Shown: positions 1 through 53,760 of the stretch, piece after piece | Position numbering within the stretch: the first letter of the stretch is position 1 | How the letters are laid out: the number at the start of each line of letters is the position of its first letter | Assembly: GCA_050124795.1 (NCBI GenBank) | Contig: JASFEO010000005.1 | Location: 1 to 53,760 of the forward strand | Reading direction: 5' to 3' | DNA: 53,760 nucleotides | DNA from: Candidatus Pacearchaeota archaeon | GTDB lineage: Archaea; Nanobdellota; Nanobdellia; Pacearchaeales; GW2011-AR1 | Position numbers and translations under genes: made by a program | Notes under the pieces: model-generated | The model's database searches: none | Told to the model about the DNA's origin: nothing | Seen by the model: only the letters and a program-made list of their open reading frames with translations

Positions 1-323
1 TCATCAGCAACGCTTCAACATGTTCAGAAAATTTGTAAGTCTTCGGACCAAAATGGTGCAAATATTCGCCAATTCCGATTCTTTTCAAAAACCGTTTAAT
101 TTTTATTTGCAGATTTCTTGTTTGTTTTATGTTAATTCACCTCGAATTAACATTGTTTTCAGGGATTCTCTATTTTTCCCTGAAGACTTTTTCAGTGGAG
201 CCTGTTTCATAATTAAAATAAATTTTTGAAATAGTTAATGTTTTCTTTTGTTTATTTTTTAAAGAAAAGATTTATAAATAGTTTTTCCTTAAAATAACTA
301 ATTTTAAGGGGTTACAAAAGAGG

Positions 324-1820
324 ATGAATAAAAAATTTTTAATTTGTTTGGCAAGTTTAATTGTAGTTTTATCTAGTTCTTTTATTTCTGCGGCGGGTAC
401 AGCGACACTAACAAGCCCTGTTGCAAATGGGAATTATTCAACATTAAATTTTACTTGTTTTAGCGGCATGGAAAATCCTGTGAATGCATCATTAGTTTAT
501 AATGCAACAGGTGGGGCAGTTAATCTAACGAGATTTTTAGTTACAATGACTAATACCACTTCTAATCAAAGTAATTTTACAAATGCCAGTGTCAACATAG
601 CTTCGTTGTCTGATTTAAGCACTTATAATTTTACTTGTGTAATGAATAATTTAACAGACACTGCTTATGCATCTGCAGTTGCAAGTGTAACAATTGACCA
701 AACTGTTCCAGCAGTTACTGTGACAAACATTGCAGGAGTTAGTTATTCAACTCAAACACGATCAAATGGAACTTTTATATTGAATGTTTCTGTGAGCGAT
801 ACTGTAAATGCAACAACTGTATTTTTTAATCTTACAAATGCTTCGGGAGCGCAGGATACTATTTTTTATGCAAACAGAACTCCGGGAACAAATGACTGGA
901 TTAATGATACTGGTTTTAATATAAGTAAATACACACAGGGGGCTTACACAATTACTGTTTATGCAAATGATTCAGCAAATAATCTAAATTCAAGTGAGAG
1001 TTCAGGAACAATTTATCTTGATAGTGTTTCTCCGTCATCAGTTACAATAACCCGAACAAGCAGAGGAGCATCTTCTTTAACTTTGAGTGTTGCAATTGTG
1101 GATAATGTTGGAATCGGAAGTTCGTGTACAGTTGATAGAAGCGGAGCCAGCATTTCTGGAACAGGAACAACCCAAACATTAACTGAAACAGGTCTTGGAT
1201 GCAGTCATAGTTATTCTTATATTGTAACTTGCACAGATCACGCAGGAAATGTGGGGGTGTCTTCTTCAACTTCTTTTGGTACTTCCAGTTGTTCTAGCTC
1301 TCTTCCTGGTGGCAGCAGTACTACTACAACCTGGACAAATACATATGTAGTTAAGACTGCAGATTTTGAAGCAGGTTATTCAAAACAATTATCTGCAAAG
1401 CAAAGATTGAAGGTTTCATTAGGCGCAGAGTATCATTATGTTGGAGTTAAAAGTTTAACAACGAGTTCTGCAGTGATTGAGGTTTCAAGTGATCCTGTCG
1501 AAGTGACTTTGGATATTGGAGAAGATGCGAAGGTTGATGTTGATAGTGATGGGTTTTATGATATTTTGGTAAAGCTTCTTGGAATAACTAATAACAAGGC
1601 AGATGTTAATGTGCAGAAAATTAATGAAGAAGTTCCTGAAGAAAGTGAAAGCAGTGTTTCTACAACCGGAGAAATAGGCGATACTACTAAGGACACAGGG
1701 GGGGAAACAACTCCTGCAGAAGAAAAGAGTAGTTTGGTTTGGTTGTGGTGGGTTATAATAGTTTTGGTTATTGTTGGAATTGGAATTTGGTTTTTTCTTA
1801 ATAACACTAAAAAGAAATAG
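324..1820 (+). CDS. Secreted, C-terminally membrane-anchored Ser/Thr/Asn-rich surface glycoprotein (S-layer-like, Ig-like folds)
   Basis: N-terminal signal peptide, many N-x-S/T sequons, Thr-rich linker, C-terminal TM helix followed by KKK. Confidence 0.7.
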   Translation: MNKKFLICLASLIVVLSSSFISAAGTATLTSPVANGNYSTLNFTCFSGMENPVNASLVYNATGGAVNLTRFLVTMTNTTSNQSNFTNASVNIASLSDLSTYNFTCVMNNLTDTAYASAVASVTIDQTVPAVTVTNIAGVSYSTQTRSNGTFILNVSVSDTVNATTVFFNLTNASGAQDTIFYANRTPGTNDWINDTGFNISKYTQGAYTITVYANDSANNLNSSESSGTIYLDSVSPSSVTITRTSRGASSLTLSVAIVDNVGIGSSCTVDRSGASISGTGTTQTLTETGLGCSHSYSYIVTCTDHAGNVGVSSSTSFGTSSCSSSLPGGSSTTTTWTNTYVVKTADFEAGYSKQLSAKQRLKVSLGAEYHYVGVKSLTTSSAVIEVSSDPVEVTLDIGEDAKVDVDSDGFYDILVKLLGITNNKADVNVQKINEEVPEESESSVSTTGEIGDTTKDTGGETTPAEEKSSLVWLWWVIIVLVIVGIGIWFFLNNTKKK

Positions 1821-1854
1821 GAAAATATTTAACTAACTTTATTTTTAATTTTTA

Positions 1855-3081
1855 ATGAAAGATTTTGATTTTGAAAAAGCAATGTTCGCAGACTTGCATA
1901 TTCATTCGAGATTTTCCAGGGCGTGCAGCAAGGAATTAAATTTTCCTAATTTAGTTAAGTGGGCAAAAGTTAAGGGTTTGAATTTATTGGGAACAGGAGA
2001 TTTTACTCATCCTGTTTGGATTAATGAGATAAAAGAAAATTTAAAAGATAATGGAAAGGGATTTTATTTTTATGAAGATTTTCCGTTTGTTATTACCGGA
2101 GAGATTTCTTTAATGTACACGCAAGGACGTGGAAGAAAAGTTCATTTGGTTTTGTTGATTCCTTCAATTGAAGTGGCTGAGAAAATTAATGAATATCTTG
2201 ATACAAAAGGAAGAAGAGATTATGATGGAAGACCTATTTTTAAAATTCCGTGTGATGAGTTCACACGAGAAATGAAAAAGATTTCAGGAGATATTGAAAT
2301 TATTCCTGCGCATATTTGGACGCCTTATTTTGGAGTGTTTGGTTCAATGTCTGGTTTTAATTCTTTGAAAGAAGCATTTGGCGAGGAAGTGAAAAATATT
2401 CATGCAATTGAGACAGGCATTTCTTCTGATAGGGAAATGAATTTAAAGATTGAGGAAATTAGTAAAAATAATCTTTCTATTGTTAGTTTTTCTGATTCGC
2501 ATTCATTTTGGCCTTGGAGGTTGGGGCGTGAAGCAACGATTTTCCGACGCTGTGATTCATTTAATAATCTAATAAAACAAATTAGAGAAAATTCTTTTTT
2601 TGGAACTATTGAAACTGATCCTGCTTATGGAAAGTATCATTGGGACGGGCATGCTGCCTGCGGATTTTCATGTTCTCCTGAAGAGAGCAAAAGATTAAGC
2701 GGAGTTTGCCCTAAGTGCGGGAGGAATTTAACAATCGGGGTTGAGAATCGAGTTGAAACTTTGTCTGGAGAAAAAGGAGAAGAGGAAAAAAAAGAGTTTA
2801 GGATTTTGCCTTTGCATGAAATTATTTCGCTTGAAACCGGAAACGGGATGAACACAAAAAAAGTTTGGGGAATTTATAATAAATTAATTAATGAGTTTGG
2901 GAATGAGTTTAAAGTTTTATTAGAAGTGCGGTTGGATGATTTAGTAAAAGTTGCAGGAGATAAGCTTGGAAGACTGATTATAAAAAATAGACTCGGAAAA
3001 ATAAAAGTCAAACCAGGATATGATGGAGAATATGGTGTTGCAGAAATTAGTGGTGGTGAAAAACAGGGGAAGTTGTTTTAA
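1855..3081 (+). CDS. endoQ: Endonuclease Q family PHP-domain protein
   Basis: ADLHIHSRFSRA, GTGDFTHP, PAHIWTP, SDSHS, GKYHWDGH and C-x2-C zinc motifs; C-terminal PGYDGEYG. Confidence 0.85.
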   Translation: MKDFDFEKAMFADLHIHSRFSRACSKELNFPNLVKWAKVKGLNLLGTGDFTHPVWINEIKENLKDNGKGFYFYEDFPFVITGEISLMYTQGRGRKVHLVLLIPSIEVAEKINEYLDTKGRRDYDGRPIFKIPCDEFTREMKKISGDIEIIPAHIWTPYFGVFGSMSGFNSLKEAFGEEVKNIHAIETGISSDREMNLKIEEISKNNLSIVSFSDSHSFWPWRLGREATIFRRCDSFNNLIKQIRENSFFGTIETDPAYGKYHWDGHAACGFSCSPEESKRLSGVCPKCGRNLTIGVENRVETLSGEKGEEEKKEFRILPLHEIISLETGNGMNTKKVWGIYNKLINEFGNEFKVLLEVRLDDLVKVAGDKLGRLIIKNRLGKIKVKPGYDGEYGVAEISGGEKQGKLF

Positions 3082-3168
3082 TTTAAAATAGATGTTGCAA
3101 TAAACCTTGGTGGTCATGGAACACAAGTTGCAGGAGAGGATAAAAAATGAATAAGTAAATTATTTAAA

Positions 3169-3687
3169 ATGGAGAAACTAAAAACAAATATGAAAAGGGG
3201 AAATCTGGTGATTGGAATTTTTTTTATTAGTCTGTTTTTATTCAATTTTATTTCTGCGGAGATGTTGACTTCTGATGCTGGAGTTGAGTATGATTCTGCG
3301 ATTGTTGAGCAATTTGATAGTGGGCAGGAGTTTGTTAATGTGATGATTGATTTTACTAATTTCTCAGATATTGATAGTTTGATTTCAGATTTTTCAGAGG
3401 GAGAATTAAAGAATCTTTTAAATAGGAATTATCCTTACACTATAACCCCCTCAATTGCGGCTACGGTCTCTGAAGAAACTTTTTTTAGACTATTACAGGA
3501 TAAGAGGGTTGACAAAATATACCCTAATGGGATAGTTCGTTTTGATGACCCCATTCCTCATAAATTTCCTTTGTCTTACCTAATAGTAATAGTCTTTTCT
3601 TTAATCATGGTGTTTATTGTTTTATTTTTATTAATAAATAAAAGGTTAAGAAAAAAATTAAGCAGATTAATTAGGGGTAAGAGATGA
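3169..3687 (+). CDS. Membrane-anchored stand-alone subtilase prodomain (I9 inhibitor-like) protein
   Basis: Signal peptide, about 69 aa identical to the prodomain of the next gene, C-terminal TM and basic tail. Confidence 0.65.
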   Translation: MEKLKTNMKRGNLVIGIFFISLFLFNFISAEMLTSDAGVEYDSAIVEQFDSGQEFVNVMIDFTNFSDIDSLISDFSEGELKNLLNRNYPYTITPSIAATVSEETFFRLLQDKRVDKIYPNGIVRFDDPIPHKFPLSYLIVIVFSLIMVFIVLFLLINKRLRKKLSRLIRGKR

Positions 3688-4089
3688 AGACCAGAGTAAT
3701 CTTTATAATTTTAGTTTTATTTTCATTATTTTTTAATTTAATTTCTGCTGATTCTAGCTTATCAACTCAATGGAAAAATAATTTAGATCAAAAACATCAA
3801 AAAATCTTAAATGAAAATCTAGAAAAATGCGGATCTAATATCCTTAATAAATTTGCGAAGGTAAGCAAAGATGATAATTCTTTTGTTAATGTGATGATTG
3901 ATTTTACTAATTTCTCAGATATTGATAGTTTGATTTCAGATTTTTCAGAGGGAGAATTAAAGAATCTTTTAAATAGGAATTATCCTTACACTATAACCCC
4001 CTCAATTGCGGCTACGGTCTCTGAAGAAACTTTTTTTAGACTATTACAGGATAAGAGGGTTGACAAAATATACCCTAATGGGATAGTTC
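3331..4089 (+). repeat. Exact 208-bp direct repeat (3331-3538 and 3882-4089)
   Basis: Identical sequence tttgttaatgtgatg…gggatagttc in both ORFs. Confidence 0.95.
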
Positions 4090-7000
4090 ATTATTCTCTT
4101 GAAGATAGTGCTTCATTAATTCATGCAAGTAATGTTTGGAACACAGGTTATACTGGAGAAGGAGTTAAAGTTTGCATAATTGATACGGGTGTTGATGCAA
4201 ATCATCCTGATTTATCCGGAAGAATTGCCGATGAAAAATGTTATTGTTCAATTTCTGAAGCAATCTTAGAATCAAATGATAAATGTTGTTGGGATGGTAA
4301 TGAAGGGGTTTTTAATGAAACAGATGTTGCAATAGACCTTAGTGGCCATGGAACACATGTTGCTGGGATTGTTGCATCAGAAGATTCAACTTATCGAGGT
4401 ATTTCTCCTAATGCAGACCTTTATATTGCTAAGATATTAAACAGCAGTGGTGCTGGGACAGAATACGATATTCGTGCAGGGATTAGTTGGTGCGTTAATC
4501 AAAGCGTTGATATTATTAGTATGAGTTTTGGTCAGGCAGTTTATTCTGCTTCTGCGTGTTCTGGCTTTGCGCATGGAGAAATAAATAGGGCATACGGAGA
4601 GGGAATTTTTCTTGTTGCTGCATCAGGAAATGATTTTTATCACAATGGAATAGACTATCCTGCATGTGAAGGAAATGTTACTTCTGTTGGAGCAACAGAC
4701 AAGCAAGACAATATGGCAAAATACAATGGAGATGTTTATTCAAATAGGGGGCAATCTTGGACTTAGTTGCTCCTGGAGGGGAATGGGATGAAACTCCAGT
4801 TTATTCTGAAATTGTATCTCTTTTTTCTACATTAGTTGATAGTGCTGGTGAATTATGCATGCATAAAGATGATTGGTGGTTTTTTGAATGGTGTGATGAC
4901 GATGATTATCAAGTGGATATGTATTATACAAGGGCTTCAGGCACATCAATGGCGACACCGCATGTTGCAGGAGCAGCAGCACTGCTTCTTGAGAAAGACC
5001 CTTCGTTAACTCCTTTAAAAATTAAGCAGATTCTAAATGAAACAGGCAAAGACATCTATGACAATGAAACAGGTTTAACATTTAAGAGAGTTGATATTGG
5101 TTCAGCAATAGATGCTGTTGGTCCTAAAATTAATCTAGATGTTATCTACCCGACAACAAACATAAATGTAAATCAAAATCAATTCTTTAATGTAACTTTA
5201 AATGTTTCATGCTTAAGAGAAGACTGCGGAAACATAAATGTTTATCTTGATCCTCAGGAAACTGAAAATGAACTTCTTAAACTTTTTCCAACGGAACATA
5301 AGAGCAAAACTTTGCCTTTAGTTGAGAACAGAACTTATGTTAATAATTTAAGAAGCAAAGACTCAATAGAAACTAAATTAATTAATGAGAAAACTTTAAC
5401 AAAAGAATTTAATTCTAAGAATAAGGAAATAAAAATTTCCGATGGTAAAGATGATTTAATTGATTTAAAACTAATTTCTGATTATAATGAACTTGTTCCT
5501 TTTGGTGGCGATGTTCTTGTTGCAGAACTCGAATTAATTGATTGGAAGACTGGAGAAGATTTATTTGATTTAATAAAAACTTATGATATTAAAAAGAGTT
5601 ATAATGAAATCCAAAAAGATTTTAATTTTAAATATGCAGTTGAATCTTCAAGTGAAGAATGTGTTGAAGCAAATTCAACTGAATCTAATTGTGAGAGTAT
5701 TGTTGAAACTTCTTGGGTTGAATTTAATTCTTTAGATGAATTGCCAAATAAGAATATTAGAATTGGCTTGTTTACTGATACTAAAAAAGATGAAAAAATT
5801 GAATGGGTTCCGAAGATAAATGGTTTTGAAGTTTTTGAATTTGCGTCGTGGGAAGTTAGTTTGAATTCTAATTTAGTTGCTTATTATGATTTTAATGAGA
5901 CAACTGGTTCTAATTTGCCTGATGTTTATGATGGAAATAATAATGGCAGTATTGCAGGAGCCTCGTGGGTAACTGGAAAAAAGGAAATGCTTTAAGTTTT
6001 GATGGAGTTAATGATTGTATTTATCTCTATAATTATGGTTCAACCTTAAATGGCAGGACATGGGCATTTTGGGTTAAGCCTGGAATTCCAACTGGAGATG
6101 ATTATATCTGGTTTAGGGGAACAAGCGGGTTTGCAGCGCATCACCTTGATTTTAATTATGGCGGTGGCGCAAATGCTTTTGGATATAAAGTTTATGACGG
6201 CTCAGACCATTGGATTTATACTGATTCAGTAAGTTATAATAATTGGTATTTTGTTGTAATAACAAGAAACTCAACATCAAGACAGATTTATTTAAATGGA
6301 GTATTAAATGATACTGATTCATATTCAGGGTATTCTTCTCCGTATGACGAGTATGTCGGGCGTCATCCGGTTAGCATAGGTTATTTTAATGGTTCAATTG
6401 ACATGTCTGGCTCATGGAATAGAGTATTAACTCCATCAGAGATTCAAACTCTTTACAACAATGGAAATGGTCTGCAATATCAAGAGAAGGAAATAAATTC
6501 TAAATTATTTTGCTTTTTCGATGCATCTGGAAATAATTGTGCTGGAAATCTGGACTTAAGCGGAACTGACCTTTGCAATTACGGGTATGGTTATGATTCT
6601 TCTTATGGGATTAATAATGCTAATATAACAAATGCCTTGGTTATAACAGATGTCACTTTGACTTTATGGCACACCTCATGTGATAATGAAAATGTAACTT
6701 TTTACCTTAATGGAAATGCTATTCATACTCTCTCTGATTCTTATGACTGCTCATGCACTCCTTCAGGCTATAAGTGGCCAGAAACAATTTCATTGAGTGA
6801 ATCAGAATTATCAAATTTTGCAAGCAATTGGGATTTTGAAGGAAATAATGTAATAAGCATAAATAAAACTTATACCTATAATAGCTTATACAACTCATTG
6901 TCTTATGCAAAGATAACATATGCTTCTTCTCCAAAGGGTTTAATATCGACGACAATTGGGGATACTCCTTTTTATACAAATGAAAGCAATCCAAAGGTAA

Positions 7001-8208
7001 TTAGTTTGAATGAAAATCAAAGCCAATTAGTAACATTTTGGGTTAATGCAACAGGAGCAGTTGATTCAATTCATGCATTTTTTGCATATGCAAATTTAAC
7101 AAATGAATCAAGAATTTCAAATATCACAAATAAATGGGGAGTTACTATAATTTCCAGTGCATGTGAAGGAAGCGCATCATGGTGGGATGCTGGTTGGAGC
7201 AGAAGAAAACAGATAAGCATAACAGAAAACTCCGGAAAGTATCTGGCTAATTATTCTGTAAAGATAAATGTAGACTATGATTCAGATATGCAGGCTGATT
7301 TTGATGATTTAAGATTTACTGATTCTTCAGGGAGCGAGTTAGGTTATTGGGTGGAAGAAAAACAAAACTCTGATTATGCTGTGGTGTGGGTTCTTTTAGA
7401 AACTCTTTTTCCAAATTCAGATTCATCTGTTTATATGTATTACGGGAATCCAACAGCCGCGGCAAATAGCAACAGAGAAGATGCTTTCCTGCTGTATAGT
7501 GATTTTAGTGAATCTTTAGATACAAATATCTGGAACAATACTCAACAAAAATATGTAACTGAGAAAAGTTCTATTTATGCGGTAAATTGCCAGGATACTG
7601 GTTTTTCATGGATAAAATATCCTAATTATCTGCAGCTATCCGGAAGCGCAACTACAGATACATGTTATGAAAGGGGACAGAATTCAGGATGGCTTGGGAG
7701 GGGGATAAGGACAAATGAAGCTGTTAATTTCAACCTGACTAATGGATTTATAGTTGATTTAACAGCGAATATAAGAAGTTTTTACGGGGGAACTTCACCC
7801 GACCACGGGGTTGAATTTATATATGGGTTTGCAAGCGATTATTCAAATTGGTTTAATACAAAATTATATAGAAGGTATGGCGGATCACAGGAAAATACTT
7901 TTGTTTATAAAAGGGCTATAAGTGATTCTTCGTATCAATTCACTTTTCAAAATCCTGCGATATGGACAACAGGAGAAAAAAATTTCTCCTTAACAAAATC
8001 AGGAACAGAATATAAGGGAAATTATGATGGTTCAAGTACAAATACAAATTCTTCAGAATTATTTAATAGTGAGAATGCTAAGTTTTTTATGGCGGTTTCA
8101 GGGAGAAGGTCCTCTGATAATATTAATATTACAGTTTCTGACGTACAGATAAGGACCTATACTTCTCCTGAACCTGTTTATACCTCCTGCCCTGAAGAAA
8201 GTCAATAA
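3684..8208 (+). pseudogene. Giant S8 subtilase (signal peptide, prodomain, S8, LamG-like, DUF2341-like) split by two frameshifts into ORFs 3684-4766, 4757-5995 and 5965-8208
   Basis: IIDTG and HGTHVAG in ORF1, GTSMATPHVAG in ORF2; the LamG domain is split across ORF2/3; breaks fall in G5 (4747-4751) and A6 (5977-5982) runs. Confidence 0.8.
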
Positions 8209-8291
8209 AATTGTAATCTGTTTGATTACAAAATGGAAAGAAAAGGATTGCCTGCTGAATATTGCTCCAGTACCAAATTTGATTGTTATTT

Positions 8292-8441
8292 TTAACCCCT
8301 TCTAACAACTCTAACATTACTTTTTGGAGCATCTTTTATTTTTATGAATTTATAATGTGGATTTGTCGTCGGTAAATTGCATTTTGGGCAAGTCTTTTTT
8401 AATGTGTAAGTTTTGCATTTGCTGCATTTTTTTAATAGCAT
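8292..8441 (-). CDS. nop10: H/ACA RNP protein Nop10
   Basis: KKCSKCKTYTLKKTCPKC…PHYKF; conserved location downstream of aIF2-alpha. Confidence 0.8.
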   Translation of the reverse strand: MLLKKCSKCKTYTLKKTCPKCNLPTTNPHYKFIKIKDAPKSNVRVVRRG

Positions 8442-8463
8442 GGTTTTTTTAGAAGAAATAATA

Positions 8464-8886
8464 TTATTTAAAACTACTTCCATCCAAATTCATAAAATAT
8501 TCTTTTAAACGGGAGTTCATGTTTTTTGTAAAATAGTTTTCAGCTTCACTTGGATTTATCCATTTTATTTCTATTAATCCTTTGGCTGGTTTTTCTTGTC
8601 CTTTAATTATCTCGCATAAGAAAAATATCACAACTGTGTTTGGCTCTTTTTTTGGAATTCTTGTAAAAATTGTCCCAAGGTTTGCGACTTTGTATCCTGT
8701 TTGTTCTTTTATTTTTGCCTTTAATCTTTTGTCTATATCTTTCTTTTTCTTTAATATCCCCCCTGGAAAGCACCAGCCTGTTTTTGAATTAGGGTCAAGA
8801 TTTCCTTTTCCAATTAGAATTTTTCTTGTTTTGGGGTCATAAATCATTCCAACGAGAACTACTTTGAAAAAATCTCTTTCTTTCAT
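8464..8886 (-). CDS. NUDIX-fold protein with degenerate Nudix box
   Basis: WCFPGG…KEQTG pattern. Confidence 0.7.
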   Translation of the reverse strand: MKERDFFKVVLVGMIYDPKTRKILIGKGNLDPNSKTGWCFPGGILKKKKDIDKRLKAKIKEQTGYKVANLGTIFTRIPKKEPNTVVIFFLCEIIKGQEKPAKGLIEIKWINPSEAENYFTKNMNSRLKEYFMNLDGSSFK

Positions 8887-8951
8887 TTAATTAAAGAATG
8901 AATGGGTTTTTAAGTTTTATTATGGATAAATATCTATTAGAAATATCTTGA

Positions 8952-9662
8952 TTATTTTTCCTTTACAGAAAATTCCATTTGGTTTTCTTTTGCCTGCTTT
9001 TCTATATTCTGCAAAATTTCTTTGAGTTTATTGTCTGCTTTTTTTGGATTTTCATCAGTAACTTTAATTGAATATTTTCCTGCAGAAATATATTTTATTT
9101 TTGCGTTTTTTAATTTGCCGAGGATATTTTTAATTAATTTAATTCCATCTGGTTTTTTGCTTGTTAATTTTATTTGTTTTTTTATTTCTGCTTTTTTCTT
9201 TTTTTGCTTGTTTATTATTTCGAGTATTTTTTTTGCATCACTTTTGCTGACTAGGTTTTCAAGTTCTTTTGAATCAACTTTAGAATTTTGCAAAAATTCA
9301 TAAACTGAATTTTTTTGTTTTATTTTTTTAATTATTTCTTTTGCTTTTTCTTTTAATATTCCTTTTAGAATGCTCTCTGAACTTTTTTCCTGTTTGTATT
9401 CAACTTTTACTTCTTTTTCTTCTTTTTGCGTGACTCTTCTTAATGAGAGTTGAATTTGCTTGTCCTTAATTCTTAAAATTTTGCAGACAATTTTTTTCTT
9501 TGGAACAACATAGCTTCTTAAGTTTCTTATTCGCCCCGGAGCGATTTCACTTAGGACAATGCTTCCTTCAAGGCCTGTATCGTCGATATTTACAAATACT
9601 ATTGTTCCGACAATTCTGTCAACTGTGCACAATACAACGTCTCCTGGTTCTAAGTTTTCCAT
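8952..9662 (-). CDS. eif2a: Translation initiation factor aIF2 alpha subunit
   Basis: N-terminal S1 domain, SEIAPGRIRN, LSLRRV, YISAGKY. Confidence 0.9.
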   Translation of the reverse strand: MENLEPGDVVLCTVDRIVGTIVFVNIDDTGLEGSIVLSEIAPGRIRNLRSYVVPKKKIVCKILRIKDKQIQLSLRRVTQKEEKEVKVEYKQEKSSESILKGILKEKAKEIIKKIKQKNSVYEFLQNSKVDSKELENLVSKSDAKKILEIINKQKKKKAEIKKQIKLTSKKPDGIKLIKNILGKLKNAKIKYISAGKYSIKVTDENPKKADNKLKEILQNIEKQAKENQMEFSVKEK

Positions 9663-9682
9663 TAAAAATGGAGAAAAAAATG

Positions 9683-10282
9683 TTATTTAAACTTTGGCAT
9701 GGGGCCGTTTCTGTTTTTTGCCCAGAAAAGTGCTTTTTTTACTTCTTCAATATTTGAGCCATTATGCCTTATGACTCTTTCGTGTTTAAAGTCTTTGTTC
9801 CATTCTTGAGCAGGCATAATCCCAATTCCTCTTGGTCTGTTTTCAAGCCAGGGTTTTAAGTAAGGAGGATAATCATCTACCAGAACTTTCCCATAAGCAA
9901 TTGATTTATCGCCTGAAATATGCATTACAACGTCTTTACCAATTTTACCGACGTGGTTTTCAATCCATTCTGCTTTTTCTGTATTTGCATTGAGCGCAGT
10001 TGCAGGACCTTTTGTTAATATATGAATTTCAAAATTTAATTCTTTTAATATTTTCAAGATTTCAAAACCCGGCTTTAATGGTTTAAGCTTTTTCCACCAA
10101 CCTTGCTGATTTCTTATAAGGCTAACTCTTTTTTTAATGTACGAAGGCGCATTATCGTGCGCAGATTTTAGTTCAGGCTCATTTGGAGATTTAATTTCAT
10201 CATAGTCTTTTTTTATTTGGTTAGCATAATCACAAAGAACACCGTCCATGTCAACAAGCGCGATAATTCTGTTTTCTCTCAT
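9683..10282 (-). CDS. HAD-family 5'(3')-deoxyribonucleotidase-like protein
   Basis: DMDGVLCD motif I, EKAEW, LVDD. Confidence 0.75.
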   Translation of the reverse strand: MRENRIIALVDMDGVLCDYANQIKKDYDEIKSPNEPELKSAHDNAPSYIKKRVSLIRNQQGWWKKLKPLKPGFEILKILKELNFEIHILTKGPATALNANTEKAEWIENHVGKIGKDVVMHISGDKSIAYGKVLVDDYPPYLKPWLENRPRGIGIMPAQEWNKDFKHERVIRHNGSNIEEVKKALFWAKNRNGPMPKFK

Positions 10283-10313
10283 GAAATGATAATGGATGAA
10301 TTGTTTTTAAAAA

Positions 10314-11657
10314 TTATTGTTTTACTTTTACAACTTCAATTTCTAAATTCTTTTTTAGGTTTTCAATAAATTCTTCTTCCTTGTCTTGTGTGATTATGCA
10401 GCCTGCTGCGCAGTGGTGGCCTCCGACTTGCCCGCCTATTGGCTCTACAACTTTTGAAAGAAGTTTTCTGAGATTTCTCCCGACTTTGCCTGTGATGCGC
10501 GAAGAAACTTTTATTCTGTTTTCATAATATGCCATTGTTGTTATGATTGTCCCTTCTTCATAGACTGATGAGTTTGACAAGATGCTTGCGATTGTTCCAA
10601 TCATTGTTTCTCTTATTTCATGTTTTGCATTTATTATTACAAATCCTTTGCCTTTGATTTTTTGAGTGTTTTCAGCAAATTTTAATCCTGAAATTAAAAG
10701 CTGCTTGTATTTTGCGTGAATTGTTTCTGCTCTTTTTTTAGCATCAGGGATTTCCATGCAAAGTTGTATTGCAAGACTTGACTCCCCGAATCTTGAGCAT
10801 GCATTTACTTTTGCTGAGAGTTCTCTTGCATCTTCTAATTTATTAAAAAGTTTTATTAAAAAAATGTCGCCGATGATTTCATTGTGTTTTGCTTTTGGAT
10901 TTCTTAGCATTACACTTGTGATTAAATTTTGCATTTCTTCATCAGTTAATTCCATTAAACTTTTGAAGCCTTTTACTGAGGGGTCTAAATCTGCTTCTCT
11001 TAGGAGTTCCATTACTCCTTTAGAATCTCCAGTGACTCCGGGAATATAGGGATTGGAAGAAAATTCTAATGCTCTGTTTAAGGGGCGGGTTGAAGGGTAA
11101 ATTAGTAATCCTCTTTTTTTTGTAACTTCTCCGTCAGTCAGGATTCCATGGTTTAGTTTATCAACTTCTTTTTCCAGTAAATCCCCTATCATTCCAAGGA
11201 TTGCTAACTTTGCAGCGGGTTTTATTTCAGGAGTTAATTCTTTACAAAATAAATAAGTTAAACAGGAGGCGCTCATTTTTTCTTTTTCATGAAGTTCAGG
11301 ATTTACAATCAAAACATTTTCAGGGACATTACAGGTTATCTCATGATGGTCGATGATAAAAACATTTTCAAGTTTTGTATCGCTAATATATTGAAAACTT
11401 CCTGAGGCTAAGTCCAGGAATAAAATAATTTTATTTTTTGGCAAATCATAAATAAATTCTTCTTCTAGGTTTTTTAAAATTTTAACTGAGAAAGTTTTGT
11501 CTAGTTTTTTTAATGTCTTAATCATTATTGCAGCTGAAGTTATTCCGTCGGTGTCAAAGTGGCTTACTACAAGAATTTCTTTATTTTGAGTTTTTTCTAA
11601 GAATTTTTTTGAAACTAATTTAATTTGCTCTTCTAAAGTTTCCACTCTTTTTTCCAT
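10314..11657 (-). CDS. Archaeal RecJ-like DHH/DHHA1 phosphoesterase
   Basis: HFDTDG, IDHH, GGH…AAG; near uS15 as in many archaea. Confidence 0.85.
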   Translation of the reverse strand: MEKRVETLEEQIKLVSKKFLEKTQNKEILVVSHFDTDGITSAAIMIKTLKKLDKTFSVKILKNLEEEFIYDLPKNKIILFLDLASGSFQYISDTKLENVFIIDHHEITCNVPENVLIVNPELHEKEKMSASCLTYLFCKELTPEIKPAAKLAILGMIGDLLEKEVDKLNHGILTDGEVTKKRGLLIYPSTRPLNRALEFSSNPYIPGVTGDSKGVMELLREADLDPSVKGFKSLMELTDEEMQNLITSVMLRNPKAKHNEIIGDIFLIKLFNKLEDARELSAKVNACSRFGESSLAIQLCMEIPDAKKRAETIHAKYKQLLISGLKFAENTQKIKGKGFVIINAKHEIRETMIGTIASILSNSSVYEEGTIITTMAYYENRIKVSSRITGKVGRNLRKLLSKVVEPIGGQVGGHHCAAGCIITQDKEEEFIENLKKNLEIEVVKVKQ

Positions 11658-11817
11658 TTTAAAAATTAATTTTAGACGATAAAGAATAAAAAACACTTTT
11701 CTTTTTTAAAGAAGTATGAGTACTTTAGAGTGGGATGCGGGAATTTCACAAAACTTTGTTTTGCGAATCTATTTAAAAAACATAATATTTTTAAAATGAA
11801 CTTTTGTAGCAATTAAA

Positions 11818-12144
11818 ATGAAAATATATGAAATCGAACAAGCAGATATTGACGCTATGTGGAATAAGGCCAAGGAACTTGCAAGGGCTACAAGTTTTGA
11901 GATTCCCTCTTTGTCAGAAGTAGGGGAAGCTTTATTAAAAAACGGCTCGTTTGAACAGAGAATTTGTCTTAGTTCTTTTCCAGAATCAAAAATTAAGGCT
12001 AGAAAAAAATGTAATGGAGATGTGTGGTTTGAGGTGCAGACAAATATGTTTAGAGAGACTCCTTTTTCAAAAAAATATGAGAAAGAATTTAATAAGTTTG
12101 CAAATGATTATGTTTCTTTTAGGACAAGGCGGGGTTTACCTTAG
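11818..12144 (+). CDS. Hypothetical protein
   Basis: ATG ORF with upstream TATA-like box, fills the intergenic gap. Confidence 0.55.
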   Translation: MKIYEIEQADIDAMWNKAKELARATSFEIPSLSEVGEALLKNGSFEQRICLSSFPESKIKARKKCNGDVWFEVQTNMFRETPFSKKYEKEFNKFANDYVSFRTRRGLP

Positions 12145-12156
12145 AAATTATAAGAA

Positions 12157-12585
12157 TTATTTCAAAGGAACCCCAAAGTATTTCTTCAACTTTCGATTCT
12201 GCGCAAAAACTCTGTCTTTTTCTCTTTTTGCTCTTTTGTCTTGCCTGTTTTTTTCAAAATGTATTTTTATTCTCTCAAGTTTTTCTCCAACATTTTTCAA
12301 ATCAGGATTAATATATTTTTCTTTTTCTTTTAATATTTGCGAAATCTTTTTTTTGTATTCAGATGGATGAATATTTTCTCTTCTTAGTTTTTCTCCGATT
12401 TTTTCACTTGTTAATCCTGAGTCAGCTAATTCAATAACTTTTTTTTCAAATTCTATTTGAGTTATTTTCTTGGGCTTTTTTTCTTTAGATTCTTTTTTCT
12501 CTTTTTTAGAATCTTCTTTAACTTCTTCTGGAGCTTCTTCTATAGCTTCACTTTCTTTAGTTTTTTGTTTTGCTTTTTTTGGCAT
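12157..12585 (-). CDS. rps15: 30S ribosomal protein uS15 (S15P/S13e type)
   Basis: VIELADSGLTSEKIGEKLR, IKIHFEKNRQDK…LKKYF. Confidence 0.8.
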   Translation of the reverse strand: MPKKAKQKTKESEAIEEAPEEVKEDSKKEKKESKEKKPKKITQIEFEKKVIELADSGLTSEKIGEKLRRENIHPSEYKKKISQILKEKEKYINPDLKNVGEKLERIKIHFEKNRQDKRAKREKDRVFAQNRKLKKYFGVPLK

Positions 12586-12696
12586 GAAAAAGAAATGAGA
12601 TTTTTGTTTTTAAAGTTTGCTGTGTGGGTTCTTTGATATCTTATTTTGCTTTTTTTGAATATAAATTTTTAAAAAGGATTAAACTTTATATGTGCT

Positions 12697-13056
12697 ATGG
12701 GTTTGAAAAAATTAATTGAAGAAAGAGAAAATATTAAGGGCTTTTCAGAAATTCTTGCTAGGAATGTGGTGGAGGTTCTTAGTGAGTTGTGTTCTGATAC
12801 TGTGAAATTGTTTTGTGATGAACATCTTCACTTTCAAGTTGGAGGGATGAATGCAGAAGAGGTTAGGAAGAGATTCCCAAAGATGATCCAATTTAAACCT
12901 TATGGAATAAGTTATGATGAATTAAGATTAATCACAACTTCAGATGTAAAGCTAGGTCTTGAATATGCCTCTTCCCGGGGGGATTTAATTGGATATCGTG
13001 GAGGGTATTCAATTAAAAAAACTTCTTCCCAAATCATTGACGAAGCAGGGCTATAA
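12697..13056 (+). CDS. Hypothetical protein
   Basis: ATG ORF with upstream TATA-like box. Confidence 0.55.
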   Translation: MGLKKLIEERENIKGFSEILARNVVEVLSELCSDTVKLFCDEHLHFQVGGMNAEEVRKRFPKMIQFKPYGISYDELRLITTSDVKLGLEYASSRGDLIGYRGGYSIKKTSSQIIDEAGL

Positions 13057-13111
13057 GTATTGAATAATCTTAACCAACAAATTATTTAAATCCTGATTTC
13101 TTAATCTTTTT

Positions 13112-13906
13112 ATGTGCAAGGTGATAGGTGTTGTGAGTTTGAAGGGGGGTGTTGGAAAGACTTCTGTTGTTACAAGTCTGGGTGATGCAATTGCAAGGCT
13201 TGGCAAGAAAGTACTTTTAATTGATGGGAATTTTTCTGCTCCAAACCTTGGACTTCATTTGAATGTTGTTGATCCTGAGTTGACTCTTCATGATGTTTTA
13301 GCTAGGAAAGCGAATATAGGAGATGCAATTGTTAATTTTGGGAATTTTGATATTCTTCCTGCGTCATTAACTGATAAGAGTGAATTAAATTATTTTTTAT
13401 TGAAGGATAAAATTAAAAATTTGAAAAAGAAGTATGATGATATATTAATTGATTCTTCTCCTTCTTTAGGTGATGAAACTTTGGCTGTGATGTTGGCTTC
13501 AGATGGTTTAATTGTCGTTACAACTCCTGATGTTCCTACGCTTTCAACTACAATGAAGGCAGTTAAACTTGCCAAAAGTCGCGGAACACAGATTGACGGA
13601 CTTGTGATAAATAAGGTTTACAATAAAAATTTTGAATTAAAATTAGATGATATTGAGGATGCTTCAAGTGTTCCTGTTATGGCAGTGATCCCACACAATA
13701 TTCATGCGCTTCGCGCAGTTTCAGAATTTACCCCCTTGCCTACTTTGAAACCAAAATCAAAAGCAAGTGAAGAATACCGTCGCTTAGCTGCAAGTTTAAT
13801 CGGAGAAAAATATAAACCAGTAAAATTAAAAAGATTTTTTCAATGGGTGAATCCTACAAAACAGGATATTAATCGAGAGATTTTTTATGAAGGTCTGTTT
13901 GGGTAA
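13112..13906 (+). CDS. minD: MinD/ParA-family ATPase
   Basis: Deviant Walker A KGGVGKT, IDSSP, VINKV. Confidence 0.85.
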   Translation: MCKVIGVVSLKGGVGKTSVVTSLGDAIARLGKKVLLIDGNFSAPNLGLHLNVVDPELTLHDVLARKANIGDAIVNFGNFDILPASLTDKSELNYFLLKDKIKNLKKKYDDILIDSSPSLGDETLAVMLASDGLIVVTTPDVPTLSTTMKAVKLAKSRGTQIDGLVINKVYNKNFELKLDDIEDASSVPVMAVIPHNIHALRAVSEFTPLPTLKPKSKASEEYRRLAASLIGEKYKPVKLKRFFQWVNPTKQDINREIFYEGLFG

Positions 13907-13942
13907 AAAAATTTCAGGGAAATTTTTAGAGTTGTAGAATTA

Positions 13943-14407
13943 TTAGGAAGGCAATTTTTTTATTTCTGTTATTTTATTGTCGCAAGCAGAATATAAGCCA
14001 GTTATAATCCCAACACTTGGAACTTCAAAAGGGCAAATTGGCATTGTAAGGCTATCCAGGGGCCATGTTTGTTTCCATGTTGAAAATTCTGTTGTCTTTA
14101 GATGTATGTATGTTCTTAGGAGTCTTTCTATTGGATGGAGGTTTTTATAATTTTTTATTTCAGGTTCATTTGATCCATGGTGCATTACATTTATCCCCCA
14201 ACCAACTACTGCAATTTTTTGTTGTCCTATAAAATTATTTTCTAAAGAGTATTTATTTATTGTTTTATCAAAACTTCTTGGGATATATTTTGAAAATGAA
14301 AGTTCTTTATTTTTTTGTCCAAAAGTTTTTTTTAGAAAAGAGCAATTTGTCCTTAATTGAGTCTCATAAAATAATTCTGCCCTTTCTTTATACTGAATAT
14401 TTATCAT
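13943..14407 (-). CDS. Hypothetical protein (true start possibly 14510, with a frameshift in the T6 run at 14494-14499)
   Basis: Reading frame stays open upstream of 14407 to the homopolymer; ATG at 14510 has a TATA-like box. Confidence 0.45.
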   Translation of the reverse strand: MINIQYKERAELFYETQLRTNCSFLKKTFGQKNKELSFSKYIPRSFDKTINKYSLENNFIGQQKIAVVGWGINVMHHGSNEPEIKNYKNLHPIERLLRTYIHLKTTEFSTWKQTWPLDSLTMPICPFEVPSVGIITGLYSACDNKITEIKKLPS

Positions 14408-14584
14408 CTCCGCCCTTTTAATTGCTTTTTCTATGCACTCATTGAAGAATTCATGAAAGGGATTAGTAATTGTTTCTAAATCTTTTTTTGGACTTTTTTA
14501 TAAGTTGCATTATCTTATTATATAAAATTCATTTAAATAAATTATTATACTTTAGTATACGAATTAAAAGCCTTAAAAAATTAA

Positions 14585-14929
14585 TTAATATAATTCAAGA
14601 AATAGTTTCTCTAATTCAATTAAAAATTGGTCTTTTGTACCGCCTTCTTTGATAAATCCCCTCAATTTCACAGGCACGATTTTTTCTAAACCAATTAAAT
14701 TAGATAAATAGTCAATTCTTTTTCCGGGATTATCCGCAGGAATTTTCGCGTTTAAATAAGTTAATCTTAAAACTAAATCAGGATTTTTATTTTTCATATA
14801 CCTATCTGTTTCTTTTTCGACCCATTTATCTAATTTAAGATTTTTAAATTGTTTAATCTTTTCCCGAGCTTCTTCAAACTCTTCAAACACTTCAGAAAAT
14901 CCTTCTGTTGGATAATTTTTTTCAGGCAT
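14585..14929 (-). CDS. Hypothetical protein
   Basis: ATG ORF with upstream TTATAAA. Confidence 0.55.
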   Translation of the reverse strand: MPEKNYPTEGFSEVFEEFEEAREKIKQFKNLKLDKWVEKETDRYMKNKNPDLVLRLTYLNAKIPADNPGKRIDYLSNLIGLEKIVPVKLRGFIKEGGTKDQFLIELEKLFLELY

Positions 14930-15025
14930 GAATTTTTTATGATTTTGTTATTTATAAGGATTATTGTGTTTGTTTGAAATCCAGAATCAAAAGCCTTAAA
15001 AATTAATTAATAGTTCTTTATTTAG

Positions 15026-15098
15026 AGCCCCATAGTACAGTGGTCAAGTATCCAGGACTTTGAATCCTGGGACGCAGGTTCGAATCCTGCTGGGGCTA
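15026..15098 (+). tRNA. trnQ: tRNA-Gln(TTG), no intron, CCA not encoded
   Basis: Acceptor AGCCCCA/TGGGGCT, anticodon arm CAGGA-CT TTG AA-TCCTG, GTTCGAATC T-loop; A1-U72 pair typical of archaeal tRNA-Gln. Confidence 0.97.
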
Positions 15099-15160
15099 TT
15101 GATTTGAAATATCTTTTAGATAAGATAAATCTTAATAAACTAATCTAATTTGGTTCTTTT

Positions 15161-15400
15161 ATGTTAAGGAAAATTATAAAATATTTCAGTAGAAAAGAAA
15201 AAATTTCTAGATTAAACAAAAATAATAACCCAAAACCAAGTGGATTATGTGGATGTTTTCCCTATGAAAGGGGAGATTTTAAGGATGATAAATGGCCCGC
15301 ACCTTCTTATTGGAATGGTATTGATCCTGAAGCTTATAGGGCCAGATATGAAAATGAAGATTCTGGTTGGGAGATGATTGGTCCTACTGATGATGCTTAA
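15161..15400 (+). CDS. Hypothetical protein
   Basis: Short ATG ORF. Confidence 0.45.
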   Translation: MLRKIIKYFSRKEKISRLNKNNNPKPSGLCGCFPYERGDFKDDKWPAPSYWNGIDPEAYRARYENEDSGWEMIGPTDDA

Positions 15401-15462
15401 AGTTTATGAAATATACTCTGTAAAATATAAATTTTTATAAATGGATTCTTCCCATTTCTTTT

Positions 15463-16083
15463 ATGCAAGATAAAAAAACTTTTTTAGGAATGGATTATGA
15501 AAAGACAAAGTTTCATCCTGTCTTAAGTGAGTATTTAGAGATTCTTGCGCATGATGCACAGCATGGTTTTCCTGAAAATTTTGGCGGTTTAATGGGGTGG
15601 ATTTCTCAGCCAAAGGGAACTTATGGGGTTGATTATTTTTGGATCGGAGAAAATTCTGAAGAAAATAACAAATTGGATAACCCTTTTGAATCAAGGTGCA
15701 GACAGATTATGCAATTTCAACTTGATAGTATTCGCAATAGTGTGGATGCAATTGGCTGGCTGGACAGGGGGCGAAAATTGTTCAGGTCTGATTATTCTCA
15801 TTTAGAGGGTCTTGATAAAAGTATAAAGAAATTTTATCCAGATAGATCTTTGATTGGACAGGTTAGAAATATTTTTCTTAATGAAATGTTTATCAATGAG
15901 AATAAAATAAATCCAAATAACATTTTTTATTATAAACAAGATGGAGATTTACACAGGTTTTCTAAAGTTTGGCTTGAGACAATCTCTAAAGGATATGAAA
16001 GTGCTAAAAAGAGTATGGGGTTTTTAGAGAATAAAATTAATTTAAAGATGTTGGCATTAGAAGGACTGAAATCCTTGGAATAG
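15463..16083 (+). CDS. Hypothetical protein
   Basis: 206-aa ORF with TTTATAAA about 25 nt upstream. Confidence 0.6.
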   Translation: MQDKKTFLGMDYEKTKFHPVLSEYLEILAHDAQHGFPENFGGLMGWISQPKGTYGVDYFWIGENSEENNKLDNPFESRCRQIMQFQLDSIRNSVDAIGWLDRGRKLFRSDYSHLEGLDKSIKKFYPDRSLIGQVRNIFLNEMFINENKINPNNIFYYKQDGDLHRFSKVWLETISKGYESAKKSMGFLENKINLKMLALEGLKSLE

Positions 16084-16088
16084 TTAAT

Positions 16089-16694
16089 TTATCTCTTATA
16101 TCTCCCCCTCTTTTCAACCCGAATTAATCTTTCAAAAACTTTTTTTGAATCTTTATAATTTTTATAACCTGCTTTTACTTCCTGCCAAAGAATTTTATAA
16201 TTTTTAAAATGTTTTGCCTCCATTGCTTGCTTTAATAAATGCAAGTCAACTGCCTTGTCTTCAATTTTGCCGTTAAAGTATCCTAGTCCGAAATCAATAA
16301 AAAAGATTTTATCTTTTTTTAAAATCATATTTGAGGTCGTTAAATCTCCGTGAATAATATTTTCATTATGAAGTTTTGCAATTTCCCTTCCTATAACTTT
16401 GCAAATTTGCTTTTGTTTATTAATTGAAAATTTATCTAAATAGATTGATAATTTTTTCCCATTAAGATACGGCATTTTTATTTTATCAAAATCTTTTTGC
16501 TCTTGCGGAATCGGAGAATTAACTATTTCGCTTGCTTTTTTTAATAATTTAAATTCTTTTTTTGTTCTTCTTTTTCTAATTTTTTTATCAAGTTCAGGAA
16601 TTCTGTAAGATTTTTTTATTCTGTTTTTTATTATAAAATTTTTTTCCAGAATTATTTTTGCTTCTGCTCCTTGGGCAATTATTTTTTGTTTCAT
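16089..16694 (-). CDS. bud32: KEOPS complex kinase/ATPase Bud32
   Basis: QGAEA, HGDLTTSN, IDFGL, EDKAVDL, RGRY. Confidence 0.95.
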   Translation of the reverse strand: MKQKIIAQGAEAKIILEKNFIIKNRIKKSYRIPELDKKIRKRRTKKEFKLLKKASEIVNSPIPQEQKDFDKIKMPYLNGKKLSIYLDKFSINKQKQICKVIGREIAKLHNENIIHGDLTTSNMILKKDKIFFIDFGLGYFNGKIEDKAVDLHLLKQAMEAKHFKNYKILWQEVKAGYKNYKDSKKVFERLIRVEKRGRYKR

Positions 16695-18082
16695 TTTAAA
16701 TTATTATTCATTTTATTAATTATGTTTGTTGTTGATTCTCCGTCTATAAAAGGAATGAAAATTATTTTTCCATTACATTCTTCAATTGCTTTTCTTTCTT
16801 CCTGATTTATTGTTTCAAAATTATAATCTGCGCCTTTTGCAAATATATCTGGTTTTAATTCCCTTAGCATTTTTATTGGACTTGTTTCATTAAAGACAAT
16901 TACATAATCAACAAATTCTAAGGATGAGATTATCTCTGTTCTTGCTTCCTCTTTCTGCACTGGTCTGTTTTCGCCTTTTAGTTTTTTTATGGAATTGTCT
17001 GAGTTTATGCCGATGACTAAAATGTCTCCTAATCTTTTTGCTTCCCTTAAATATTTTATATAGCCTTTATGCAGGATGTCAAAGCAGCCATTTGTCCAGA
17101 TAATTTTTTTGCCTTTGATTTTCTCATTCTCAACTATTTCTTTTAATTCGCCGAGTGTTTTAATTTTTTTGTCTGATTTGAAAATTCTTGTTTTTAGTTC
17201 GTTTATATTAACAGTTGCAGTTCCGATTTTTTCAACAGAAATTCCCGCTGCGTAATTTGCAATTATCGCGGCTTCTTCTAAATTTGCATTTGAGGCAAGG
17301 CAAAGACCGAGAGTTGCAATTACTGTATCCCCTGCTCCTGAAACGTCATATACCTCTTTTGCATAAGTTGGAATATCTTTAATTCCGTCGTTGAAAATAC
17401 TCATTCCTTCTTTTCCCCTTGTTATGATTATGTTTGCTTTTAATTCTCTTTGCAGTTTTTTACCTGCTTCATGGATATCATTGCATTTGCTTAATTCAAG
17501 AGCTTCTTTTTTATTGGGAGTTATTAGATAAATTCCCTTGTAAGAAATTTTATTTTTTGGTTTTGGGTCTATAATTATTTTTTTATTTTTTGGCAAGTTG
17601 TCTATAAGATTTTGAGTTATTGCACCTTTTGCATAATCTGAAATAATTATTAAGTCTGTATTTTCTGATTCTTTTAAAACCAAATCTTTATTGAAAAATT
17701 TTTTTGAAGTTTCCTCCTGGTCAATTCTTACGATTTGTTGTTTGTTTGAAACTATTCTTGTTTTTTTAATTGTGGTTTTTGCAAAAGTTGGAATTAATTT
17801 TATTTTATTTATTTCTGTGATTTCTTTAATTTTTTTTCCGTCTTCATCTTCTCCAATAAAACACATTAATTTTGCATATCCTCCAAGCGCAGAAATATTT
17901 GCAGCAACATTTCCTGCTCCGCCCAAAACATATTTTTTTGATTGTACATTTAATATTGGAATCGGAGCTTCTGGACTTATTCTCTCGACCTTGCCGAAGA
18001 CATATTCGTCGAGCATTATGTCTCCTATAACGAGGATTTTTTTGTTTTTGAATCTGTTTAATATTCTTGTTGAGTCTTCCAT
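16691..18082 (-). CDS. hldE: Bifunctional D-glycero-beta-D-manno-heptose-7-P kinase / 1-P adenylyltransferase
   Basis: GDIMLDEY…RISPEAP, SDYAKG, DVSGAGD; TNGCFDILH, KGADY, STT. Confidence 0.93.
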   Translation of the reverse strand: MEDSTRILNRFKNKKILVIGDIMLDEYVFGKVERISPEAPIPILNVQSKKYVLGGAGNVAANISALGGYAKLMCFIGEDEDGKKIKEITEINKIKLIPTFAKTTIKKTRIVSNKQQIVRIDQEETSKKFFNKDLVLKESENTDLIIISDYAKGAITQNLIDNLPKNKKIIIDPKPKNKISYKGIYLITPNKKEALELSKCNDIHEAGKKLQRELKANIIITRGKEGMSIFNDGIKDIPTYAKEVYDVSGAGDTVIATLGLCLASNANLEEAAIIANYAAGISVEKIGTATVNINELKTRIFKSDKKIKTLGELKEIVENEKIKGKKIIWTNGCFDILHKGYIKYLREAKRLGDILVIGINSDNSIKKLKGENRPVQKEEARTEIISSLEFVDYVIVFNETSPIKMLRELKPDIFAKGADYNFETINQEERKAIEECNGKIIFIPFIDGESTTNIINKMNNNLK

Positions 18083-18134
18083 TGTCTTTTAATTATGGAA
18101 AGGTTTAAATAGCTTCCTTATTTAGAATATTAAA

Positions 18135-18665
18135 ATGAGGAAGATAACAATTAATTTTTCAAATAAAGTTTATATTACAATAGTTTCACTTATTTTAGTG
18201 ATTATTTTAATTTTTGGGGTTTATGCTTATGGAACCAGTGACCCTGCAGTTTTTGGACACTCTTCAGGAGAAATTGAAGGAGCAATTCCATCCGGAGCAG
18301 TCATGGCTTTTAATCTTAATACTTGCCCTGGTGGTTGGAGTCCCGCTGATGGATCTGGAGTTAGTGGAGATTATCCCAGTCTTGATTTACGGGGGGTGTT
18401 TGTTCGTGGGATGGAAACTTTTGATGGAGTAAGTTTTAATAATCGTGATGAGGATAGAAGCGGAGCAGGAACACTTGGAACTTACCAAGATGATGAATTT
18501 GAGGAGCATAGACACCAACTTGATAAGACTGCTGGAGGTGTGGAGACAGTTAGCGGTGAACTTTCTGATTATCGTGGGGGTTATAGCCCCATTTATACCT
18601 CTTATGAGGGGGGTACTGAAACTCGTCCAAAGAATGTAGCATTAATTTATTGTGTTAGGGATTAA
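18135..18665 (+). CDS. Secreted protein with phage tail-collar/fibre-like domain
   Basis: Signal/TM, IPSGAVMAF…CPGGW…DLRGVFVRG…GTYQDD…HRH…ETRPKNVALIYC. Confidence 0.75.
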   Translation: MRKITINFSNKVYITIVSLILVIILIFGVYAYGTSDPAVFGHSSGEIEGAIPSGAVMAFNLNTCPGGWSPADGSGVSGDYPSLDLRGVFVRGMETFDGVSFNNRDEDRSGAGTLGTYQDDEFEEHRHQLDKTAGGVETVSGELSDYRGGYSPIYTSYEGGTETRPKNVALIYCVRD

Positions 18666-18853
18666 AATTTTAAAGCTTAGACTTTGATTATAAAATGAAG
18701 GGGATAACAATTAAAATGAAGGGGATAACAATTAATATGACTAACAGAGTATATATTACTCTTGTCTCACTTGCCTTAGTTTTAATTTTAGGACTTGGAG
18801 TTTATGCTTATGGAACCAGTGACCCTGCAGTTTTTGGACACTCTTCAGGAGAA
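18219..18853 (+). repeat. Identical 54-bp direct repeat (18219-18272, 18800-18853) encoding VYAYGTSDPAVFGHSSGE
   Basis: Direct comparison. Confidence 0.9.
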
Positions 18854-19213
18854 CTTGAAGGAGCTTCAATTCCATCAGGAGCAGTTATGGCTTTTAATGC
18901 AGTATCTTGTCCTTCTGGCTGGAGTGCATTTTCTTCTGCAGACGGGAGAGTTGTTGTTGGTCTTGATGGCTCACAAACAGAGTTTGATACTCTTGGAAAA
19001 ATAGGGGGTGAAAACACCCATACTTTAACTGTTTCAGAGATACCAAGTCATAGGCATTCAATTCCTGCAGCAGCTGCGGCATCTGCATCAGGCTCTTTAG
19101 TCACTCCTGGTTTTTCTTCTAATGGAGTTAGATATTCAAATTATGCAGGAGGGGGCCAGGCTCACAATAATCTTCAGCCATATATCACTTTATTATATTG
19201 CATAAAGGATTAG
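18695..19213 (+). CDS. Secreted protein with phage tail-fibre/baseplate-like domain
   Basis: Same N-terminus as previous gene; GRVVVG…GGENTHTLTVSEIPSHRH…AHNNLQPYITL. Confidence 0.75.
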   Translation: MKGITIKMKGITINMTNRVYITLVSLALVLILGLGVYAYGTSDPAVFGHSSGELEGASIPSGAVMAFNAVSCPSGWSAFSSADGRVVVGLDGSQTEFDTLGKIGGENTHTLTVSEIPSHRHSIPAAAAASASGSLVTPGFSSNGVRYSNYAGGGQAHNNLQPYITLLYCIKD

Positions 19214-19744
19214 AAAAAAACTTAGCCAGATTAATGGAAAGGCAAAACTTGGCAAAAAAATTGGAAGGAAAAAACAAATTATTCCGAGGATAACACTGGA
19301 GTAAAGAAATGTTTTTGTAATCTTTAATTTTTGTTTTAGTTTTATTTTGTCAAATAGGTGAATTGAAATTATGAGTTCACTTGTTTCAAAGAGCGCAGGA
19401 AGAACTGTTGCAAATGAGAGAAATCTAAAAATGTTTTTTAGAAATCCCGAGGTTGTTTGATAAGCTGCTGAACTAATGTAAGTCCAGTTTTGAATTGAGA
19501 TATTGAAAAGTTCAAAAGCATCCCAGAAAATTGCTGAGAGAACAAATAGTCCAAGAAACATTAATGGTTTATTTTTTAATAATGATTTTTTTCTGATTTT
19601 GTAGACAAGTGCGTCGATAACTAAAATGTAGCCGAGCCAGATTATTGGAAAATACCAACTTGCAAAAGGTTCAATTTTAAAAAAGAAATTTAATTCAACA
19701 AGTATGATTAAAATTATTCCGATTATTCCATATGATTTTAGCAT
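19193..19744 (-). CDS. Multi-pass membrane protein, possibly 3'-truncated
   Basis: About 6 TM helices; ends in a hydrophobic helix overlapping the convergent gene. Confidence 0.6.
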   Translation of the reverse strand: MLKSYGIIGIILIILVELNFFFKIEPFASWYFPIIWLGYILVIDALVYKIRKKSLLKNKPLMFLGLFVLSAIFWDAFELFNISIQNWTYISSAAYQTTSGFLKNIFRFLSFATVLPALFETSELIISIHLFDKIKLKQKLKITKTFLYSSVILGIICFFLPIFLPSFAFPLIWLSFFLILYAI

Positions 19745-19929
19745 GTTAAAATTAAGGGAGTTGGATTTATAAAATTGAAGGTTTGATTGGGTTTTGAAAT
19801 TAATTAATAATCCTCTAAATAAAAATTTTGCATGTAAATTTATCATAATTAAATTTAAAAATAATCTTTCTATCTTACTTTATGTGTCTTTTAATTAATA
19901 AATGTTTTTTGCTATGTTAGTCAAGGGAT

Positions 19930-22233
19930 ATGGTTAAATTAAAAAAGAGGAAAATAAAGAAGTCCGGATTGGTCCGGAAGGGTGTAAAATCTTTGTTTTA
20001 CGGAGGGGTCGGGGCTGTAGCATTATTGAGTTTTGTTAATTTTTTGCCGACGAGATTTTCGCATTGTGTGGAAAAAGAAGTTGCGAGAATAGTTTATAAT
20101 AATATAAAATCTATTGAGAGAATTCCTGAAGAGTTAAAGCCTTATGGAAGCTCAGTTGTGTATCTTGATAGTGAAGGAGGAATTATTGGGGGATATGGGA
20201 GAAAGAAAAAAGGAAAGATTAGTGAGGATGCAAAGAAAGCGCTTTTAGCATGTGAAGATTATTATTTTTTTCCTCATGAAAAAAATTCATTGTTTGAAAA
20301 TCTTTTAGTTCATGAGGGAGTAAGTTTGTATAATATCGCAGGAACAATCTTTGATAGAATGAATGGAAAGAATCGCGGGGGGAGCACAATTTCTATGCAG
20401 GTTGTAAAGAAAATGATTAGGGAAGAAGATGAGGATAGAACTTATGGAAAAAAACTTGAAGAAATGATTCTTGCTTATTTGTATGAAGAAAAGTTTGGAA
20501 AGGAAAAGTTGCTTGAGCATTATATGTCAAATGTTCCGTTGGGAAATAGGGTGTCAGGATTTCAGGCAGCTGCAGAGGCTTATTTTGCAAAACCCCTTGA
20601 TAAATTGAATTTTCAGCAGTTGGTTACACTTGGTTCAATTATTCCCAATCATAATAGATTAAGGGCGTTATATAAAATTAATAATGGGAAGCTTTTATCA
20701 GAACTTTCTTCAGGACTTGAACATGCATTTGTTGATTCAAAGAATAAAATTAATTCTGCATTGCGGCGCTTGCATAAGATAAAAGAAATTAGTGATGGTG
20801 AGTTTCAGAATTGGCTTATTGAGGATGAAGAAGATGCAAAAGGGATTGGATTAAAAGGGCCTGATGTGGGGTTTTATGGAAATGATGCCTGGGCTGCAAG
20901 AGAGATTACTTCTGAAATTTTGTCTCAGAATTATTTTGTTAATGGGAATTTGGTTAGCGGGAGGGAACTTTTGCTTGATACACCCGGGGAGTCCTTAGTT
21001 ATTGAAACTGAGATTGACAGGTTTCTTGTTAATAGCATTAAGAAAAATATAAAGGAATTTTTGGAAAGTGATTATTATGACAGGATTCTTCGCCTTAGAA
21101 ATAGCCGCGTGAATAAATCTTTTGGAAAGCCGTCGTGGGAAGAAGATTTGTTGTATTACAAAAGAAATAAAATAAAACCTCCTTATGAGAATTTTGAAGA
21201 GTTTATAGGTTATCTAAAGGAAAATGTAAATATCGGAGTAATGGCTGTTAATCGGGGAGGGAATATTATTGCAAAGGTCGGGGGTAAGGAATTTTTTGTT
21301 GGAAGCAAAAGCCAGGAACCTGACTTTACAATGAAAAATAAAAAAATTATCGATATTTTAAAGAGCCCTGTGGCAGTAGGTTCAACAATTAAACCAATTA
21401 CTGCTTATTCTGCAATGGCTTTATCAGACAAAGGGGTTATTGAAGAAATTAACTTGAATACTTTATTTGCTGATATTCCCATTGAAAGAATTTATAATAA
21501 AAAACTTCGCTGTTGGGAATGGATGCCTGGAAATTGGTATGATTATGATTTGCTTGGGACCGGGAAAAACAGATATCTGGGTAGGGAATATAGTCTTCTT
21601 GAAGCGCAGGTTCTTTCTGTGAATACTATTTTTGCAAGGCTTTATTCAAACTTTTTGGTAAGAAAGGAAGTTCTTAAGATATTTGATACTGCAGGTCTTG
21701 AGTATAATCATGAGAATGCAAGGTGGTGGCCGTATGGTATTGGTTCTTTTGATGTTGATCCTGCAACTTGGCTTGGGATATATTCTGCTTTTATTGACGG
21801 GAATTATCGAAAACCTTCTATAATAAAAAATATTTTTTTGGATGGCGAAGAAATATCTAATAAATATTTTGATTTTGAAATACAGAGGATTCTTTTTTCT
21901 GATGAGGATGCAAGAAGAGCTGAAATAAAAGCATTGCATGAGGTATGCAACAGAGGTTCAGGGAGAAGGATGGAAAATTATTTTGAAGAGTTTAAAGATA
22001 GGGTCACAGGAAAAACAGGAACTGAGACTGTGCAAAAGACTTCACTTTTTGTGAGTCATTATAATTCTCACCTTGACAGGGAGGCTCATCCTGATGAAAC
22101 AATAGCAATGATTACAATTGTTACAACTAATACAGGAGGGTATAAGCGTGTTGGTTATTCAACTGAAGGGCCTGTGAGAGTCGCAGGAATGATTTATAAT
22201 GATTTGTATCAGGTTAGGCAGATACTTGAATAG
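19930..22233 (+). CDS. Class A penicillin-binding protein (GT51 transglycosylase plus transpeptidase)
   Basis: N-terminal TM; EDYYF…HEG, GGSTISMQVVK, KKLEE, KEKLLEHYMS; STIK, SVN, KTGT. Confidence 0.85.
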   Translation: MVKLKKRKIKKSGLVRKGVKSLFYGGVGAVALLSFVNFLPTRFSHCVEKEVARIVYNNIKSIERIPEELKPYGSSVVYLDSEGGIIGGYGRKKKGKISEDAKKALLACEDYYFFPHEKNSLFENLLVHEGVSLYNIAGTIFDRMNGKNRGGSTISMQVVKKMIREEDEDRTYGKKLEEMILAYLYEEKFGKEKLLEHYMSNVPLGNRVSGFQAAAEAYFAKPLDKLNFQQLVTLGSIIPNHNRLRALYKINNGKLLSELSSGLEHAFVDSKNKINSALRRLHKIKEISDGEFQNWLIEDEEDAKGIGLKGPDVGFYGNDAWAAREITSEILSQNYFVNGNLVSGRELLLDTPGESLVIETEIDRFLVNSIKKNIKEFLESDYYDRILRLRNSRVNKSFGKPSWEEDLLYYKRNKIKPPYENFEEFIGYLKENVNIGVMAVNRGGNIIAKVGGKEFFVGSKSQEPDFTMKNKKIIDILKSPVAVGSTIKPITAYSAMALSDKGVIEEINLNTLFADIPIERIYNKKLRCWEWMPGNWYDYDLLGTGKNRYLGREYSLLEAQVLSVNTIFARLYSNFLVRKEVLKIFDTAGLEYNHENARWWPYGIGSFDVDPATWLGIYSAFIDGNYRKPSIIKNIFLDGEEISNKYFDFEIQRILFSDEDARRAEIKALHEVCNRGSGRRMENYFEEFKDRVTGKTGTETVQKTSLFVSHYNSHLDREAHPDETIAMITIVTTNTGGYKRVGYSTEGPVRVAGMIYNDLYQVRQILE

Positions 22234-22245
22234 AGGTAAGGGTTG

Positions 22246-22650
22246 TTAGGGAATAATCTTTTTTATGAATCTTTCTTCAATTAAAATAGCTAATAAATGG
22301 AATGTCCCCCAGATAAAGAAAAGAGCACTTAATCTCCCCCAATTGAAATTCATCCATTCTGAACCTGGATATGCAATATAAGCAATGCCTGCTAAACCTC
22401 CGCAAACCATCATTATACTAAAATTTAAGAGGTTGTCTTTTAATTCATCATTTTCTTTTCCTAATTGAAACGCAACAATCCCAAAACCAGCCATAGAGAG
22501 GGTTATGGCTATTAAAAATTTTATAAATTCCTTATTAATCTCTAAAAATTGAATTGAATTAAAGAAAAAGGAAATGGCAACAATTAGACCTAAAATTATA
22601 GTTATTATTGTTATTAAATTCTTTTTAGATATTTTCTTTCCCATTTTCAC
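22246..22650 (-). CDS. Small four-TM membrane protein
   Basis: Hydrophobic helices; overlaps srp54 stop. Confidence 0.6.
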   Translation of the reverse strand: MKMGKKISKKNLITIITIILGLIVAISFFFNSIQFLEINKEFIKFLIAITLSMAGFGIVAFQLGKENDELKDNLLNFSIMMVCGGLAGIAYIAYPGSEWMNFNWGRLSALFFIWGTFHLLAILIEERFIKKIIP

Positions 22651-24011
22651 ATCCTAAACTTTTTCTTACCAAATTTCCTAGCAAGTTTCATCATTTGCTT
22701 TTGACTCATTGGTTTTTCAGGATCAAAACTAGACTGACTTTTTATCATTTCATTGAGCAGGTCATATTGTTTTAATAAACTTCTAATTTCTGAATTATTT
22801 ACTCCTGCGCCGCTTGCGATTCTGCCAATTCTTTTTGTTTCTTTTTTTAGAAGTTCAGGATTTTCTCTTTCTTCTTTTGTCATTGATTTAATTATGTGCT
22901 CCCATTTTGCAATTTTTTGCTGCTGCGCATCAAGCATGTTCTCTGGCAGTTTTGCATTATTCATTCCTGGAATCATTCCTTTAATTTTGTCAAATCCCCC
23001 AAGAGAATTCATTTGTTTAACTTGTTCAACAACATCTTCTAAAGTTAGTTTCCCTTCTTCTAAATTTTTTTGAATTTTCTTTTGCTTTTTTTCGTCTGTA
23101 ACTGATTTTATTTTTTCAATTAAACTTTGCAAGTCTCCCATTCCTAAAAGACGCGACAAAAAGTTTTCTGGATTAAATTCTTCTAAGTCATTAATTTTTT
23201 CACCATTTGTTATGTAATAAACAGGGGCGTGAGTTTCTGCGCAAGCTGTTAATGCTCCTCCTCCTTTTGCAGTTGAATCCATTCTTGTTATAATTACTCC
23301 TGAGATATTTACTGCATCTTTAAATTCTTCAGCCTGCTTTTTAGCTGCCTGACCAATATCAGCGGGCATAACTAAAATTGTCTCAGTTGGTTTAATCACT
23401 TTTGCTAAATCTTTAATTTCTTTTTCCAGTTCTTTGTCTAAATTATGTCTGCCGGCAGTATCAATTAAAACTAAATTATATTTTTCAAGTTCCTTAGAAA
23501 ATTTTTTATAAGTCTTGACTGCGTTATTTTCTTCGAAGTCTACAAAATAATTTAATTTATTTTTTTCAGCTAATTGTTTTAGTTGCTCTTTTGCAGCCGG
23601 CCTATGAACATCAAGTCCCAGAAGCGCAACTTTTTTCCCTCGCTTTGCAAAGTAGTTTCCGAGTTTAGCAATTGTTGTTGTTTTTCCTGCGCCGTATAAA
23701 CCAAGAAGCATGACTTTATTTTGCTCTTCACTTAATTCTAATTTTTTATATTCCCCTAAAATCTTTACAAGTTCGTCGTGGAGAAGTTTTATGATGTGTT
23801 CTTTTTTTTCAATTTCTTTTATTCTTTCATCAAGAGCTGCTTTTTTTATTTTGTCACTTAATTGTTTTACTAAAATTATGTTTACATCTGCTTCAATCAG
23901 TGCTCTTTGCAAGTCGCGCACAATTCCGTTGACTAAATTTTTGTCTAAAAAAATTGCATTTGTAATTTTGTTTGTTGCGCGTTTTAATACTTCTCCTAGT
24001 TTTTCCAGCAT
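22647..24011 (-). CDS. srp54: Signal recognition particle protein SRP54
   Basis: ALIEADV, GAGKTTT, DTAGR, AKGGGAL, LGMGD, Met-rich M domain. Confidence 0.97.
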   Translation of the reverse strand: MLEKLGEVLKRATNKITNAIFLDKNLVNGIVRDLQRALIEADVNIILVKQLSDKIKKAALDERIKEIEKKEHIIKLLHDELVKILGEYKKLELSEEQNKVMLLGLYGAGKTTTIAKLGNYFAKRGKKVALLGLDVHRPAAKEQLKQLAEKNKLNYFVDFEENNAVKTYKKFSKELEKYNLVLIDTAGRHNLDKELEKEIKDLAKVIKPTETILVMPADIGQAAKKQAEEFKDAVNISGVIITRMDSTAKGGGALTACAETHAPVYYITNGEKINDLEEFNPENFLSRLLGMGDLQSLIEKIKSVTDEKKQKKIQKNLEEGKLTLEDVVEQVKQMNSLGGFDKIKGMIPGMNNAKLPENMLDAQQQKIAKWEHIIKSMTKEERENPELLKKETKRIGRIASGAGVNNSEIRSLLKQYDLLNEMIKSQSSFDPEKPMSQKQMMKLARKFGKKKFRM

Positions 24012-24012
24012 T

Positions 24013-24837
24013 TTATAATTCTAAGTTGTCCAGAGGACTTTTAATATTTTCTAAATCTGATTTTGCAATGTGAGTATAGATCTGCGTTGTTCTTAAATTT
24101 TTGTGACCAAGGAGTTTCTGAATTTTTCTTAAATCTATTCCCTGCTCCAGAAGATGCGTTGCAAAACTATGCCTTAAAACATGGGGTCTTATTTTTTTTT
24201 GAATTGCTTTTATTGATGCTTTTTCAATTATTTTTTCAATTGTTTTGGGAGAGTATTTTTTTCTTCTGTTTGATTCAAATAAATAATTTTTAGGAGATTC
24301 TTTTAATAAATAAGTTAAGAGTTCTTTTTCAAGATTATTTGGGAAGAGCATGATTCTGTCTTTTGCGCCTTTTCCCTGGCGCACGACGATGATTTTTCTT
24401 TCGATGTCTATGTTATTTGGTTTTAAATTTAAAAGTTCAGAAACTCTTATTCCAGAAGCATACATTAATTTAATCATAATTTTGTGTTTTGGGTTTTCAA
24501 TTGATTGAATTATTTTTATTGTTTGTTCTTTATTCAAGACTTCAGGAATTTTTGATTCTTTTTTATAATGCGGAAGAAGGAATTCTTTTGATTTTCCAAG
24601 AGTATTAAATAAGATTTTAAGTGCAGCATATTTTTGTTTAATGTAACTTGTGCTTTGGTTTTTGTTAATTGAGTCTAGTATATATTTTTTAACTTCATCA
24701 TTTGTTATTTTATTCGAACTTTTTTTTAAGAAGTCATTTAAAATATTCATATAAGCTTTTATTGTTTTATTTGAGAGATTGTTTAGTTTTAGGAAATTCT
24801 CATATTCACTTTTAATCGAAATTATATCCTGATTCAT
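24013..24837 (-). CDS. Tyrosine recombinase, integron-integrase-like but lacking the IntI insertion
   Basis: SGIRVSE, RQGKGAKDR, HVLRHSFATHLLEQG, LLGH…TTQIYTH, C-terminal SPLD. Confidence 0.9.
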   Translation of the reverse strand: MNQDIISIKSEYENFLKLNNLSNKTIKAYMNILNDFLKKSSNKITNDEVKKYILDSINKNQSTSYIKQKYAALKILFNTLGKSKEFLLPHYKKESKIPEVLNKEQTIKIIQSIENPKHKIMIKLMYASGIRVSELLNLKPNNIDIERKIIVVRQGKGAKDRIMLFPNNLEKELLTYLLKESPKNYLFESNRRKKYSPKTIEKIIEKASIKAIQKKIRPHVLRHSFATHLLEQGIDLRKIQKLLGHKNLRTTQIYTHIAKSDLENIKSPLDNLEL

Positions 24838-24877
24838 TATTGAATTAATAAAGAGAAGTTTAAATAATTTTCTAAGA

Positions 24878-24900
24878 AGTTCGATTAAAAGTTGTTATGT
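24878..24900 (+). other. Candidate attI site (core GTTATGT at 24894)
   Basis: GTTATGTG is the exact complement of CACATAAC opening the first attC-like site; lies just upstream of the integrase promoter. Confidence 0.6.
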
Positions 24901-24947
24901 GCAATATTACTCGGGCACTTTTTTCTTCTAAATGTTATCAAGAAATC

Positions 24948-25817
24948 TTATAATCCACTATTTTGAAGTCTCTGTTTCGCAGCAGAAATTTCAGCATAAT
25001 CTCTTGCAGTGGGTTGTGGAAATGGATCAAATCCTAACTCGGCAACAAGCCAGCTTTCTCTTGAATTTGGTCTTCTCCAACTAAATCTTGAAGCAATTTC
25101 TCTATCTTGTTCTATTGACCTTGCAGTTGAAAGACTTTCTTCTCTAATTTCTTGTACAGAATCTAAAACAGACTGTAGAGAATCCGCTTCAAAACCTTTT
25201 TCAGCACAATATTGAGCATTATCACATAATGTATTAACTGCATTTGACCATCCTCTATTACCTTCATTTCTTGCCATTTCCATATAATGACTTACCCCTC
25301 GCTTATATGCTTCAGGTGTTAAATCTTTCTGTAATTCTTGTGGACAAGTTTCCAAACGACCATACAATCCTTCAGGTAATTTCACATATGGATAAGGAAA
25401 TCCTAATCCAACTGTAATTTCCAAACTCTTCATTGTTGCTTCAATATCTTTTTCTGCTTCAACTATTGCTCCAGTTTTTAGATGATCCCTAAATCGAGCA
25501 ATATGTTCTTGCATATGAGAATTAGCTTTATCAACATATGATTGCAACATTGGATTAACCCAACTATGAATTCTTTTGGCTCCAACAACCGAAAGTCTTC
25601 TAATGCTCACTGGTTCATCAAATGGAGTAGAATTCCATCTCATAACTTGATAAACTGTAGGTGGGTTGCTATCATGCAAGAATCCAATATATGTTCTATG
25701 ATTCGTGAATAATGTTGGATGTGTTTCTTTAGGAAATACATTATTGAAATGCCCATTAGGAAGAACTAAGTAAGTATCTCCTTCTTGTCTGACAACATTA
25801 TTAACTGGCTCAATCAT
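24948..25817 (-). CDS. Cassette 1: hypothetical protein
   Basis: 289-aa ORF with own TATA-like box, between attI and the first attC. Confidence 0.75.
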   Translation of the reverse strand: MIEPVNNVVRQEGDTYLVLPNGHFNNVFPKETHPTLFTNHRTYIGFLHDSNPPTVYQVMRWNSTPFDEPVSIRRLSVVGAKRIHSWVNPMLQSYVDKANSHMQEHIARFRDHLKTGAIVEAEKDIEATMKSLEITVGLGFPYPYVKLPEGLYGRLETCPQELQKDLTPEAYKRGVSHYMEMARNEGNRGWSNAVNTLCDNAQYCAEKGFEADSLQSVLDSVQEIREESLSTARSIEQDREIASRFSWRRPNSRESWLVAELGFDPFPQPTARDYAEISAAKQRLQNSGL

Positions 25818-25952
25818 AAATTAGTGAATAAGCTAATTCTTTAAATAGTTTTCTACTTCAAAATAGTAATCTGATTTCTTAATAACGAAAAAAGTGCCCT
25901 GCGTCATACTGTGCCTACGCTTCGCTTCGGCATTTTTTCTTGCAGAAAAAAC

Positions 25953-26064
25953 ACATAACAGCGATTAAGAGACTCCGCCTTGCAGGCTCCGTCCAAATTG
26001 AATTTTTGGAGGTCGCTACGCTCCACTCTCAAAAATCCAACTTCTCTTAATCGCGATGTTAATT
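25953..26064 (+). repeat. attC-like site 1
   Basis: ACATAAC-AGCGATTAAGAGA … TCTCTTAATCGC-GA-T-GTTAATT. Confidence 0.8.
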
Positions 26065-26115
26065 GCAATTTGAGATTTGGGCTAAAAATAGAAAGGGCTT
26101 TGGTTTTGTATATAC

Positions 26116-26892
26116 TCATTGATATTCTTGCTTTGCAATACCTAAAAGAATATTTCTCACCATTTTAAGAGTATTTGGTTGAACTTTATCTAAAGTGTCA
26201 TGAAATCCATTAATTTCCAATTTTTCTAATATTTTTGGAGTCGGTCCTCCTTCTGATTCCCATAACCTTCCTAGGTCAGATGAAACCGTAGAGAAAACAG
26301 TAGAATCAATTCCTGCTTGATTTAAAATAACATTATCTGAAGGAGGAGTTCCCGCATAAAAAAAAGGAATATTCAACTCAGTACATACTTTTTGGATTCT
26401 TCCATTCATGGCTTCTGAATTTTTAACATAGTCTTCCCACGATAAATCATAAGATTTACTACCTAACATAATTGCATTTCCTCTACCAGTTACCTCGAGA
26501 TTATATACTTTTGATAAATTCAAAAAGGGATCATTTACATATCCTTTTGAACCAATTAATCCAATTTCTTCTCCGTCAAAGAATAAAAACCCAAAAGGTA
26601 TTGGAGAACCTTCCTTCACCATTTTCTCTAAGGTTGACAACATCTCGATTACTGCAGAACCATTATCCAAAATTCCATCTCCTTCAGGGGTTTTGTCATA
26701 ATGTGCAGAAAATGCTGAAACTGGTAAATTTTTTGAATTTCCATAAACTACCCCAATATTTAGTAATTCTAAACCATCGTGGGATATTTTTTGTCTTAGA
26801 GGAGTCATTCCCATAGAACTTAAATTATCTAAAATAAATTCCCTTCGTGAATTATAATCACATCCCGAGTAATCTGCAATTCGGTCTAACAT
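26116..26892 (-). CDS. Cassette 2: M28-family zinc peptidase
   Basis: SAHYD, GILDNGSA, DGEEIGLIGS, SDN, HDTLD. Confidence 0.85.
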   Translation of the reverse strand: MLDRIADYSGCDYNSRREFILDNLSSMGMTPLRQKISHDGLELLNIGVVYGNSKNLPVSAFSAHYDKTPEGDGILDNGSAVIEMLSTLEKMVKEGSPIPFGFLFFDGEEIGLIGSKGYVNDPFLNLSKVYNLEVTGRGNAIMLGSKSYDLSWEDYVKNSEAMNGRIQKVCTELNIPFFYAGTPPSDNVILNQAGIDSTVFSTVSSDLGRLWESEGGPTPKILEKLEINGFHDTLDKVQPNTLKMVRNILLGIAKQEYQ

Positions 26893-26943
26893 AATTCTTG
26901 ATAATTATGTAAAAGTTATAAACCTTTCGGATAGTTACTATTA

Positions 26944-27893
26944 TGTGCTCCCACCTGACATATGTCGTAGGCTAAAATAACAAACTAAAATCATTATAAA
27001 CTTCATCAGGAGTTTTATTATTCAAACTCATATGAGGTCTGAAATGATTATATCTCATTCTCCAAAGTTCAGGATCTCCATTGCAAAACTTAAACTCTCT
27101 TTTGAAAGTCTGAAATAATCTTTCGACCTTCCCTTGAGTTGTTGGGCTATGAATTGCCCCGCGAATATGTTTAATCCCTTTTTTTCTCAATTTCACATCA
27201 AATCTGGAATGTTTGCTTTTCAATCCATATGCTGAACCATTATCAGTTAAAATCTCTCTGGGTTTTCCATAAACTTTGATTAAATCATCAATTAATTTAA
27301 TCACAACATCTGTTGTAACCCGATTAACAGGAACAAAAGCTAAACTTTTTCTCGAACAATCATCGACGACAGAAATAACATATTTATTCTTAATCTTTTG
27401 GTCGCTGTGATCAATCTGCCAAAGAGAATTAGGAGTCTTTCTTTGCCAGCGAATATATTTAATTCGCCTCTTTCTTCTTTTAGGATTATTAACTAATTTA
27501 TTTTTATTGAGAATTTTATTAATTGTTGTATGACTTAATGAAACAAGACCCTCAATCTTCTCAGCTCCCCAACCAGTTTCTTTTTTTATCTCCACAATTT
27601 TGCTTTCTAATTCAGAAGTTATCTTTCGATAAATTGTTTTTGGTTTTCTTGATTTATCCCTTAAATTCCAATCTGAATTATTCAGTTTATTTGTCCACCT
27701 TCTTAATGTCCTTATGTTAACTTCATAATTAAACTTAGCAAAGAGTATTTTCCTGCATTGGTTATTAGTGTGCCCCTTGATTCTAAGCTTGAAATATTCT
27801 TTTCTGATTAATTCTTTTTTCATTCAAAACCGAAGAAATCATCTGCGAACTAATTTTCGGTTTTGCCTAGGACATATGTCCCTTGCTTATACA
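26944..27893 (-). mobile_element. IS481-family insertion sequence
   Basis: Both ends read TGT-N10-GACATATGTC(G/C)TAGGC; single transposase; no target duplication seen. Confidence 0.85.
26972..27823 (-). CDS. IS481-family DDE (rve) transposase
   Basis: HTH, WQID, DDCSR, TDNGS, QGKVER, YNHFRPH. Confidence 0.92.
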   Translation of the reverse strand: MKKELIRKEYFKLRIKGHTNNQCRKILFAKFNYEVNIRTLRRWTNKLNNSDWNLRDKSRKPKTIYRKITSELESKIVEIKKETGWGAEKIEGLVSLSHTTINKILNKNKLVNNPKRRKRRIKYIRWQRKTPNSLWQIDHSDQKIKNKYVISVVDDCSRKSLAFVPVNRVTTDVVIKLIDDLIKVYGKPREILTDNGSAYGLKSKHSRFDVKLRKKGIKHIRGAIHSPTTQGKVERLFQTFKREFKFCNGDPELWRMRYNHFRPHMSLNNKTPDEVYNDFSLLF

Positions 27894-28401
27894 TCTTTAT
27901 CATGGTTTGAAATCAATGAAGATAAAGAAAATTGATTTTCAAGATTTGGTAAATGAACTCGCTGGTAATAATAAATTAAAGAAAGTGTTTTATTATACTG
28001 CAAGAATGGATAAGAATTTTGATGAGAAAAGATACGCCAAGCATCAAAAATTTCTTAAGAAACTTTCATCTATTCCGAACTTTAAAATTTCATATTGCAC
28101 TTTCAAGAAAATCATCGAAAAAAATGGTAAAGTCAGTTATGCTGTTAAAGGCGATGATGTTCAGCTAGCAAATGATATGATTGTTGGAGCCTATGAAAAC
28201 CTTTATGATATTGCAATATTGGTTTCAGGAGATGAAGACTTCAAGCCAGTTGTGCGTACAGTAAGAAAACGAGGAAAGGTAGTTGAAAATATTTTCTTTA
28301 GAGGAGGATCTTCATCAAGATTAAGGAAAACTTGTAACTCATCAAAGAACATTCGTTTTATTTTAGAAAAAATAAATAGGCGTCCTGGCATTACAGAGTA
28401 A
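27894..28401 (+). pseudogene. 5'-truncated NYN (LabA/DUF88, PIN-like) nuclease gene
   Basis: YYT, KGDDV, AILVSGDEDF, GKVVE; the N-terminal DxxN motif is replaced by the IS end. Confidence 0.8.
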
Positions 28402-28625
28402 CCCAGGACAGTTATTAGTATTATCACTAATCTAAACTTTAAAAATTCTTCGGTTGCCTAATTTTCGCCTTTCGTGGCGACTTACTTTTTAGAAAAAAGT
28501 AAGCAAAAAGCGCGCGCTTCCCACCCTAAGAATGGAGATTTAAATTTTCTTAACGCAGAAGAAAAAACTCCTTCGCCTTCGGCTCGGTGCCGTCTTGCAG
28601 ACTTTCGGCATAAATGCCTCACACG

Positions 28626-28749
28626 ACTTAACAGGGGATAAAGAGTAATTTCTTGCAGAAATTCCCCAAATTCTTCTTCCAGCTCGAGCCTGTGAGGTTC
28701 CGCTCCAGTCTCGAGGTCAGAAGAACTTTCCTTAAGCCCAATGTTAAGA
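28626..28749 (+). repeat. attC-like site 2
   Basis: ACTTAAC-AGGGGATAAAG … CTTAAGCCCAAT-GTTAAGA. Confidence 0.7.
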
Positions 28750-28919
28750 AAAATATTTCCACTTTCTCCGTCGCTGTTTTAACTTTTATCGTCGGAGATA
28801 AATCTCAAATTCTGATTTTGATATCTCCGCTTAACGCTCCAATGCGAAATTAAAATTGTCGCATAACATCGCTGATTAAACGAAATTTTTGAAAAATAAA
28901 AATAATAAAAACGAAAGAT

Positions 28920-29162
28920 TTATTCTAATTCTTTTTCTAATTCACTTAGACCTTTGTTCTCACCATATTTGATTTTGTTATAGAATCCTAATCCCATTGA
29001 CGCCAAAAATGCACCGCCAATCAAATATGGGTGGTCGAAGCTTTTGTCGCCGACAACATCAACAACTCCTGCAACCATTGAACTTGATGCCACGCCAAAA
29101 GCAAATCCATCATAGAATTCTCTAAGTGAATATTCTCTTAGTTTTTGAATTTTGTCATTCAT
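28920..29162 (-). CDS. Cassette: small two-TM membrane protein
   Basis: 80-aa ORF with BRE/TATA and GGAG upstream. Confidence 0.7.
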   Translation of the reverse strand: MNDKIQKLREYSLREFYDGFAFGVASSSMVAGVVDVVGDKSFDHPYLIGGAFLASMGLGFYNKIKYGENKGLSELEKELE

Positions 29163-29357
29163 TTTAATTCTCCTTACTAAGAGAATAAATTAATAGTTTA
29201 TAAATCTTTCGTTAATTTACTACTTGAAAGTTAATAACTTATTTTTCAAAAACTACGATATCAAAGAATTTTCGAAAGTGGAAATACTCTTCGGAATTTT
29301 TTTGCTTCGCAAAAAACCACTTGCAGTTATTCCTCGTCCTCGCCTTTGGCTCGGATT

Positions 29358-29481
29358 TCTTAACAGCGATTAAAACTCCGCTCCGTTGCACTCCGCTACG
29401 CCCTTCGGTTTTGTGGGATGCCTCAAAACCTACGGGGAAATAAATCCTTCGGATTTACTTCTCTTAATCGCGATGTTATAC
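29358..29481 (+). repeat. attC-like site 3
   Basis: TCTTAAC-AGCGATTAA … TTAATCGC-GA-T-GTTATAC. Confidence 0.8.
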
Positions 29482-29558
29482 GAAATTTCAAACCCTGTCT
29501 TGATGTAGAAAAGATTAAATAGGATCTGTTTTAATTAACATATTAGAGGATATAAAAT

Positions 29559-29957
29559 ATGAAAAAAGTAGAAAAAATTAACAATAATACTTTAGCCGTT
29601 ATAATTGGATTAGTGATTAGTATCGGCTGGATTTTTATGGGGCTTGATATTGGCTTCCAATTTGTGGCTCCAGATCAAATAAGTTACATACTAACATTGG
29701 CTGGGCAACGCCATACTATTATGACCCTATTAGCTTTAGTTCTAATTCCAATATGTGCCAGAGAAAATCGATGGGGTTTATTATCTGCAATGATTCTAGG
29801 AATAGTCACATTAACTTTATCGTTAGCCCACATCATCTATATGCTAATTGCTACTCCTTCTGGATTTGAATCACAAATATTTGGGCCCACGATTTGGTCT
29901 ATAATTCAAATACCAATAATATTTTTTGGTTATAAAGCTCAACAAGCATTGAGATAG
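29559..29957 (+). CDS. Cassette: four-TM membrane protein
   Basis: 132-aa hydrophobic ORF, GAGGA upstream. Confidence 0.75.
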   Translation: MKKVEKINNNTLAVIIGLVISIGWIFMGLDIGFQFVAPDQISYILTLAGQRHTIMTLLALVLIPICARENRWGLLSAMILGIVTLTLSLAHIIYMLIATPSGFESQIFGPTIWSIIQIPIIFFGYKAQQALR

Positions 29958-30083
29958 TTAAGCCGAATTTACTTAGAGGTAATCATACATCTGATTTTTG
30001 AAAAATTTAAGATATTAGTAAAAACCGCAGGGTTTGAAACTCAAGGGGGCGCTGCGCTTTCGTCGCTATTGCTCCTCACCCTC

Positions 30084-30183
30084 GTATAACAAGGGATAAA
30101 AGGAAAATTGTTCGGCTCGCAATTTTCCCAAATTTTTCTTCCACTTCGTTCCAGAAAAACTTCCCTTAAGCCCGATGTTAAAT
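30084..30183 (+). repeat. attC-like site 4
   Basis: GTATAAC-AAGGGATAAAAGG … CCCTTAAGCCCGAT-GTTAAAT. Confidence 0.75.
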
Positions 30184-30340
30184 CTAATTCTAAAACCTGC
30201 CTACCAAGACTAAAATAAAAATTATAATGTTGTTATCTTCGTTAAAATCATAAAGAAAAAACTTACAAAATTGCTACGCAGCTTTGCCTAACAAAATTTT
30301 AACGAAATTGTTGAAAAATAAAAATTATAGAACGAAAGAT

Positions 30341-30673
30341 TTACTTTTTTGTTTCTTGATTTATTCTAGATAGAATTGTTTTGTATAATTCTTGTGCTTT
30401 AGCTTTTTCCATATTGTCTGGAAGAATGTCGGCTGTTCCGTCTCTGTCTTTGTCGTAAAATGAAAGTTCAATTCCTTCTGGAGTTTTTAGTCTTAATCTA
30501 TAATCAGATGTCCATCCATGTCCCTTTCCCCAAGATGTTTGTTCGTAAACAACCCGATTTCCATCTATGTTTCCTGCATAGATTAAGCCTTTATTACTTT
30601 CATCTTTACCACAGCCTGACAAAGCTAAAGCTCCTGCCAAAACAATTCCAGTTAATGTTCTTTTGATTGTCAT
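30341..30673 (-). CDS. Cassette: putative lipoprotein
   Basis: Signal peptide with lipobox LSGC; DKDRDGTAD acidic loop. Confidence 0.7.
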   Translation of the reverse strand: MTIKRTLTGIVLAGALALSGCGKDESNKGLIYAGNIDGNRVVYEQTSWGKGHGWTSDYRLRLKTPEGIELSFYDKDRDGTADILPDNMEKAKAQELYKTILSRINQETKK

Positions 30674-30842
30674 ACAATAAAGAATAAATCAATACTTTAT
30701 AAATCTTTCGTTTCTTTTACTACTTTGAAGTTAATAATCTATTTTTCAACAACTACGATAACAACGAATTTTCGGCGAGCCCTGAACTTCTCCCTTCGGT
30801 CGACCACGTTGCACTCTCACTTCACTTCGTTTCGTTTGGGGA

Positions 30843-30979
30843 GTTTAACAGCGATTAAGAGGAAAATCCCTTGCAGGAATTTTCCCAAATCCTCGCCATC
30901 TCTGAAAAAATTTCCAGCTCTGTTTCACGAGGGAAATTTTTTCGAGGGCTTCGGACTTCTCTTAAGCCCGATGTTAAAC
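30843..30979 (+). repeat. attC-like site 5
   Basis: GTTTAAC-AGCGATTAAGAG … CTCTTAAGCCCGAT-GTTAAAC. Confidence 0.8.
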
Positions 30980-31026
30980 TCAATAAATTTGAAGTCCTAA
31001 AAAATAGAAAGGGGGCAGTTGCATAA

Positions 31027-31317
31027 CTACTTCTTGATTATTTTCTCCAGATTAATCTTATATTTCTCAAAAGCATCTTTCTTAAATGTGTAATGCACAT
31101 GCATTCCTTTTTTTTCAGATTCAAGCATTCCAGCATCAACTAACAACTTTAAATGTTTAGACACAGCAGGTTGAGATATATTAAGATTTCTCACAATAGC
31201 AGATACACACAAACTATGTTTTGAAAGCAATTCTAGAATTTTTAATCTATTTGAATCTCCTAAAAGTTTTGCAATCTTTGCAGTTTCTTCTATCAATTTG
31301 CTTCCCATAAATGGCAT
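31027..31317 (-). CDS. Cassette: ArsR/SmtB-family regulator
   Basis: LGDSNRLKIL, LCVSAI, SQPAVSKHL, G…HY. Confidence 0.9.
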   Translation of the reverse strand: MPFMGSKLIEETAKIAKLLGDSNRLKILELLSKHSLCVSAIVRNLNISQPAVSKHLKLLVDAGMLESEKKGMHVHYTFKKDAFEKYKINLEKIIKK

Positions 31318-31337
31318 ATAACTTAATGACTATTTAT

Positions 31338-31955
31338 TTATTTGCTTTTTTCATATTTAATTGCTTTTACGGGACAAGAATCCGAACATTCAAAACATAA
31401 AAGACAATTCTTTTTATCAATATTCAAGTTTTCATCAATAGCAACTCCAGGACAAATTTTCTCACATTTTTTACAATTAATACATTTATTTGTTTTTTTG
31501 ATCTGCATTCTTGAAAACCTTGCTGTTAATGAAAAAAGCATTCCCCATGGACACAAATATCTATGCCAAGTTCTAGCGTCAAATATAATTGTAGCAAATA
31601 ATCCTAATCCAATTATTATCAAAGGAAGAGGAAAGTTTTTACCCTGTTTCATCAACATTATCTTAAAAACAAAGCCAATTATGAAAAGAATGAATAAAGA
31701 GTATCTTAATAGCTCATTCTTGAAAAATGCCTTAATTTCTTTATTTTTGAATCCTAATTTCCTCTTTATTTTGTCAATAGGTGTTATAATTGTATTTATT
31801 GGGCATACCCACTCACAATAAAATCTTCCAAAGAAAAAAGACCCTATCAGAAACAGTAATACTATCCCCATCCAGATTTTATTTTTTTCTAAGATTATCA
31901 AAGTAAAAAAAATTAACAAAAACAAAAATTGGATTCCTTTTCTGATTTTTTGCAT
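31338..31955 (-). CDS. Cassette: membrane 4Fe-4S binding protein (NapH/MauN/YccM-like)
   Basis: GRFYCEWVCP, YLCPWG, two CxxCxxCxxxCP motifs; ATG at 31955 or 31967 is more plausible than 32075. Confidence 0.85.
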   Translation of the reverse strand: MQKIRKGIQFLFLLIFFTLIILEKNKIWMGIVLLFLIGSFFFGRFYCEWVCPINTIITPIDKIKRKLGFKNKEIKAFFKNELLRYSLFILFIIGFVFKIMLMKQGKNFPLPLIIIGLGLFATIIFDARTWHRYLCPWGMLFSLTARFSRMQIKKTNKCINCKKCEKICPGVAIDENLNIDKKNCLLCFECSDSCPVKAIKYEKSK

Positions 31956-31956
31956 T

Positions 31957-32094
31957 TTATTTTTCATTGCATAAACAGTTTCCTTTGAAGCAGTCTTTTC
32001 CTTCTTTGGTTCTTTTGATAACAATTTCAGAACCATTATCTTCAATTGTTCCAATTTCTTTTCCTTTGCATACAATCTTACATTCTCCGCACAT
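31957..32094 (-). CDS. Cassette: 45-aa Cys-rich peptide not in the ORF track
   Basis: MCGECKIVCKGKEIGTIEDNGSEIVIKRTKEGKDCFKGNCLCNEK; GGAGGT upstream; stop 1 nt before the next ATG. Confidence 0.7.
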   Translation of the reverse strand: MCGECKIVCKGKEIGTIEDNGSEIVIKRTKEGKDCFKGNCLCNEK

Positions 32095-32308
32095 TTTTAA
32101 TACCTCCTAATATTTAGTTATATAATCATATAATTATATTGTTATATATTTAAACCTTTCGATTCGTTATGCAACTGCCCCTCAATCTTGTTTTTGATGT
32201 ATCGCTGTCGCTTATTGGATAAAACGGACTTCAAATTTACTTTGAATTTTTCCTTCGCTTCGCTACGGAACGTTGCACTAATCCTCGGTCTCCGTTTCAC
32301 TCCGACGG

Positions 32309-32429
32309 ATATAACAGGAATTTAACGGAAAAATGCTCGGCTCGCATTTTTCCCAAATTTGATTTTCCAGCTCTGTTACGCTTCGCTTCACGAGGGAAAA
32401 TCAAACTTCGTTAAATTCCGATGTTATAA
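32309..32429 (+). repeat. attC-like site 6 (array end)
   Basis: ATATAAC-AGGAATTTAACG … CGTTAAATTCC-GA-T-GTTATAA. Confidence 0.8.
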
Positions 32430-32463
32430 AATATTTTAAAAACTTCTTTTGCTTTGTTAGTTA

Positions 32464-33600
32464 ATGAAAAAGGGTGAAGGAAATTCCAGAAATGTTTGGC
32501 TATTGGGAGGCTCAAGTTTTTTTAATGATGTTGGAAGTGAAATGATTATGCCGATTTTACCGTTTTATATTTTGGCTCTTGGGGGCGGAGGTATTGCTCT
32601 TGGTCTTGTTTCAGGTTTGCGTGAGGGGTTGTCAAGTTTGTTTAAAATTTTTGGAGGATATGTTTCTGACAGAACAGGAAAAAGAAAAGTTTTTGTTTTC
32701 TTTGGTTATCTTTTTTCAGTTGTTTTTAGATTTTTTCTCGGGCTTGTAAATTCCTGGCAATATCTTGTTACTTTTATTTCCCTGGAGAGATTTGGAAAAT
32801 TCAGGGATTCTCCTCGTGATGCCATGATTTCTGAAGAGAAAAAAACTTCAGGAAAAAATTTTGGAATATTGCAGATGATGGATACTCTTGGCGCTATTTT
32901 GGGAATTATTTTAGTATTTATATTTTTTTGGAAATTTAATTTTAGTTTTAAGACAATAATTTTCTTGGCTGCAGGGATATCTGTGTTTTCATTGTTGTTT
33001 TTAATTTTTGTAAAAGATTCAAAAGTTAAGAAGTCAAAAAAAAGTTTATTGAAGGGGATAAGTGGTTTGAATAAAAATTTAAAATATTTTATTTTTGTTT
33101 CATCTGTTTTTTCTTTTGCGAATTTCGGGCTTTATATGTTTTTGTTATTGGTTGCAAAGGAATTTACAGGAAGTTATGTTTATTCAATTTTGTTTTATCT
33201 TATTTTTAATGTGGTTTATGCATCTATGCTGGTTCCTTTTGGAAAATTGTCTGACTGGGTCGGAAGAAAAAAAATTCTTGTTCTTGGGTATTTATCATTT
33301 TTTGGAGTTAGTCTTGGGTTTATTTATTTTCAGACTTTTTTTCATCTGGTTGTTTTATTTATTCTTTATGGATTTGTTTATGCAATAAAATATCCCTGTC
33401 AAAAGGCGCTTGTGTCTGATTTGTCAGGGGAGATGAAGGGAACTGCATTTGGATTATTTAATATGTCAATTGGTTTGGCAGGAATTCCAGGCGGGATAAT
33501 CGCAGGAATTTTATGGAATGCAAGTCATGATTTAATGTTTGGTTATTTATCTGTAATTTCAGTTGCTGCACTATTTTTATTAATTTTTGTTCGGGAATAA
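32464..33600 (+). CDS. MFS transporter
   Basis: About 12 TM; GYVSDRTGKRK and GKLSDWVGRKK motif A. Confidence 0.9.
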   Translation: MKKGEGNSRNVWLLGGSSFFNDVGSEMIMPILPFYILALGGGGIALGLVSGLREGLSSLFKIFGGYVSDRTGKRKVFVFFGYLFSVVFRFFLGLVNSWQYLVTFISLERFGKFRDSPRDAMISEEKKTSGKNFGILQMMDTLGAILGIILVFIFFWKFNFSFKTIIFLAAGISVFSLLFLIFVKDSKVKKSKKSLLKGISGLNKNLKYFIFVSSVFSFANFGLYMFLLLVAKEFTGSYVYSILFYLIFNVVYASMLVPFGKLSDWVGRKKILVLGYLSFFGVSLGFIYFQTFFHLVVLFILYGFVYAIKYPCQKALVSDLSGEMKGTAFGLFNMSIGLAGIPGGIIAGILWNASHDLMFGYLSVISVAALFLLIFVRE

Positions 33601-33615
33601 TTTTTAGAAAACTTC

Positions 33616-34806
33616 TCACAACCCCAATCTTTCAATAAATTTTTTTTTATCAAATACTTCAATTGTATTATATTCCTGACCGGTGCCCAAATAAAGAATT
33701 GGTTTTTTTGTAACAAACCCAACTGACAATGCTGTTCCACCTTTTTCGTCAATGTCTGCTTTTGATAAAATTATCCCGTCGATTCCAATTGCCCAGTCAA
33801 AACTTCTGACTTGTTCTATTGCGTCGTTGCCTGTTAAACTTTCGCCGACGAAAATTTTGCAGTCTGGTTTACAGACTTTTGCAACTTTTTCAATTTGATG
33901 CATTAAATTTTTTTCAGTATACATTCTACCGGCTGTATCAATTAAAACACAGTCAATTCTGTTTTTTTCTGCGAATTTAATTGCATCAAAACCAACTGCT
34001 GCAGGGTCTGAATTATATTCATGCGCAATAACTTTTACATCTAGTTTATTCCCATGAGTTTTTAATTGTTCAATTGATGCTGCTCTAAATGTGTCAGCTG
34101 CTGCCATAACGCAGGTTAGTTTTTCTTTTTTTAATTGTTCTGCAATTTTCGCAATTGTTGTTGTTTTTCCAGTTCCATTAATTCCGCAAAATAAAATCAC
34201 ATAAGGCTTTTTTTCAGTTTCTCTTTTTTCTCTGATTCTTTCAGGGATGGAAAATGGCTCAATTAAAATTTCATTAATTATTTCTTTAAAGCAATCTTTA
34301 ATTTCTTCTTCAATTTCTTTTTTTAATAATTCCTGACCGACAATTTTTTCTTTTAGTTCTTTAATTATTTTTTCAGCAACCTCCAAAGCAACATTATTTT
34401 CAAGAAGCAAAAGTTCAAGTTCATCTGCATAGTTTTCAAATTCTTTTTCAGTGATTTTTATTTTTGTTATTTTTGAAGCAACTTTTTTAAAAAAACCTTT
34501 TTTATCTTCTTTAATATCCGGAAGTGTTTCTTCAGGTTCTTTTTTTTCCAAAGGAGTTTGGTCTTCTTTTTTTTGAGGTTCTTCTTTAGTTTCTTTTTCA
34601 GTTTTTTCTTTTGACTTTTCCTTTTCCTTTTTTCCTTTTTTATCTGGCTCTTTAATTTTTTCTTTTACTTTTTCAATTATCTCTTTTTTTAATTTTTTAA
34701 CTTCCTCTTCTTTTGCAATTTCTTCAATAACTTCTTCTTTTTCTTCCTGATTTTTTGAAATGTTTTTTGTCCAGGATTTTAATTTTTCTTTAAATGATTT
34801 GAACAT
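33616..34806 (-). CDS. ftsY: SRP receptor FtsY
   Basis: GINGTGKTTT, DTFRAAS, DTAGR, KGG, GTGQ; charged N-terminus. Confidence 0.96.
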   Translation of the reverse strand: MFKSFKEKLKSWTKNISKNQEEKEEVIEEIAKEEEVKKLKKEIIEKVKEKIKEPDKKGKKEKEKSKEKTEKETKEEPQKKEDQTPLEKKEPEETLPDIKEDKKGFFKKVASKITKIKITEKEFENYADELELLLLENNVALEVAEKIIKELKEKIVGQELLKKEIEEEIKDCFKEIINEILIEPFSIPERIREKRETEKKPYVILFCGINGTGKTTTIAKIAEQLKKEKLTCVMAAADTFRAASIEQLKTHGNKLDVKVIAHEYNSDPAAVGFDAIKFAEKNRIDCVLIDTAGRMYTEKNLMHQIEKVAKVCKPDCKIFVGESLTGNDAIEQVRSFDWAIGIDGIILSKADIDEKGGTALSVGFVTKKPILYLGTGQEYNTIEVFDKKKFIERLGL

Positions 34807-34883
34807 GAATGAAGAAGAGAAATTATGTTTATAATATTTTGCAATATAGAAACTATTTTAAATAGAAAGTTTGTTTTCTATTT

Positions 34884-35150
34884 ATGGAATTAACTGAATT
34901 TGAAATTGATAAGGGCGTTGAATCTATTTCTGATTATTTAATTAATCATGAGGTTAGGGCAAGGGAAGCTCTTAAAAATTGTTTGGGAAAGAAAGTTCTT
35001 GTTCTTGATTGGCATAAAAGGGATGTTGTTGGGTTTGTATTAAGTGTTGATAATATTTTTGCTTATAAGTTGGCAACTCCTCGTGGAGAGGTTTTGCCTC
35101 TTTGCTATAATGATTTTAGAGAATTATATTTATTTCCTGAGTCTGATTAA
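34884..35150 (+). CDS. Hypothetical protein
   Basis: ATG ORF with TATA-like box. Confidence 0.55.
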   Translation: MELTEFEIDKGVESISDYLINHEVRAREALKNCLGKKVLVLDWHKRDVVGFVLSVDNIFAYKLATPRGEVLPLCYNDFRELYLFPESD

Positions 35151-35187
35151 CTTATAATTTTAAAAACTCTTTTTATTTTTATTAATT

Positions 35188-35859
35188 ATGAAAAAAAAGG
35201 TGCTCAAAATATATTTGTTTCGTCATGGCAGGACTGTGTATAATGTGAAGGAGATGTTTACTGGACACAAGCATACTAAATTAACTTTTAGAGGAAAAAT
35301 TGATGCAAAACGAGTTGCAAAAAAATTAAAGAATAAAAAATTTGAAGTTGCGTTTCATACTTCTTTGCCCAGATCAAAAGAAACATTGAACTATGTTTTG
35401 AAGTTTCATCCTGAATGCAAAAAAATTTTAATTGATGACAGAATGATTGAGCGAAGTTATGGAATTTTGGAAGGGACAAAGCATAAAGATTTTATTAAGA
35501 AAGTTGGAAAAAAGTCTTATGATCTGAGAGTTGAGGGGGATGCAATTGAAAATTTAAAACCTGCTTTACGACGAAAAGTTGAGAAGTTTTTAGGTGAAGA
35601 AGAATATAAGGCAATTCATCGCGGATATGAAGTTGCTGCGCCTAGGGGAGAGAGTTTTTTAGATGTTGAAAAAAGGGTTAAGAGTTTTATTGTTTATTTG
35701 AAAAAGTTTATGAAGAAGAACAAAGTGAATGCCGCGATTTCTGCGCATGGAAATTCAATTCGGCTTTTTAGGAAAGTTATGGAAAATGCTTCCAGAGAGA
35801 AAACAGTAAAATGGTTTATTCCGTATGATAAAGTATTTGTTTATGATTTAGAAGTGTAG
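35188..35859 (+). CDS. gpmA: Histidine phosphatase superfamily / cofactor-dependent phosphoglycerate mutase
   Basis: RHG, ERSYG, GES, AHGNSIR. Confidence 0.75.
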   Translation: MKKKVLKIYLFRHGRTVYNVKEMFTGHKHTKLTFRGKIDAKRVAKKLKNKKFEVAFHTSLPRSKETLNYVLKFHPECKKILIDDRMIERSYGILEGTKHKDFIKKVGKKSYDLRVEGDAIENLKPALRRKVEKFLGEEEYKAIHRGYEVAAPRGESFLDVEKRVKSFIVYLKKFMKKNKVNAAISAHGNSIRLFRKVMENASREKTVKWFIPYDKVFVYDLEV

Positions 35860-35898
35860 AATATAAATTCTTATAAACTTGGGGAGATTTGTTTTTTT

Positions 35899-37143
35899 AT
35901 GAAAGGAGTGCTTGTTATTTTAAGTGGATTGGGAGATTTGCCATGTAAACAACTTGGAGAAAAAACCCCTTTGGAAGTTGCGAAAATGCCCAATCTGGGT
36001 TTTTTATCTGCCCGAGGAGAACTGGGATTTATGCACTCAGTAAAACCTGGATTTATTCCGGAACTTGATGAAGCAATTGTCTCTATTTTTGGAAATAACC
36101 TTCTTTCAAGCACCTTAGGACAACTTGAAGCAAAAGGGGCTGATTTAAAACTTACAAGAGGAGACCTTGCATTGAGAGTAAATTTCGCAACAATTGATAA
36201 TGAAACTAACGGAAACATAATTGATCGAAGGTCAGGCAGAACACTTACAAATAGTGAAGCAGAAATTTTAACGCGGGCAATAAACAGCAAAATAAAACTC
36301 TCAGTTAATTTTGAATTTGTTCCAACTATCCAGCATAGAGGAGTGTTGGTTTTCAGGGGAGGATTTTCAGATAATGTTACAGGGAATGATTCTATTTATT
36401 TTCATGGAAGAAGTCGCGAGGTAAATAAAATTTCAACTTGCAAGGCAATGGATGATGATGAAAACTCCCAATACACTGCAAATGTTTTAAATGAATTCCT
36501 AAATCAGGCGCATGGAATATTAAATAATCATCCTGTAAATGAAGAAAGGCGAAAAAAAGGCCTAATGCCTGCAAATTATTTGCTAATCCGCGGGGCAGGA
36601 ATTGAAACTCCTAAACTAAAGTTCTATAAAAAATGGGCTTCTGTTAGTTATATGCCTCTTGAAAGAGGTTTCTCAAAATTAAGCGGCATGAAAGTCTTTT
36701 CATTTGATTACCCAAAACTAACAGGCCTGGACTCATACAAAAATTTTTACGAAGGTTTGGAAAAAGCATGCAAATTCTCAATTAAAACAATAAAGAAAAA
36801 CAAGAATACAAGTGATTACATTTATATCCACATTCGGGAAACTGATTTGCCAGGCCATGACAACAAACCACATGAACGAGTTGCCATGCTGGAATATATT
36901 GATAAAACATTATTTAAATTTCTAAGAAAATTCGCACCCCCAAATAAAATAAAAGTCCTTGTAACAAGCGACCATTCAACCCCATGCAAATTAAAATCTC
37001 ACTCCACAGAACCAGTCCCTGTCCTGCTTTATAATGATTCAAAACCTAAAGAAAAAATTTTCTGTGAAAAAGAAGCAAGAAAAGGAACTTTGGGGGGAAT
37101 TGTCGGCGGGGGATTATTAAAAAAAGTTGGGTTCACAAAATAG
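35899..37143 (+). CDS. apgM: Archaeal-type cofactor-independent phosphoglycerate mutase homologue (degenerate active site)
   Basis: GKTPLE-like, ALRVNFAT, DRR, PANYLLIRG, DLPGHD, TSDHSTP. Confidence 0.8.
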   Translation: MKGVLVILSGLGDLPCKQLGEKTPLEVAKMPNLGFLSARGELGFMHSVKPGFIPELDEAIVSIFGNNLLSSTLGQLEAKGADLKLTRGDLALRVNFATIDNETNGNIIDRRSGRTLTNSEAEILTRAINSKIKLSVNFEFVPTIQHRGVLVFRGGFSDNVTGNDSIYFHGRSREVNKISTCKAMDDDENSQYTANVLNEFLNQAHGILNNHPVNEERRKKGLMPANYLLIRGAGIETPKLKFYKKWASVSYMPLERGFSKLSGMKVFSFDYPKLTGLDSYKNFYEGLEKACKFSIKTIKKNKNTSDYIYIHIRETDLPGHDNKPHERVAMLEYIDKTLFKFLRKFAPPNKIKVLVTSDHSTPCKLKSHSTEPVPVLLYNDSKPKEKIFCEKEARKGTLGGIVGGGLLKKVGFTK

Positions 37144-37211
37144 AAATTCGTTGCGTTAATTTTGAATTGTACCATATAAATTTTTATAAACTTAAAGTAT
37201 GTTTAATTTTT

Positions 37212-37523
37212 ATGGGAGACAATTATGCAAGGAAATGTTGGGAATGCGCGTATATTGGATATTCCGCGAAGAATGATAGTCGGGGGTTATGCGACAGACT
37301 TGAAGATCCTTCTTATGTATTTAGAGTTAGTTTGGACAACTGCAAATGTTTGTATGATAATCCGGGAAGCAGAATTTCTTTTGAGGAAATTGTGGAAAGG
37401 CAGGAAAAAGCAAGAATTGATAATGAAAAATTCTTTAATGATTTAAGGAGAGCAAGTGAAAAGGCTGCGAAGATGCCAAAATGGAAAAGAGAAGAAGGAA
37501 GAAGATTGTTTGGGAGATTTTAA
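37212..37523 (+). CDS. Hypothetical Cys-containing protein
   Basis: CWEC…C…C; TATA-like box upstream. Confidence 0.5.
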   Translation: MGDNYARKCWECAYIGYSAKNDSRGLCDRLEDPSYVFRVSLDNCKCLYDNPGSRISFEEIVERQEKARIDNEKFFNDLRRASEKAAKMPKWKREEGRRLFGRF

Positions 37524-37573
37524 TTATTTTTTTAGCAACATAATTTTAAAAACACTTTTAATTTTATTTTTTT

Positions 37574-38224
37574 ATGATAGTGTTGGATATTGAATCAAGC
37601 GGGCTTGACACAGGAAGATGCGGAATCTGGCAGATTGGCGCAATTGAGTTGGAAAATCCAGATAACCAATTTTTAGAAGAATCAAGAATTGATAATGAAG
37701 ATATAATTGATGAAAATGCATTGAAAATTAATGGAAAGACTAAAGAAGAATTAAGGGATGAAAGTAAACAGAGTCAGAAGCAGATGATTTTGAATTTTAT
37801 TGATTGGGCAAAGACATGCAAGACCAAACTTATTGTAGGACATAATGTTGCGTGGGATTTTTTCTTTATTGCAAATAAATGCAGGCGATATAAAATACAA
37901 AAAGAGTTTTATGATATTTTTGGGCATAATGTAATTGATACTTATACAATTGCGCAAATGAAATTTTTTGAATTAAATAATAAATTTTCTTTTCATGGGG
38001 ATGGAAAAGGAAAGATGGGATTAAAGAGGGTTTTGGGATTATGTGGAATGAGGGATGAAAGAGTTCATTTGGATAACAAAAATGAAATTAGTCAGAAAGG
38101 GAGTTTTCATAATGCACTTTTTGATGCAAAACTTGCTGGAGAGTGTTTTTCAAGATTAGTTTATGGAAAAAGTTTATTTCCGGAGTTTAGTGGATTTGAA
38201 ATTCCCGAAGAGTTGAGAAAATAG
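37574..38224 (+). CDS. DEDDh 3'-5' exonuclease
   Basis: DIESSG, GHNVAWD, DT, HNALFDA. Confidence 0.9.
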   Translation: MIVLDIESSGLDTGRCGIWQIGAIELENPDNQFLEESRIDNEDIIDENALKINGKTKEELRDESKQSQKQMILNFIDWAKTCKTKLIVGHNVAWDFFFIANKCRRYKIQKEFYDIFGHNVIDTYTIAQMKFFELNNKFSFHGDGKGKMGLKRVLGLCGMRDERVHLDNKNEISQKGSFHNALFDAKLAGECFSRLVYGKSLFPEFSGFEIPEELRK

Positions 38225-38272
38225 GTTTTTAGGATATAAATCTTTATAAAGTTTGGAGTTTTGAAATTGTTA

Positions 38273-38461
38273 ATGACAGAAAAAATTACTCTTTATTGTG
38301 GAGAAGGAGAGGGGCGTGACTATCTACTTGGAAGATTTAATGAAAAAGGTTTGGATGTTAAAGTTGATGATTTAGGGCGTGATACTCCAATTGTAAATCA
38401 GGGAAAAAGATCTTTTTATGGATCAAGGGAAATTCATATGCGATACTTTCCTAAGAATTAA
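38273..38461 (+). CDS. Small glutaredoxin-like hypothetical protein
   Basis: ITLYC…TP…FYG pattern. Confidence 0.4.
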   Translation: MTEKITLYCGEGEGRDYLLGRFNEKGLDVKVDDLGRDTPIVNQGKRSFYGSREIHMRYFPKN

Positions 38462-38511
38462 TTATTTTTTAGTAGCATAATTATTAAAAATGCTTTTGGT
38501 GTTTTTAGTTT

Positions 38512-39069
38512 ATGATAACTTATAATGATATTTATGAAGCTGCTAGAAAAGAGAGGTATTCTGAGAGTTTGCAGAAAATTCCAAAGGCGTTTGTGAAGGA
38601 AGTTGCAAATTATATTAAGGAGAAAAAGGATATTGCTGCAAAAGAAAGAAGTGATTTGTCTGAGGGGGCAATTAAGACTAAAAAGCAAATTGAGAATGCA
38701 ATGACTTTGTTTAATGAACTTGTTCTTCGTCGGAGAAAAAAGATTTTGAATCTGGTTTTGGTTGCAACAGAGGTGGGAATTAGTAAGGCAGATTTTGAAA
38801 ATATGCTGCAGATTGAAAAGGATTTATTTGAGGAATTAATGCAGTGCATGAAGGGGGCTGAAAAAAAACTTCAGGGTATTTTAGGCGGAGGTGAAGGCAG
38901 GGAAGAATCAAAGAATGAACTTGTTTTATTTGTGGAGGATGTTGGAGAGTTTGTTGGTTTTGACGGAAATATGATGGGGTGTTATAAAAAAGGCGAGATT
39001 GCAAATATTCCAAAAGAAGTTGCAAAGATTTTAATTGATGACGGAAAGGCGCAGGTGATTGAAGGATAA
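38512..39069 (+). CDS. GINS complex subunit (Gins51/Gins15 type)
   Basis: Helical A domain with RRRKKI; B domain KGEIANIPKEVAKILI…GKA. Confidence 0.7.
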   Translation: MITYNDIYEAARKERYSESLQKIPKAFVKEVANYIKEKKDIAAKERSDLSEGAIKTKKQIENAMTLFNELVLRRRKKILNLVLVATEVGISKADFENMLQIEKDLFEELMQCMKGAEKKLQGILGGGEGREESKNELVLFVEDVGEFVGFDGNMMGCYKKGEIANIPKEVAKILIDDGKAQVIEG

Positions 39070-39123
39070 TATCTTTTTAAAACAAAAGAAAAAATTATTA
39101 AATAACATCTACTTTGCCTATAA

Positions 39124-39933
39124 ATGAAAAAAGAGGCCCTGGCATTTGATATTGGAGGAACACACATGAGGGTTGCGATTGCCAGAGGCAGGAAAATTTA
39201 CAATTATGAAAAATGTAGCACCCCAAAAAATAAAATTTTATTTCTTAAAAAAATTGAAGATTTAATTTTAAAATTTGATCTAAAAAAAATTAAAGGAATT
39301 GGAATTGGAATTGCAGGCCCTGTAAAAGATGGGGTTGTAAAAAATCCGCCGAATCTGCCTTTGAGAAATTTTGATTTGAAAAAATATTTAGAAAAAAAAT
39401 TCAAGAAAAAAGTTAAAATAAAAAATGATGTTGAATGTTCTACTTTGGCTGAATTAAAGCATGGCATAAATGCAAAGAACTTTATTTTAGTCGCAATTGG
39501 AACAGGAATCGGCGGGGGCATAATTGTTAATGAAAAAAACTATCGTGGCAGAGGATACGGGGGAGAATTTGGAAGAATGTATGTTCGTGATAAAAAATGG
39601 GAGGACTTATGGAAAGAAACGTGCAAAAAAATAAAACGAGAATTTGGAGAACAGAAATTCTTAAAGGATTTAGTAAAAATGAAGAGTCAGAGGTCAGAAA
39701 AAATTTTAGATGAAGCTGCAGATTATATTGGCGAAGGAATTGCATCTTTAATTAGTGCATTTGACCCGGAAATTGTTTTGATTGGAGGGGGGATAAAAAA
39801 TTCAGGGAATTTGTTTTTAAAAAAAATAAAAAAAAGTGTTTTAAAATACTCAACTTTGCCAAAAAAAACCCCCATCAGATGGACAACACTAAAACATCCA
39901 GGGGTTTTGGGAGCCAGCATGTTAGTAGATTAA
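39124..39933 (+). CDS. ROK-family sugar kinase
   Basis: DIGGT, GIGIAGP, ND, GTGIGGG, GEFG. Confidence 0.9.
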   Translation: MKKEALAFDIGGTHMRVAIARGRKIYNYEKCSTPKNKILFLKKIEDLILKFDLKKIKGIGIGIAGPVKDGVVKNPPNLPLRNFDLKKYLEKKFKKKVKIKNDVECSTLAELKHGINAKNFILVAIGTGIGGGIIVNEKNYRGRGYGGEFGRMYVRDKKWEDLWKETCKKIKREFGEQKFLKDLVKMKSQRSEKILDEAADYIGEGIASLISAFDPEIVLIGGGIKNSGNLFLKKIKKSVLKYSTLPKKTPIRWTTLKHPGVLGASMLVD

Positions 39934-40082
39934 ACCATACCATAAAGTTTAATAAGTTTCAAAATTAAATTCTTTCTTCAAATTACTTTTATTATGCCAA
40001 CTTAATTTCAAATTTCATTAACAAAAACTTAATAAACTGCTTTTACTCTATTTTTATATTATTAATAATTTTATAAAAAGAG

Positions 40083-41207
40083 ATGGCGAAAAAAAACCTT
40101 TCTAAGGAAAGAATACTTGCAACACTTAAAGGGATTGCTGAAAAAAGGTTTGGAGATAAAAAAAATCCTAAGAAAAAAAGAGTAAAGAAGAAGACGCATA
40201 TAGTGAGAAAGTCTCCTCGCAATCCAATTATTTCTCCGAAGAGTGATAATGCATGGGAGGCATGGCAGACTTTTAATCCTGCTGCAATTTTAATTGACGA
40301 CAAAGTGCATCTTTTGTATAGGGCGATTGGGCATGATGCTATTTCAAGGTTAGGTTATGCTTCTTCTGTTGATGGATTTTTAGTTGATGAGAGGTTTCCG
40401 GACCCTGCTTATGAACATCGTACTGGACAAGAAGGAAAATATGTTTGTTATTCAATTGCTTCAGGCGGAAGTTGGGGGGGATGTGAAGACCCAAGGATAG
40501 TTCGTGTTGGAAATGAAGATAAGTTATATATTACTTATACTGCATGCGACGGAGGTTTGAGGGTGGGCTTATCTTCTATAAGTTTAGAAGATTTTAAGAA
40601 TAAGAAATGGAAATGGTCAAAGCCTCAGTTGATTTCTCCTGCAGGACAGGTTAACAAAAATTGGATTATTTTTCCTGAAAAGATTAATGGCAAATACGCA
40701 ATTTTGCATAGCATTAGTCCTAAGATTTCTATTGCTTATGTTGATGATTTGGATAATATTAAGGAACCTATTGAAAGTCATTATCATCCTGGGAAGCCTG
40801 AAAAAAGATGGGATTCTTTTGTCAGAGGTCCTGGTCCGCCTCCGATAAAAACAGATAAGGGTTGGCTTTTGTTTTATCATGCAATGAATCACAAGGATAT
40901 GAGTCAGTATAAAATGGGAGCAATGCTTTTGGATTTAAATGATCCTACTAAGGTTTTGTATCGTTCAAAAGAACCTCTTTTAGTCCCAGAAGAATGTTAT
41001 GAAAATGAAGGTTTTAAGTCAGGTGTTGTTTATGCTTTGGGGGCAGTTGTCAGGGGAGAAGACCTTTTGATTTATTATGGTGGTGCTGACAGCCATGTTT
41101 GTGTTGCGCATGTTAATTTGGATAAACTTCTAAAATCCTTAACAAAGAAAACAATAAAACTTCCTAAATTGAAGTTTTTGAATTTTGGCAAGTTGTTGAA
41201 GAGTTAA
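40083..41207 (+). CDS. GH130 glycoside phosphorylase/mannosidase
   Basis: FNPAA, LYRA, CEDPR, KN, YYGGAD. Confidence 0.88.
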   Translation: MAKKNLSKERILATLKGIAEKRFGDKKNPKKKRVKKKTHIVRKSPRNPIISPKSDNAWEAWQTFNPAAILIDDKVHLLYRAIGHDAISRLGYASSVDGFLVDERFPDPAYEHRTGQEGKYVCYSIASGGSWGGCEDPRIVRVGNEDKLYITYTACDGGLRVGLSSISLEDFKNKKWKWSKPQLISPAGQVNKNWIIFPEKINGKYAILHSISPKISIAYVDDLDNIKEPIESHYHPGKPEKRWDSFVRGPGPPPIKTDKGWLLFYHAMNHKDMSQYKMGAMLLDLNDPTKVLYRSKEPLLVPEECYENEGFKSGVVYALGAVVRGEDLLIYYGGADSHVCVAHVNLDKLLKSLTKKTIKLPKLKFLNFGKLLKS

Positions 41208-41256
41208 TCTTAAAAATATATGAATCTAATTCAGAGATATTAGAAAAGAAAATAAA

Positions 41257-43185
41257 ATGATAATTAAAAGATATGAAGATAATCCGATTTTAAATCCGGA
41301 TAGGAAAAAGATTTGGCAGATGAATGCTGTGTTTAATTGCTGTCCTGTGAAGACTGATGATGGAATTGCTCTTGTTTATCGTGCAGAGTCAAGTGATTAT
41401 TTTCATACTTATGCAAATAGAAACATGGTTCTTTCAAGTATTGGTCTTGCACATAGTGAAGATGGAATTAAGTTTCACGACGGAAATAAATTTATTTTTA
41501 CTGCAAATGAATGGGACAAGTATGGATGCGAAGATCCGCGAGTGACTAAGTTTGAAGATAAGTATTATATTTTTTATACTGCATTAGGAAAGTATCCGTT
41601 TGAAGCAAGCGGGATTAAGGTGGCTGTTGCGATTACCAAGGATTTTAAAAAAATTGAAACAAGAAAACTTGTGACGCCTTTTAATGCAAAGGCAATGAGT
41701 CTTTTTCCTGAGAGGATTAATGGAAAGTTGTGGGTTGTTTTTAGTTTTCATACTGATATGCCTCCGACGAAGTTTTGTTTGGCAGAGTTGGATAAGGAAG
41801 AGGATTTATGGGATAATGATTTTTGGGGAAGGTGGTATCGTGAGCATGAAAGATTTGTTTTGAATCTTAAACGTCGTGAGGAAGACCATGTTGAAGTTGG
41901 GGCTCCTCCAATAAAAACTGAAAAAGGCTGGGTTTTGTTTTATTCTTATATTAAAGATTATTTTAAGGGAAATCCTGTTTTTGGTGTTGAGGCTGTTTTA
42001 CTTGATTTGAAAGATCCTGCTAAAATTATTTCAAAAACTGAAGGGCCGATTTTTGTTCCTGAGGAATATTATGAAACAATGGGGCGAGTTCCTAATATTG
42101 TTTTTCCTTCGGGGGCAATTGAAATGAACAATAAAATTTATTTGTATTATGGAAGTGCTGACACAACTTGTTCTCTTGCAGTTATTGATACAAAGTCTTT
42201 ATTGAATGAATTAACAATGAGCAAAAAGTTAATGGAATTAAAATTGGAGAGGTATAAAAAAAATCCGATTATTTCTCCGAATGAAAAAAATTTCTGGGAA
42301 AAGAGGTCGACTTTTAATCCTGCTGCGATTTATTTAGATGGAAAGGTTCATATTCTTTATAGGGCAATGTCAGGGGATAATACTTCAAGTATTGGTTATG
42401 CGACAAGCAAGAATGGTTTTAAGATAAATTATAAGTCTGATGAACCTATTTATGTTCCAAGGGAAAAGTTTGAAGGAAAGTTAAAGGAAAATGGTTTTTC
42501 CGGTTGCGAGGACCCGCGCCTGACAAAAATTGATGACAAGATTTACATGCTTTATGCTGCATATGATTCAGTTAATAATCCAAGGGTTGCATTAACATGG
42601 ATTAGGGAGGAAGATTTTTTAAAACAAAACTGGAAATGGGAAAAGCCGCAACTTATTTCTCCTCCGGGTGTTGACAACAAGGATGCATGTTTATTTCCTG
42701 AGAAGATTAATGATAAGTATTATATTTTGCACAGAACAGGGACTGGTATTGATTTGAGTGAGTATGAAAAATTGGATTTTAAAGAGGATGGTTATTTGCA
42801 GGAGACTAAGTGGTTAAGTAAACGCCTGGGTTGGTGGGATAGTGAAAAAGTCGGAGTTGCTGCGCCGCCAATAAAGACTGAAAAGGGATGGCTTGTGTTG
42901 TATCACGGAGTTTCTGTTGGCAATGTTTATAGTGTTGGAGCATTTTTGCTTGACTTGAAAAATCCGTTTAAGGTGATTGCAAGAACAACAAATCCAATTT
43001 TCACGCCAGAGGAAGATTATGAAAAAGAAGGGGACCATGCAAATGTGGTGTTTCCTTGCGGAGTTGTGCAGATTAAAGATAAGTTATTTGTTTATTATGG
43101 TGGGGCAGATAAGTTCGTCGGAGTTGCGACAATAAAGTTAAAAGATTTGTTAGATAAATTAGAATGTCATAGGGTTGATGAGTGA
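41257..43185 (+). CDS. Tandem double GH130 domain protein
   Basis: Two NPI…FN…CEDPR…YYG(S/G)AD units. Confidence 0.88.
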   Translation: MIIKRYEDNPILNPDRKKIWQMNAVFNCCPVKTDDGIALVYRAESSDYFHTYANRNMVLSSIGLAHSEDGIKFHDGNKFIFTANEWDKYGCEDPRVTKFEDKYYIFYTALGKYPFEASGIKVAVAITKDFKKIETRKLVTPFNAKAMSLFPERINGKLWVVFSFHTDMPPTKFCLAELDKEEDLWDNDFWGRWYREHERFVLNLKRREEDHVEVGAPPIKTEKGWVLFYSYIKDYFKGNPVFGVEAVLLDLKDPAKIISKTEGPIFVPEEYYETMGRVPNIVFPSGAIEMNNKIYLYYGSADTTCSLAVIDTKSLLNELTMSKKLMELKLERYKKNPIISPNEKNFWEKRSTFNPAAIYLDGKVHILYRAMSGDNTSSIGYATSKNGFKINYKSDEPIYVPREKFEGKLKENGFSGCEDPRLTKIDDKIYMLYAAYDSVNNPRVALTWIREEDFLKQNWKWEKPQLISPPGVDNKDACLFPEKINDKYYILHRTGTGIDLSEYEKLDFKEDGYLQETKWLSKRLGWWDSEKVGVAAPPIKTEKGWLVLYHGVSVGNVYSVGAFLLDLKNPFKVIARTTNPIFTPEEDYEKEGDHANVVFPCGVVQIKDKLFVYYGGADKFVGVATIKLKDLLDKLECHRVDE

Positions 43186-43850
43186 ATAAGATGAAAATTA
43201 AAAATTCTATTATTAAAGATAAAAATAATGTAACCCCTTTGGATGTTGTAAGAGTTTTTTATGCGGTTGATGAGTTTTTAAAGGAGGAAGTTAAAAAAGC
43301 AAAAAAACCAATATCAAAAACTCAAATGAAAAGAATTCTTGAAAGAGTTTGTAAAAAGGTTATGAAGGTTCCTAAAAAGAAATTAATAACTTATCATTTT
43401 GATTGGCATCACCCGAGATATGATAATTATTTCAATTCAAAATGGAGGCTCGAGACAATTTCTCTTAAGGATTGCGGGGTTTATCCTGGCTTAAGAAGGT
43501 GGCCTCTTGATTTTTCTAAAGGAAATGTTTTTGATACTGCCAAGATGATAAAGCCTTATATAAAAAATAAGAATAAATTAACTTGGAATCTTAATAAAAT
43601 TCTATATCTTGAGGGGTTTTTAAAATATGCAGAAATTATAAATGAGTATTTTCCGATGATTGTTCTTGAAGACCATGTAATTAGACATGCAAAATATCAT
43701 GATAAATCAATTAGAAATTCTCATAAAAAAACAAAATATGATATTGATGATGGATGTAACAGAGCAATAGCTCTTGCACTTAATGGAGAGAGAAAAGTTT
43801 TAGCTTTAGTTGGGAAAAGAATTTACAAGTCTCCATATGTATATGATTAG
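43182..43850 (+). CDS. Hypothetical protein (possible ParB/Srx-like motif)
   Basis: IDDGCNRAIAL resembles DGxxR. Confidence 0.5.
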   Translation: MNKMKIKNSIIKDKNNVTPLDVVRVFYAVDEFLKEEVKKAKKPISKTQMKRILERVCKKVMKVPKKKLITYHFDWHHPRYDNYFNSKWRLETISLKDCGVYPGLRRWPLDFSKGNVFDTAKMIKPYIKNKNKLTWNLNKILYLEGFLKYAEIINEYFPMIVLEDHVIRHAKYHDKSIRNSHKKTKYDIDDGCNRAIALALNGERKVLALVGKRIYKSPYVYD

Positions 43851-44639
43851 TTATTCTTTTTGTAAAACAAGAGCTTGAGTCAAAACAGGGTAATTGTGCC
43901 CAATAATATATCTTTCAAGATTTTGCATTATTTTTTCTTTGTCAAATTCAGGATACCCAAAGAGTTCTTTTTTATTGCCTTGAACTATTTTTAATCCTGA
44001 TGCTTTAACTAATTCTTCAATATTTTTATTATCTCCCCATCTATCTCTTTTCTTTTTAGTAAATGGATAAGCTGTTAAAAATAAATCTGCTGTTAAAACA
44101 AAATGGCCTTTTGGTTTTAAAATTCGTTTAATATGTTTCACTATTTGATCTAATTCTTTTTTATTAACATGTTCAATTGTAGAAATACTATATACCATGT
44201 CAAAGTAATTATTTGGCAGATTTGCCTTTTCTATAAAACAATTGTGAAATATTACATTTGTTTCAAACTTTTTATTTAACATAGACATTTTTCTTTTATG
44301 TAATTTTTTACCTCCTTTTCCCTCGCCCGGATCTAGGTTATGAACTTCTGCACCATATTTATCTAAAACAAATTGAAATCCTGAAAAGGCTCCTCCAATT
44401 TCTAACACTTTCATTCCTTTTTTTAATGGAACTGCATAAAATGCCCAAGGATATTCAAATACTCTTGTTGTATTATTTCTCTGATAAGAAAACATTCCAT
44501 TAAAAGGGGCTTGCCATTTTTGATTCCAATCAATAAATTTTTTTGGGATTATTGCCTGATAAGGAAATTTTTTACCTATCTTGTGGGCTGCTTTTTTCTC
44601 TCTAGGATTTTCAGACCATAATAGGCTTTTTGCTAACAT
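43851..44639 (-). CDS. Class I SAM-dependent methyltransferase
   Basis: VLEIGG, FD…STIEH, LKPKG. Confidence 0.85.
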   Translation of the reverse strand: MLAKSLLWSENPREKKAAHKIGKKFPYQAIIPKKFIDWNQKWQAPFNGMFSYQRNNTTRVFEYPWAFYAVPLKKGMKVLEIGGAFSGFQFVLDKYGAEVHNLDPGEGKGGKKLHKRKMSMLNKKFETNVIFHNCFIEKANLPNNYFDMVYSISTIEHVNKKELDQIVKHIKRILKPKGHFVLTADLFLTAYPFTKKKRDRWGDNKNIEELVKASGLKIVQGNKKELFGYPEFDKEKIMQNLERYIIGHNYPVLTQALVLQKE

Positions 44640-44731
44640 GTTCTAGATAGATTATTAGCCTTTAAAAAATTTTCTATGGTAAAATTAATCTTTTCCAAAA
44701 ACTTCTTAAACATCTTTATCTTATTTGTTTT

Positions 44732-45064
44732 ATGCTCGAAGAAAAGAGGCCGTGGGGATTGTTCAAGACTTTTGCAAAAAATAAAAAATGCACTGTTAAA
44801 ATTTTAGAAGTAAAACCATATCAGGAATTAAGTTTGCAAAAACATAAAAAGCGCGAGGAGCATTGGTATTTTTTAACTTCTGGTTTTGCGCAACTTGGGA
44901 ATAAAAAGAAAAAAGTAAAACAAGGCGAGGAAGTTGTTATAAAGAAAAATACTGCTCATAGAATTATTGCTAAAAAAAATAAAGTCATGGTTTTAGAAGT
45001 TTCTTTAGGGCATTTTAGTGAGAGAGATGAAATTCGTCTTGAAGATGAGTATGGAAGGAAGTGA
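44732..45064 (+). CDS. Cupin mannose-6-phosphate isomerase (type II C-terminal domain)
   Basis: RPWG, LSLQKH..REEHW, HRI, EIRLEDEYGR. Confidence 0.88.
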   Translation: MLEEKRPWGLFKTFAKNKKCTVKILEVKPYQELSLQKHKKREEHWYFLTSGFAQLGNKKKKVKQGEEVVIKKNTAHRIIAKKNKVMVLEVSLGHFSERDEIRLEDEYGRK

Positions 45065-45112
45065 AAATTTCACAAGGGAAAATTATTTAAATTTGGTTTT
45101 TTAATTATTAGA

Positions 45113-45361
45113 ATGTTTAATATTAATGTAATTATTGAAGATGAAGGAAAGGAAGGGTTTTCGATTTTTAGTCCTGATATAAATGTTACTTCAAATGGGA
45201 GTACTATTTGTGAAGCTAAGAAAAATTTTGCAGATGCTTTGAGATTTCATTTAAAGTGTGCGCCAGAAGAAATTGAGAAATTAAACCAGAAGTCAGAAAT
45301 TTTTCTTACAAATATTTCTATAGCAAATCCTCGCGAGGGATTCCTGTCACGCGCTCAATAG
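45113..45361 (+). CDS. hicB: HicB-family antitoxin
   Basis: PDINVTSNGSTICEAKKNFADAL. Confidence 0.75.
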   Translation: MFNINVIIEDEGKEGFSIFSPDINVTSNGSTICEAKKNFADALRFHLKCAPEEIEKLNQKSEIFLTNISIANPREGFLSRAQ

Positions 45362-45524
45362 TTTTAAGATTCCCTTTAAGCATTTTTGGAGAAACAACTG
45401 TTAATGTTTTATTCCCCTTTCTTAGGAAATGGTGGCTCCCTTTGCTTCTTATTAGTTTCCAACCAAATTTATTCACCAACTTTTTTATTACTTTTCTTCC
45501 ATCAACTTTATTTGGAATTTTCAT
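45318..45524 (-). CDS. hicA: HicA-family toxin
   Basis: KVIKKL…GW…RSKGSH, KGNLKTI. Confidence 0.8.
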   Translation of the reverse strand: MKIPNKVDGRKVIKKLVNKFGWKLIRSKGSHHFLRKGNKTLTVVSPKMLKGNLKTIERVTGIPREDLL

Positions 45525-45634
45525 ATAATTAATAGAACAATTATCTATTTAAAAAACTAATATTATAAATTATATAATTTCCAAAAAATTATTAAAGAAT
45601 TTTATTCTTATTTTGTTATAAAAAAGGTGATAAA

Positions 45635-46408
45635 ATGAAAACTTTAGAAAGTCTTGATAGAAAAAAGTTAAAAAAAATAAAGTTAATTGTTTCAGATTTG
45701 GATGGAGTTATTGTTCCCCGTGGGACAAAGATTAAGCAGATCGGAAATAAAACAATTCTTGAAACAAAAAAAATTAATGAAAAACAAATTGAACAGATAA
45801 AAAAATTGAGTAAACTCGGGTTTAAAATTAATATTAGTTCAGGCAGAGGCCTATACATGCTTGAGGAAATGTTCAGGGAAGTTTTGGATGAAGTGATAAT
45901 AACTTATGAAAATGGAAGTTCGTCGTGGATAAATGGGAAAATTATGCAGCATTTTAATAGTTATAATGATTTAAAAGAAATATTTTTTGAACTTAAGAAA
46001 ATTAAAGATAAAAGAATCAAAGGTTTTGAACCAAAAGAATTTATTATTACTATTCATGCTACTTCGAGAGTTAAAAAGATTGAAAAAATAGTCTCTAAAT
46101 ATAAAAACCTTTATACAGTCTGGAACGGGGAGGCATATGATATTGGAGTAAAAAATAAACAAACTAAGATAACAGGATTAAAAGAATTAATGAAAATTTT
46201 GAAATTAAAAAAAGAAAATGTTCTTGCTATTGGAGACAATTTTAATGACAGAGAATTTTTTAAATTAGCAGGAATAACTATCTCAGCAGATAAGTCGAGG
46301 TTAAATGCAGATCATTATGTTCCATTGAATGGAAAACGCCTTCCTGCAGATATTGTTTTTGATGTTGTTGATAATCTTATTAAAAGAGATAAGGTTTTAA
46401 ACTCATAA
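45635..46408 (+). CDS. HAD subfamily IIB hydrolase
   Basis: DLDGV, SSGR, ENG, K, GDNFND. Confidence 0.85.
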   Translation: MKTLESLDRKKLKKIKLIVSDLDGVIVPRGTKIKQIGNKTILETKKINEKQIEQIKKLSKLGFKINISSGRGLYMLEEMFREVLDEVIITYENGSSSWINGKIMQHFNSYNDLKEIFFELKKIKDKRIKGFEPKEFIITIHATSRVKKIEKIVSKYKNLYTVWNGEAYDIGVKNKQTKITGLKELMKILKLKKENVLAIGDNFNDREFFKLAGITISADKSRLNADHYVPLNGKRLPADIVFDVVDNLIKRDKVLNS

Positions 46409-46422
46409 AACATATATATAAT

Positions 46423-47172
46423 ATGAAAAAAAAGGGGAATAGCAAAAAGAAAAAGGATGCTGGAAAAATTTCTTCTCCGAAAATTATTGGAATAATTGCG
46501 CTTAAAGGAGGAGTTGGCAAGACAACTGTTGTGTCTAATCTCGGAGCTACATTATCAAAAGAATTCGGAAAAAAAGTTTTAATTGTTGATGCAAATTTTT
46601 CAACACCTCATTTGGGATTGCATGTAGGACTAGTTAATCCTGATAATACTCTTCATTCAGTTTTGAATAATGATTGCGAAATTAAGAATGCAATTTATAT
46701 TCATGATGCAGGTTTTCATATTATTCCAGGACAGTTAATGCCTGATGTTCTTAATCCGCGTGTTTTGAGGACTAAGTTAAAGCCTTTAAAGGAAATGTAT
46801 GATGTTATTTTAATTGATTCTTCACCTTCATTGGATAAAGAAATTATTGCAACTATGATGGCTTCAGATGAATTGCTTGTTGTGAGCACTCCTGATTATC
46901 CGACGTTAAGTTCTACGATTCATGCAGTAAAGATAGCACAGGAAAAAGGAACTCCTATTAAGGGGCTTGTATTAAACAGGGTTAATAAGAAAAAATTCGA
47001 ATTAACTCAAAAGGATATTTCTTCTGCATCTGATGTGAATGTGTTGGTGTCTTTACCAGAAAATTTGAAAATTCAAAGCGCTGTTTCAAAGATGATCCCT
47101 GCTGTTATTAGTTATCCTAAGGCAGATGTTTCAAAGAGATATAAAAAATTAGCTAGTTTGCTTACTGATTAA
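46423..47172 (+). CDS. minD: MinD/ParA-family ATPase (second paralogue)
   Basis: KGGVGKT, IDSSP, VLNRV. Confidence 0.85.
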   Translation: MKKKGNSKKKKDAGKISSPKIIGIIALKGGVGKTTVVSNLGATLSKEFGKKVLIVDANFSTPHLGLHVGLVNPDNTLHSVLNNDCEIKNAIYIHDAGFHIIPGQLMPDVLNPRVLRTKLKPLKEMYDVILIDSSPSLDKEIIATMMASDELLVVSTPDYPTLSSTIHAVKIAQEKGTPIKGLVLNRVNKKKFELTQKDISSASDVNVLVSLPENLKIQSAVSKMIPAVISYPKADVSKRYKKLASLLTD

Positions 47173-47220
47173 ACTAAAGTTTAATAAACTCTTTTATTTT
47201 AGTTATTTAACGAGGTGAAA

Positions 47221-48201
47221 ATGAAAGTTGCAATTAATGGTTTTGGAAGAATTGGAAGACAAGTTTTTAAAAGAGCATTGGAAAAAGGAGTTAAGATTGT
47301 TGCGATTAATGATTTAACTGATACAGAAACTTTGGCGTATTTATTAAATCATGATTCTGTTTATGGAAAATCTGAAAAAAAAATTATAGCAGGAGAAGGT
47401 TTTATAAAAATTGGTTTTAAGAAGATAATTGTTTTTGCAGAAAAAGATCCTGCTAATTTGCCTTGGAAAAAGTTGGGTGTTGATTTTGTTGTTGAGTCAA
47501 CTGGTTTTTTTACTGATAGAGAAAATGCAAAAAAGCATTTGGATGCAGGTGCAAAAAAAGTTTTAATTAGTGCTCCATCACCTGATGCAGATATCACTGT
47601 TGTTCTTGGGGTTAATGAAGGTGAATTGAAAAAAGAACATAAAATAATTTCTTTAGCTTCATGCACAACAAACTGTGCTGCGCCGATAATTAAAATTTTA
47701 AATGATGAATTTGGAATTGAGAAAGGTTTTATTACAACTGTTCATGCTTATACAGGAGACCAAAGACTTTTAGATTCCCCCCATAAAAAATTAAGAAGAG
47801 GAAGAAGCGCTGTGATTAATCTTGTGCCAACGACGTCAGGAGCAGCAACTGCTGTTGTTCAGACTATCCCTGAATTGAAAGGAAAATTAGATGGCATGGC
47901 TATTCGTTCACCTGTTGCGTGCGGGAGCATAACTGATTTTTCTTTGAATTTAAATAAAAGTGTGACAAGTGAAGAAGTAAACAAGGCTATCCAGGAGAAA
48001 TCCAAAAAAATAAAAGAATTTTTGGAGTATTCAGAAGATGAACTTGTTTCGTCAGACATTATTGGAAATAGTCATTCTTCTATTTTTGATTCTAAACTTA
48101 CAAGAGCAAATGGTAAAATGGTGAAAGTTTTTTCATGGTACGATAATGAGCATGGTTACAGCTGCAGAATGGTCGATATGTTAAAAAAAGTTTTAAAATG
48201 A
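47221..48201 (+). CDS. gap: Type I (bacterial-like) glyceraldehyde-3-phosphate dehydrogenase
   Basis: INGFGRIGR, ASCTTNC, WYDNE. Confidence 0.96.
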   Translation: MKVAINGFGRIGRQVFKRALEKGVKIVAINDLTDTETLAYLLNHDSVYGKSEKKIIAGEGFIKIGFKKIIVFAEKDPANLPWKKLGVDFVVESTGFFTDRENAKKHLDAGAKKVLISAPSPDADITVVLGVNEGELKKEHKIISLASCTTNCAAPIIKILNDEFGIEKGFITTVHAYTGDQRLLDSPHKKLRRGRSAVINLVPTTSGAATAVVQTIPELKGKLDGMAIRSPVACGSITDFSLNLNKSVTSEEVNKAIQEKSKKIKEFLEYSEDELVSSDIIGNSHSSIFDSKLTRANGKMVKVFSWYDNEHGYSCRMVDMLKKVLK

Positions 48202-49355
48202 AAACATTAAAAGATTTTAATTTAAAAAATAAATTAGTTTTGTTAAGAAGTGATTTAAACTGCGATGTTCTTGGAAAAAAAATAATCCCAACTGAGAAAA
48301 TTAAAAAATCTGCAGAGACAATTAATTTTTTGAAAAAAAAAGGAGCAAGAATTGTTGTTTTGGCGCATCAGGGGAATCCGCACAAATTAGATTTTGTTAG
48401 TTTAAGACAGCATGCAAAATTTTTAAATAAATTTGCAAAGATAAAATTTGTTGAGGATGTTTGCGGTAAATTCGCAATAGAAAAAATAAAAAAATTAAAA
48501 TCCGGAGAAGCGCTTTTATTAGAAAATGTCAGATTTTCAAAAGATGAATTTTATCCTAGAAAAAAAGGAAATGAGTTACTTAAGAATTTGGCGCCTTTGT
48601 TTGATTTGTTTGTTAATGATTCATTTTCAGTTAGCCATCGAAACCATACTTCAATAGTTGGGTTTGCAAAAAAAATTCCTTCATGCGCAGGACCTTTGGT
48701 TGTTAAGGAACTTGATGCATTGAAGAAAATTTCAAAAAAGAGATGTCTTTATATTTTGGGGGGTGCAAAACTTGATTCAAATATTAAGCTGCTGGGAAAA
48801 AATAAAATTATTGCAACAGGTTTGTTTGATCAGTTGTGTTTAATTGCACGAGGAAAAGATTTGGGGATGCAAAACAGGCTTATTAAAAAAATTGGTTTGT
48901 TTAAGGAAGGATTTGAAAAAACAAAGTTAAAGTTAAAAGGAAAATTAAAAAATGTTGAGACGTCAATTGATTTTGCTGTTTTAAAAAATGGAAAAAGGGT
49001 TGAATATGATTTGGAAGATTTCCCAATGAATTATGCAATTAAGGATATTGGAGAGAAAACAATTCAAAAACATTTAAAGGAAATAAAAAAAGCAAAAGCA
49101 ATTTATATGAGGGGTGATGTTGGAATTGCAATGGAAAAAAAATTTTCAAGAGGAACTTTAGAACTTTTAAGGGCAGTTGGGGATTCAAAGGCCTTTTCAA
49201 TTATTGGCGGGGGAAGTTTGAATGATGTGATAAAGAAATATAAAATACAGAAAAATAAATTTAATCATGTTAGTTTATCGGGCGGAGCATTGTCAAATTT
49301 TTTTGCAGGGGAGAAGTTGCCTGGGTTAAAAGTTTTGGGGGATTATAAAAAATAA
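48198..49355 (+). CDS. pgk: Phosphoglycerate kinase
   Basis: RSDLN, LLENVRF, NDSF…HR, GGAK, DIG, GEKLPG. Confidence 0.9.
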   Translation: MKTLKDFNLKNKLVLLRSDLNCDVLGKKIIPTEKIKKSAETINFLKKKGARIVVLAHQGNPHKLDFVSLRQHAKFLNKFAKIKFVEDVCGKFAIEKIKKLKSGEALLLENVRFSKDEFYPRKKGNELLKNLAPLFDLFVNDSFSVSHRNHTSIVGFAKKIPSCAGPLVVKELDALKKISKKRCLYILGGAKLDSNIKLLGKNKIIATGLFDQLCLIARGKDLGMQNRLIKKIGLFKEGFEKTKLKLKGKLKNVETSIDFAVLKNGKRVEYDLEDFPMNYAIKDIGEKTIQKHLKEIKKAKAIYMRGDVGIAMEKKFSRGTLELLRAVGDSKAFSIIGGGSLNDVIKKYKIQKNKFNHVSLSGGALSNFFAGEKLPGLKVLGDYKK

Positions 49356-49411
49356 TTTTTCGTCTCGAAACATTTTTAATCTTTATTAGTTTATTTTACT
49401 AAGGTGATAAA

Positions 49412-50311
49412 ATGGATTTTGATGTAATTACTTTTGGCAGTGCATTAGTTGACATTTTTGTTAATACTGGTTTGCCTGAAAAAAAGAATGATATTTGTTA
49501 TCCTGCTGGTTCAAAGATTAAGATTACAAAAACATTTACTGATATTGGGGGGGGAGGGACAAATTCTGCTGTTGCGTTTTCAAGGTTAGGATTAAAAACC
49601 GGTTGCATTTCCTGTTTAGGAAACGATTCTTATGGGAAAGAAATTCTTGATTTGTTAAAAAAGGAAAAAGTTAAGTTTTTTGGGAAAGTTAAAAAAAATG
49701 CAAAGACTGATTTTTCAATTATACTTGACAGCAAGGAGAAAAATAGGACCATCTTGGTGAACAAAAAAACAAATAATGAAATTAGTTTTGGTAATCTGAA
49801 TTTAAGGGGCATAAAAACAAGGTGGCTTTATTTGTCGAGTTCTTTGGGGGAGAGTTTTGAGGCGCAAAAGAAACTTGCAAGGGAATTGCGCAATCGAGGA
49901 GTTAAAATTGCTTTTAATCCATCAGAGTATTTAATTAAAGAAAAAGATATTCGTCCTTTGCTGAAAATTTGCGATTGTTTAATTTTAAATCTAGAAGAAG
50001 CCGGACTTTTAACTAAAGAAAAGGATTTATTGGAAGGGCTGTATAAACTTGGGCCGAAGATTGTTGTAATTACTAATAGAGAAAAAATGGTTTCCTGCTA
50101 TGACGGGAAAAAGAAATATTTTTTTAAACCTGGCAAAGTAAGAGTTGTTGAAAATACTGGTGCAGGAGATGCATTTGCTTCTGGTTTTGTTGCAGGACAG
50201 ATTATGGAAAAGACAATTGAGGAAAGTTTAAAGTTAGGATTGAAGGAGAGCGAGTCTGTTATTAGTTATTTTGGCGCAAAGAATAAATTATTAAAGATGA
50301 AGTTAAAATGA
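49412..50311 (+). CDS. PfkB-family carbohydrate kinase
   Basis: GGGGTNSA, NTGAGDAF. Confidence 0.9.
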   Translation: MDFDVITFGSALVDIFVNTGLPEKKNDICYPAGSKIKITKTFTDIGGGGTNSAVAFSRLGLKTGCISCLGNDSYGKEILDLLKKEKVKFFGKVKKNAKTDFSIILDSKEKNRTILVNKKTNNEISFGNLNLRGIKTRWLYLSSSLGESFEAQKKLARELRNRGVKIAFNPSEYLIKEKDIRPLLKICDCLILNLEEAGLLTKEKDLLEGLYKLGPKIVVITNREKMVSCYDGKKKYFFKPGKVRVVENTGAGDAFASGFVAGQIMEKTIEESLKLGLKESESVISYFGAKNKLLKMKLK

Positions 50312-51072
50312 AATTAAACAAATATTTTAATATGAAAAAAATTTCACGAAAAGGAAAATTTATGTTTCTAGCATATGATCAAGGAATTGAACATGGACCG
50401 ACTGATTTTAATGACAAGAATGTTGATCCAAAATTTATAATTGAATTGGCGAAAAAAGGAAAATTTACTGGAGTGATTTTTCAAAAAGGAATTGCTGAAA
50501 AATATAATGAAGAAATAAAAAAAGCAGGAGTTCCATTAGTTGTTAAATTAAATGGAAAAACAAATCTGTTTAAAGGTGAGCCTGTTTCAAAACAGCTTTG
50601 TCAAGTTGATGAGGCAATTGGTCTTGGGGCAAGTGCAGTTGGGTTTACTCTTTATCCGGGAAGTGAATATGAAGATGAAATGTTTTTAGAATTTGAAAAT
50701 ATTCAAAGAGAAGCGCATAAAAAAGGTCTTCCTGTTATTGCATGGATTTATCCTCGGGGAAAAAGTGTCAGGGGAAAAAAGAAAAGAGATTTAATGGCTT
50801 ATGCAACACGGCTTGGTCTTGAACTTGGCGCAGATATAATTAAGATTGAGTCTAATGGAAAAAAGGATGATTTATCATGGGCAGTTAAATCTGCAGGCAA
50901 AGCTAAAGTTGTTATTGCAGGCGGAAAGAAAATTAAAGAAAAAGAATTATTAGGAGAAATTAAAGATGCAATTGAAGTTGGTTGTTCAGGATTAGCTATT
51001 GGAAGGAATGTCTGGCAAAATAAAAATCCAATTAAGATAGCTGAGAAAATAAGAAAGGTGATTTGGGGATGA
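50308..51072 (+). CDS. fba: Class I (DhnA-type) fructose-bisphosphate aldolase
   Basis: AYDQGIEHGP, YPRG, LGADIIK, AGG, GRNVWQ. Confidence 0.92.
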   Translation: MKLNKYFNMKKISRKGKFMFLAYDQGIEHGPTDFNDKNVDPKFIIELAKKGKFTGVIFQKGIAEKYNEEIKKAGVPLVVKLNGKTNLFKGEPVSKQLCQVDEAIGLGASAVGFTLYPGSEYEDEMFLEFENIQREAHKKGLPVIAWIYPRGKSVRGKKKRDLMAYATRLGLELGADIIKIESNGKKDDLSWAVKSAGKAKVVIAGGKKIKEKELLGEIKDAIEVGCSGLAIGRNVWQNKNPIKIAEKIRKVIWG

Positions 51073-51560
51073 AGATAGAAATTGATTTTCGTGATTTGAA
51101 AAAGTTTTGTGACAGAGTTATGATTCGTAGATATAAAGATATGAGTGAAAAATTTTTAGGAAAAATAAACGGAAATCCGATTTTGTATAAAGTTTATATT
51201 AAGGATTTTGGAGATTTTGAATCTGGTCTGACTTGCATTAATTCAGGAGATGTCGAGGGGGAATATTTTATGACAAAGGGCCATCGGCATAAAAAACCTT
51301 TTAATGAAATGTATATGTTGATAAAGGGAAAAGGAAAATTGTTAGTTCAGGGAAAAGAAACAAGGGTGGTTGAATTAAGGAAAAATAAAATTTATAATAT
51401 TCCAGGCACAAGCGGACATAGATTGATTAATATTGGGAAAACAAAGCTGCAGGTTTTAACTATTTATTCAAAAGGAGCAGGGCATGATTATAAATTCAGA
51501 TTTAAGTTCAGGCGCGGAAAGATAAAACATAAATTTGATAAAAGGTTTTTTAGAAAATGA
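51069..51560 (+). CDS. pgi: Cupin-type glucose-6-phosphate isomerase
   Basis: EYFMTKGHRH, E, HRLIN, GHDY. Confidence 0.88.
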   Translation: MKIEIDFRDLKKFCDRVMIRRYKDMSEKFLGKINGNPILYKVYIKDFGDFESGLTCINSGDVEGEYFMTKGHRHKKPFNEMYMLIKGKGKLLVQGKETRVVELRKNKIYNIPGTSGHRLINIGKTKLQVLTIYSKGAGHDYKFRFKFRRGKIKHKFDKRFFRK

Positions 51561-52186
51561 AACCCGTCATCATTATAAATCTGAAAACTTATCAGCAAGG
51601 GAAAAAGTCAGTTGAGATTGCAAAAAAAATTTCAAGAGTTGATAAAAAAATAATTATTGGTGCGCAGGCAAGTGATATTTTTGAAATTTGTAAAGTTGTA
51701 AAAAACCCAATTTTTGTTGAGCATGTTGATTATCAATTGCCTGGGAGAAATACTGGTTTTATTTTGCCTGAGGCAGTAAAGGCTGATAGAGCTAAAGGAG
51801 TTTTTTTAAATCATTCAGAACACAAGTTGAAATTTGATGTTATAAAAAAGACAGTTCTTCGCTGCAAAAAATTAAAATTAAAAACTGCAATTTTTGCTTC
51901 TTCATTAAGTGAGGCTAAAAAAATTAAAAAATTAAAACCAGATTATTTAATTTATGAACCTCCTGAATTAGTTGGCGGGAAAAAATCTGTCTCACTTGCA
52001 AAGCCTGAAATTATAAAAAAAATTCATGAGAAATTAAATTATGATCTTTTAGTTGGAGCAGGAATTAAGACAAATGAAGATCTGAAGATTGCAATGAAAC
52101 TCGGTGCAAAAGGAATTGCGGTTTCTTCTGGGATTACTAAGGCGAGGGATGTTGAGAAGGCTTTGAAAAAATTATTAGGAAATTAA
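51557..52186 (+). CDS. tpiA: Archaeal-type triosephosphate isomerase
   Basis: INLKTY, NHSE, YEPPELVG, GAGI. Confidence 0.93.
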   Translation: MKPVIIINLKTYQQGKKSVEIAKKISRVDKKIIIGAQASDIFEICKVVKNPIFVEHVDYQLPGRNTGFILPEAVKADRAKGVFLNHSEHKLKFDVIKKTVLRCKKLKLKTAIFASSLSEAKKIKKLKPDYLIYEPPELVGGKKSVSLAKPEIIKKIHEKLNYDLLVGAGIKTNEDLKIAMKLGAKGIAVSSGITKARDVEKALKKLLGN

Positions 52187-52218
52187 TTAAAGAAAAAATA
52201 TCTGTTGAGGATGGATTA

Positions 52219-52521
52219 TTAATTCTCTGGCATTTTATCTTCAATAGAAACTATTTTTCTTTTATCAATAATTATCCCCTCTTTCCAAGATATTACTGGA
52301 TGTTCTCCAATTGTGGGAAAATTACTAAATCCTTTAATTTCATCTGTTGAATTATAGGCTTTGGAAGAAGGAGTATTTGTTGAGCCAAGTATAATTTTAT
52401 CGTATTCATGAACATCCCACCAATCAGATGCAGACTGGAATCTATTAACCAATCCATTCTTTTTTACTTCGTAAACTGTACTCGGTATCATTTCATGATT
52501 AGATAATCGAATATATTTCAT
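52219..52521 (-). CDS. Hypothetical protein
   Basis: 100-aa ATG ORF. Confidence 0.45.
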   Translation of the reverse strand: MKYIRLSNHEMIPSTVYEVKKNGLVNRFQSASDWWDVHEYDKIILGSTNTPSSKAYNSTDEIKGFSNFPTIGEHPVISWKEGIIIDKRKIVSIEDKMPEN

Positions 52522-52606
52522 ATTTATTTGGGACTCTTGTTCTTTAAAAATTTAACTGAATAAGATTTTTCGCAAACTTATTTAATCCTTTTATTCTTAT
52601 TAATTT

Positions 52607-52927
52607 ATGCATGAACATTCTTTTATTAATGCGATTTTGAAGAATATTGAAAATCCTGAAAATATTTCTAAGATAAAAATTGAAGTTGGTGGGTTGGCAG
52701 GAATTGAGGCGGATCATTTGAAAGAACATTTAAAAGATAAAATTAATGGGGATGTGGAAGTAATAGAAAAAAAAGCAATTGTAAAATGTGCATGCGGATA
52801 TAATGGAGTTCCAAAAATAAAAGCGAGATTGCATGATTTAGTTATTTTTGAGTGTCCTGAATGCGGAAAAATCCCTGAAGTTCTCGAGGGAAAAGATATA
52901 AAAATAATAAGTGTTGTGTATAAATAA
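52607..52927 (+). CDS. hypA: Hydrogenase maturation nickel chaperone HypA
   Basis: MHE start, CAC and CPEC zinc ligands. Confidence 0.88.
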   Translation: MHEHSFINAILKNIENPENISKIKIEVGGLAGIEADHLKEHLKDKINGDVEVIEKKAIVKCACGYNGVPKIKARLHDLVIFECPECGKIPEVLEGKDIKIISVVYK

Positions 52928-53133
52928 TGTGTTTAGCAATTCCGGGGAGAGTTATTGAAATAAAAGAAGATGGAAGTTGTGTTGTTGATTATGTTTTTGA
53001 AAAGCGAGAAGCAAAAATTTTTATCAGTGATATTAAATTAGGGGATTATGTTATTGTTTCGAATAAGATTGTTGTTATGAAAATCCCAGAGGAGCAGGCT
53101 AAGGAATATCTAAATGCTGTTGGAGGTTGTTAA
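52927..53133 (+). CDS. hypC: HypC/HupF hydrogenase chaperone
   Basis: MCLAIPG…GDYV. Confidence 0.88.
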   Translation: MCLAIPGRVIEIKEDGSCVVDYVFEKREAKIFISDIKLGDYVIVSNKIVVMKIPEEQAKEYLNAVGGC

Positions 53134-53621
53134 TGAAATCTCGATCAGCAGAAGTTTTTTTTCTAAAGTATGCTTTTCCATGCGCAAATGTTTTGTTGCA
53201 AAAAGGGACTATCTCCCGGGAAGATTATGATTTGTTGGAAGATGCCACTAAGAAAAAGGAAGTTTTGTCAAGGGAATTTCTTGAAAAATGTTTTCCTGCG
53301 GCTTTTAGAAGAATTAAAAAACTTGCAGAAACAATGCAAAGGAATTATTGGGATATTGAGGTTATGAAAGAATATTGGCATCATGATCATAATTTGAATA
53401 TTGACGCAGGGGAGGGGAATTATTCAAAGTTTCCAAATAGTTTTTGCGATTTTTGCAAAGTGCATATTGCAGAAGTTGAAAAAATTTTGCCCCAAGGTTT
53501 TTTATTGATTAAGTATGGAGATATAGAGAGACCTGTGAATTCAGAATATATTTCTGACATAAAAGTTGGAGACAAAGTGAGGATTCATCATGCTTATGCT
53601 ATTGAGAAAGTTGAGATTTGA
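53127..53621 (+). CDS. Hyp-associated protein with HypC-like C-terminus
   Basis: KYAFPC, HHDH, CKV, GDKVRIHHAYAIE. Confidence 0.6.
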   Translation: MLMKSRSAEVFFLKYAFPCANVLLQKGTISREDYDLLEDATKKKEVLSREFLEKCFPAAFRRIKKLAETMQRNYWDIEVMKEYWHHDHNLNIDAGEGNYSKFPNSFCDFCKVHIAEVEKILPQGFLLIKYGDIERPVNSEYISDIKVGDKVRIHHAYAIEKVEI

Positions 53622-53686
53622 TTGTCACTTTTCCTAAATAGTTACAAAACCAAAAGATTTTTAAAGTCTAACTTTATAAAAATTTC

Positions 53687-53760
53687 ATGGCACCAATTTA
53701 TCAATTTAAGATGAGTGAAGATGAGGCAGAAGGATTTAGAAAACTAGGTTATAGTCCAAT
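53687..53760 (+). CDS. Partial ORF running off the window
   Basis: ATG with TATA-like box upstream, open to the end. Confidence 0.4.
   Translation, partial: MAPIYQFKMSEDEAEGFRKLGYSP

What the first reader, a model, noticed from the sequence alone, without database searches (positions are those of the whole stretch)
24013..32429. Integron-like cassette array in a DPANN-like archaeon, next to a recombinase lacking the IntI insertion
Seen: six related 100-137 bp palindromes, each opening with NNNTAAC and closing with (G/A)ATGTT, separate unrelated genes next to a divergent tyrosine recombinase. Known: this is the R''/R' layout and geometry of integrons, which have been reported in some archaea. 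Known: IntI has an extra segment (I2 helix) between the KDR motif and the Y/W-x-F patch, used for folded ssDNA attC. Seen: here KDR is only about 23 aa from YLF, so the segment is absent. Inference: a non-canonical integron-type system that IntI/attC models may miss.
Basis: partly seen in the sequence, partly recalled or inferred. Interest (0 to 1): 0.92.

Follow-up and report, generated by a model that had tools for sequence, protein, structure and literature searches.

The report
Archaeal gene-cassette array with XerA-type recombinase
A tiny (DPANN-type) archaeon carries an integron-like stack of swappable gene cassettes, but the neighbouring recombinase is a plain XerA-type enzyme that lacks the extra segment thought to define integron integrases.

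Summary
Observation confirmed. Six related hairpin elements (94-131 nt, TAAC...ATGTTA, all on the + strand) separate unrelated genes upstream of a divergent tyrosine recombinase (24013-24837, -).

The stems covary. The genome holds 25 such elements in 8 of 38 contigs. Both of its tyrosine recombinase genes sit beside them.

Junctions behave like integron junctions:
- A conserved attI-like block ends at GTTA.
- One identical cassette end is followed by four different sequences straight after ATGTT.
- Cassette starts complement the next element's left flank.

The nearest relative has a different, 25-kb array at the same SRP54/FtsY locus.

The recombinase lacks the IntI insertion and scores as XerA. 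In a tree of 70 relatives, the recombinases with arrays or contig breaks upstream lie outside a 42-row, roughly one-per-genome XerA clade.

Reading: an integron-type platform run by XerA paralogues. Its attC-like sites are built differently: no unpaired spacer, and a 2-nt bulge on the opposite arm.

Archaeal integrons are published, but with canonical IntI or no integrase. I found no paper on this recombinase link. This scan's earlier AI notes report the same layout on other DPANN genomes. Activity is inferred, not shown.

The parts
24013..24837 (-). Tyrosine recombinase, 274 aa, XerA family, without the IntI-specific insertion. All six catalytic residues of the R-K-H-R-H-Y set are present.
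   Evidence: PF00589 at 143.5 bits. NF040815 XerA 234.5 bits (cut-off 220); TIGR02249 179.8 bits (cut-off 265), in two stretches. PDB best hits are XerA 4a8e and 5hxy as single stretches; IntI4 2a3v matches in two stretches. Invariant R131, K156, H219, R222, H245, Y254.
24875..24897 (+). attI-like core next to the recombinase start. The block is conserved with the 67%-identical relative and ends at GTTA (24894-24897). Sequence to its right is cassette 1.
   Evidence: The alignment of G000 and G002 is conserved up to ..AAAAG(T/G)TGTTA and diverges after it. A contig in run X7 joins a different attC 3' arm to position 24893 (table 5c).
24801..24899 (.). Inverted repeat (arms 24801-24823 and 24877-24899) spanning the recombinase start codon and upstream region. 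The right arm carries the attI core. Possible folded attI or autoregulatory site (inference).
   Evidence: the repeat finder I12, 23 nt, 83% complementary. Both arms are conserved in G002.
25956..26061 (+). attC-like element E1 (end of cassette 1, 24895-26058).
   Evidence: 13 of 14 stem positions; z -3.65 on +, -4.03 on -
28629..28746 (+). attC-like element E2 (end of cassette 2, 26059-28743). Its 3' arm is chimeric.
29361..29478 (+). attC-like element E3 (end of cassette 3, 28744-29475).
30087..30180 (+). attC-like element E4 (end of cassette 4, 29476-30177). Weakest stem of the six.
   Evidence: z -2.0 on +, -1.7 on -
30846..30976 (+). attC-like element E5 (end of cassette 5, 30178-30973).
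32312..32426 (+). attC-like element E6 (end of cassette 6, 30974-32423). Best-formed hairpin of the six.
   Evidence: 103 bits with model R1; z -7.7
24948..25817 (-). Cassette 1 gene, 289 aa, no family found.
26116..26892 (-). Cassette 2 gene, M28-family peptidase.
   Evidence: PF04389 at 71.3 bits
26972..27823 (-). IS481-type transposase, read as an insertion sequence sitting inside cassette 2.
   Evidence: rve domains. NF033577 at 174.6 bits, below its cut-off of 224. In source run X1 the mean word depth is 133 in the bin 26889-27209, which covers only the gene's 3' end and adjoining flank, against about 37 beside it; over the rest of the gene it is 32.1. The contigs break at 26971/26987 and at 27996/28020.
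27883..28401 (+). Cassette 2 gene, NYN-domain protein.
   Evidence: PF01936 at 70.1 bits
28920..29162 (-). Cassette 3 gene, 80 aa, no family found.
29559..29957 (+). Cassette 4 gene, 132 aa, hydrophobic, no family found.
30341..30673 (-). Cassette 5 gene, 110 aa, lipoprotein-like N-terminus (read from the sequence), no family found.
31027..32075 (-). Cassette 6 genes: ArsR-type regulator (31027-31317) and a membrane 4Fe-4S protein (31338-32075).
   Evidence: PF01022 and PF12801/PF00037. Contigs 95-100% alike in runs X2 and X3 from other habitats.
26916..26929 (-). Promoter-like motif CGAAAGRTTTAWAA (a BRE/TATA look-alike; that reading is recalled knowledge). One of 4 copies; the others are at 29198-29211, 30697-30710 and 32148-32161. 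Each lies 24-73 nt upstream of a - strand cassette gene.
   Evidence: 4 matches, all inside the array and all on the - strand, against 0.46 expected.
22647..24011 (-). SRP54 gene, the conserved left flank of the platform.
   Evidence: 80% identical to the gene beside the G002 recombinase.
33616..34806 (-). FtsY gene, the conserved right flank. It lies 8.8 kb from the recombinase here and 25.5 kb in G002.

Best explanation
This is an integron-type gene-cassette platform. The adjacent recombinase is a paralogue of archaeal XerA, not an IntI.

Proposed mechanism:
- Each cassette ends in a 90-170 nt imperfect palindrome. It folds into a hairpin with an outer 5-bp box (TAACA/TGTTA), a 2-nt bulge and an 11-bp inner box.
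- The recombinase exchanges strands inside the invariant ATGTT(A) at the 3' edge of the hairpin. It joins cassettes to a conserved attI-like site beside its own gene, or to one another.
- Cassettes carry their own promoter-like motif and lie in either orientation.

Shown here: the elements and their covarying stems; where the junctions fall; the conserved attI core; the repeated linkage of arrays to one group of recombinases; the different cassette content at the same locus in a relative; the absence of the IntI insertion.

Inferred: that this recombinase performs the reaction; that the folded bottom (-) strand is the substrate; that only one strand is exchanged and replication resolves the product, as in integrons and CTX-phage integration; that the bulge sets strand choice.
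For: Elements and structure
- Six elements against 0.14 expected.
- Hairpin z-scores down to -7.7, and the - strand is the more stable in 6 of 6.
- Stem covariation: 86.4% of cells paired, 9 of 11 inner pairs with double changes, 0 of 500 shuffles as high. Complementarity kept across about 100 nt argues that a folded form is used.

Genome distribution
- 25 elements in 8 of 38 contigs, always in same-orientation clusters.
- The genome has 2 PF00589 genes, and both have elements just upstream.

Junctions
- The G000 and G002 upstream regions are conserved up to GTTA and then diverge.
- Four copies of one cassette end are identical for the 133 nt or more available in each (contig ends cut two of them there), and four different sequences follow directly after ..AATGTT.
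- The same cassette sits behind attI and, as a 100% identical tandem copy, behind its own attC on contig C3.
- The 7 nt after GTT complement the 7 nt before AAC of the next element at 6 or more of 7 positions in 8 of 23 consecutive pairs. The figure is 2.2% for all other pairs and 4 of 32 for an element's own flanks.

Relatives
- Model R1 finds elements in 27 of 61 genomes.
- In 12 loci of 11 genomes they lie on the recombinase's contig. 11 of those 12 have the nearest element within 1.6 kb.
- All 28 R1 hits in the 77 fetched loci are upstream of the recombinase gene and on the opposite strand. The loci held more upstream than downstream sequence.
- 21 of 72 recombinase genes have a contig end within 1 kb upstream, against 3 of 72 downstream.

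Tree of 70 recombinases
- A 42-row clade (SH-aLRT 99) holds 0 array-linked genes. It has 25 genes with none in 3 kb or more upstream, and comes from 40 genomes.
- The other side holds all 10 array-linked rows and 14 of the 19 contig-end rows.
- 12 of the 19 genomes with an array-group recombinase also have a copy in the 42-row clade.

Same locus, other cassettes
- G002 has the SRP54-recombinase pair, then at least 10 elements over 19.5 kb, then FtsY.
- None of the cassette proteins is shared with the window.

No canonical IntI
- 0 of 61 genomes have a TIGR02249 match over the cut-off.

Cassette in other habitats
- Cassette 6 appears at 95-100% identity in contigs of two other metagenomes. One X2 contig shows a different attC 3' arm before position 30968.

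Precedent
- Xer recombinases without any IntI insertion integrate the folded single-stranded CTX phage genome (passages of PMC5357621).
Against: - No direct sign of activity. Only assembled contigs were available, so no excised circles or empty sites could be looked for.
- The protein passes the XerA model. G000 (90% complete) and G002 (88% complete, 2 contigs) have no other XerA-type gene. In this lineage it may simply be the housekeeping enzyme.
[quoted passage not shown] That is the opposite of the rule for classical attC sites (PMC5027507 passages). Either strand choice works differently here or my strand assignment is wrong.
- 3 of 6 window elements (E2, E4, E5) have mismatched, chimeric arms, and E4 folds weakly.
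- Model R1 was built from this family of elements, so 'no array' in other relatives only means none of this family.
- One member of the array-linked group (G018) has no R1 hit in 10 kb upstream. It has only an attI-like junction.
- Related genomes share ancestry, so the repeated linkage is not made of independent events.
- The TIGR02249 search had no positive control: 0 of 14 control genomes ring.
Confidence: 0.78

Rival explanations
1. Housekeeping XerA with its dif site. The attI-like core is the chromosome's dif, and the cassettes are small elements that exploit Xer (IMEX-like) and have piled up there. On this reading there is no dedicated integrase.
For: - The protein passes NF040815 XerA.
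- It is the only kind of tyrosine recombinase in G000 and G002.
- Some archaea have xerA next to dif, and CTX-type phages integrate at dif as folded ssDNA (PMC5357621 passages).
- The outer box resembles a Xer-arm motif (my own recall).
Against: - G000 has two such platforms with two recombinases only 42% identical to each other. One chromosome should not need two dif sites.
- 12 of 19 genomes with an array-group recombinase also hold a copy in the separate, roughly one-per-genome XerA clade, which never has arrays.
- The attI cores differ between recombinase groups.
- No 11-6-11 double-stranded palindrome is evident at the attI core (read from the sequence).
Confidence: 0.12
2. An ordinary archaeal CALIN: classical attC sites served in trans by a canonical IntI of this or another organism. 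The recombinase gene next door would be there for unrelated reasons.
For: - Most archaeal integrons reported are attC clusters without IntI: 6 IntIs against 539 attCs in 75 genomes (PMC9668308).
- Bacterial IntI1 recombines archaeal attCs (abstract and passages of the same paper).
Against: - 0 of 61 genomes have a TIGR02249 match over the cut-off.
- Array and recombinase are linked in the same geometry in 12 loci of 11 genomes, and an attI-like core is conserved together with the recombinase.
- The sites lack the unpaired central spacer of classical attC sites, and their bulge is on the other arm.
Confidence: 0.05
3. Palindromic intergenic repeats (MITE- or REP-like) that spread by transposition or act as terminators or regulators, with no cassette recombination.
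For: - Conserved inner motifs (CCCAAATT, AACTTC) are shared by all copies.
- An IS sits in the array.
- The elements lie between genes.
Against: - Orientation is uniform within every cluster.
- No copy occurs on the other 30 contigs.
- The breakpoints are exact and shared at ATGTT, with identical modules in four contexts.
- The flank complementarity runs across cassettes rather than within elements.
- No target-site duplications are seen at the element ends (read).
Confidence: 0.03

Closest known systems
Classical integrons (IntI, attI, attC cassette arrays)
   Same: - A divergent tyrosine recombinase lies next to an attI-like site, followed by an array of unrelated genes.
- Each gene block ends in an imperfect palindrome with AAC at the 5' end and GTT at the 3' end.
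- The crossover falls in or at GTT.
- A cassette's start complements the left flank of its own terminal site.
- The bottom strand folds more stably.
- Sites within one genome resemble each other.
   Different: - The recombinase has no IntI-specific insertion and is a XerA paralogue.
- The sites have no unpaired central spacer and carry one 2-nt bulge directly beside the outer box. The bulge is on the crossover-proximal arm, the opposite of the extrahelical-base rule.
- Genes lie in either orientation and carry a promoter-like motif of their own, rather than depending on a Pc promoter.
Archaeal integrons and CALINs of Ghaly et al. 2022 (PMC9668308)
   Same: Cassette arrays with attC-type hairpins in archaeal MAGs, including Nanoarchaeota/DPANN. 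Most arrays there have no detectable IntI.
   Different: - That study only accepted IntIs carrying the additional domain, because detection was by IntegronFinder. It names no recombinase for the IntI-less arrays.
- Whether its DPANN attC clusters are this same family could not be checked, because the supplementary data were not open.
Archaeal XerA/dif chromosome-dimer resolution (PMC2958812; structures 4a8e and 5hxy)
   Same: Same protein family and length, single-stretch alignment, and all catalytic residues present.
   Different: - XerA acts on one 28-bp double-stranded 11-6-11 site that is usually not next to the gene.
- Here the gene is tied to arrays of roughly 100-nt hairpins.
- It lies outside the one-per-genome XerA clade of relatives.
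CTX-type IMEX integration by XerCD on a folded single strand (PMC5357621)
   Same: A Xer-type enzyme without the IntI insertion uses a roughly 150-nt intra-strand hairpin that mimics its site. This is the closest mechanistic precedent.
   Different: - It is a bacterial phage that hijacks the host's housekeeping pair at dif.
- It has no dedicated paralogue, no attI beside the gene, and no array of small promoter-bearing cassettes.
pdif modules of Acinetobacter plasmids (recalled, not looked up here)
   Same: Gene modules bounded by Xer-type sites and thought to be moved by Xer recombinases.
   Different: Those are 28-bp double-stranded sites in alternating orientation on plasmids. They are not hairpins in a uniform array beside a recombinase gene.

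Membership tests
Integron (IntI-defined, as in IntegronFinder) | The integrase carries the IntI-specific additional segment in the catalytic domain. | tested here: not met
   TIGR02249 scores 179.8 bits against a cut-off of 265, in two stretches that skip profile positions 180-232. 2a3v chain residues 198-237 have no counterpart. There is no indel relative to XerA-clade relatives.
Integron (IntI-defined, as in IntegronFinder) | A tyrosine recombinase gene lies adjacent to the cassette array, with an attI site between them. | tested here: met
   The gene is divergent, and the attI-like core is conserved with G002 up to GTTA. The same geometry is seen in 12 loci of 11 genomes.
Integron (IntI-defined, as in IntegronFinder) | attC sites are imperfect palindromes with a 5' ..AAC and a 3' GTT.., whose paired boxes are conserved in structure rather than sequence. 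| tested here: met
   The two A:T pairs of the AAC/GTT box are kept in 33 of 33 sequences and the C:G pair in 32 of 33. 9 of 11 inner pairs covary.
Integron (IntI-defined, as in IntegronFinder) | attC sites have an unpaired central spacer, and extrahelical bases on the arm opposite the cleaved AAC of the bottom strand. | tested here: not met
   The outer box runs straight into a 2-nt bulge and then the inner stem. [quoted passage not shown] The rule is taken from PMC5027507. The strand assignment is inferred from the junctions.
Integron (IntI-defined, as in IntegronFinder) | Cassettes are discrete mobile units recombined at G|TT. | tested here: met
   One identical cassette end occurs in four contexts that diverge right after ATGTT. 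There is a tandem identical cassette at attI. Flank complementarity holds in 8 of 23 consecutive pairs against a 2.2% background. A different attC arm precedes cassette 6 in run X2. The crossover is resolved only to within ATGTT(A).
Integron (IntI-defined, as in IntegronFinder) | Detection by the IntegronFinder attC covariance model and the intI_Cterm HMM. | not testable with these tools
   Those models are not on hand. Rfam holds no match in 24000-33000.
Archaeal XerA (NF040815 equivalog) | The score reaches the curated cut-off of the XerA model. | tested here: met
   234.5 bits against a cut-off of 220 for the window's protein. The second paralogue on C3 scores 200.8 and does not pass.
Archaeal XerA (NF040815 equivalog) | Orthology with the single-copy housekeeping XerA of related genomes. 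| tested here: not met
   The protein lies outside the 42-row clade (SH-aLRT 99) that comes from 40 genomes. It scores lower on the XerA model than that clade does (207-244 against 249-258 bits). The tree is unrooted.
Archaeal XerA (NF040815 equivalog) | Acts on a single 28-bp dif site to resolve chromosome dimers. | not tested
   No dif site could be picked out. A loose palindrome search gave 130 unspecific hits.

The most novel reading that the evidence does not exclude
DPANN archaea run a second lineage of integrons that does not use IntI. Paralogues of XerA with no extra domain capture and shuffle promoter-bearing cassettes through folded hairpin sites whose bulge lies on the opposite arm to classical attC sites.

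If so:
- The IntI insertion is not a prerequisite for hairpin-cassette recombination.
- Many archaeal 'integrase-less' attC clusters have had their integrase overlooked.
- The system is either a convergent invention or a living model of the Xer-to-IntI transition.
Probability: 0.55. Interest if true: 0.9.

Novelty: new variant of a known kind. Interest (0 to 1): 0.8.

Why it matters
- The one protein feature used to define integron integrases, and to find integrons by software, is the IntI insertion. That insertion is held to be essential because it reads the extrahelical bases of folded attC sites.
- A working cassette platform run by a plain XerA-type enzyme would show another structural solution to the same problem.
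- It would explain why most archaeal attC arrays appear to have no integrase, and it would widen the search space for integrons.
- It would offer a small, simple recombinase-and-hairpin pair for experiments on how tyrosine recombinases choose a DNA strand.
- It bears on how genome-reduced, host-dependent archaea acquire accessory genes.

Tried and rejected
- Rfam scan of 24000-33000 at E up to 1: 0 matches.
- A sequence-blind hairpin scan (TAAC/GTTA anchors, 11 or more of 14 stem matches) over the relatives' loci found only 7 hits. It added nothing beyond the profile searches.
- The repeat finder on three relatives of the XerA clade (G059, G043, G048) showed no such arrays.
It served only to name a Pacearchaeota MAG as the best named relative.
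- R1 with filters off on G018 and four named archaeal loci: 0 hits.
- A search for a dif-like short palindrome in the genome gave 130 unspecific hits. No dif was assigned.
- Sequencing runs: only assembled contigs were on offer, so circles, empty sites and read-level junctions could not be examined. The two joints in source run X1 (26103 to 29197 and 28507 to 29313) have sides of only 24-28 nt in repeats and were not interpreted. Parts of the locus without cover in X2, X3 and X7 say nothing about absence.
- Model 2, with the crossover at the left AAC of each element so that cassettes read on the - strand and the integrase lies downstream, was considered because most window genes are on the - strand and the bulge geometry suggested it. 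It was rejected because sequence continuity runs across the left end and breaks at the right end.
- The search of earlier findings by place in this genome: nothing.

Full report
**What is there**

Between the SRP54 gene (22647-24011, -) and the FtsY gene (33616-34806, -) lies a 274-aa tyrosine recombinase gene (24013-24837, -). Upstream of it and on the other strand are six related elements: E1 25956-26061, E2 28629-28746, E3 29361-29478, E4 30087-30180, E5 30846-30976 and E6 32312-32426.

Each element opens with TAAC(A) and closes with C(G/A)ATGTTA. The combined pattern occurs 6 times in the window against 0.14 expected. Five of those matches are elements, one is a chance pairing on the - strand, and E4 falls outside the gap range.

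The genes between the elements are unrelated to one another:
- a 289-aa protein with no family
- an M28 peptidase
- an IS481-type transposase
- an NYN protein
- three small proteins with no family
- ArsR
- a 4Fe-4S membrane protein

**The elements are hairpins under selection for pairing**

As single-stranded DNA they fold with z-scores of -2.0 to -7.7 on the + strand and -1.7 to -7.2 on the - strand. The - strand is the more stable in 6 of 6, and E4 is weak.

The common architecture is a 5-bp outer box (TAACA/TGTTA), a 2-nt bulge (GA, or AA in E2) on the 3' arm of the + strand, an 11-bp inner box, and one or two inner hairpins.

On an alignment of 33 elements from five genomes:
- 86.4% of cells pair, against 30-42% when the partner is slid by 1-3 columns.
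- 9 of 11 inner-box pairs show changes on both sides.
- None of 500 shuffles reaches the covariation score.

Pairing kept across about 100 nt while the sequence changes is hard to explain unless a folded form, a single-stranded hairpin or a cruciform, is used.

**Distribution in the genome**

A profile search finds 25 elements in 8 of the 38 contigs: 6 in the window, 2 at the start of contig C3, and 17 in six small contigs. Within each contig they all share one orientation. No copy is on the other 30 contigs. Covariance model R1 also finds 25.

The genome has two tyrosine recombinase genes (PF00589). The second (C3:922-1704, 260 aa, 42% identical) also has elements directly upstream on the opposite strand. 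So the palindromes are neither scattered nor independent of the recombinases.

**Where recombination happens**

Four observations bear on this.

1. The region between the recombinase start and position 24897 is conserved with the closest relative (G002, recombinase 67% identical) up to ..AAAAG(T/G)TGTTA. Divergence begins immediately after.
2. On C3 and three other contigs, four copies of one cassette end are identical for the 133 nt or more that each contig holds (two are cut there by a contig end), element included. Four different sequences follow them, diverging exactly after ..AATGTT.
3. The same ORF-less cassette sits behind the C3 attI and again, 100% identical, behind its own element.
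4. The 7 nt after GTT of an element complement the 7 nt before AAC of the next element at 6 or more of 7 positions in 8 of 23 consecutive pairs. The figure is 2.2% for all other pairs and 4 of 32 for an element's own flanks. This is the signature expected if cassettes pass through a circle.

The base before ATGTT travels with the upstream element. The crossover is therefore confined to ATGTT(A), which is compatible with the classical G|TT.

I considered the alternative that the crossover is at the left AAC, which the - strand genes and the bulge position suggested. I rejected it because continuity runs across the left end and breaks at the right end.

**The recombinase**

- It has all catalytic residues.
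- It passes NCBI's archaeal XerA model, at 234.5 bits against a cut-off of 220.
- It fails the integron-integrase model, at 179.8 bits against a cut-off of 265. That match comes in two stretches that skip profile positions 180-232.
- Against solved structures it aligns in one stretch to XerA of Pyrococcus abyssi and of Thermoplasma acidophilum.
- It aligns in two stretches to V. cholerae IntI4, leaving chain residues 198-237 unmatched.

That the insertion defines IntI and is needed for function is stated in PMC9668308 and PMC8138268. The name 'I2 helix' is recalled.

**Relatives**

53 of 61 related genomes have homologues.

Model R1 finds elements in 27 of 61 genomes. In 12 loci of 11 genomes the elements are on the recombinase's contig. 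In 11 of those 12 the nearest element is within 1.6 kb, and in the twelfth it is 9.8 kb away.

All 28 R1 hits in the 77 fetched loci are upstream of the recombinase gene and on the opposite strand. The loci held more upstream than downstream sequence, so the 'upstream' part of that result is biased; the strand part is not.

Of 72 recombinase genes, 21 have a contig end within 1 kb upstream but only 3 within 1 kb downstream. That is what repeat arrays do to assemblies.

In a tree of 70 of these proteins (two partial ones were left out), one branch with SH-aLRT 99 separates two groups:
- A 42-row clade with no array-linked member: 25 with none in 3 kb or more upstream, 12 with too little sequence fetched, and 5 with contig ends. 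Its rows come from 40 genomes.
- A 28-row side holding all 10 array-linked rows, 14 contig-end rows, 3 without arrays and 1 undecided.

The 3 rows without arrays sit in a divergent 7-row clade. 12 of the 19 genomes with an array-group recombinase also have a copy in the 42-row clade.

The array-group proteins score lower than the 42-row clade on both models: 207-244 against 249-258 bits on the XerA model, and 179-201 against 205-229 bits on the IntI model. They are diverged XerA paralogues, not relatives of IntI.

No genome of the 61 has a match over the IntI cut-off. That search had no positive control.

**Same locus, different cargo**

In G002 the SRP54 gene (80% identical) and the recombinase are followed by at least 10 elements over 19.5 kb. 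FtsY (67% identical) follows 25.5 kb from the recombinase, against 8.8 kb in the window. None of the cassette proteins is shared.

G002, in two contigs, has only this one tyrosine recombinase gene.

**Evidence from other samples**

Only assembled contigs were available. In two metagenomes from other habitats, contigs 95-100% identical cover cassette 6. One contig carries a different attC 3' arm before position 30968.

In a third metagenome, a contig joins another attC arm to position 24893, the start of cassette 1.

This fits cassettes moving between contexts. It shows presence only.

**Expression**

The motif CGAAAGRTTTAWAA occurs 4 times in the window against 0.46 expected. All four copies are in the array, on the - strand, 24-73 nt upstream of - strand cassette genes. 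It looks like an archaeal BRE/TATA promoter; that reading is recalled.

Genes lie on either strand, mostly - here and mostly + in G002. Cassettes apparently bring their own promoter.

**How it differs from classical integrons**

- There is no IntI insertion.
- There is no unpaired central spacer.
- There is one 2-nt bulge directly beside the outer box.

On the bottom (-) strand, whose AAC is at the crossover, the bulge lies on the same arm as that AAC. In classical attC sites the extrahelical bases lie on the opposite arm of the recombined strand (PMC5027507).

I infer that the bulge makes the two arms of the hairpin's spacer unequal, 6 nt against 4 nt, and so sets which strand and which monomer is active. 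This step is speculation.

Xer enzymes without any insertion are known to use a folded single strand when CTX phage integrates (PMC5357621). The chemistry is therefore plausible.

**What is known**

Archaeal integrons were reported in 75 MAGs, with 6 IntIs against 539 attCs. All accepted IntIs had the additional domain, and most arrays had no integrase (PMC9668308; outline, sections 7, 9 and 14 and passages read).

Six full-text searches found no paper linking archaeal attC arrays to XerA-type recombinases. Subscription journals and that paper's supplements were not visible.

Earlier AI notes of this scan describe the same layout in eight other DPANN genomes. They agree with this report but are not independent evidence.

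**Verdict**

The finding is a real, well-supported, integron-type cassette platform with a XerA-paralogue integrase and differently built attC-like sites. It is a new variant of a known kind.

Recombinase activity, the substrate strand, and whether the window's enzyme also serves as the housekeeping XerA all remain to be shown.

Noticed in passing
window 26972-27823 (contig breaks at about 26971/26987 and 27996/28020): An IS481-type transposase gene sits inside cassette 2. In the source run the mean word depth is 133 in the bin at its 3' end and adjoining flank (26889-27209), against about 37 beside it, but only 32.1 over the rest of the gene, and the contigs break at both ends. I read it as an insertion sequence that landed in the array; whether it is multi-copy is not settled by these depths.
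   Followed up: partly
window 28810-28895 (- strand end at 28864-28880); L001 350-420 and 725-790: Cassette 3 holds an inverted copy of an attC 3' arm (..TTTAATCAGCGATGTTA on the - strand). It follows the 80-aa gene on that strand. A homologous piece lies in the ORF-less cassette on contig C3. It could be a nested or inverted cassette end. Its function is unknown.
   Followed up: partly
window 28876-28897 with 29240-29262; 30299-30320 with 30740-30761: The genes of cassettes 3 and 5 are each bracketed by a roughly 22-nt inverted repeat and by shared flanking 'frames' that are 77-89% alike between the two cassettes (D3, D5, D10, I17). Contigs of run X7 match the frames but not the genes between them (joints 28887 to 29251 and 30343 to 30671). 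Earlier notes of this scan suggest such cargo can flip. I did not test that.
   Followed up: partly
window E2, E4 and E5 3' arms (28733-28746, 30167-30180, 30963-30976): Three elements share the same last roughly 12 nt (..AAGCCC(G/A)ATGTTA) although their 5' arms belong to different types, so their stems are mismatched. C34 holds a similar chimera. This may mean a second exchange point inside the inner box, or gene conversion between sites.
   Followed up: no
L001 (G000 contig C3) 105-850: Two 100% identical tandem copies (period 373 nt) of a cassette without a convincing ORF lie directly behind the attI of the second recombinase. This suggests recent integration.
   Followed up: partly
window 32464-33600: An MFS-type transporter gene lies between the last element and FtsY, with no element after it. 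It was not found in G002 with this query. It may be a terminal cassette that lost its site, or ordinary flank.
   Followed up: partly
window 19930-22233: A 767-aa protein with a PBP1A-type peptidoglycan glycosyltransferase domain (143 bits, below the cut-off), in a genome that otherwise looks archaeal.
   Followed up: no
L046 5837-6904; L048 5190-7224: Upstream of the XerA-clade genes of G043 and G048 there are no attC-like elements. There are clusters of other short repeats instead (for example CTGTTCAAACA-type and GTGAGAGTTAGCA-type). Their function is unknown.
   Followed up: no
G002:C1:91658-94790: Two R1 matches lie about 277 kb from that genome's only recombinase gene. This is a small detached cluster.
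   Followed up: no
cassette starts, e.g. window 24894-24908, 26058-26072, 30973-30987: The first bases of cassettes keep a motif: GTT, five variable bases, then (C/G/A/T)AAT. It is not mirrored in the left flanks of the elements. It may be a one-sided recognition feature.
   Followed up: no

Follow-up and report, generated by a model that had tools for sequence, protein, structure and literature searches.

The window, a 53,760-nt stretch of contig JASFEO010000005.1 from a Candidatus Pacearchaeota archaeon, raises the question of how an integron-like array of gene cassettes can be built beside a recombinase that does not look like an integron integrase. Between 24.0 and 32.4 kb, an array of six cassettes lies beside a recombinase gene that points away from it, with an attI site located just upstream of the gene. 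Judged on its sequence, this region is probably a platform for integron-like gene capture in the chromosome of a DPANN archaeon, composed of a XerA-family recombinase, a dif-like attI, and the six cassettes, and we hold this reading with good confidence. The genome is 90% complete and lies in 38 contigs.

Each of the six cassettes, all read on the plus strand, ends in a fold-back attC-like site of 97-134 nt, and the families of their open reading frames (ORFs) were assigned by Pfam and NCBIfam profile searches. Cassette 1 (24895-26058) contains an ORF of 289 aa on the minus strand (24948-25817) with no Pfam or NCBIfam family, followed by the attC-like site at 25951-26069. Cassette 2 (26059-28743) is composite. 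Pfam assigns to it an M28 peptidase (26116-26892, minus), a multi-copy IS with an rve transposase (26972-27823, minus), and an NYN-domain gene (27883-28401, plus), and its attC-like site occupies 28624-28754. The ORFs of the three cassettes that follow likewise have no family: 80 aa on the minus strand (28920-29162) in cassette 3 (28744-29475; site 29356-29486), 132 aa on the plus strand (29559-29957) in cassette 4 (29476-30177; site 30082-30188), and 110 aa on the minus strand (30341-30673) in cassette 5 (30178-30973; site 30841-30984). Cassette 6 (30974-32423) encodes an ArsR-type regulator (31027-31317, minus) and a membrane 4Fe-4S protein (31338-32075, minus), both identified with Pfam, and its site at 32307-32434 is the last of the array. 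Cassettes are spaced at a median of 810 bp. The ends of the IS are found at many contig ends.

The orientation of the cassette genes differs from that of integrons. The longest ORF lies on the minus strand in 4/5 scored cassettes of the window; of 70 cassettes, 36 have it in the direction of the array and 31 in the opposite direction, and three have no ORF. Cassette ORFs therefore have no common orientation and give no sign of a shared cassette promoter. The array does not follow the pattern of mostly promoterless, single-orientation cassettes read from a common promoter, and expression from one promoter is unlikely.

Recognition of the fold-back sites required a dedicated model. A simple palindrome finder recovered three of the six window sites together with false matches, and among 20 related loci only that of genome G002; it was replaced by nhmmer and a covariance model. 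Rfam at gathering thresholds returned only a tRNA and no attC match. The alignment comprises 26 sites, and the site model fits 120. In each site, a left box (five private bases and TAAC) is followed by a covarying inner stem of 11-12 bp that encloses a variable centre, then by a bulge of 2 nt and finally by the G of GTT. The start of the next cassette then provides an 11-bp right arm consisting of TTA, five private bases, and usually AAT. AAC and GTT are invariant across the 26-site alignment, and the sites are imperfect palindromes of the attC type. In the inner stem of these 26 sites, 9/12 pairs vary on both sides, and 83% of the cells are paired. The covariation score is 0.280, as opposed to 0.153 after shuffling (0/500 shuffles as high), and slid controls score 0.06-0.12.

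These sites also carry a strand asymmetry. Across the 120 sites, with the innermost pair excluded, the non-Watson-Crick cells comprise 81 A.C on the plus strand (G.T on the minus) versus 17 G.T, and the minus strand folds 1-4 kcal/mol better than the plus strand in all six window sites. The bottom strand hence appears to be the folded one. The 2-nt bulge, a G or A followed by an A (invariant in 119/120 sites, plus strand), separates the two stems on the arm that carries the crossover, a placement that probably differs from that of canonical attC sites.

The two ends of a cassette are tied together by their private bases, since those of the left box complement those at the start of the same cassette. 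The first-pass annotation had interpreted three such pairs as the footprint of circular cassettes inserted by crossover in G/TT. All three are present: an 8-mer at 24894 pairs with 25952-25959, a 9-mer at 28743 with 29356-29364, and a 9-mer at 29475 with 30082-30090. For none of the three does the cassette's own downstream box match beyond the conserved GTTA (a prefix of 4), which leaves the quoted pair as the better match. When match was defined as at least five of the six variable positions (4-9 after the G), cassettes 1 to 6 scored 5, 3, 6, 6, 3, and 3 of 6. Cassette 1 thus reaches 5/6, with an 8-nt prefix, and cassettes 3 and 4 reach 6/6. Drawing right arms randomly from those of this genome gives P=0.0085 for three of six cassettes at this level.

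Enrichment extends far beyond the window. Genome-wide, 12/19 adjacent pairs reach at least 5/6 (11/17 unique combinations), versus 31/607 non-adjacent, non-own pairs (5.1%), and 0/100,000 permutations of this genome's pairs reach 12. In homologous arrays of 22 other genomes, 39/61 adjacent pairs reach at least 5/6, of which 30 are perfect, against a null of 7.1% from same-genome pairs; 0/20,000 permutations reach 39. The first-pass annotation had named a lack of enrichment over shuffled pairings in homologous arrays as the outcome that would speak against its reading, and the opposite is therefore found. Matches of at least 5/6 to the own box occur at 11/112 sites, close to the null. Circularisation in silico and folding, part of the check that had been proposed, stabilised the site by 5-6 kcal/mol in cassettes 1, 3, and 4.

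Three window cassettes do not follow the rule. Cassette 2, an exception that the first-pass annotation does not mention, matches neither box (5 and 6) and is off-rule because the IS fused two cassettes. Its segment 27893-28607 shares 92.4% identity over 715 nt with positions 4335-5048 of contig C31, where that sequence lies within an intact cassette whose start complements the left box of cassette 2. Cassettes 5 and 6 also depart from the footprint; the IS accounts for cassette 2 alone. The caveat already attached to their sites holds. The left box of cassette 5 matches its own downstream arm at 6/6 (9/9 over the whole box) and the previous arm at 3/6, and site 6 has a prefix of 6 with its own arm versus 4 with the previous one. 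Of this genome's three own-matches, two come after tandem repeats of one cassette start (C31, and probably C24); site 5 does not. The integron-type footprint stands as to its G/TT boundary and its enrichment, but it is seen in only 3/6 window cassettes and beside an enzyme that is not a canonical IntI. As such the footprint is not new: it is a textbook property of integrons and the classical proof of their cassette recombination point.

The position of the crossover is supported by four independent comparisons, which agree in placing it within the right-hand GTT, as the first-pass annotation had supposed. On contig C3, an attI-like site lies behind the second recombinase of this genome, and after it come two copies, in tandem, of a 373-bp cassette without an ORF; identity between the copies begins directly after GTT, behind attI and behind the first attC alike. 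The attI of the window and that of G002 agree up to GTT(A) and diverge beyond. Identical sites on C24 and C31 diverge directly after GTTA. Finally, cassette 6, from 30973 onwards, is found behind a different attC 3' half in contigs of another metagenome (X2). Two contig joints of X1, the source run (at 26103/29197 and at 28507/29313), rest on sides of 24-28 letters within repeats and are uninformative.

Two other crossover positions were considered and rejected. A left box stays with its centre and the right arm varies, one site type having three right arms and another four; the left box travels with the centre and the right arm does not, and a crossover at the left box is therefore excluded. 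A crossover in the conserved centre (CCAAAT) fails because the inner-stem halves pair within a site and not across cassettes.

These comparisons also bear on whether the hairpins are recombination sites at all. They could instead be a selfish or regulatory palindromic repeat, either REP/MITE-like or terminators, and small hairpins noticed by eye upstream of several left boxes count in its favour. A repeat of this kind would leave unexplained the private complementarity between the two ends of a cassette, the occurrence of one cassette behind different sites, the GTT-bounded tandem copies, and the fixed place beside a recombinase. The hairpins as mere repeats are disfavoured, and we regard this explanation as extremely improbable.

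The attachment site itself spans 24879-24905 on the plus strand, which bears out the earlier placement of attI at about 24894. It has a dif-like 11-6-11 layout: a left arm of 10-11 bp (24879-24888), a 6-bp spacer ending in G (24889-24894), and an 11-bp right arm (24895-24905) that is at the same time the start of cassette 1. The predicted crossover falls between 24894 and 24895. The GTT at 24894 is located 57 nt upstream of the recombinase start codon. In the array-linked and contig-end group, all 15 loci with at least 60 nt upstream have a G|TT junction at a distance of 60-100 nt upstream of the start codon.

Likeness to dif was assessed with the dif pattern of related genomes. The attI of G002 fits it with 0 mismatches and that of the window with 2, a level no better than the reversed-pattern control. 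Searching this genome with 2 mismatches gave about as many places as the reversed control, among them the window attI and a palindromic site on contig C2. No separate dif site at 13/15 or better was found in this genome apart from a repeat at contig ends.

The recombinase (24013-24837, minus, 274 aa) is the candidate cassette integrase. It matches the tyrosine recombinase profile PF00589 in Pfam (E = 7.4e-42) and scores 234.5 bits against NF040815 (recomb_XerA_Arch; cut-off 220). Its match to the IntI profile TIGR02249 reaches 179.8 bits, below the cut-off of 265, and is broken into two stretches. The closest solved structures are those of XerA (4a8e and 5hxy). When aligned with VchIntIA (2a3v), residues 14-195 correspond to 11-197 and residues 191-271 to 238-319, and about 40 residues of VchIntIA (~198-237) are skipped. 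The additional domain around patch III that distinguishes IntI is missing from the window protein. This IntI-specific domain is regarded as defining for integron integrases and as essential to them. By its sequence the window recombinase is a XerA-family enzyme and not a canonical integron integrase. In 61 related genomes, every TIGR02249 match is split in the same manner (1-183 and 237-315), and profile positions ~184-236 are skipped in each.

Given such an enzyme, the array might be a CALIN, an ordinary integron array lacking its own integrase, served by a canonical IntI elsewhere in the genome or in another organism, with the neighbouring XerA being a chromosome resolvase placed there by chance. 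The archaeal integrons reported so far were mostly CALINs, with 6 IntI for 539 attC sites in 75 genomes (PMC9668308), and a genome that is 90% complete in 38 contigs leaves room for this proposal. Against it, 0/61 related genomes hold an IntI above the TIGR02249 cut-off. The divergent arrangement of recombinase and array recurs at 11 loci in 10 related genomes, with both on the same contig in G002, G006, G007, G011, G027, G036, G038, G042, and G047. This genome itself has two detected tyrosine recombinases, and both have an array 5' of the gene in divergent geometry. In a distant test set of 16 arrays, picked from site-model matches in other families, 8/16 have a recombinase at the predicted end and strand and none has one at the opposite end; 3/16 lack a recombinase in the stretch examined and 5/16 stop at a contig end. 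Moreover, attI directly adjoins the recombinase gene, and its conservation reaches as far as the crossover base.

Phylogeny adds to this argument. In quick trees, all 9 dif-linked recombinases fall in one clade of 31 rows (SH-aLRT 98-99). All 17 array-linked recombinases (the window protein and 16 others) lie outside this dif-linked XerA clade, and the window recombinase is not placed as an ortholog of the dif-linked housekeeping enzyme of related genomes. Taken with the other evidence, a chance neighbour beside a CALIN is very unlikely. The array-linked enzymes form one clade with SH-aLRT 85 in a quick tree of 56 rows and are unresolved in a tree of 64 rows, a weak hint of monophyly. At the orthologous locus of G002, the recombinase is 67% identical and ffh is a common neighbour. 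The site family is matched in 28/61 related genomes and in 61/151 genomes sampled across the phylum.

For the gene-capture platform, a mechanism may be proposed in which the free cassette is a circle with its two boxes paired. Its bottom (minus) strand would fold into a hairpin mimicking dif, and the neighbouring recombinase would exchange one strand with attI, at TAA|C on the bottom strand and G|TT on the top. The exchange point would coincide with the boundary of spacer and arm, and Xer enzymes cleave at the ends of the spacer (PMC8371274). Replication would then complete the insertion, in a manner comparable to integrons and to the integration of phage CTX by Xer. With strand exchange between G and TT, which the junction comparisons show, both private sets stay with their cassette, and the arm after a site belongs to the next cassette.

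The same enzyme could also act on duplex DNA by Xer-type recombination without folding, the right ends of the sites serving as dif-like sites in a manner comparable to the dif modules of Acinetobacter. In that case, the right end of a site would consist of the 3' half of the inner stem, an 8-bp spacer, and the right arm. Both ends of every site do read as arm-spacer-arm, attI is itself a duplex dif-like site, and modules flanked by Xer sites are known as Xer-dependent mobile elements (PMC6449649). The left box and the inner stem's 5' half would be dispensable for duplex recombination, but both are retained and show covariation. The wobble asymmetry described above (81 versus 17) suggests selection on one folded strand, and the right-end spacer measures 8 bp, versus 6 bp in attI. 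We therefore consider duplex recombination unlikely and prefer a platform acting on folded cassettes.

Such a platform shares features with several known systems. Integrons have in common with it short cassettes that each end in an imperfect palindrome with AAC...GTT boxes, a G|TT crossover, and a cassette start complementary to the cassette's own left box. In both, conservation is stronger in structure than in sequence, and the folded strand is apparently the bottom one. The differences lie in the recombinase, which here scores as XerA and has no IntI-specific insertion, in the attI, which here is dif-like (11-6-11) with a conserved 11-bp right arm ending in AAT, and probably in the bulge on the crossover arm. 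A recombinase gene that reads away from the adjacent attI is likewise shared with integrons, a group that includes sedentary chromosomal integrons and the archaeal integrons and CALINs of Ghaly et al. 2022 (PMC9668308). Archaeal Xer/dif systems (4a8e, 5hxy; PMC8371274) have the same protein family, with NF040815 above its cut-off, and a crossover at the spacer end, and attI appears to resemble the palindromic dif-like sites beside xerA in related genomes. Here, however, the enzyme falls outside the dif-linked clade, the right arm is replaced by that of the last-inserted cassette, and the partners are hairpins of about 100 nt rather than a 28-bp duplex.

Mobile elements that exploit Xer provide further parallels. 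In phage CTX, a folded single strand imitates dif, Xer swaps one strand pair with the chromosomal duplex, and the intermediate is resolved by replication (PMC3442271). IMEX and phage CTX of Vibrio cholerae resemble the present system in that successive elements stack at the site, with folding here being predicted. In contrast, the present elements are small cassettes that lack genes for replication or phage functions and build up long arrays, and the site has a dedicated recombinase paralogue as its neighbour. The dif modules of Acinetobacter plasmids have 28-bp duplex sites in alternating orientation that are served by the host XerC/XerD. They resemble the cassettes in that accessory genes form discrete modules bounded by Xer-type sites, and differ in having neither a fold-back site nor an adjacent dedicated recombinase. 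Their accessory genes are shuffled among replicons (PMC6449649).

A gene-capture system that carries all the DNA hallmarks of integrons is, by every sign available, served here by an enzyme of the XerA family, whose normal role is to resolve chromosomes. Our literature searches found no published description of a Xer-type archaeal cassette system. A common site family would explain hundreds of archaeal attC sites accompanied by almost no IntI. The system provides a model, open to testing, of how integrons may have arisen from Xer/dif, and it suggests a major channel through which ultra-small archaea exchange genes.

More tentatively, the lineage of this genome and G002 may have no Xer recombinase other than the array-linked enzyme, with attI doubling as the chromosomal dif, although we regard this as rather doubtful. 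If so, new genes would be captured directly where chromosome dimers are resolved. Such a system would represent a living example of a possible origin of integrons from Xer/dif, and the array-linked XerA-type recombinases would constitute a class of integrases in DPANN archaea that works without the IntI domain. The attI of the window also overlaps an inverted repeat (24801-24899), whose 23-nt arms (24801-24823 and 24877-24899) are 83% complementary. The right arm of the repeat includes the left arm of attI, and its left arm falls within the coding sequence of the recombinase. The same inverted repeat is visible in G002.

Arrays of the kind carried by the window appear, on sequence grounds, to constitute an integron-like platform that operates with a XerA-type recombinase and a dif-like attI and that is widespread in these archaea. 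Here attI denotes the presumed landing site beside the recombinase gene, and dif the Xer site of chromosome-dimer resolution. The end-to-end complementarity of the cassettes is itself a textbook integron property, and the interest lies in the system that bears this footprint.

The genome of the window (G000; 1.06 Mb, 38 contigs, about 90% complete) carries the locus on contig C5. A tyrosine recombinase of 274 aa (24013-24837, minus strand) is encoded immediately right of an SRP54 gene, and the array extends rightwards from its 5' side to 32434. Six repeats of 97-134 nt (25951-26069, 28624-28754, 29356-29486, 30082-30188, 30841-30984, and 32307-32434) each open with a left box of five variable bases plus TAAC, followed by one A and an 11-12 nt inner-stem half. 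The centre varies but contains a conserved CCAAAT. The complementary half follows, after which come an additional GA or AA, then T and GTTA, a second set of five variable bases and, in most copies, AAT. A 15-nt pattern from the 3' half was matched seven times in the window, where 1.28 matches were expected and none of 100 shuffles gave as many; six of these matches are the array sites. Cassette genes encode an M28 peptidase, an NYN-domain protein, an ArsR-type regulator with a membrane 4Fe-4S protein, and an insertion sequence (IS) with an rve transposase. Four further small ORFs matched no Pfam and no NCBIfam family, the NCBIfam scan being confined to these four among the cassette genes.

The first-pass annotation had read complementarity between a cassette start and the left box of the same cassette as a mark of integration from circles at G|TT. 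The three matches it quoted (24894 with 25952, 28743 with 29356, and 29475 with 30082) lie exactly at those positions, and its caveat that sites 5 and 6 match their own downstream arm better is correct. When each left box was scored against the right arm of the preceding site over the six positions after GTT, cassettes 1-6 obtained 5, 3, 6, 6, 3, and 3 of 6 (P = 0.0085 for the window alone). A search with nhmmer recovered about 25 sites genome-wide, those outside the window lying on contigs C3, C23, C24, C29, C30, C31, and C34. Across G000, scores of 5 or 6 were reached by 12 of 19 adjacent pairs versus 31 of 607 non-adjacent ones, and none of 100,000 permutations reached 12. One match on C29 uses an unusual box (GTTCCCAG versus CTGGGAAC), so the consensus does not by itself account for the complementarity. 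A covariance model derived from 26 sites brought the collection to 120 sites in 23 genomes. Outside G000, 39 of 61 adjacent pairs scored 5 or 6 (30 of them perfect), against a null of 7% and with 0 of 20,000 permutations as high; the enrichment over shuffled pairings in homologous arrays, on which the first-pass reading depended, is therefore present. Left boxes matched the downstream arm of their own site in 11 of 112 sites, approximately the null rate. The footprint is real and far beyond chance.

Complementarity alone cannot separate a right-box from a left-box crossover, because either keeps both private boxes with the gene. Several comparisons place the exchange in the right-hand GTT, in agreement with the first-pass annotation. 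Contig C3 encodes the second G000 recombinase (260 aa, 42% identical to that of the window). Behind that gene come an attI-like site and a 373-bp cassette without an ORF, present twice in tandem; one copy starts directly after the GTT of attI and the other directly after that of a full site. The orthologous locus of the related genome G002 encodes a recombinase 67% identical to the window's and shares the SRP54 neighbour, which among the loci examined occurs only in these two genomes; its attI is conserved with that of the window up to GTT(A), with wholly different cassettes beyond. C24 and C31 open with identical sites, and their sequences likewise diverge directly after GTTA. Cassette 6 recurs on assembled contigs of an unrelated metagenome run (X2), where one record begins at 30973 and a second spans 31011-31721 with 11 differences; a loose end before 30968 bears the 3' half of a different site. 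Moreover, in one site type an unchanged left box occurs with right arms of three kinds (C24, C31, and C34), and in another with four (C3 twice, C23, and C30). Cassette insertion at G|TT is thereby supported as a reading of the sequences, with half of the window cassettes deviating, and attI, previously placed at about 24894, occupies 24879-24905.

The sites are predicted to act as folded structures. Nine of 12 inner-stem pairs in the 26-site alignment vary in both partners, 83% of cells are paired, and covariation is higher than in any of 500 shuffles or any slid control. Pairing between the five variable bases and the downstream arm of the same site is seen in only about half of cases, which would fit the start of the cassette itself being their true partner. 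Circularisation in silico at G|TT, a check proposed with the first-pass reading, stabilised the fold of cassettes 1, 3, and 4 by 5-6 kcal/mol and destabilised that of cassettes 2, 5, and 6 by 1.5-4.4 kcal/mol. Among mismatched cells of the 120 sites (innermost pair left out), plus-strand A.C outnumbers G.T by 81 to 17, thus placing the tolerated wobbles on the minus strand, which folds 1-4 kcal/mol better than the plus strand in all six window sites. We infer that the folded substrate would be the bottom strand, as in integrons. Two bases between the stems are always unpaired, on the crossover-bearing arm: G or A, then A (the latter in 119 of 120 sites, plus strand).

Cassette 2 is a fusion product. 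Over 715 nt, its NYN half (27893-28607) shares 92.4% identity with a segment of an intact C31 cassette whose start complements the left box of cassette 2; in the window, a multi-copy IS together with the M28 gene has taken the place of that start. This rearrangement accounts for the deviation of cassette 2 but not for those of cassettes 5 and 6. Of three own-arm matches in G000, two follow repeats of the same cassette start, and site 5 does not. The IS itself lies at 26940-27885 (rve-type transposase, 283 aa, minus strand). It is multi-copy and breaks the assembly, since relatives of its ends sit at the ends of 11 other contigs (about 91% identity for the left end, 79-82% for the right). Separately, the 9-mer complementing the right arm of site 2 has a second copy at 28545-28553, 80 nt upstream of the site 2 left box; the degenerate half-site seen by eye after it is possibly a remnant of another site.

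The window recombinase scores above the curated cut-off for the archaeal XerA family and below that for integron integrases (IntI), and its closest solved relatives are XerA of Pyrococcus and Thermoplasma. Motifs aligned to the XerA catalytic regions are retained. Alignment with Vibrio IntI breaks, skipping about 40 residues at the IntI-specific domain. No gene in 61 related genomes exceeded the IntI cut-off, and each match skips profile positions ~184-236.

The recombinase probably belongs to the array. Both tyrosine recombinases of G000 head one, the covariance model matches 28 of the 61 related genomes, and the same divergent geometry occurs on single contigs of G002, G006, G007, G011, G027, G036, G038, G042, and G047. 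Many other copies (13 of 56 rows) have a contig end within 600 nt on the 5' side of the gene, which would follow if the repeats interrupt assembly. A quick tree of 56 recombinases groups all nine array-linked rows with nine contig-end rows and one other (SH-aLRT 85). A separate 31-row clade (SH-aLRT 98), free of arrays, takes in all nine rows that have a palindromic dif-like site no more than 1 kb away. In a phylum-wide sample, where the model matches 61 of 151 genomes, 16 arrays from other families, chosen by eye for several matches per contig, served as a prediction test: in eight a recombinase occupies the predicted end and strand, in five the contig stops at that end of the array, in three the stretch searched has no recombinase, and none of the 16 has one at the far end. 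These eight recombinases also fall outside the dif-linked clade; with them added, branching among the array-linked lineages is unresolved, and these rows do not make up one supported clade. At another locus (L054, G018:C4), an attI-like hairpin and G|TT junction lie ~60-330 nt upstream of the recombinase gene, and beyond the junction hardly any sequence separates a left box from a right arm, as in a recombined site left 'empty'. This site escapes the covariance model, and arrays built from other site families have therefore probably been undercounted.

Related genomes with a lone xerA on a long contig carry near it a palindromic site with an arm ending TAA, a 6-bp spacer, and an arm beginning TT. 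The window attI shares this left arm and has a spacer of 6 bp whose last base is the crossover G; the first 11 bp of cassette 1 serve as its right arm. The G002 attI matches the dif pattern with 0 mismatches and is the strongest dif-like candidate in its genome. The window attI fits at 2 mismatches, a level at which the pattern and its reversed control hit G000 about equally often. No member of the dif-linked clade was found in G000 or G002. Among loci of the array-linked and contig-end group with enough upstream sequence, the G|TT junction lies 60-100 nt before the start codon in 15 of 15, with the AAT ending in 14. Xer enzymes cleave at spacer ends (PMC8371274), and the cassette junction falls at this position. 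A 25-nt stretch repeated at five G000 contig ends (C7:25-49, C13:26-50, C14:34458-34482, C15:25-49, and C28:5608-5632) matched the pattern at 2 mismatches and is probably the end of another repeated element.

Measured against the integron definitions in PMC2674596, the DNA side conforms: attI, attC-like fold-back sites, the G|TT junction, and private end complementarity. However, the recombinase lacks the insertion that defines IntI, which PMC9668308 describes as necessary for recombination and PMC8138268 as essential for integron function. Whereas integron cassette ORFs mostly have one orientation, those here lack a common one (36 with the array, 31 against, and 3 without an ORF, n = 70). In mechanism the system comes closest to Xer-dependent elements: phage CTX, in which one exchange of strands joins the folded single-stranded DNA to dif (PMC3442271), and the dif modules of Acinetobacter plasmids (PMC6449649). 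In the literature on integrons, attC, and CALINs (arrays without an integrase) with Xer, DPANN, or archaea, we found no published description of an integron-like array served by a XerA-type recombinase. Ghaly et al. (PMC9668308) report 539 attC sites and only six IntI in 75 archaeal genomes, most arrays being called CALINs; arrays like that of the window may be among them.

Further features of the region deserve mention. In groundwater metagenome run X7 (assembled contigs), site-like parts of 25722-32600 reach summed contig depths of hundreds to 1,500 and gene bodies stay near zero; other organisms in that sample therefore carry this repeat family in great abundance. The window's sole Rfam match is a tRNA gene (15026-15098). 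Small A/T-stem hairpins with short GC-containing loops, noted by eye directly upstream of several left boxes (25925-25950 and 29300-29325; also on C30), may be terminators or part of a longer site. Cassettes 3 and 5 contain unrelated small minus-strand ORFs, yet share conserved non-coding flanks (28880-28940 and 29185-29280 versus 30300-30345 and 30680-30780). The flank upstream of each ORF resembles, by eye, an archaeal BRE/TATA promoter, which suggests that cassettes may bring their own promoters.

Follow-up and report, generated by a model that had tools for sequence, protein, structure and literature searches.

Cassette-closing inverted repeats in an integron-like array of a small-genome archaeon

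Results

The array and its recombinase

The window analysed here is the whole stretch of 53,760 nucleotides (positions 1 to 53,760) of contig JASFEO010000005.1, from a small-genome archaeon classified as Candidatus Pacearchaeota (assembly GCA_050124795.1). It contains an integron-like array adjoining the gene of a tyrosine recombinase of 274 aa (24013-24837, minus strand), which is divergent from the array. The protein is of the XerA type. It scores 234.5 bits against the NCBIfam model NF040815 (recomb_XerA_Arch), above the cut-off of 220, which places it in the Xer family, whereas the scores against the integron integrase model TIGR02249 (179.8 bits, with the match split in two stretches) and against PRK15417 (113.8 bits) are below the cut-offs of 265 and 435, respectively. 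The nearest solved structures are the XerA/XerC-like 4a8e and 5hxy. The Pfam Phage_integrase match spans residues 100-259, and because these are 160 residues for 169 model positions, the catalytic domain carries no insertion. Profile and Pfam searches did not find the IntI-specific additional domain around patch III. A previous sequence-only reading of this locus had proposed that the IntI insertion is missing, which the NF040815 and TIGR02249 scores and the Pfam coverage bear out. A second XerA-like gene, 43% identical to the array recombinase, is found elsewhere in the genome (C3:961-1704).

The attI-side crossover region, G|TTATGTGCAAT, is at 24894-24905 on the plus strand, with cassette 1 beginning at 24895. 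It shows the TTA-NNNN-cAAT pattern, as does every cassette start, and is complementary to the R'' extension CACATAAC of attC 1. The six attC sites of the window align with an invariant TAACA ... ATGTTA and complementary L boxes, each being an imperfect palindrome R''-L''...L'-R' with conserved AAC and GTT. The asymmetry between R and L boxes (1 nt versus 3 nt) is conserved and implies a bulge of 2 nt on the bottom strand, in which a T is nearly invariant. The TTA-NNNN-cAAT pattern is 11 nt long, and the L box has 11 bp. Crossover is at G|TT, and each cassette behaves as a circularly permuted unit. In 45 of 81 cases the variable triplet of R'' complements the start of the same cassette, against 13 of 81 for that of the array neighbour; among 15 cassettes of the genome itself, the R'' extension matches its own cassette start at 8/8 positions in six and at 7/8 in five more. 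This match is explained by the variable bases of the R box travelling with the cassette, as in classical integrons.

A covariance model (R1, E up to 1) finds 22 attC sites on 7 contigs of the same genome. Matches occur in 24 of 61 genomes of relatives and, in a phylum-wide sample, in 51 of 151 genomes, both counts including G000. The recombinase gene adjoins the array in the window, and a homologous recombinase stands beside an array in 12 of the 40 loci fetched from other genomes. Neither an excision joint nor a circle junction was found at attC borders among the joints listed, the source run consisting of assembled contigs.

Closing stems of the cassettes in the window

The sequence-only reading had described every intact cassette as bracketed by nested, cassette-specific inverted repeats outside the attC hairpin. 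All ten pairs that it proposed are in the sequence, nine of them perfect (12-16 bp) and one with 13 of 14 positions paired (24934-24947/25873-25886); the nesting is correct, and a repeat search of the window also lists several of them. In cassette 1, the outer stem S1 (24913-24925/25887-25899, 13/13) is part of the minimum-energy structure with a pair probability of 0.99. The imperfect pair is its stem S2 (pair probability 0.97), the left arm of which abuts the stop of the minus-strand ORF 24948-25817, and a third nested stem, absent from the previous reading, pairs 13 bp exactly (24957-24969/25855-25867, 0.98). Between the right arm of S1 and attC 1 (25953-26064, plus strand, 97.1 bits with R1, crossover G26058|T26059) lies module X (25900-25952, plus strand), a set of G+C-rich hairpins that folds with a bottom-strand bias of GNA triloops.

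Cassette 2 (26059-28743, plus strand) is composite rather than intact and has no closing stem. It contains an M28 peptidase half-cassette, an IS (26957-27880, with an rve transposase and 20-nt terminal inverted repeats), and an NYN half-cassette, i.e., it is two half-cassettes fused around an IS. A cassette on contig C31 shares 92% identity with the right half of cassette 2, which ends with attC 2 (28626-28749, plus strand, 92.6 bits).

Cassette 3 has a stem S1 (28754-28766/29274-29286, 13/13) with the left arm at cassette positions 11-23, and two inner stems (28886-28899/29239-29252 and 28910-28923/29200-29213, 14/14 each) set in a frame common to cassette 5. The right copies of these inner arms overlap a BRE/TATA-like motif, the putative promoter of the minus-strand gene; attC 3 follows at 29358-29481 (plus strand, 73.2 bits). 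Cassette 4, with its gene on the plus strand (29559-29957), is closed by S1 alone among the proposed pairs (29486-29497/30028-30039, 12/12, left arm at positions 11-22, pair probability 0.99) and ends with attC 4 (30084-30183, plus strand, 79.8 bits). Cassette 5 (30178-30973) keeps its inner stems (30308-30320/30740-30752 and 30331-30343/30700-30712, 13/13 each), and has lost the outermost left arms. Its sole remaining outer stem, of 9 bp, is 30229-30237/30757-30765. Beyond the right-arm region (30700-30765) are orphan right arms (30766-30786), the left partners of which are replaced here and kept in the homologous cassette of genome G171; one orphan arm differs from this homologue at one base, which suggests decay after the loss of its partner. 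The site attC 5 is at 30843-30979 (plus strand, 94.2 bits). In cassette 6, S1 (30984-30997/32226-32239, 14/14, pair probability 0.99) has its left arm at positions 11-24, and S2 (31012-31027/32166-32181, 16/16) has a left arm touching the stop of an ArsR-family gene (31027-31317, minus strand) and a right arm just upstream of the promoter-like motif of a two-gene unit. Module X (32240-32308, plus strand) and attC 6 (32309-32429, plus strand, 110.4 bits, crossover G32423|T32424) close the array.

The bracketing of intact cassettes is thus supported, and the inner arm touches a stop codon in four of five cassettes (ORF ends 24948, 28920, 30341, and 31027), in agreement with its having been described as usual. 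Cassette specificity holds for the outer arms and fails for the inner pairs of cassettes 3 and 5 (TTGAAAAATA.. and AACGAAAGATTTA..), which cross-match over 11 bp: being common to both cassettes, they are not specific to either, and they fall on a shared promoter-like frame.

A common scaffold

Closing stems are also found on other contigs of the same genome and in relatives up to the class level. The common scaffold begins at the crossover G|TTA, continues with four variable bases and cAAT, and reaches arm S1 at position 11; a short T/A-rich spacer, S2, and the gene with its own promoter-like motif follow. On the right side come S2', a spacer, S1', the G+C-rich hairpin module X (45-134 nt), and attC. 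The right arm is separated from the cassette's own attC by module X, lying 45-134 nt (median 63) upstream of it. Ahead of the left arm, the conserved TTA-NNNN-cAAT has A9 in 76, A10 in 79, and T11 in 79 of 81 cassettes, and 38 of 48 stems have a left arm beginning exactly at position 11. A second nested pair is usually present inside the first. The S1 and S2 arms vary in sequence from cassette to cassette and are perfectly complementary within each one, and conserved spacers, the left one T-rich on the gene strand, separate these variable arms. Four cassettes with X+attC 94-98% identical carry unrelated S1 arms. Stems occur with genes on either strand and in cassettes of 0.45-2.8 kb. Seven mini-cassettes of 71-231 nt consist of the scaffold only, and arms were not found in three of the seven mini-cassettes under 300 nt.

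Crude ORF calls in 15 cassettes give ORFs only on the minus strand in nine, only on the plus strand in two, and on both in four. The layout thus differs from that of integrons whose promoterless cassettes face the same way as a platform promoter, the majority of genes here running antisense to attC. The motif upstream of the minus-strand genes is BRE/TATA-like (cGAAAGATTTAtA in cassettes 3 and 5) and a putative promoter.

Own ends against mismatched ends

The pooled set comprises 74 cassettes of at least 300 nt from this genome and from relatives up to the class level. A stem of at least 9 bp is found in 48 of them and one of at least 12 bp in 40. When the border is verified by agreement of the R'' extension with the cassette's own start at 7 or all 8 positions, these numbers are 39/45 and 32/45. 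Mismatched left and right ends pair over at least 9 bp in 215/5402 combinations (4.0%) and over at least 12 bp in 16/5402. There are 47 distinct arm sequences among the 48. By this criterion, 26 of the 74 cassettes have no stem, with doubtful borders in many of these, not all. Within the genome itself, an exact stem of 9 bp or more with the expected geometry is present in 13 of the 15 cassettes that reach 300 nt. Nine of these 13 stems begin exactly at position 11, and the cassette's own right end ranks first of 37 by duplex energy in 12 of 15. A 5x5 comparison of left and right flanks gives longest exact matches of 12-15 for own ends and of 6-11 for mismatched ones.

Single genes outside arrays were taken genome-wide as a control. 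Among 359 such genes, 13 are flanked by an inverted match of 12 bp or longer. This match contains three or more G/C in only 2 of 359, the others being pure A/T runs; ordinary genes are therefore not flanked at the same rate, which would have counted against the repeats as a cassette feature. Mean arm G+C is 0.37 versus 0.32 for the genome, although the inner arms are partly A/T-rich, some having 1-3 G/C. The arms show one mismatch in 659 paired positions, and as perfect Watson-Crick duplexes they carry no signal of strand or of DNA versus RNA. In conclusion, the closing stems are a real, non-chance feature of these cassettes.

Predicted folding and strand bias

Each whole cassette was folded with DNA parameters together with both flanking attC sites. 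All claimed stems are in the minimum-energy structure in the full array context, with mean pair probabilities of 0.89-0.99. Hence the long stem looping out the gene of a single-stranded cassette, which the sequence-only reading had suggested, is a thermodynamic prediction as well. In folds of the circularised junctions, X and attC are enclosed in a junction that S1/S2 close. For attC alone, the R box has a mean pair probability of 0.97; with the arms present, the value is 0.94 when these are the cassette's own and 0.89 when they are shuffled, and the own arms come out higher in only 17 of 45 cassettes. The small predicted benefit for the R box indicates that, in this model, the stems are not needed for attC folding.

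Strand bias comes from the hairpins of X and attC. In 15 regions, GNA triloops number 35 on the bottom strand and 3 on the top (300 shuffles: mean 3.9, maximum 11), and in 23 regions from relatives they number 43 and 0. Among 89 triloop hairpins on the bottom strand of X and attC, the loop is GAA in 17 and GCA in 15. The bottom-strand fold is the more stable one in 15 of 15 junctions. Excerpts of two studies describe d(GNA) loops as very stable in DNA (PMC3201870, PMC13037366).

Discussion

Relation to known integrons

The array resembles those of classical IntI integrons in standing beside a divergent tyrosine recombinase, in having imperfect-palindrome sites with conserved ..AAC and GTT.. 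ends and crossover at G|TT, and in having the bottom strand as the structured one. In classical integrons, as summarised in part of PMC5371416, cassette-specific complementarity involves only the 4 bp that vary in the R box, whereas here it goes on as one to three stems of 9-29 bp beyond a module of 45-134 nt. Two further differences concern the genes, which are mostly antisense to attC and preceded by a promoter-like motif, and the recombinase, which lacks the IntI-specific domain. Archaeal attC arrays are known from Ghaly et al. 2022 (PMC9668308), the main text of which reports them in metagenome-assembled genomes of archaea, among these the DPANN-group phylum Nanoarchaeota. No IntI is detected for many of these arrays; the IntIs that are described have the IntI-specific additional domain, and cassettes are "generally in the same orientation". 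Neither cassette-flanking repeats, nor a hairpin module, nor XerA-type integrases appear in the parts of its Results and Discussion that were covered. A literature search did not find cassette-closing stems described for integrons, in line with the earlier remark that no such general feature is known in classical cassettes. What appears to be new here is the presence of conserved, cassette-specific closing stems in an integron-like archaeal array.

Outside integrons, the attP site of the filamentous phage CTX is a folded single strand that mimics dif, a duplex site with two 11-bp arms and a 6-bp spacer, and is used by XerC/XerD. The two systems share a Xer-family recombinase and, as predicted for the cassettes, a site that exists only through pairing between remote inverted stretches of one strand. 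CTX attP is a single phage site, whereas the archaeal system is a whole array in which each cassette has stems of its own and an attC-like hairpin.

Explanations for the closing stems

Chance matches in A/T-rich, low-complexity intergenic DNA are hardly credible as an explanation. The genome has 32% G+C, inverted matches of 12 bp or more, almost always pure A/T, flank 13/359 ordinary genes, and some inner arms have only 1-3 G/C; against this stand the 40/74 own versus 16/5402 mismatched ends at that length, the fixed start of the arms, their G+C above that of the genome, and the 2/359 ordinary genes with at least three G/C. The comparison of own and mismatched ends leaves a chance origin unsupported. 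It is very improbable that the arms act as duplex DNA, being the ends of an inversion switch or of a MITE-like element, even if a gene unit flanked by inverted repeats, with genes in both orientations relative to attC, has that appearance. No terminal sequence is common to the arms (47 distinct among 48), for which reason a transposon or MITE identity is rejected, and the array's only transposase is that of an IS whose terminal repeats are different. An unsystematic look noticed no direct-repeat target duplication at arm borders, and none of six inter-cassette matches of at least 150 nt is inverted, as an invertible segment would be, in what is a small sample of assembled contigs.

An origin in gene expression, with the arms as symmetric promoter, terminator, or insulator sequences or pairing in read-through RNA, seems quite unlikely. 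It would account for the inner arms of cassettes 3 and 5, which fall on the BRE/TATA-like motif and its complement beside the stop codon, for the recurrence of this motif as inverted copies in cassettes at locus L006 of a relative, for the T-rich left spacer on the gene strand, and for the prevalence of minus-strand genes (nine of 15 cassettes only minus, two only plus, four mixed). The outer arms, however, are placed relative to the recombination point and not to the gene, whichever its orientation, and the right S2 arm is upstream of the promoter-like motif and hence outside the gene's own transcript. Furthermore, 47 different arm sequences cannot be the binding site of one protein, and the loop bias is specific to DNA and to the bottom strand. 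The stems might instead be relics of cassette genesis without present function, X+attC having been inserted into or copied beside an existing palindrome, or the making of cassettes itself having produced an inverted duplication. Perfect, cassette-unique arms next to X+attC that can be 94-98% identical between cassettes do look like a module joined to local sequences, and the seven scaffold-only mini-cassettes (71-231 nt) fit as well. Nevertheless, this too appears unlikely: random target palindromes are not expected to give the fixed geometry observed (position 11 in 38/48, second stem at a similar offset), nor is a relic expected to have conserved spacers between variable arms or to be kept across a class-level sample of genomes. 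Neutral relics should also show many mismatches, and there is one in 659 paired positions; the orphan arm of cassette 5 is one base off its intact homologue.

A probable single-strand panhandle

The fixed geometry, the cassette specificity shown by the comparison of ends, the conservation of the repeats across a class of archaea, the predicted folds, and the bottom-strand bias of stable loops together suggest that the stems are probably a selected single-strand panhandle that joins the two ends of a cassette and sets attC in a multi-branch junction, with a presumed role in recombination in the cell. If the bottom strand became single-stranded, S1 and S2 would pair and loop out the gene, which would bring the end of the upstream attC beside X and the cassette's own attC. 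In the excised circle, the stems and the cassette-specific R box extension would close a multi-branch junction holding X and attC. Such a junction could pre-organise both recombination sites of one cassette for the recombinase, and the arms might serve as a private "address" of each cassette, so that single, whole cassettes would be exchanged. In bacteria, the single-stranded state arises with imported, transferred, or replicating DNA; in these archaea, such a state is presumed. Vibrio cassettes are excised from linear single-stranded DNA by a single strand exchange, according to part of PMC12614218, which makes a role of the panhandle more plausible. The stem can equally be read as a cassette-specific outward extension of the attC structure, since in an excised circle the arms are at short range around attC and the hairpin module.

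The closing stems may compensate for the missing IntI insertion, as the sequence-only reading suggested. A wider reading, which we offer tentatively, is that an archaeal version of the integron is spread across a whole class. In it, the recombination unit would go beyond the attC hairpin and be the cassette-spanning panhandle, with private stems and a GNA-capped module X building a multi-way junction around attC. This would enable a plain XerA-type recombinase, lacking the IntI insertion, to excise and insert whole self-expressing cassettes. If so, the variant would either have been invented independently or have survived from an early stage of the integron. The hairpins of X and attC also recall the stable mini-hairpins d(GCGAAGC) and d(GNA) triloops, for which the abstracts of PMC13037366 and PMC3201870 deal with structure, stability, and applications; the same loops abound here on the bottom strand, as a recurrent, strand-specific block of a natural recombination site.

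Recombinase, Sites, and Cassettes

The genome that carries the array is small (1.06 Mb in 38 contigs, 32% G+C), and the window is its contig C5. For the SSU rRNA of this genome, the archaeal model gives a score of 1264 bits and the bacterial one 986 bits. The genomes of its relatives span 0.4–1.6 Mb, and small genomes throughout suggest an archaeon of the DPANN type. The ORF at the left of the array (24013–24837, minus strand) codes for a tyrosine recombinase of 274 aa, and is followed on its right by six attC-like sites of the plus strand, with invariant ends TAACA...ATGTTA and complementary inner boxes. A covariance model built from these six sites (R1) finds 22 sites on seven contigs of the same genome (E up to 1), which together with the attI-side crossover 24894|24895 bound 16 cassettes. 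The four variable bases at the start of a cassette match the R'' extension of the same cassette, and the variable triplet of R'' fits the start of its own cassette in 45 of 81 cassettes versus that of the array neighbour in 13 of 81. Such a match is a known hallmark of circularly permuted integron cassettes. On the bottom strand, the R and L boxes are separated by a 2-nt bulge in which a T is nearly invariant. A 23-nt inverted repeat (83%, 24801–24823 and 24877–24899) spans the recombinase gene start and the attI region, and the only Rfam match at gathering score in the window is a tRNA (15026–15098).

The recombinase passes the archaeal XerA model (234.5 bits, cut-off 220) and fails the integron-integrase model (179.8 bits, cut-off 265), its match to the latter being split in two stretches, with the break at the position expected for the IntI insertion. 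Among solved structures, the best relatives of the recombinase are XerA/XerC-like. Judged from its sequence, the array-linked recombinase is a XerA-type protein without the IntI insertion. The genome also codes for a XerA-like paralogue with 43% identity to it (contig C3, 961–1704), and a recombinase fragment of 47 residues, 70% identical, adjoins another attC (contig C34, 692–832). Homologues with 35%–67% identity are found beside arrays in 12 of the 40 loci fetched from relatives, their genes being divergent from the array, as in the window, where coordinates were examined. Among plasmids, the top tblastn matches of the recombinase are XerA-like genes of Bacteroidota and Clostridium, with no usable cassette array.

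The array resembles an integron in its working, as seen in its sites, its crossover, and its synteny; the recombinase does not have the IntI domain, and the cassettes do not appear promoterless. In bacteria, a special protein domain of the integrase reads a simple hairpin. Here, elaborate sites go with a plain XerA recombinase, and the contrast bears on the evolution of integron integrases from Xer recombinases. The archaeal integrons of 2022 also differ, since they have an IntI with the special domain (PMC9668308). Cassettes of classical integrons are generally promoterless (PMC8946536), in contrast with those of the archaeal array.

Within the same family and order, 24 of 61 genomes have sites found by R1; a phylum-wide sample of 151 high-quality genomes yields 51 with such sites, all of these labelled as the same class or family (both counts include the genome of the window). 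The 40 fetched loci, searched again with R1, provided 65 further cassettes. In the order-level set, hits were chosen by hand, with omission of opposite-strand duplicates and of two partial hits (L003, 6303–6394; L006, 8363–8409); in the class-level set, consecutive attC pairs were used only when spaced by 60 nt to 4.5 kb, which kept 42 of about 48 pairs.

Cassette Ends Carry Matching Inverted Repeats

The sequence-only reading had proposed that every intact cassette of the window is bracketed by nested inverted repeats specific to it. The ten pairs that it listed are indeed reverse complements, nine of them perfect (12–16 bp) and one matching at 13 of 14 positions. They are nested, the inner arm touches the stop codon in four of five cassettes, and bracketing holds for every intact cassette; a broken one, cassette 5, illustrates how loss appears. 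Specificity stands only in part. When the left flank of each window cassette is compared with every right flank, the longest exact match is 12–15 nt with its own right flank versus 6–11 nt with mismatched ones; the inner pairs of cassettes 3 and 5 are common to both and therefore not cassette-specific.

Across the cassettes of the genome, these repeats follow a rule. The outer left arm begins at cassette position 11, i.e., ten bases past the crossover, and the partner arm stops some tens of bases short of the AAC in the attC of the same cassette (outer stem, S1); the second pair (S2) lies at about positions 33–54 on the left and 108–134 nt from the right end. Before the arm, the cassette start is conserved as T1 T2 A3, four variable bases, and c-A-A-T (of 81 cassettes, 76 have A9, 79 have A10, and 79 have T11). 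Between the right arm of S1 and attC there is a G+C-rich module, X, that folds into small hairpins. The shared start TTA-NNNN-cAAT (24895–24905 and all cassette starts) has 11 nt, as many as the L box has base pairs, and may be a recombinase half-site. The start of the arm at position 11 could sharpen the detection of cassette borders in archaeal metagenomes.

The rule is kept in distant genomes: locus L023 of a relative has four consecutive cassettes with arms of 12–16 bp starting at position 11 and partners 57–67 nt before R''. Among all cassettes of at least 300 nt (n = 74), a stem of at least 9 bp is present in 48 and one of at least 12 bp in 40, and these numbers become 39 and 32 of 45 when the R'' extension matches the cassette's own start at seven or more of eight positions. 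Mismatched left and right ends give such stems in only 215 and 16 of 5402 combinations. In 38 of 48 stems the arm begins precisely at position 11, and duplex energy ranks the cassette's own right end first of 37 in 12 of 15 cassettes of the genome and in 11 of 22 order-level cassettes. Because cassettes are defined by consecutive R1 hits, a missed attC creates false borders and lowers these counts; the stemless cassettes are mostly long and have poor R-extension matches, which suggests missed attC sites.

That the closing stems are chance matches has a practically negligible probability. Inverted matches do flank some ordinary genes, as that explanation would have it; still, among 359 single genes outside arrays with spacers of at least 40 nt on both sides, only 13 are flanked by an inverted match of at least 12 bp, almost pure A/T in all but two cases. 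Chance and low complexity are ruled out by this genome-wide control together with the excess of matches between own ends over mismatched ones. Cassette 2, which is not intact and has no pair, serves as a further control. The strongest non-cassette case is a 15-bp inverted repeat, CGAAATATTTCGTGT, at contig C11 (21234–21953), placed 5 and 1 nt from the ends of an ordinary gene (21254–21937).

The stem statistics do not include the seven of 81 cassettes shorter than 300 nt, of which four have arms of 9 bp or more and three lack arms. These mini-cassettes (71–231 nt) hold only the scaffold, i.e., the R-box start, sometimes arms, and module X, and no gene. They are found in the genome of the window (contig C24, 125–195) and in relatives (L006, 8907–9059; L030, L031, L036, and L037) and are possibly empty cassette frames.

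Exceptions and Expression Signals

Cassette 2 has no repeat pair and is interrupted by an insertion sequence (26957–27880) with an rve-family transposase (26972–27823) and 20-nt terminal inverted repeats (26957–26976 and 27861–27880). The element sits at the junction of two half-cassettes, one coding for an M28 peptidase and the other for a NYN-domain protein. A cassette on contig C31 has a right half with 92% identity to the right (NYN) half; hence, cassette 2 is a fusion of two half-cassettes. Cassette 5 has no outer stem. At the right end it shares 92% identity with a cassette in a relative (genome G171, locus L023), in which left arms at positions 11–23 and 40–49 pair with the right end. 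Compared with this copy, the first ~47 nt of cassette 5 are replaced, and of its two orphan right arms one differs at a single base and the other is unchanged.

The shared inner pairs of cassettes 3 and 5 fall on a BRE/TATA-like motif, a putative promoter, that precedes the minus-strand gene, and on the complement of this motif next to the stop codon. Cassette genes are mostly antisense to attC (window 29163–29260, 30674–30760, and 32076–32165; contigs C24, C29, and C30). Upstream of them one finds the conserved BRE/TATA-like motif cGAAAGATTTAtA and, further upstream, a AGTAGTAA-like element, and downstream a conserved spacer, CTAAAAATAGAAAG, between the arms of S1 and S2. From these sequences, the cassettes seem to be complete expression units in themselves, built on a common scaffold.

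Predicted Folds and Strand

The sequence-only reading held that a stem loops out the gene. When window cassettes are folded from the upstream through the downstream attC (833–1593 nt), the predicted minimum-energy structure contains every stem claimed in that reading, and mean pair probabilities are 0.89–0.99. When the right end, attC, and left end of a cassette are joined as a circle and folded with DNA parameters, S1 and S2 are placed at the base of a multi-branch junction bearing the X hairpins and attC. Hairpin stems within X covary between cassettes with otherwise alike X modules.

A role of the stems as a clamp aiding the folding of attC is at best weakly supported. Over 45 cassettes, the mean pairing probability of the R box is 0.97 when attC is folded alone, 0.94 when the own arms are present, and 0.89 when they are shuffled, i.e., not noticeably raised by the stems, and the predicted pairing without arms is already ~0.99 in most cassettes.

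With one mismatch in 659 paired positions, the arms provide no strand signal from G·T wobbles. The loops of X and attC do. Among triloop hairpins whose stem has 3 bp or more, GNA loops (GAA, GCA) number 35 on the bottom strand versus 3 on the top strand in 15 regions of the genome, and 43 versus 0 in 23 regions of relatives; shuffled sequences average 3.9 and reach 11 at most. In all 15 junctions the bottom strand gives the more stable fold, and it is the strand used in integron recombination. Hairpins of the GCGAAGC type are among those with GNA caps (window 25900–26064, 29287–29481, 32240–32429, and equivalents). Both d(GNA) loops and GCGNAGC mini-hairpins are described as exceptionally stable in DNA (PMC3201870, PMC13037366). 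This stability and the bottom-strand bias point to single-stranded bottom-strand DNA, rather than RNA, as the structured form. The mini-hairpins are a natural case of a DNA motif otherwise described for structure and applications.

Possible Roles of the Closing Stems

We lean towards the view that the closing stems are a selected single-strand "panhandle" of the cassette, with a function that we infer. In the array, it would loop out the gene and set the upstream attC beside X and the attC of the cassette itself. Within the circle, it would close the junction around attC, and the unique arm sequences might act as private cassette addresses. In Vibrio, a single exchange of strands is reported to suffice for cassette excision from linear single-stranded DNA (PMC12614218), which makes a role of the panhandle in recombination plausible. 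A conserved, covarying stem tying the cassette ends provides a testable architecture for how the two attC hairpins of one cassette meet.

The arms could instead be a relic of cassette genesis, which we regard as unlikely; a genesis mechanism must yield matched arms, and the stems therefore constrain how cassettes are made. Somewhat less likely still is a symmetry related to expression, of the kind that the promoter-like inner pairs of cassettes 3 and 5 display. A switch at the duplex level, or transposon ends, would also place inverted repeats around a gene and is very improbable: none of six matches is inverted, against an inversion switch, and transposon ends are ruled out because the arms all differ (47 different sequences among 48).

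In classical integrons, complementarity specific to a cassette is confined to the four variable bp of the R box (PMC5371416). A search of the openly accessible literature found no description of cassette-flanking stems or repeats.

Traces of Mobility

Four sequencing runs (X1, X2, X3, and X7), all in the form of assembled contigs rather than raw reads, were compared with the window; parts that X2, X3, and X7 leave uncovered do not indicate absence. For X1, probably the source run, the listed joints include no excision or circle junction at attC borders. Some joints of X7 stop at arm borders, with short sides of 20–36 nt and 90% likeness; most plausibly they come from cassettes of other organisms built on the same scaffold, so that they are no more than a weak hint of excision. 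Cassette 6 codes for an ArsR-family regulator and a 4Fe-4S membrane protein (30973–32180). It is covered (about 30970–32180) at ~96%–100% identity by contigs of a salt-marsh run and a marine-sediment run, with one contig starting at 30973, the base immediately ahead of the cassette.

What the first reader, a model, noticed from the sequence alone, without database searches (positions are those of the whole stretch)
28805..30775. Two unrelated genes sit in the same non-coding cassette chassis, with compensatory changes
Seen: ORFs 28920-29162 and 30341-30673 share both flanks: AACGAAATT(T/G)TTGAAAAATAAAAAT…AACGAAAGAT+stop on one side, and AGAATAAAT…TTTATAAATCTTTCGTT…TTTACTACTT…TATTTTTCAA(A/C)AACTACGATA on the other. 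The T>G change on the left is matched by A>C on the right. TTTGATATC/GATATCAAA likewise becomes GTTGTTATC/GATAACAAC. Similarity stops exactly at the stop codon. Inference: pairing across about 400 bp is selected, and ORFs are loaded precisely into a reusable promoter-containing scaffold. This bears on the open question of cassette genesis.
Basis: partly seen in the sequence, partly recalled or inferred. Interest (0 to 1): 0.85.

Follow-up and report, generated by a model that had tools for sequence, protein, structure and literature searches.

The report
Shared folded scaffold around archaeal integron genes
Two unrelated small genes in an archaeal gene-cassette array sit in the same conserved promoter, terminator and hairpin scaffold, which recurs around many other unrelated genes in related archaea and so gives a concrete lead on how such cassettes are built and moved.

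Summary
ORFs 28920-29162 and 30341-30673 (both on the - strand) are unalignable, yet share about 94 nt (87%) upstream and 47 nt (89%) downstream, with matched changes in the inverted repeats.

Both lie in an integron-like array: six attC-like sites at 25950-32433, in a small archaeal genome, beside a XerA-like recombinase that lacks the IntI-specific insert.

The shared flanks are a reusable scaffold. It has an archaeal BRE/TATA promoter, a T-rich terminator, nested stems S0-S5 and a side hairpin. I extracted 20 such elements from about 19 genomes; their ORFs (49-300 aa) fall into 16 unrelated clusters. There is also one empty copy in the same genome. A 24-nt frame of the scaffold occurs in 47 stretches of public genomes, nearly all titled Woese-, Pace- or Nanoarchaeota.

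The stems hold across sequence variants: 92.9% of cells pair, against 39-56% in slid controls. Start-to-end closing stems also occur in 13 of 15 cassettes of this genome, including forward-oriented ones.

The best reading is a structured, self-expressing cassette backbone whose ORF sits in the apical loop. The pairing probably acts in single-stranded DNA during recombination; that step is inferred. How ORFs are loaded is unknown.

The parts
24013..24837 (-). XerA-like tyrosine recombinase, divergent from the array; lacks the IntI-specific insert
   Evidence: Pfam Phage_integrase E=7e-42. NCBIfam recomb_XerA_Arch 234.5 bits against a cut-off of 220. The integron-integrase model TIGR02249 gives 179.8 bits against a cut-off of 265, matched in two stretches.
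25950..26068 (+). attC-like site (first of six in the window)
   Evidence: Covariance model R1, 103.1 bits. R''-L'' and L'-R' boxes found.
28623..28753 (+). attC-like site upstream of cassette A
   Evidence: R1, 115.1 bits; alignments.
28744..29475 (+). Cassette 1 (unit A), from TT of the upstream GTT to G of the next GTT
   Evidence: Boundaries read from the R' boxes. Folded as ssDNA, the bottom strand gives -120.9 kcal/mol against shuffles at -70.9+-6.8, z=-7.3.
28748..28766 (.). Outer closing stem S0, left arm; pairs with 29274-29292
   Evidence: 19 nt, 89% complementary (I7). The same stem is in G044 and G144.
28804..28825 (.). Stems S1 and S2, left arms (CTCAAATTC; TTTGATATC); pair with 29257-29274
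   Evidence: helices 1 and 2.
28826..28885 (.). Side hairpin, type I. On the - strand it contains TTTAATCAGCGATGTTATGCGA, which resembles an attC L'-R' half.
   Evidence: The closing stem covaries with type II (helix 5, column 875/943: UA 7, AU 6). Model R1 does not call it an attC.
28881..28899 (.). Stems S3+S4, left arm; pair with 29239-29257
   Evidence: 19 nt, 89% complementary (I6).
28889..28919 (-). T-rich stretch after the stop codon; inferred archaeal terminator
   Evidence: The sequence shows TTTTTATTATTTTTATTTTT on the - strand. Its function is inferred.
28910..28923 (.). Stem S5, left arm. It is an inverted copy of the BRE/TATA and overlaps the stop codon. Pairs with 29200-29213.
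   Evidence: 14/14 complementary (I13).
28920..29162 (-). ORF A, 80 aa, no family
   Evidence: No Pfam hit and no NCBIfam hit.
29197..29213 (-). BRE/TATA-type promoter AACGAAAGATTTATAAA of ORF A; also the right arm of S5
   Evidence: Exact match. Genome-wide consensus. Its function is inferred from the known archaeal promoter architecture.
29239..29292 (.). Right arms of S4, S3, S2, S1 and S0 of unit A
29355..29485 (+). attC-like site of cassette 1
   Evidence: R1, 96.8 bits.
29476..30177 (+). Cassette 2, forward ORF 29559-29957. It has its own closing stem, TTTCAAACCCTG 29486-29497 / CAGGGTTTGAAA 30028-30039.
   Evidence: Start/end duplex -15.2 kcal/mol against a non-cognate mean of -9.6.
30081..30187 (+). 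attC-like site of cassette 2
   Evidence: R1, 87.6 bits.
30178..30973 (+). Cassette 3 (unit B)
   Evidence: Boundaries read from the R' boxes.
30229..30237 (.). S2, left arm of unit B (GTTGTTATC); pairs with 30757-30765
   Evidence: I23.
30238..30305 (.). Side hairpin, type II (closing stem TTCGTTAAAAT / ATTTTAACGAA)
30299..30320 (.). S3+S4, left arm of unit B; pairs with 30740-30761
   Evidence: 22 nt, 86% complementary (I3).
30331..30343 (.). S5, left arm of unit B, overlapping the stop codon; pairs with 30700-30712
   Evidence: 13/13 complementary (I20).
30341..30673 (-). ORF B, 110 aa, lipoprotein-like N-terminus (…LALSGC…)
   Evidence: No family hit. Only distant relatives: best 42% identity over 77 aa in 300 genomes of the family.
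30696..30712 (-). BRE/TATA-type promoter of ORF B. The ATG lies about 25 nt downstream, so a leaderless mRNA is inferred.
   Evidence: Exact match; spacing read.
30840..30983 (+). attC-like site of cassette 3
   Evidence: R1, 106 bits.
32306..32433 (+). Last attC-like site in the window. It closes a cassette with two reverse genes (ArsR-type regulator 31027-31317; Fer4 membrane protein 31338-32075).
   Evidence: R1, 55.5 bits; Pfam.

Best explanation
Units A and B are two members of a widespread family of reverse-oriented, self-expressing gene cassettes in attC arrays (integron-like, or CALIN) of DPANN archaea of the Woese-/Pace-/Nanoarchaeota kind.

Each cassette carries a conserved non-coding backbone with these parts:
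- An archaeal BRE/TATA promoter that runs up to the ATG.
- A stop codon embedded in an inverted copy of that BRE/TATA.
- A T-rich terminator.
- A set of nested inverted repeats (S0-S5) plus a side hairpin.

Together these enclose the ORF in the apical loop of one long hairpin, whose base lies next to the attC sites. The backbone is conserved and shared horizontally. The ORF is the exchangeable part.

Exchange between cassettes most simply happens by recombination inside the conserved arms; the chimeric arms show that this occurs.

The nested pairing most likely acts at the DNA level. When the bottom strand, the same strand on which the attC sites fold, is single-stranded, the cassette folds into a rod. 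This brings its two flanking attC sites together, or, in the excised circle, prolongs the attC stem. That would favour excision or integration by the neighbouring tyrosine recombinase.

**Shown:** the anatomy, the family, the ORF turnover, and the maintained complementarity.
**Inferred:** promoter and terminator function, the folding strand, the role in recombination, and how a new ORF first enters the backbone.
For: **Context**
- Six attC-like sites in the window and 22 in the genome, by a covariance model built from five of them.
- Their bottom strand folds better than the top strand in 22 of 22.
- A tyrosine recombinase lies divergent from the array.
- The genome is archaeal (L24e present).

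**Family**
- 82 of 101 relatives and 86 of 401 genomes of the order match parts of the cassettes.
- 20 elements with payloads were extracted. Their proteins fall into 16 clusters.
- 0 of 2 window payloads and 1 of 10 other payloads have a Pfam family.
- A 24-nt frame occurs in 47 stretches of public genomes, with titles Woesearchaeota, Pacearchaeota or Nanoarchaeota in nearly all.
- Contigs from groundwater and hydrothermal-vent runs join both flanks of B at 30343|30679 and 30343|30692, and those of A at 28894/5|29243/4 (table 5).

**Pairing**
- 92.9% of cells pair against 39-56% in slid controls. Nine pairs change on both sides (1 of 500 shuffles reach this). The covariation score is reached by 0 of 500 shuffles.
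- In 35 of 46 sites, GAAATT plus the complement of the hexamer that precedes the right frame lies within 1.8 kb. Controls give 0, 2 and 1.
- The stem next to the payload has at least 7 sequence variants.
- Outer stems occur in 4 unrelated sequence classes, each self-complementary.
- The MFE fold of the 730-nt bottom strand recovers the nested stems, z=-7.3.

**Generality**
- The cassette start pairs with the cassette end better than the non-cognate mean in 13 of 15 cassettes of this genome, and better than every non-cognate partner in 8 of 15.
- The same holds in 3 of 4 non-scaffold cassettes of other genomes.

**Strand**
- The inner stems are more stable on the gene (bottom) strand in 11 of 15 elements with DNA parameters and 14 of 15 with RNA parameters.

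**Exchange**
- 5 of 14 elements are chimeras of left and right arm classes.

**Literature (passages read)**
- Archaeal attC arrays, mostly without IntI, are on record (PMC9668308).
- Excision frequency can fall with cassette length when bottom strands are on the lagging-strand template (PMC5371416).
Against: - No experiment or read evidence here shows folding, excision or transcription.
- The strand preference rests largely on one conserved G.T position (S3, 12 of 14 rows). It is absent for the outer stems: bottom lower in 6, top lower in 5, equal in 4 of 15.
- Over all stems, G.T on the bottom strand outnumbers A.C only 44 to 22, and 15 of the 44 are that one position.
- 5 of 14 elements persist with a broken outer stem. 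2 of 15 own cassettes and 1 of 4 foreign ones show no closing stem.
- The sequences are related, so few independent compensatory events may underlie the counts. The structure tested was derived from these same sequences.
- The neighbouring recombinase fails the integron-integrase model and lacks its defining insert, so which enzyme acts on these sites is open.
- The attC model found a flanking site in only 9 of 17 foreign loci at E<=0.01.
- The top/bottom assignment rests on the orientation of the recombinase gene and on the model's strand calls, not on mapped extrahelical bases.
Confidence: 0.6

Rival explanations
1. The inverted repeats are a by-product and are not selected. An ancestral palindromic backbone is kept symmetrical by arm-to-arm correction (template switching within quasi-palindromes, or gene conversion). 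The matched variants are a few old haplotypes spread by horizontal transfer.
For: - Most covariation reduces to a few haplotypes: two states of S2, and two large classes of S4 (TTCAAC 17, TTCAGC 21).
- Chimeras with broken outer stems persist in 5 of 14 elements.
- There is no strand asymmetry in the outer stems.
Against: - Outer stems of 4 unrelated sequences, and closing stems in unrelated forward cassettes (13 of 15 own, 3 of 4 foreign), each pair with their own partner. This needs either many independent palindromes or selection.
- Wobble intermediates link the paired states: T-A, T.G, C-G at column 77/864.
- Arms lie 240-1600 nt apart, which is far for intrastrand template switching.
Confidence: 0.2
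2. The symmetry serves gene expression, not DNA folding. The inverted BRE/TATA at the stop codon is an antisense promoter, and each arm carries T-runs. The ORF would then sit between convergent promoters and terminators (sense/antisense control or insulation from array transcription), or the stems would act in a read-through RNA.
For: - The 3' arm of S5 reads AACGAAAGATTTATTCT on the + strand, close to the promoter consensus.
- CTTCGG motifs, which would be UUCG loops in a + strand RNA, are frequent.
- Antisense promoters in cassettes can silence neighbouring cassettes in Vibrio (PMC11014356, passages read).
Against: - This explains S5 only. It does not explain S0-S4, the side hairpin, or the closing stems of forward cassettes.
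- An mRNA started about 25 nt after the TATA box lacks the whole 5' arm (read).
- The stems are weaker on the + strand in 11 of 15 elements (DNA parameters) and 14 of 15 (RNA parameters).
- No Rfam family matches.
Confidence: 0.12
3. The scaffold is a non-autonomous transposon (MITE-like) with terminal inverted repeats that carries passenger genes and happened to land in cassettes.
For: Terminal inverted repeats with variable cargo. An rve-type IS lies in the array at 26972-27823.
Against: - In the own genome the frame occurs only in cassettes A and B and in the C3 cassette.
- The repeats are nested over more than 100 nt, with conserved mismatches and a side hairpin, rather than two simple ends.
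- The outermost arms abut the attC sites and vary together with them.
- Target duplications were not looked for.
Confidence: 0.04
4. Simple duplication: the two ORFs are diverged paralogues.
For: Within the scaffold family some payloads are distant homologues: B and G003 share 35% over 80 aa, G144 and G174 share 35% over 57 aa.
Against: - A and B give no blastp hit at E<=10, and differ in length and type (80 aa against a 110-aa lipoprotein-like protein), while their flanks are 87-89% identical.
- There are 16 clusters among 20 payloads.
Confidence: 0.02

Closest known systems
Integron gene cassettes / CALIN arrays in Archaea (Ghaly et al. 2022, PMC9668308; passages read)
   Same: Tandem short ORFs are separated by imperfect-palindrome attC sites whose bottom strand folds. 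[quoted passage not shown]
   Different: - Here the ORFs are on the opposite strand, with their own promoter and terminator.
- The conserved sequence extends far beyond attC, through both flanks up to the ATG and the stop.
- Nested stems span the whole cassette.
- The adjacent recombinase is XerA-like, without the IntI insert.
- 'inverted repeat' occurs 0 times in that paper, and 'promoter' occurs only in a figure legend on the assay set-up and in the reference list.
Species-specific attC sites of chromosomal integrons, e.g. Vibrio VCRs joined to unrelated ORFs (recalled from the integron literature; PMC5371416 passages read)
   Same: A highly conserved non-coding recombination module is attached to many unrelated ORFs. 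This is the classical argument that cassettes are assembled in the host.
   Different: The conserved module there is the attC alone, on one side of the ORF. Here both sides, including the expression signals, are conserved, and they pair with each other.
Cassettes with internal promoters: toxin-antitoxin cassettes, cmlA, and gene-less promoter cassettes (PMC8876359 and PMC11014356; passages read)
   Same: Cassette-borne promoters make expression independent of the array promoter. Antisense promoters exist.
   Different: Those promoters belong to individual genes or to gene-less cassettes. In the papers searched, no common promoter/terminator/hairpin frame shared by unrelated ORFs is described.
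Single-strand origins of rolling-circle plasmids and filamentous phages (recalled; not tested)
   Same: A long imperfect palindrome folds only in single-stranded DNA and rebuilds a double-stranded promoter within the stem.
   Different: Those elements prime complementary-strand synthesis on replicons. Here no replication protein or nick site is known. This is a resemblance of form only.

Membership tests
Integron gene cassette | Bounded by attC sites: R''-L'' ... L'-R' imperfect inverted repeats with unequal spacers | tested here: met
   Alignments (TTAACAGCGATTAAA ... CTTAAGCCCGATGTTAAA). Model R1 finds 6 sites in the window and 22 in the genome.
Integron gene cassette | attC folds preferentially as the bottom strand | tested here: met
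   Predicted ssDNA energy is lower for the bottom strand in 22 of 22 sites. This is a prediction only.
Integron gene cassette | Recombined by an integron integrase (excision or insertion at G|TT) | not testable with these tools
   The runs laid were contigs only. No excision joint at attC boundaries was seen in the source run X1.
Complete integron | Adjacent IntI with the IntI-specific additional domain | tested here: not met
   TIGR02249 gives 179.8 bits against a cut-off of 265, matched in two stretches; the first ends at profile position 179 of 315. The best model is recomb_XerA_Arch, 234.5 bits against 220.
CALIN (cluster of attC sites lacking IntI) | Two or more attC sites in series, with no IntI | tested here: met
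   Only two XerA-like recombinases are in the genome.
attC site (for the side hairpin inside the scaffold) | Scores as attC with the genome's own attC model | tested here: not met
   No R1 match at 28826-28885 or 30238-30305 on either strand at E<=1. Only the L'-R'-like half is similar by eye.
MITE / TIR transposon | Copies dispersed at unrelated sites, with target-site duplications | tested here: not met
   In the own genome the frame ATCGTAGTT has 3 matches. Two are units A and B and the third is an unrelated site (C29). The 3' frame also occurs in the C3 cassette. Target duplications were not examined.
Known structured RNA (Rfam 15) | Match to a curated covariance model | tested here: not met
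   0 matches at E<=1 in 25800-32600, both strands.
Archaeal BRE/TATA promoter | BRE plus TATA box about 25 nt upstream of the start of transcription | tested here: inconclusive
   The motif AACGAAAGATTTATAAA lies 25-40 nt before the ATG in the elements and is the genome-wide consensus. No transcript start was mapped.

The most novel reading that the evidence does not exclude
The scaffold is a single-stranded-DNA device that serves as a platform for making and moving cassettes. The whole bottom strand folds into a rod, with attC at one end and the ORF in the terminal loop. The loop is the place where new coding sequence is captured or swapped.

The innermost stem rebuilds a double-stranded BRE/TATA next to an open loop. 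On an excised single-stranded circle, the host RNA polymerase could then prime complementary-strand synthesis, much like a plasmid single-strand origin.

The recombinase would be the XerA-like enzyme encoded beside each array. That would make this an integron-like system that runs without a canonical IntI.
Probability: 0.15. Interest if true: 0.92.

Novelty: new variant of a known kind. Interest (0 to 1): 0.8.

Why it matters
How integron cassettes are created, meaning how an ORF becomes joined to a recombination site, has no accepted mechanism (recalled from the integron literature).

This cassette lineage conserves not just attC but a complete expression and folding frame, which is reused around at least 16 unrelated ORF families. 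It has sharp boundaries at the start and stop codons, an empty version, and recombinant arms.

That turns the question into something testable. One can catalogue junctions across thousands of metagenomic copies, look for the native loci of payload genes, and test in recombination assays whether the cassette-spanning stems change excision or capture.

It also suggests two further points:
- Archaeal attC arrays may be served by XerA-like recombinases.
- Cassette-wide secondary structure, not only the attC hairpin, may matter for integron dynamics.

Tried and rejected
- Searches failed because my coordinates for the C3 recombinase were one base off. I listed the ORFs and repeated the calls correctly.
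-, a first attC alignment, included two mis-specified foreign stretches. It was replaced.
-, a first script for the outer stems, anchored S1 wrongly in several rows and is discarded. One search replaces it.

**Analyses that did not help**
- The strand test on the outer closing stems gave no asymmetry.
- The count of G.T against A.C over all stems (44 against 22) is inflated by one conserved position and includes misaligned rows (G003, G292, G150, C3e). I treat it as weak.
- The attC model is narrow (5 sequences from one genome). It found no attC at E<=0.01 in 8 of 17 foreign loci. This does not show absence there.
- I looked for further empty copies among all loci held, using a regular expression. 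Only the own-genome C3 copy turned up. The search was not exhaustive.
- I looked for ORF B relatives in 300 genomes of the family. 7 other genomes have distant matches: 3 in a full scaffold, 2 with promoter-part or weak-arm similarity, and 2 with essentially none (one 15-nt match in one of them). This did not reveal a native source locus.

**Read data that I do not use as evidence**
- In runs X2, X3 and X24 the bins over the three ORFs had essentially no contig cover, while the non-coding bins did (table 2).
- Run X24 is labelled RNA. Its contigs cover backbone parts; for example, record 19 covers 29361-29477 with 1 other letter. This does not show transcription.
- No inversion or excision joint was seen in the source run X1.

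**Not used or not checked**
- I did not use structure prediction, complex prediction, the protein atlas or the large protein searches. The payloads are ORFans, and the question concerns the DNA.
- Supplementary files of the papers were closed. The data S3/S4 tables of PMC9668308 might list these very arrays.
- Record titles are as given. One is titled 'bacterium' and two 'uncultured Methanosarcinales archaeon'; I did not check them.

**Literature searches**
Not-in-print statements rest on searches and on passages read only.
Full report
**1. The observation**

The region was read and its ORFs listed. Two - strand ORFs, 28920-29162 (80 aa, unit A) and 30341-30673 (110 aa, unit B), have flanks that align while the coding parts do not.

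Against the whole 1.06-Mb assembly (38 contigs, about 32% G+C), the upstream flanks match over 94 nt at 87% (E=5e-26). The downstream flanks match over 47 nt at 89% (E=1e-9). The two proteins give no blastp hit even at E<=10.

- T 28888 with A 29250 in A, against G 30310 with C 30750 in B.
- TTTGATATC / GATATCAAA in A, against GTTGTTATC / GATAACAAC in B.

**2. Context**

The + strand carries a series of imperfect palindromes with the anatomy of integron attC sites: TTAACAGCGATTAAA ... CTTAAGCCCGATGTTAAA, with unequal spacers.

A covariance model built from five of them finds six in the window, at 25950, 28623, 29355, 30081, 30840 and 32306. It finds 22 in the genome at E<=1; most of the others lie on short contigs.

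Units A and B are therefore cassettes 28744-29475 and 30178-30973 of an array. Their genes are on the strand opposite to the array. The cassette between them (29476-30177) has a forward ORF.

A tyrosine recombinase lies divergent from the array at 24013-24837.
- It passes NCBIfam's archaeal XerA model (234.5 bits against 220).
- It fails the integron-integrase model (179.8 bits against 265), which it matches in two separate stretches; the first ends at profile position 179 of 315.
- A second XerA-like gene, 42% identical, lies on contig C3, again divergent from an attC array.
- These are the only two such genes in the assembly.

The genome is archaeal. Ribosomal protein L24e is present, and the control search rings only in the four control archaea. 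An archaeal-type RecJ is the best model for 10314-11696.

By the published definition, which requires an IntI with its additional domain (PMC9668308, passages read), this is a CALIN-type array. Such arrays are on record for Nanoarchaeota-type genomes in that paper.

**3. Anatomy of the scaffold, read on the gene (-) strand**

From 5' to 3':
- Outer stem S0.
- S1: CGAAAATTC.
- S2: TTTGATATC or GTTGTTATC.
- S3: GTAGTT, with a constant T.T mismatch and a G.T pair.
- S4: (T/G)TTGAAAAATA.
- An upstream promoter element (…AAGTAGTAA…).
- S5: AACGAAAGATTTA, a BRE/TATA-type motif followed by TAAA.
- 25-40 nt later, the ATG. Two classes of 5' end recur. One has the ATG about 25 nt after the TATA box (leaderless, as in B). 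The other has TAAGGAGAATTAAAATG (as in A).
- After the ORF: the stop codon inside TAAATCTTTCGTT (the other arm of S5), T-runs, then the partners of S4 and S3.
- A side hairpin of two types.
- The partners of S2, S1 and S0.

The promoter part is the general consensus of this genome. The 15-mer has 72 matches with <=2 mismatches, and there are examples before other genes. The rest of the frame occurs only in A, B and one further cassette. Promoter and terminator functions are inferred from the known architecture of archaeal promoters and oligo-T terminators, not measured.

**4. A family with exchangeable ORFs**

Genome searches:
- Cassette A matched parts of 82 of 101 related genomes.
- Cassette B matched 86 of 401 genomes of the order at E<=1e-8, of which 82 of 355 are in the own family.

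From the loci returned I extracted 22 candidate elements. 19 of them plus the empty copy went into the arm alignments, and 20 with payloads went into the protein comparison.

Payload ORFs range from 49 to 300 aa and fall into 16 blastp clusters at E<=1e-3. The only multi-member clusters are a lipoprotein-like group (B, G003, G150, G385a) and G144/G174. One of 10 payloads scanned has a Pfam family (DUF7736). A and B have none.

Boundaries:
- Conservation runs up to the ATG in both 5' classes, or stops just after the TATA box in others.
- On the 3' side it begins at the last codon plus stop: AGAATAA, AAGTAA or GATTAA, followed by ATCTTTCG.

An empty version exists in the same genome. It is a 373-bp cassette repeated in tandem at the start of contig C3. 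It has the same frame and side hairpin, a stem GTCGTC/GACGAC, a 30-nt loop, and no promoter or ORF. In the probable source run its contig has depth 310.8, against about 43 for the window.

One element (G044) keeps the outer frame but has a different promoter and stem, AGTGGATTTTT / AAAAATTCACT.

Wider distribution:
- A 24-nt degenerate frame of the right arm has exact matches in 47 stretches of the species-representative genome collection. Nearly all are titled Woesearchaeota, Pacearchaeota, Nanoarchaeota or 'archaeon'. One is titled 'bacterium' and two 'Methanosarcinales'; these were not checked.
- In contigs of a groundwater run and a hydrothermal-vent run, both flanks of B are joined at 30343|30692 (two contigs) and 30343|30679 (side 59). 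Those of A are joined at 28895|29243 and 28894|29244, with unknown letters between (table 5). The same flanks therefore occur there without these ORFs.

**5. Is the pairing maintained?**

On an alignment of 14 whole elements I imposed the six stems (54 pairs; the structure string was generated).
- 92.9% of 747 cells form standard pairs, against 39-56% when partners are slid by 1-3 columns.
- 9 pairs change on both sides. The shuffle mean is 5.0, and 1 of 500 shuffles reach 9.
- The covariation score is 0.127 against 0.063, reached by 0 of 500 shuffles.

Examples:
- S2 has two states, UA/GC at column 61/958 and AU/UA at 65/954.
- The side-hairpin stem flips UA/AU (7 against 6).
- S4 position 2 shows UA, UG, CG and GC.

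In the wider set:
- For 35 of 46 sites with at least 300 nt of left sequence, GAAATT followed by the complement of the hexamer that precedes the right frame lies within 1.8 kb.
- Three mock partners gave 0, 2 and 1.
- The stem takes at least seven forms: GTTGAA…, GCTGAA…, TTTGAA…, GTCAGAGAAT, TTTGTGAGCA, AGTGAATTTTT and GTCGTC.
- The four cases that carry the partner of another class are all one-step G.T neighbours on the gene strand.

The outer stem S0 has four unrelated sequences, each complementary to its own partner, in 9 of 14 elements. The other 5 combine a left arm of one class with a right arm of another and do not pair. They show that recombination between cassettes happens inside the conserved arms.

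Caveats: the sequences are related, the structure was derived from them, and the number of independent events may be small.

**6. The stems continue a general property of these cassettes**

For 15 cassettes of the own genome bounded by two model hits, I compared the first 70 nt with the last 110 nt before the next attC.
- The predicted duplex is lower than the mean of non-cognate pairs in 13 of 15, and lower than every non-cognate pair in 8 of 15.
- This includes the forward cassette 2 (TTTCAAACCCTG 29486-29497 with CAGGGTTTGAAA 30028-30039).
- In other genomes, 3 of 4 cassettes without the scaffold show the same.

So the start of a cassette pairs with the stretch ahead of its own attC. In an excised circle this would prolong the attC stem. 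In the array it would draw the two flanking attC sites together.

Folded as single-stranded DNA:
- The 730-nt bottom strand of cassette A gives -120.9 kcal/mol against -70.9+-6.8 for 20 shuffles (z=-7.3). The minimum-energy structure contains the attC hairpin and the nested long-range stems around the ORF.
- The empty cassette gives z=-4.3 (bottom strand) and z=-3.4 (top strand).

**7. Which strand, and what for**

Strand evidence:
- The attC sites are predicted to fold better as the bottom strand in 22 of 22, as expected for integron sites.
- The inner scaffold stems are more stable on that same strand, which is the sense strand of the ORF, in 11 of 15 elements with DNA parameters and 14 of 15 with RNA parameters.
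- The outer stems show no preference.
- A transcript from the BRE/TATA promoter would start downstream of the whole 5' arm, so the mRNA cannot form these stems (read).
- No Rfam family matches.

I therefore favour folding of the single-stranded bottom strand. [quoted passage not shown] A cassette-closing rod would shorten that distance. This step is inference.

The inverted BRE/TATA at the stop codon may in addition be an antisense promoter. In a folded single strand it may rebuild a double-stranded promoter. Neither was tested.

**8. How ORFs get in**

What is shown is the pattern: an identical frame, different ORFs, sharp boundaries, an empty copy, and chimeric arms.

Exchange among existing members needs nothing more than homologous recombination in the arms. 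The first joining of a new ORF to the frame is unexplained. I found no native locus for ORF B among 300 genomes of the family.

**9. Comparison and novelty**

Already known:
- Archaeal attC arrays (PMC9668308).
- Cassette-borne promoters and antisense promoters (PMC8876359, PMC11014356; passages read).

My three full-text searches and the passages read turned up no description of three things:
- A common promoter/terminator/hairpin frame shared by unrelated cassette ORFs.
- Cassette-spanning closing stems.
- XerA-like recombinases paired with attC arrays.

I file the finding as a new variant of a known kind, with high interest. It gives a concrete, countable object for the open question of how cassettes are made.

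Noticed in passing
window 24013-24837 (-) and L051 (own genome C3) 922-1704 (+): The only two XerA-like tyrosine recombinases of the assembly (42% identical) each lie divergent from an attC array, and both lack the IntI-specific insert. Either may be the working recombinase of these arrays.
   Followed up: partly
L051 (own genome C3) 112-857: A 373-bp gene-less cassette, the empty scaffold, is repeated in tandem at the contig start. In contigs of the probable source run its depth is 310.8 against about 43 for the window, so there are several more copies than were assembled.
   Followed up: partly
window 28500-31000, both strands: CCGAAGG and GCGAAGC motifs (CTTCGG / GCTTCGC on the + strand) recur in hairpin loops of the attC sites and spacers. 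On the bottom strand they would be GAA-loop DNA mini-hairpins (the property is recalled, not tested).
   Followed up: no
window 30356-30376: ORF B contains, out of frame and about 25 nt before its real stop, a second copy of the junction motif AGAATAAATC. It looks like the trace of an older 3' junction or a small duplication.
   Followed up: no
window 26972-27823 (-) and 27883-28401 (+): An rve-family IS transposase and a NYN-domain gene lie inside the array, between the attC sites at 25950 and 28623. That cassette is one of the two own-genome cassettes without a closing stem.
   Followed up: no
window 30984-32305: The last cassette carries two reverse-oriented genes, an ArsR-type regulator and a membrane protein with 4Fe-4S motifs. 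It has a start/end closing stem (-16.2 against -9.5 kcal/mol).
   Followed up: no
window 29361-29477: A contig from a salt-lake run labelled RNA covers this attC site with 1 difference in 117 letters. Contigs from groundwater and hydrothermal-vent runs carry close copies of the backbone. The non-coding parts are thus spread over distant habitats.
   Followed up: partly
window 19930-22233 (+): A 767-aa ORF in this archaeal genome matches the glycosyltransferase part of bacterial PBP1A-type penicillin-binding proteins (E=1e-41, far below the family cut-off).
   Followed up: no
L087, L088, L091: The scaffold frame also occurs on records titled 'bacterium' (one) and 'uncultured Methanosarcinales archaeon' (two). 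These may be mislabelled bins or transfers.
   Followed up: no
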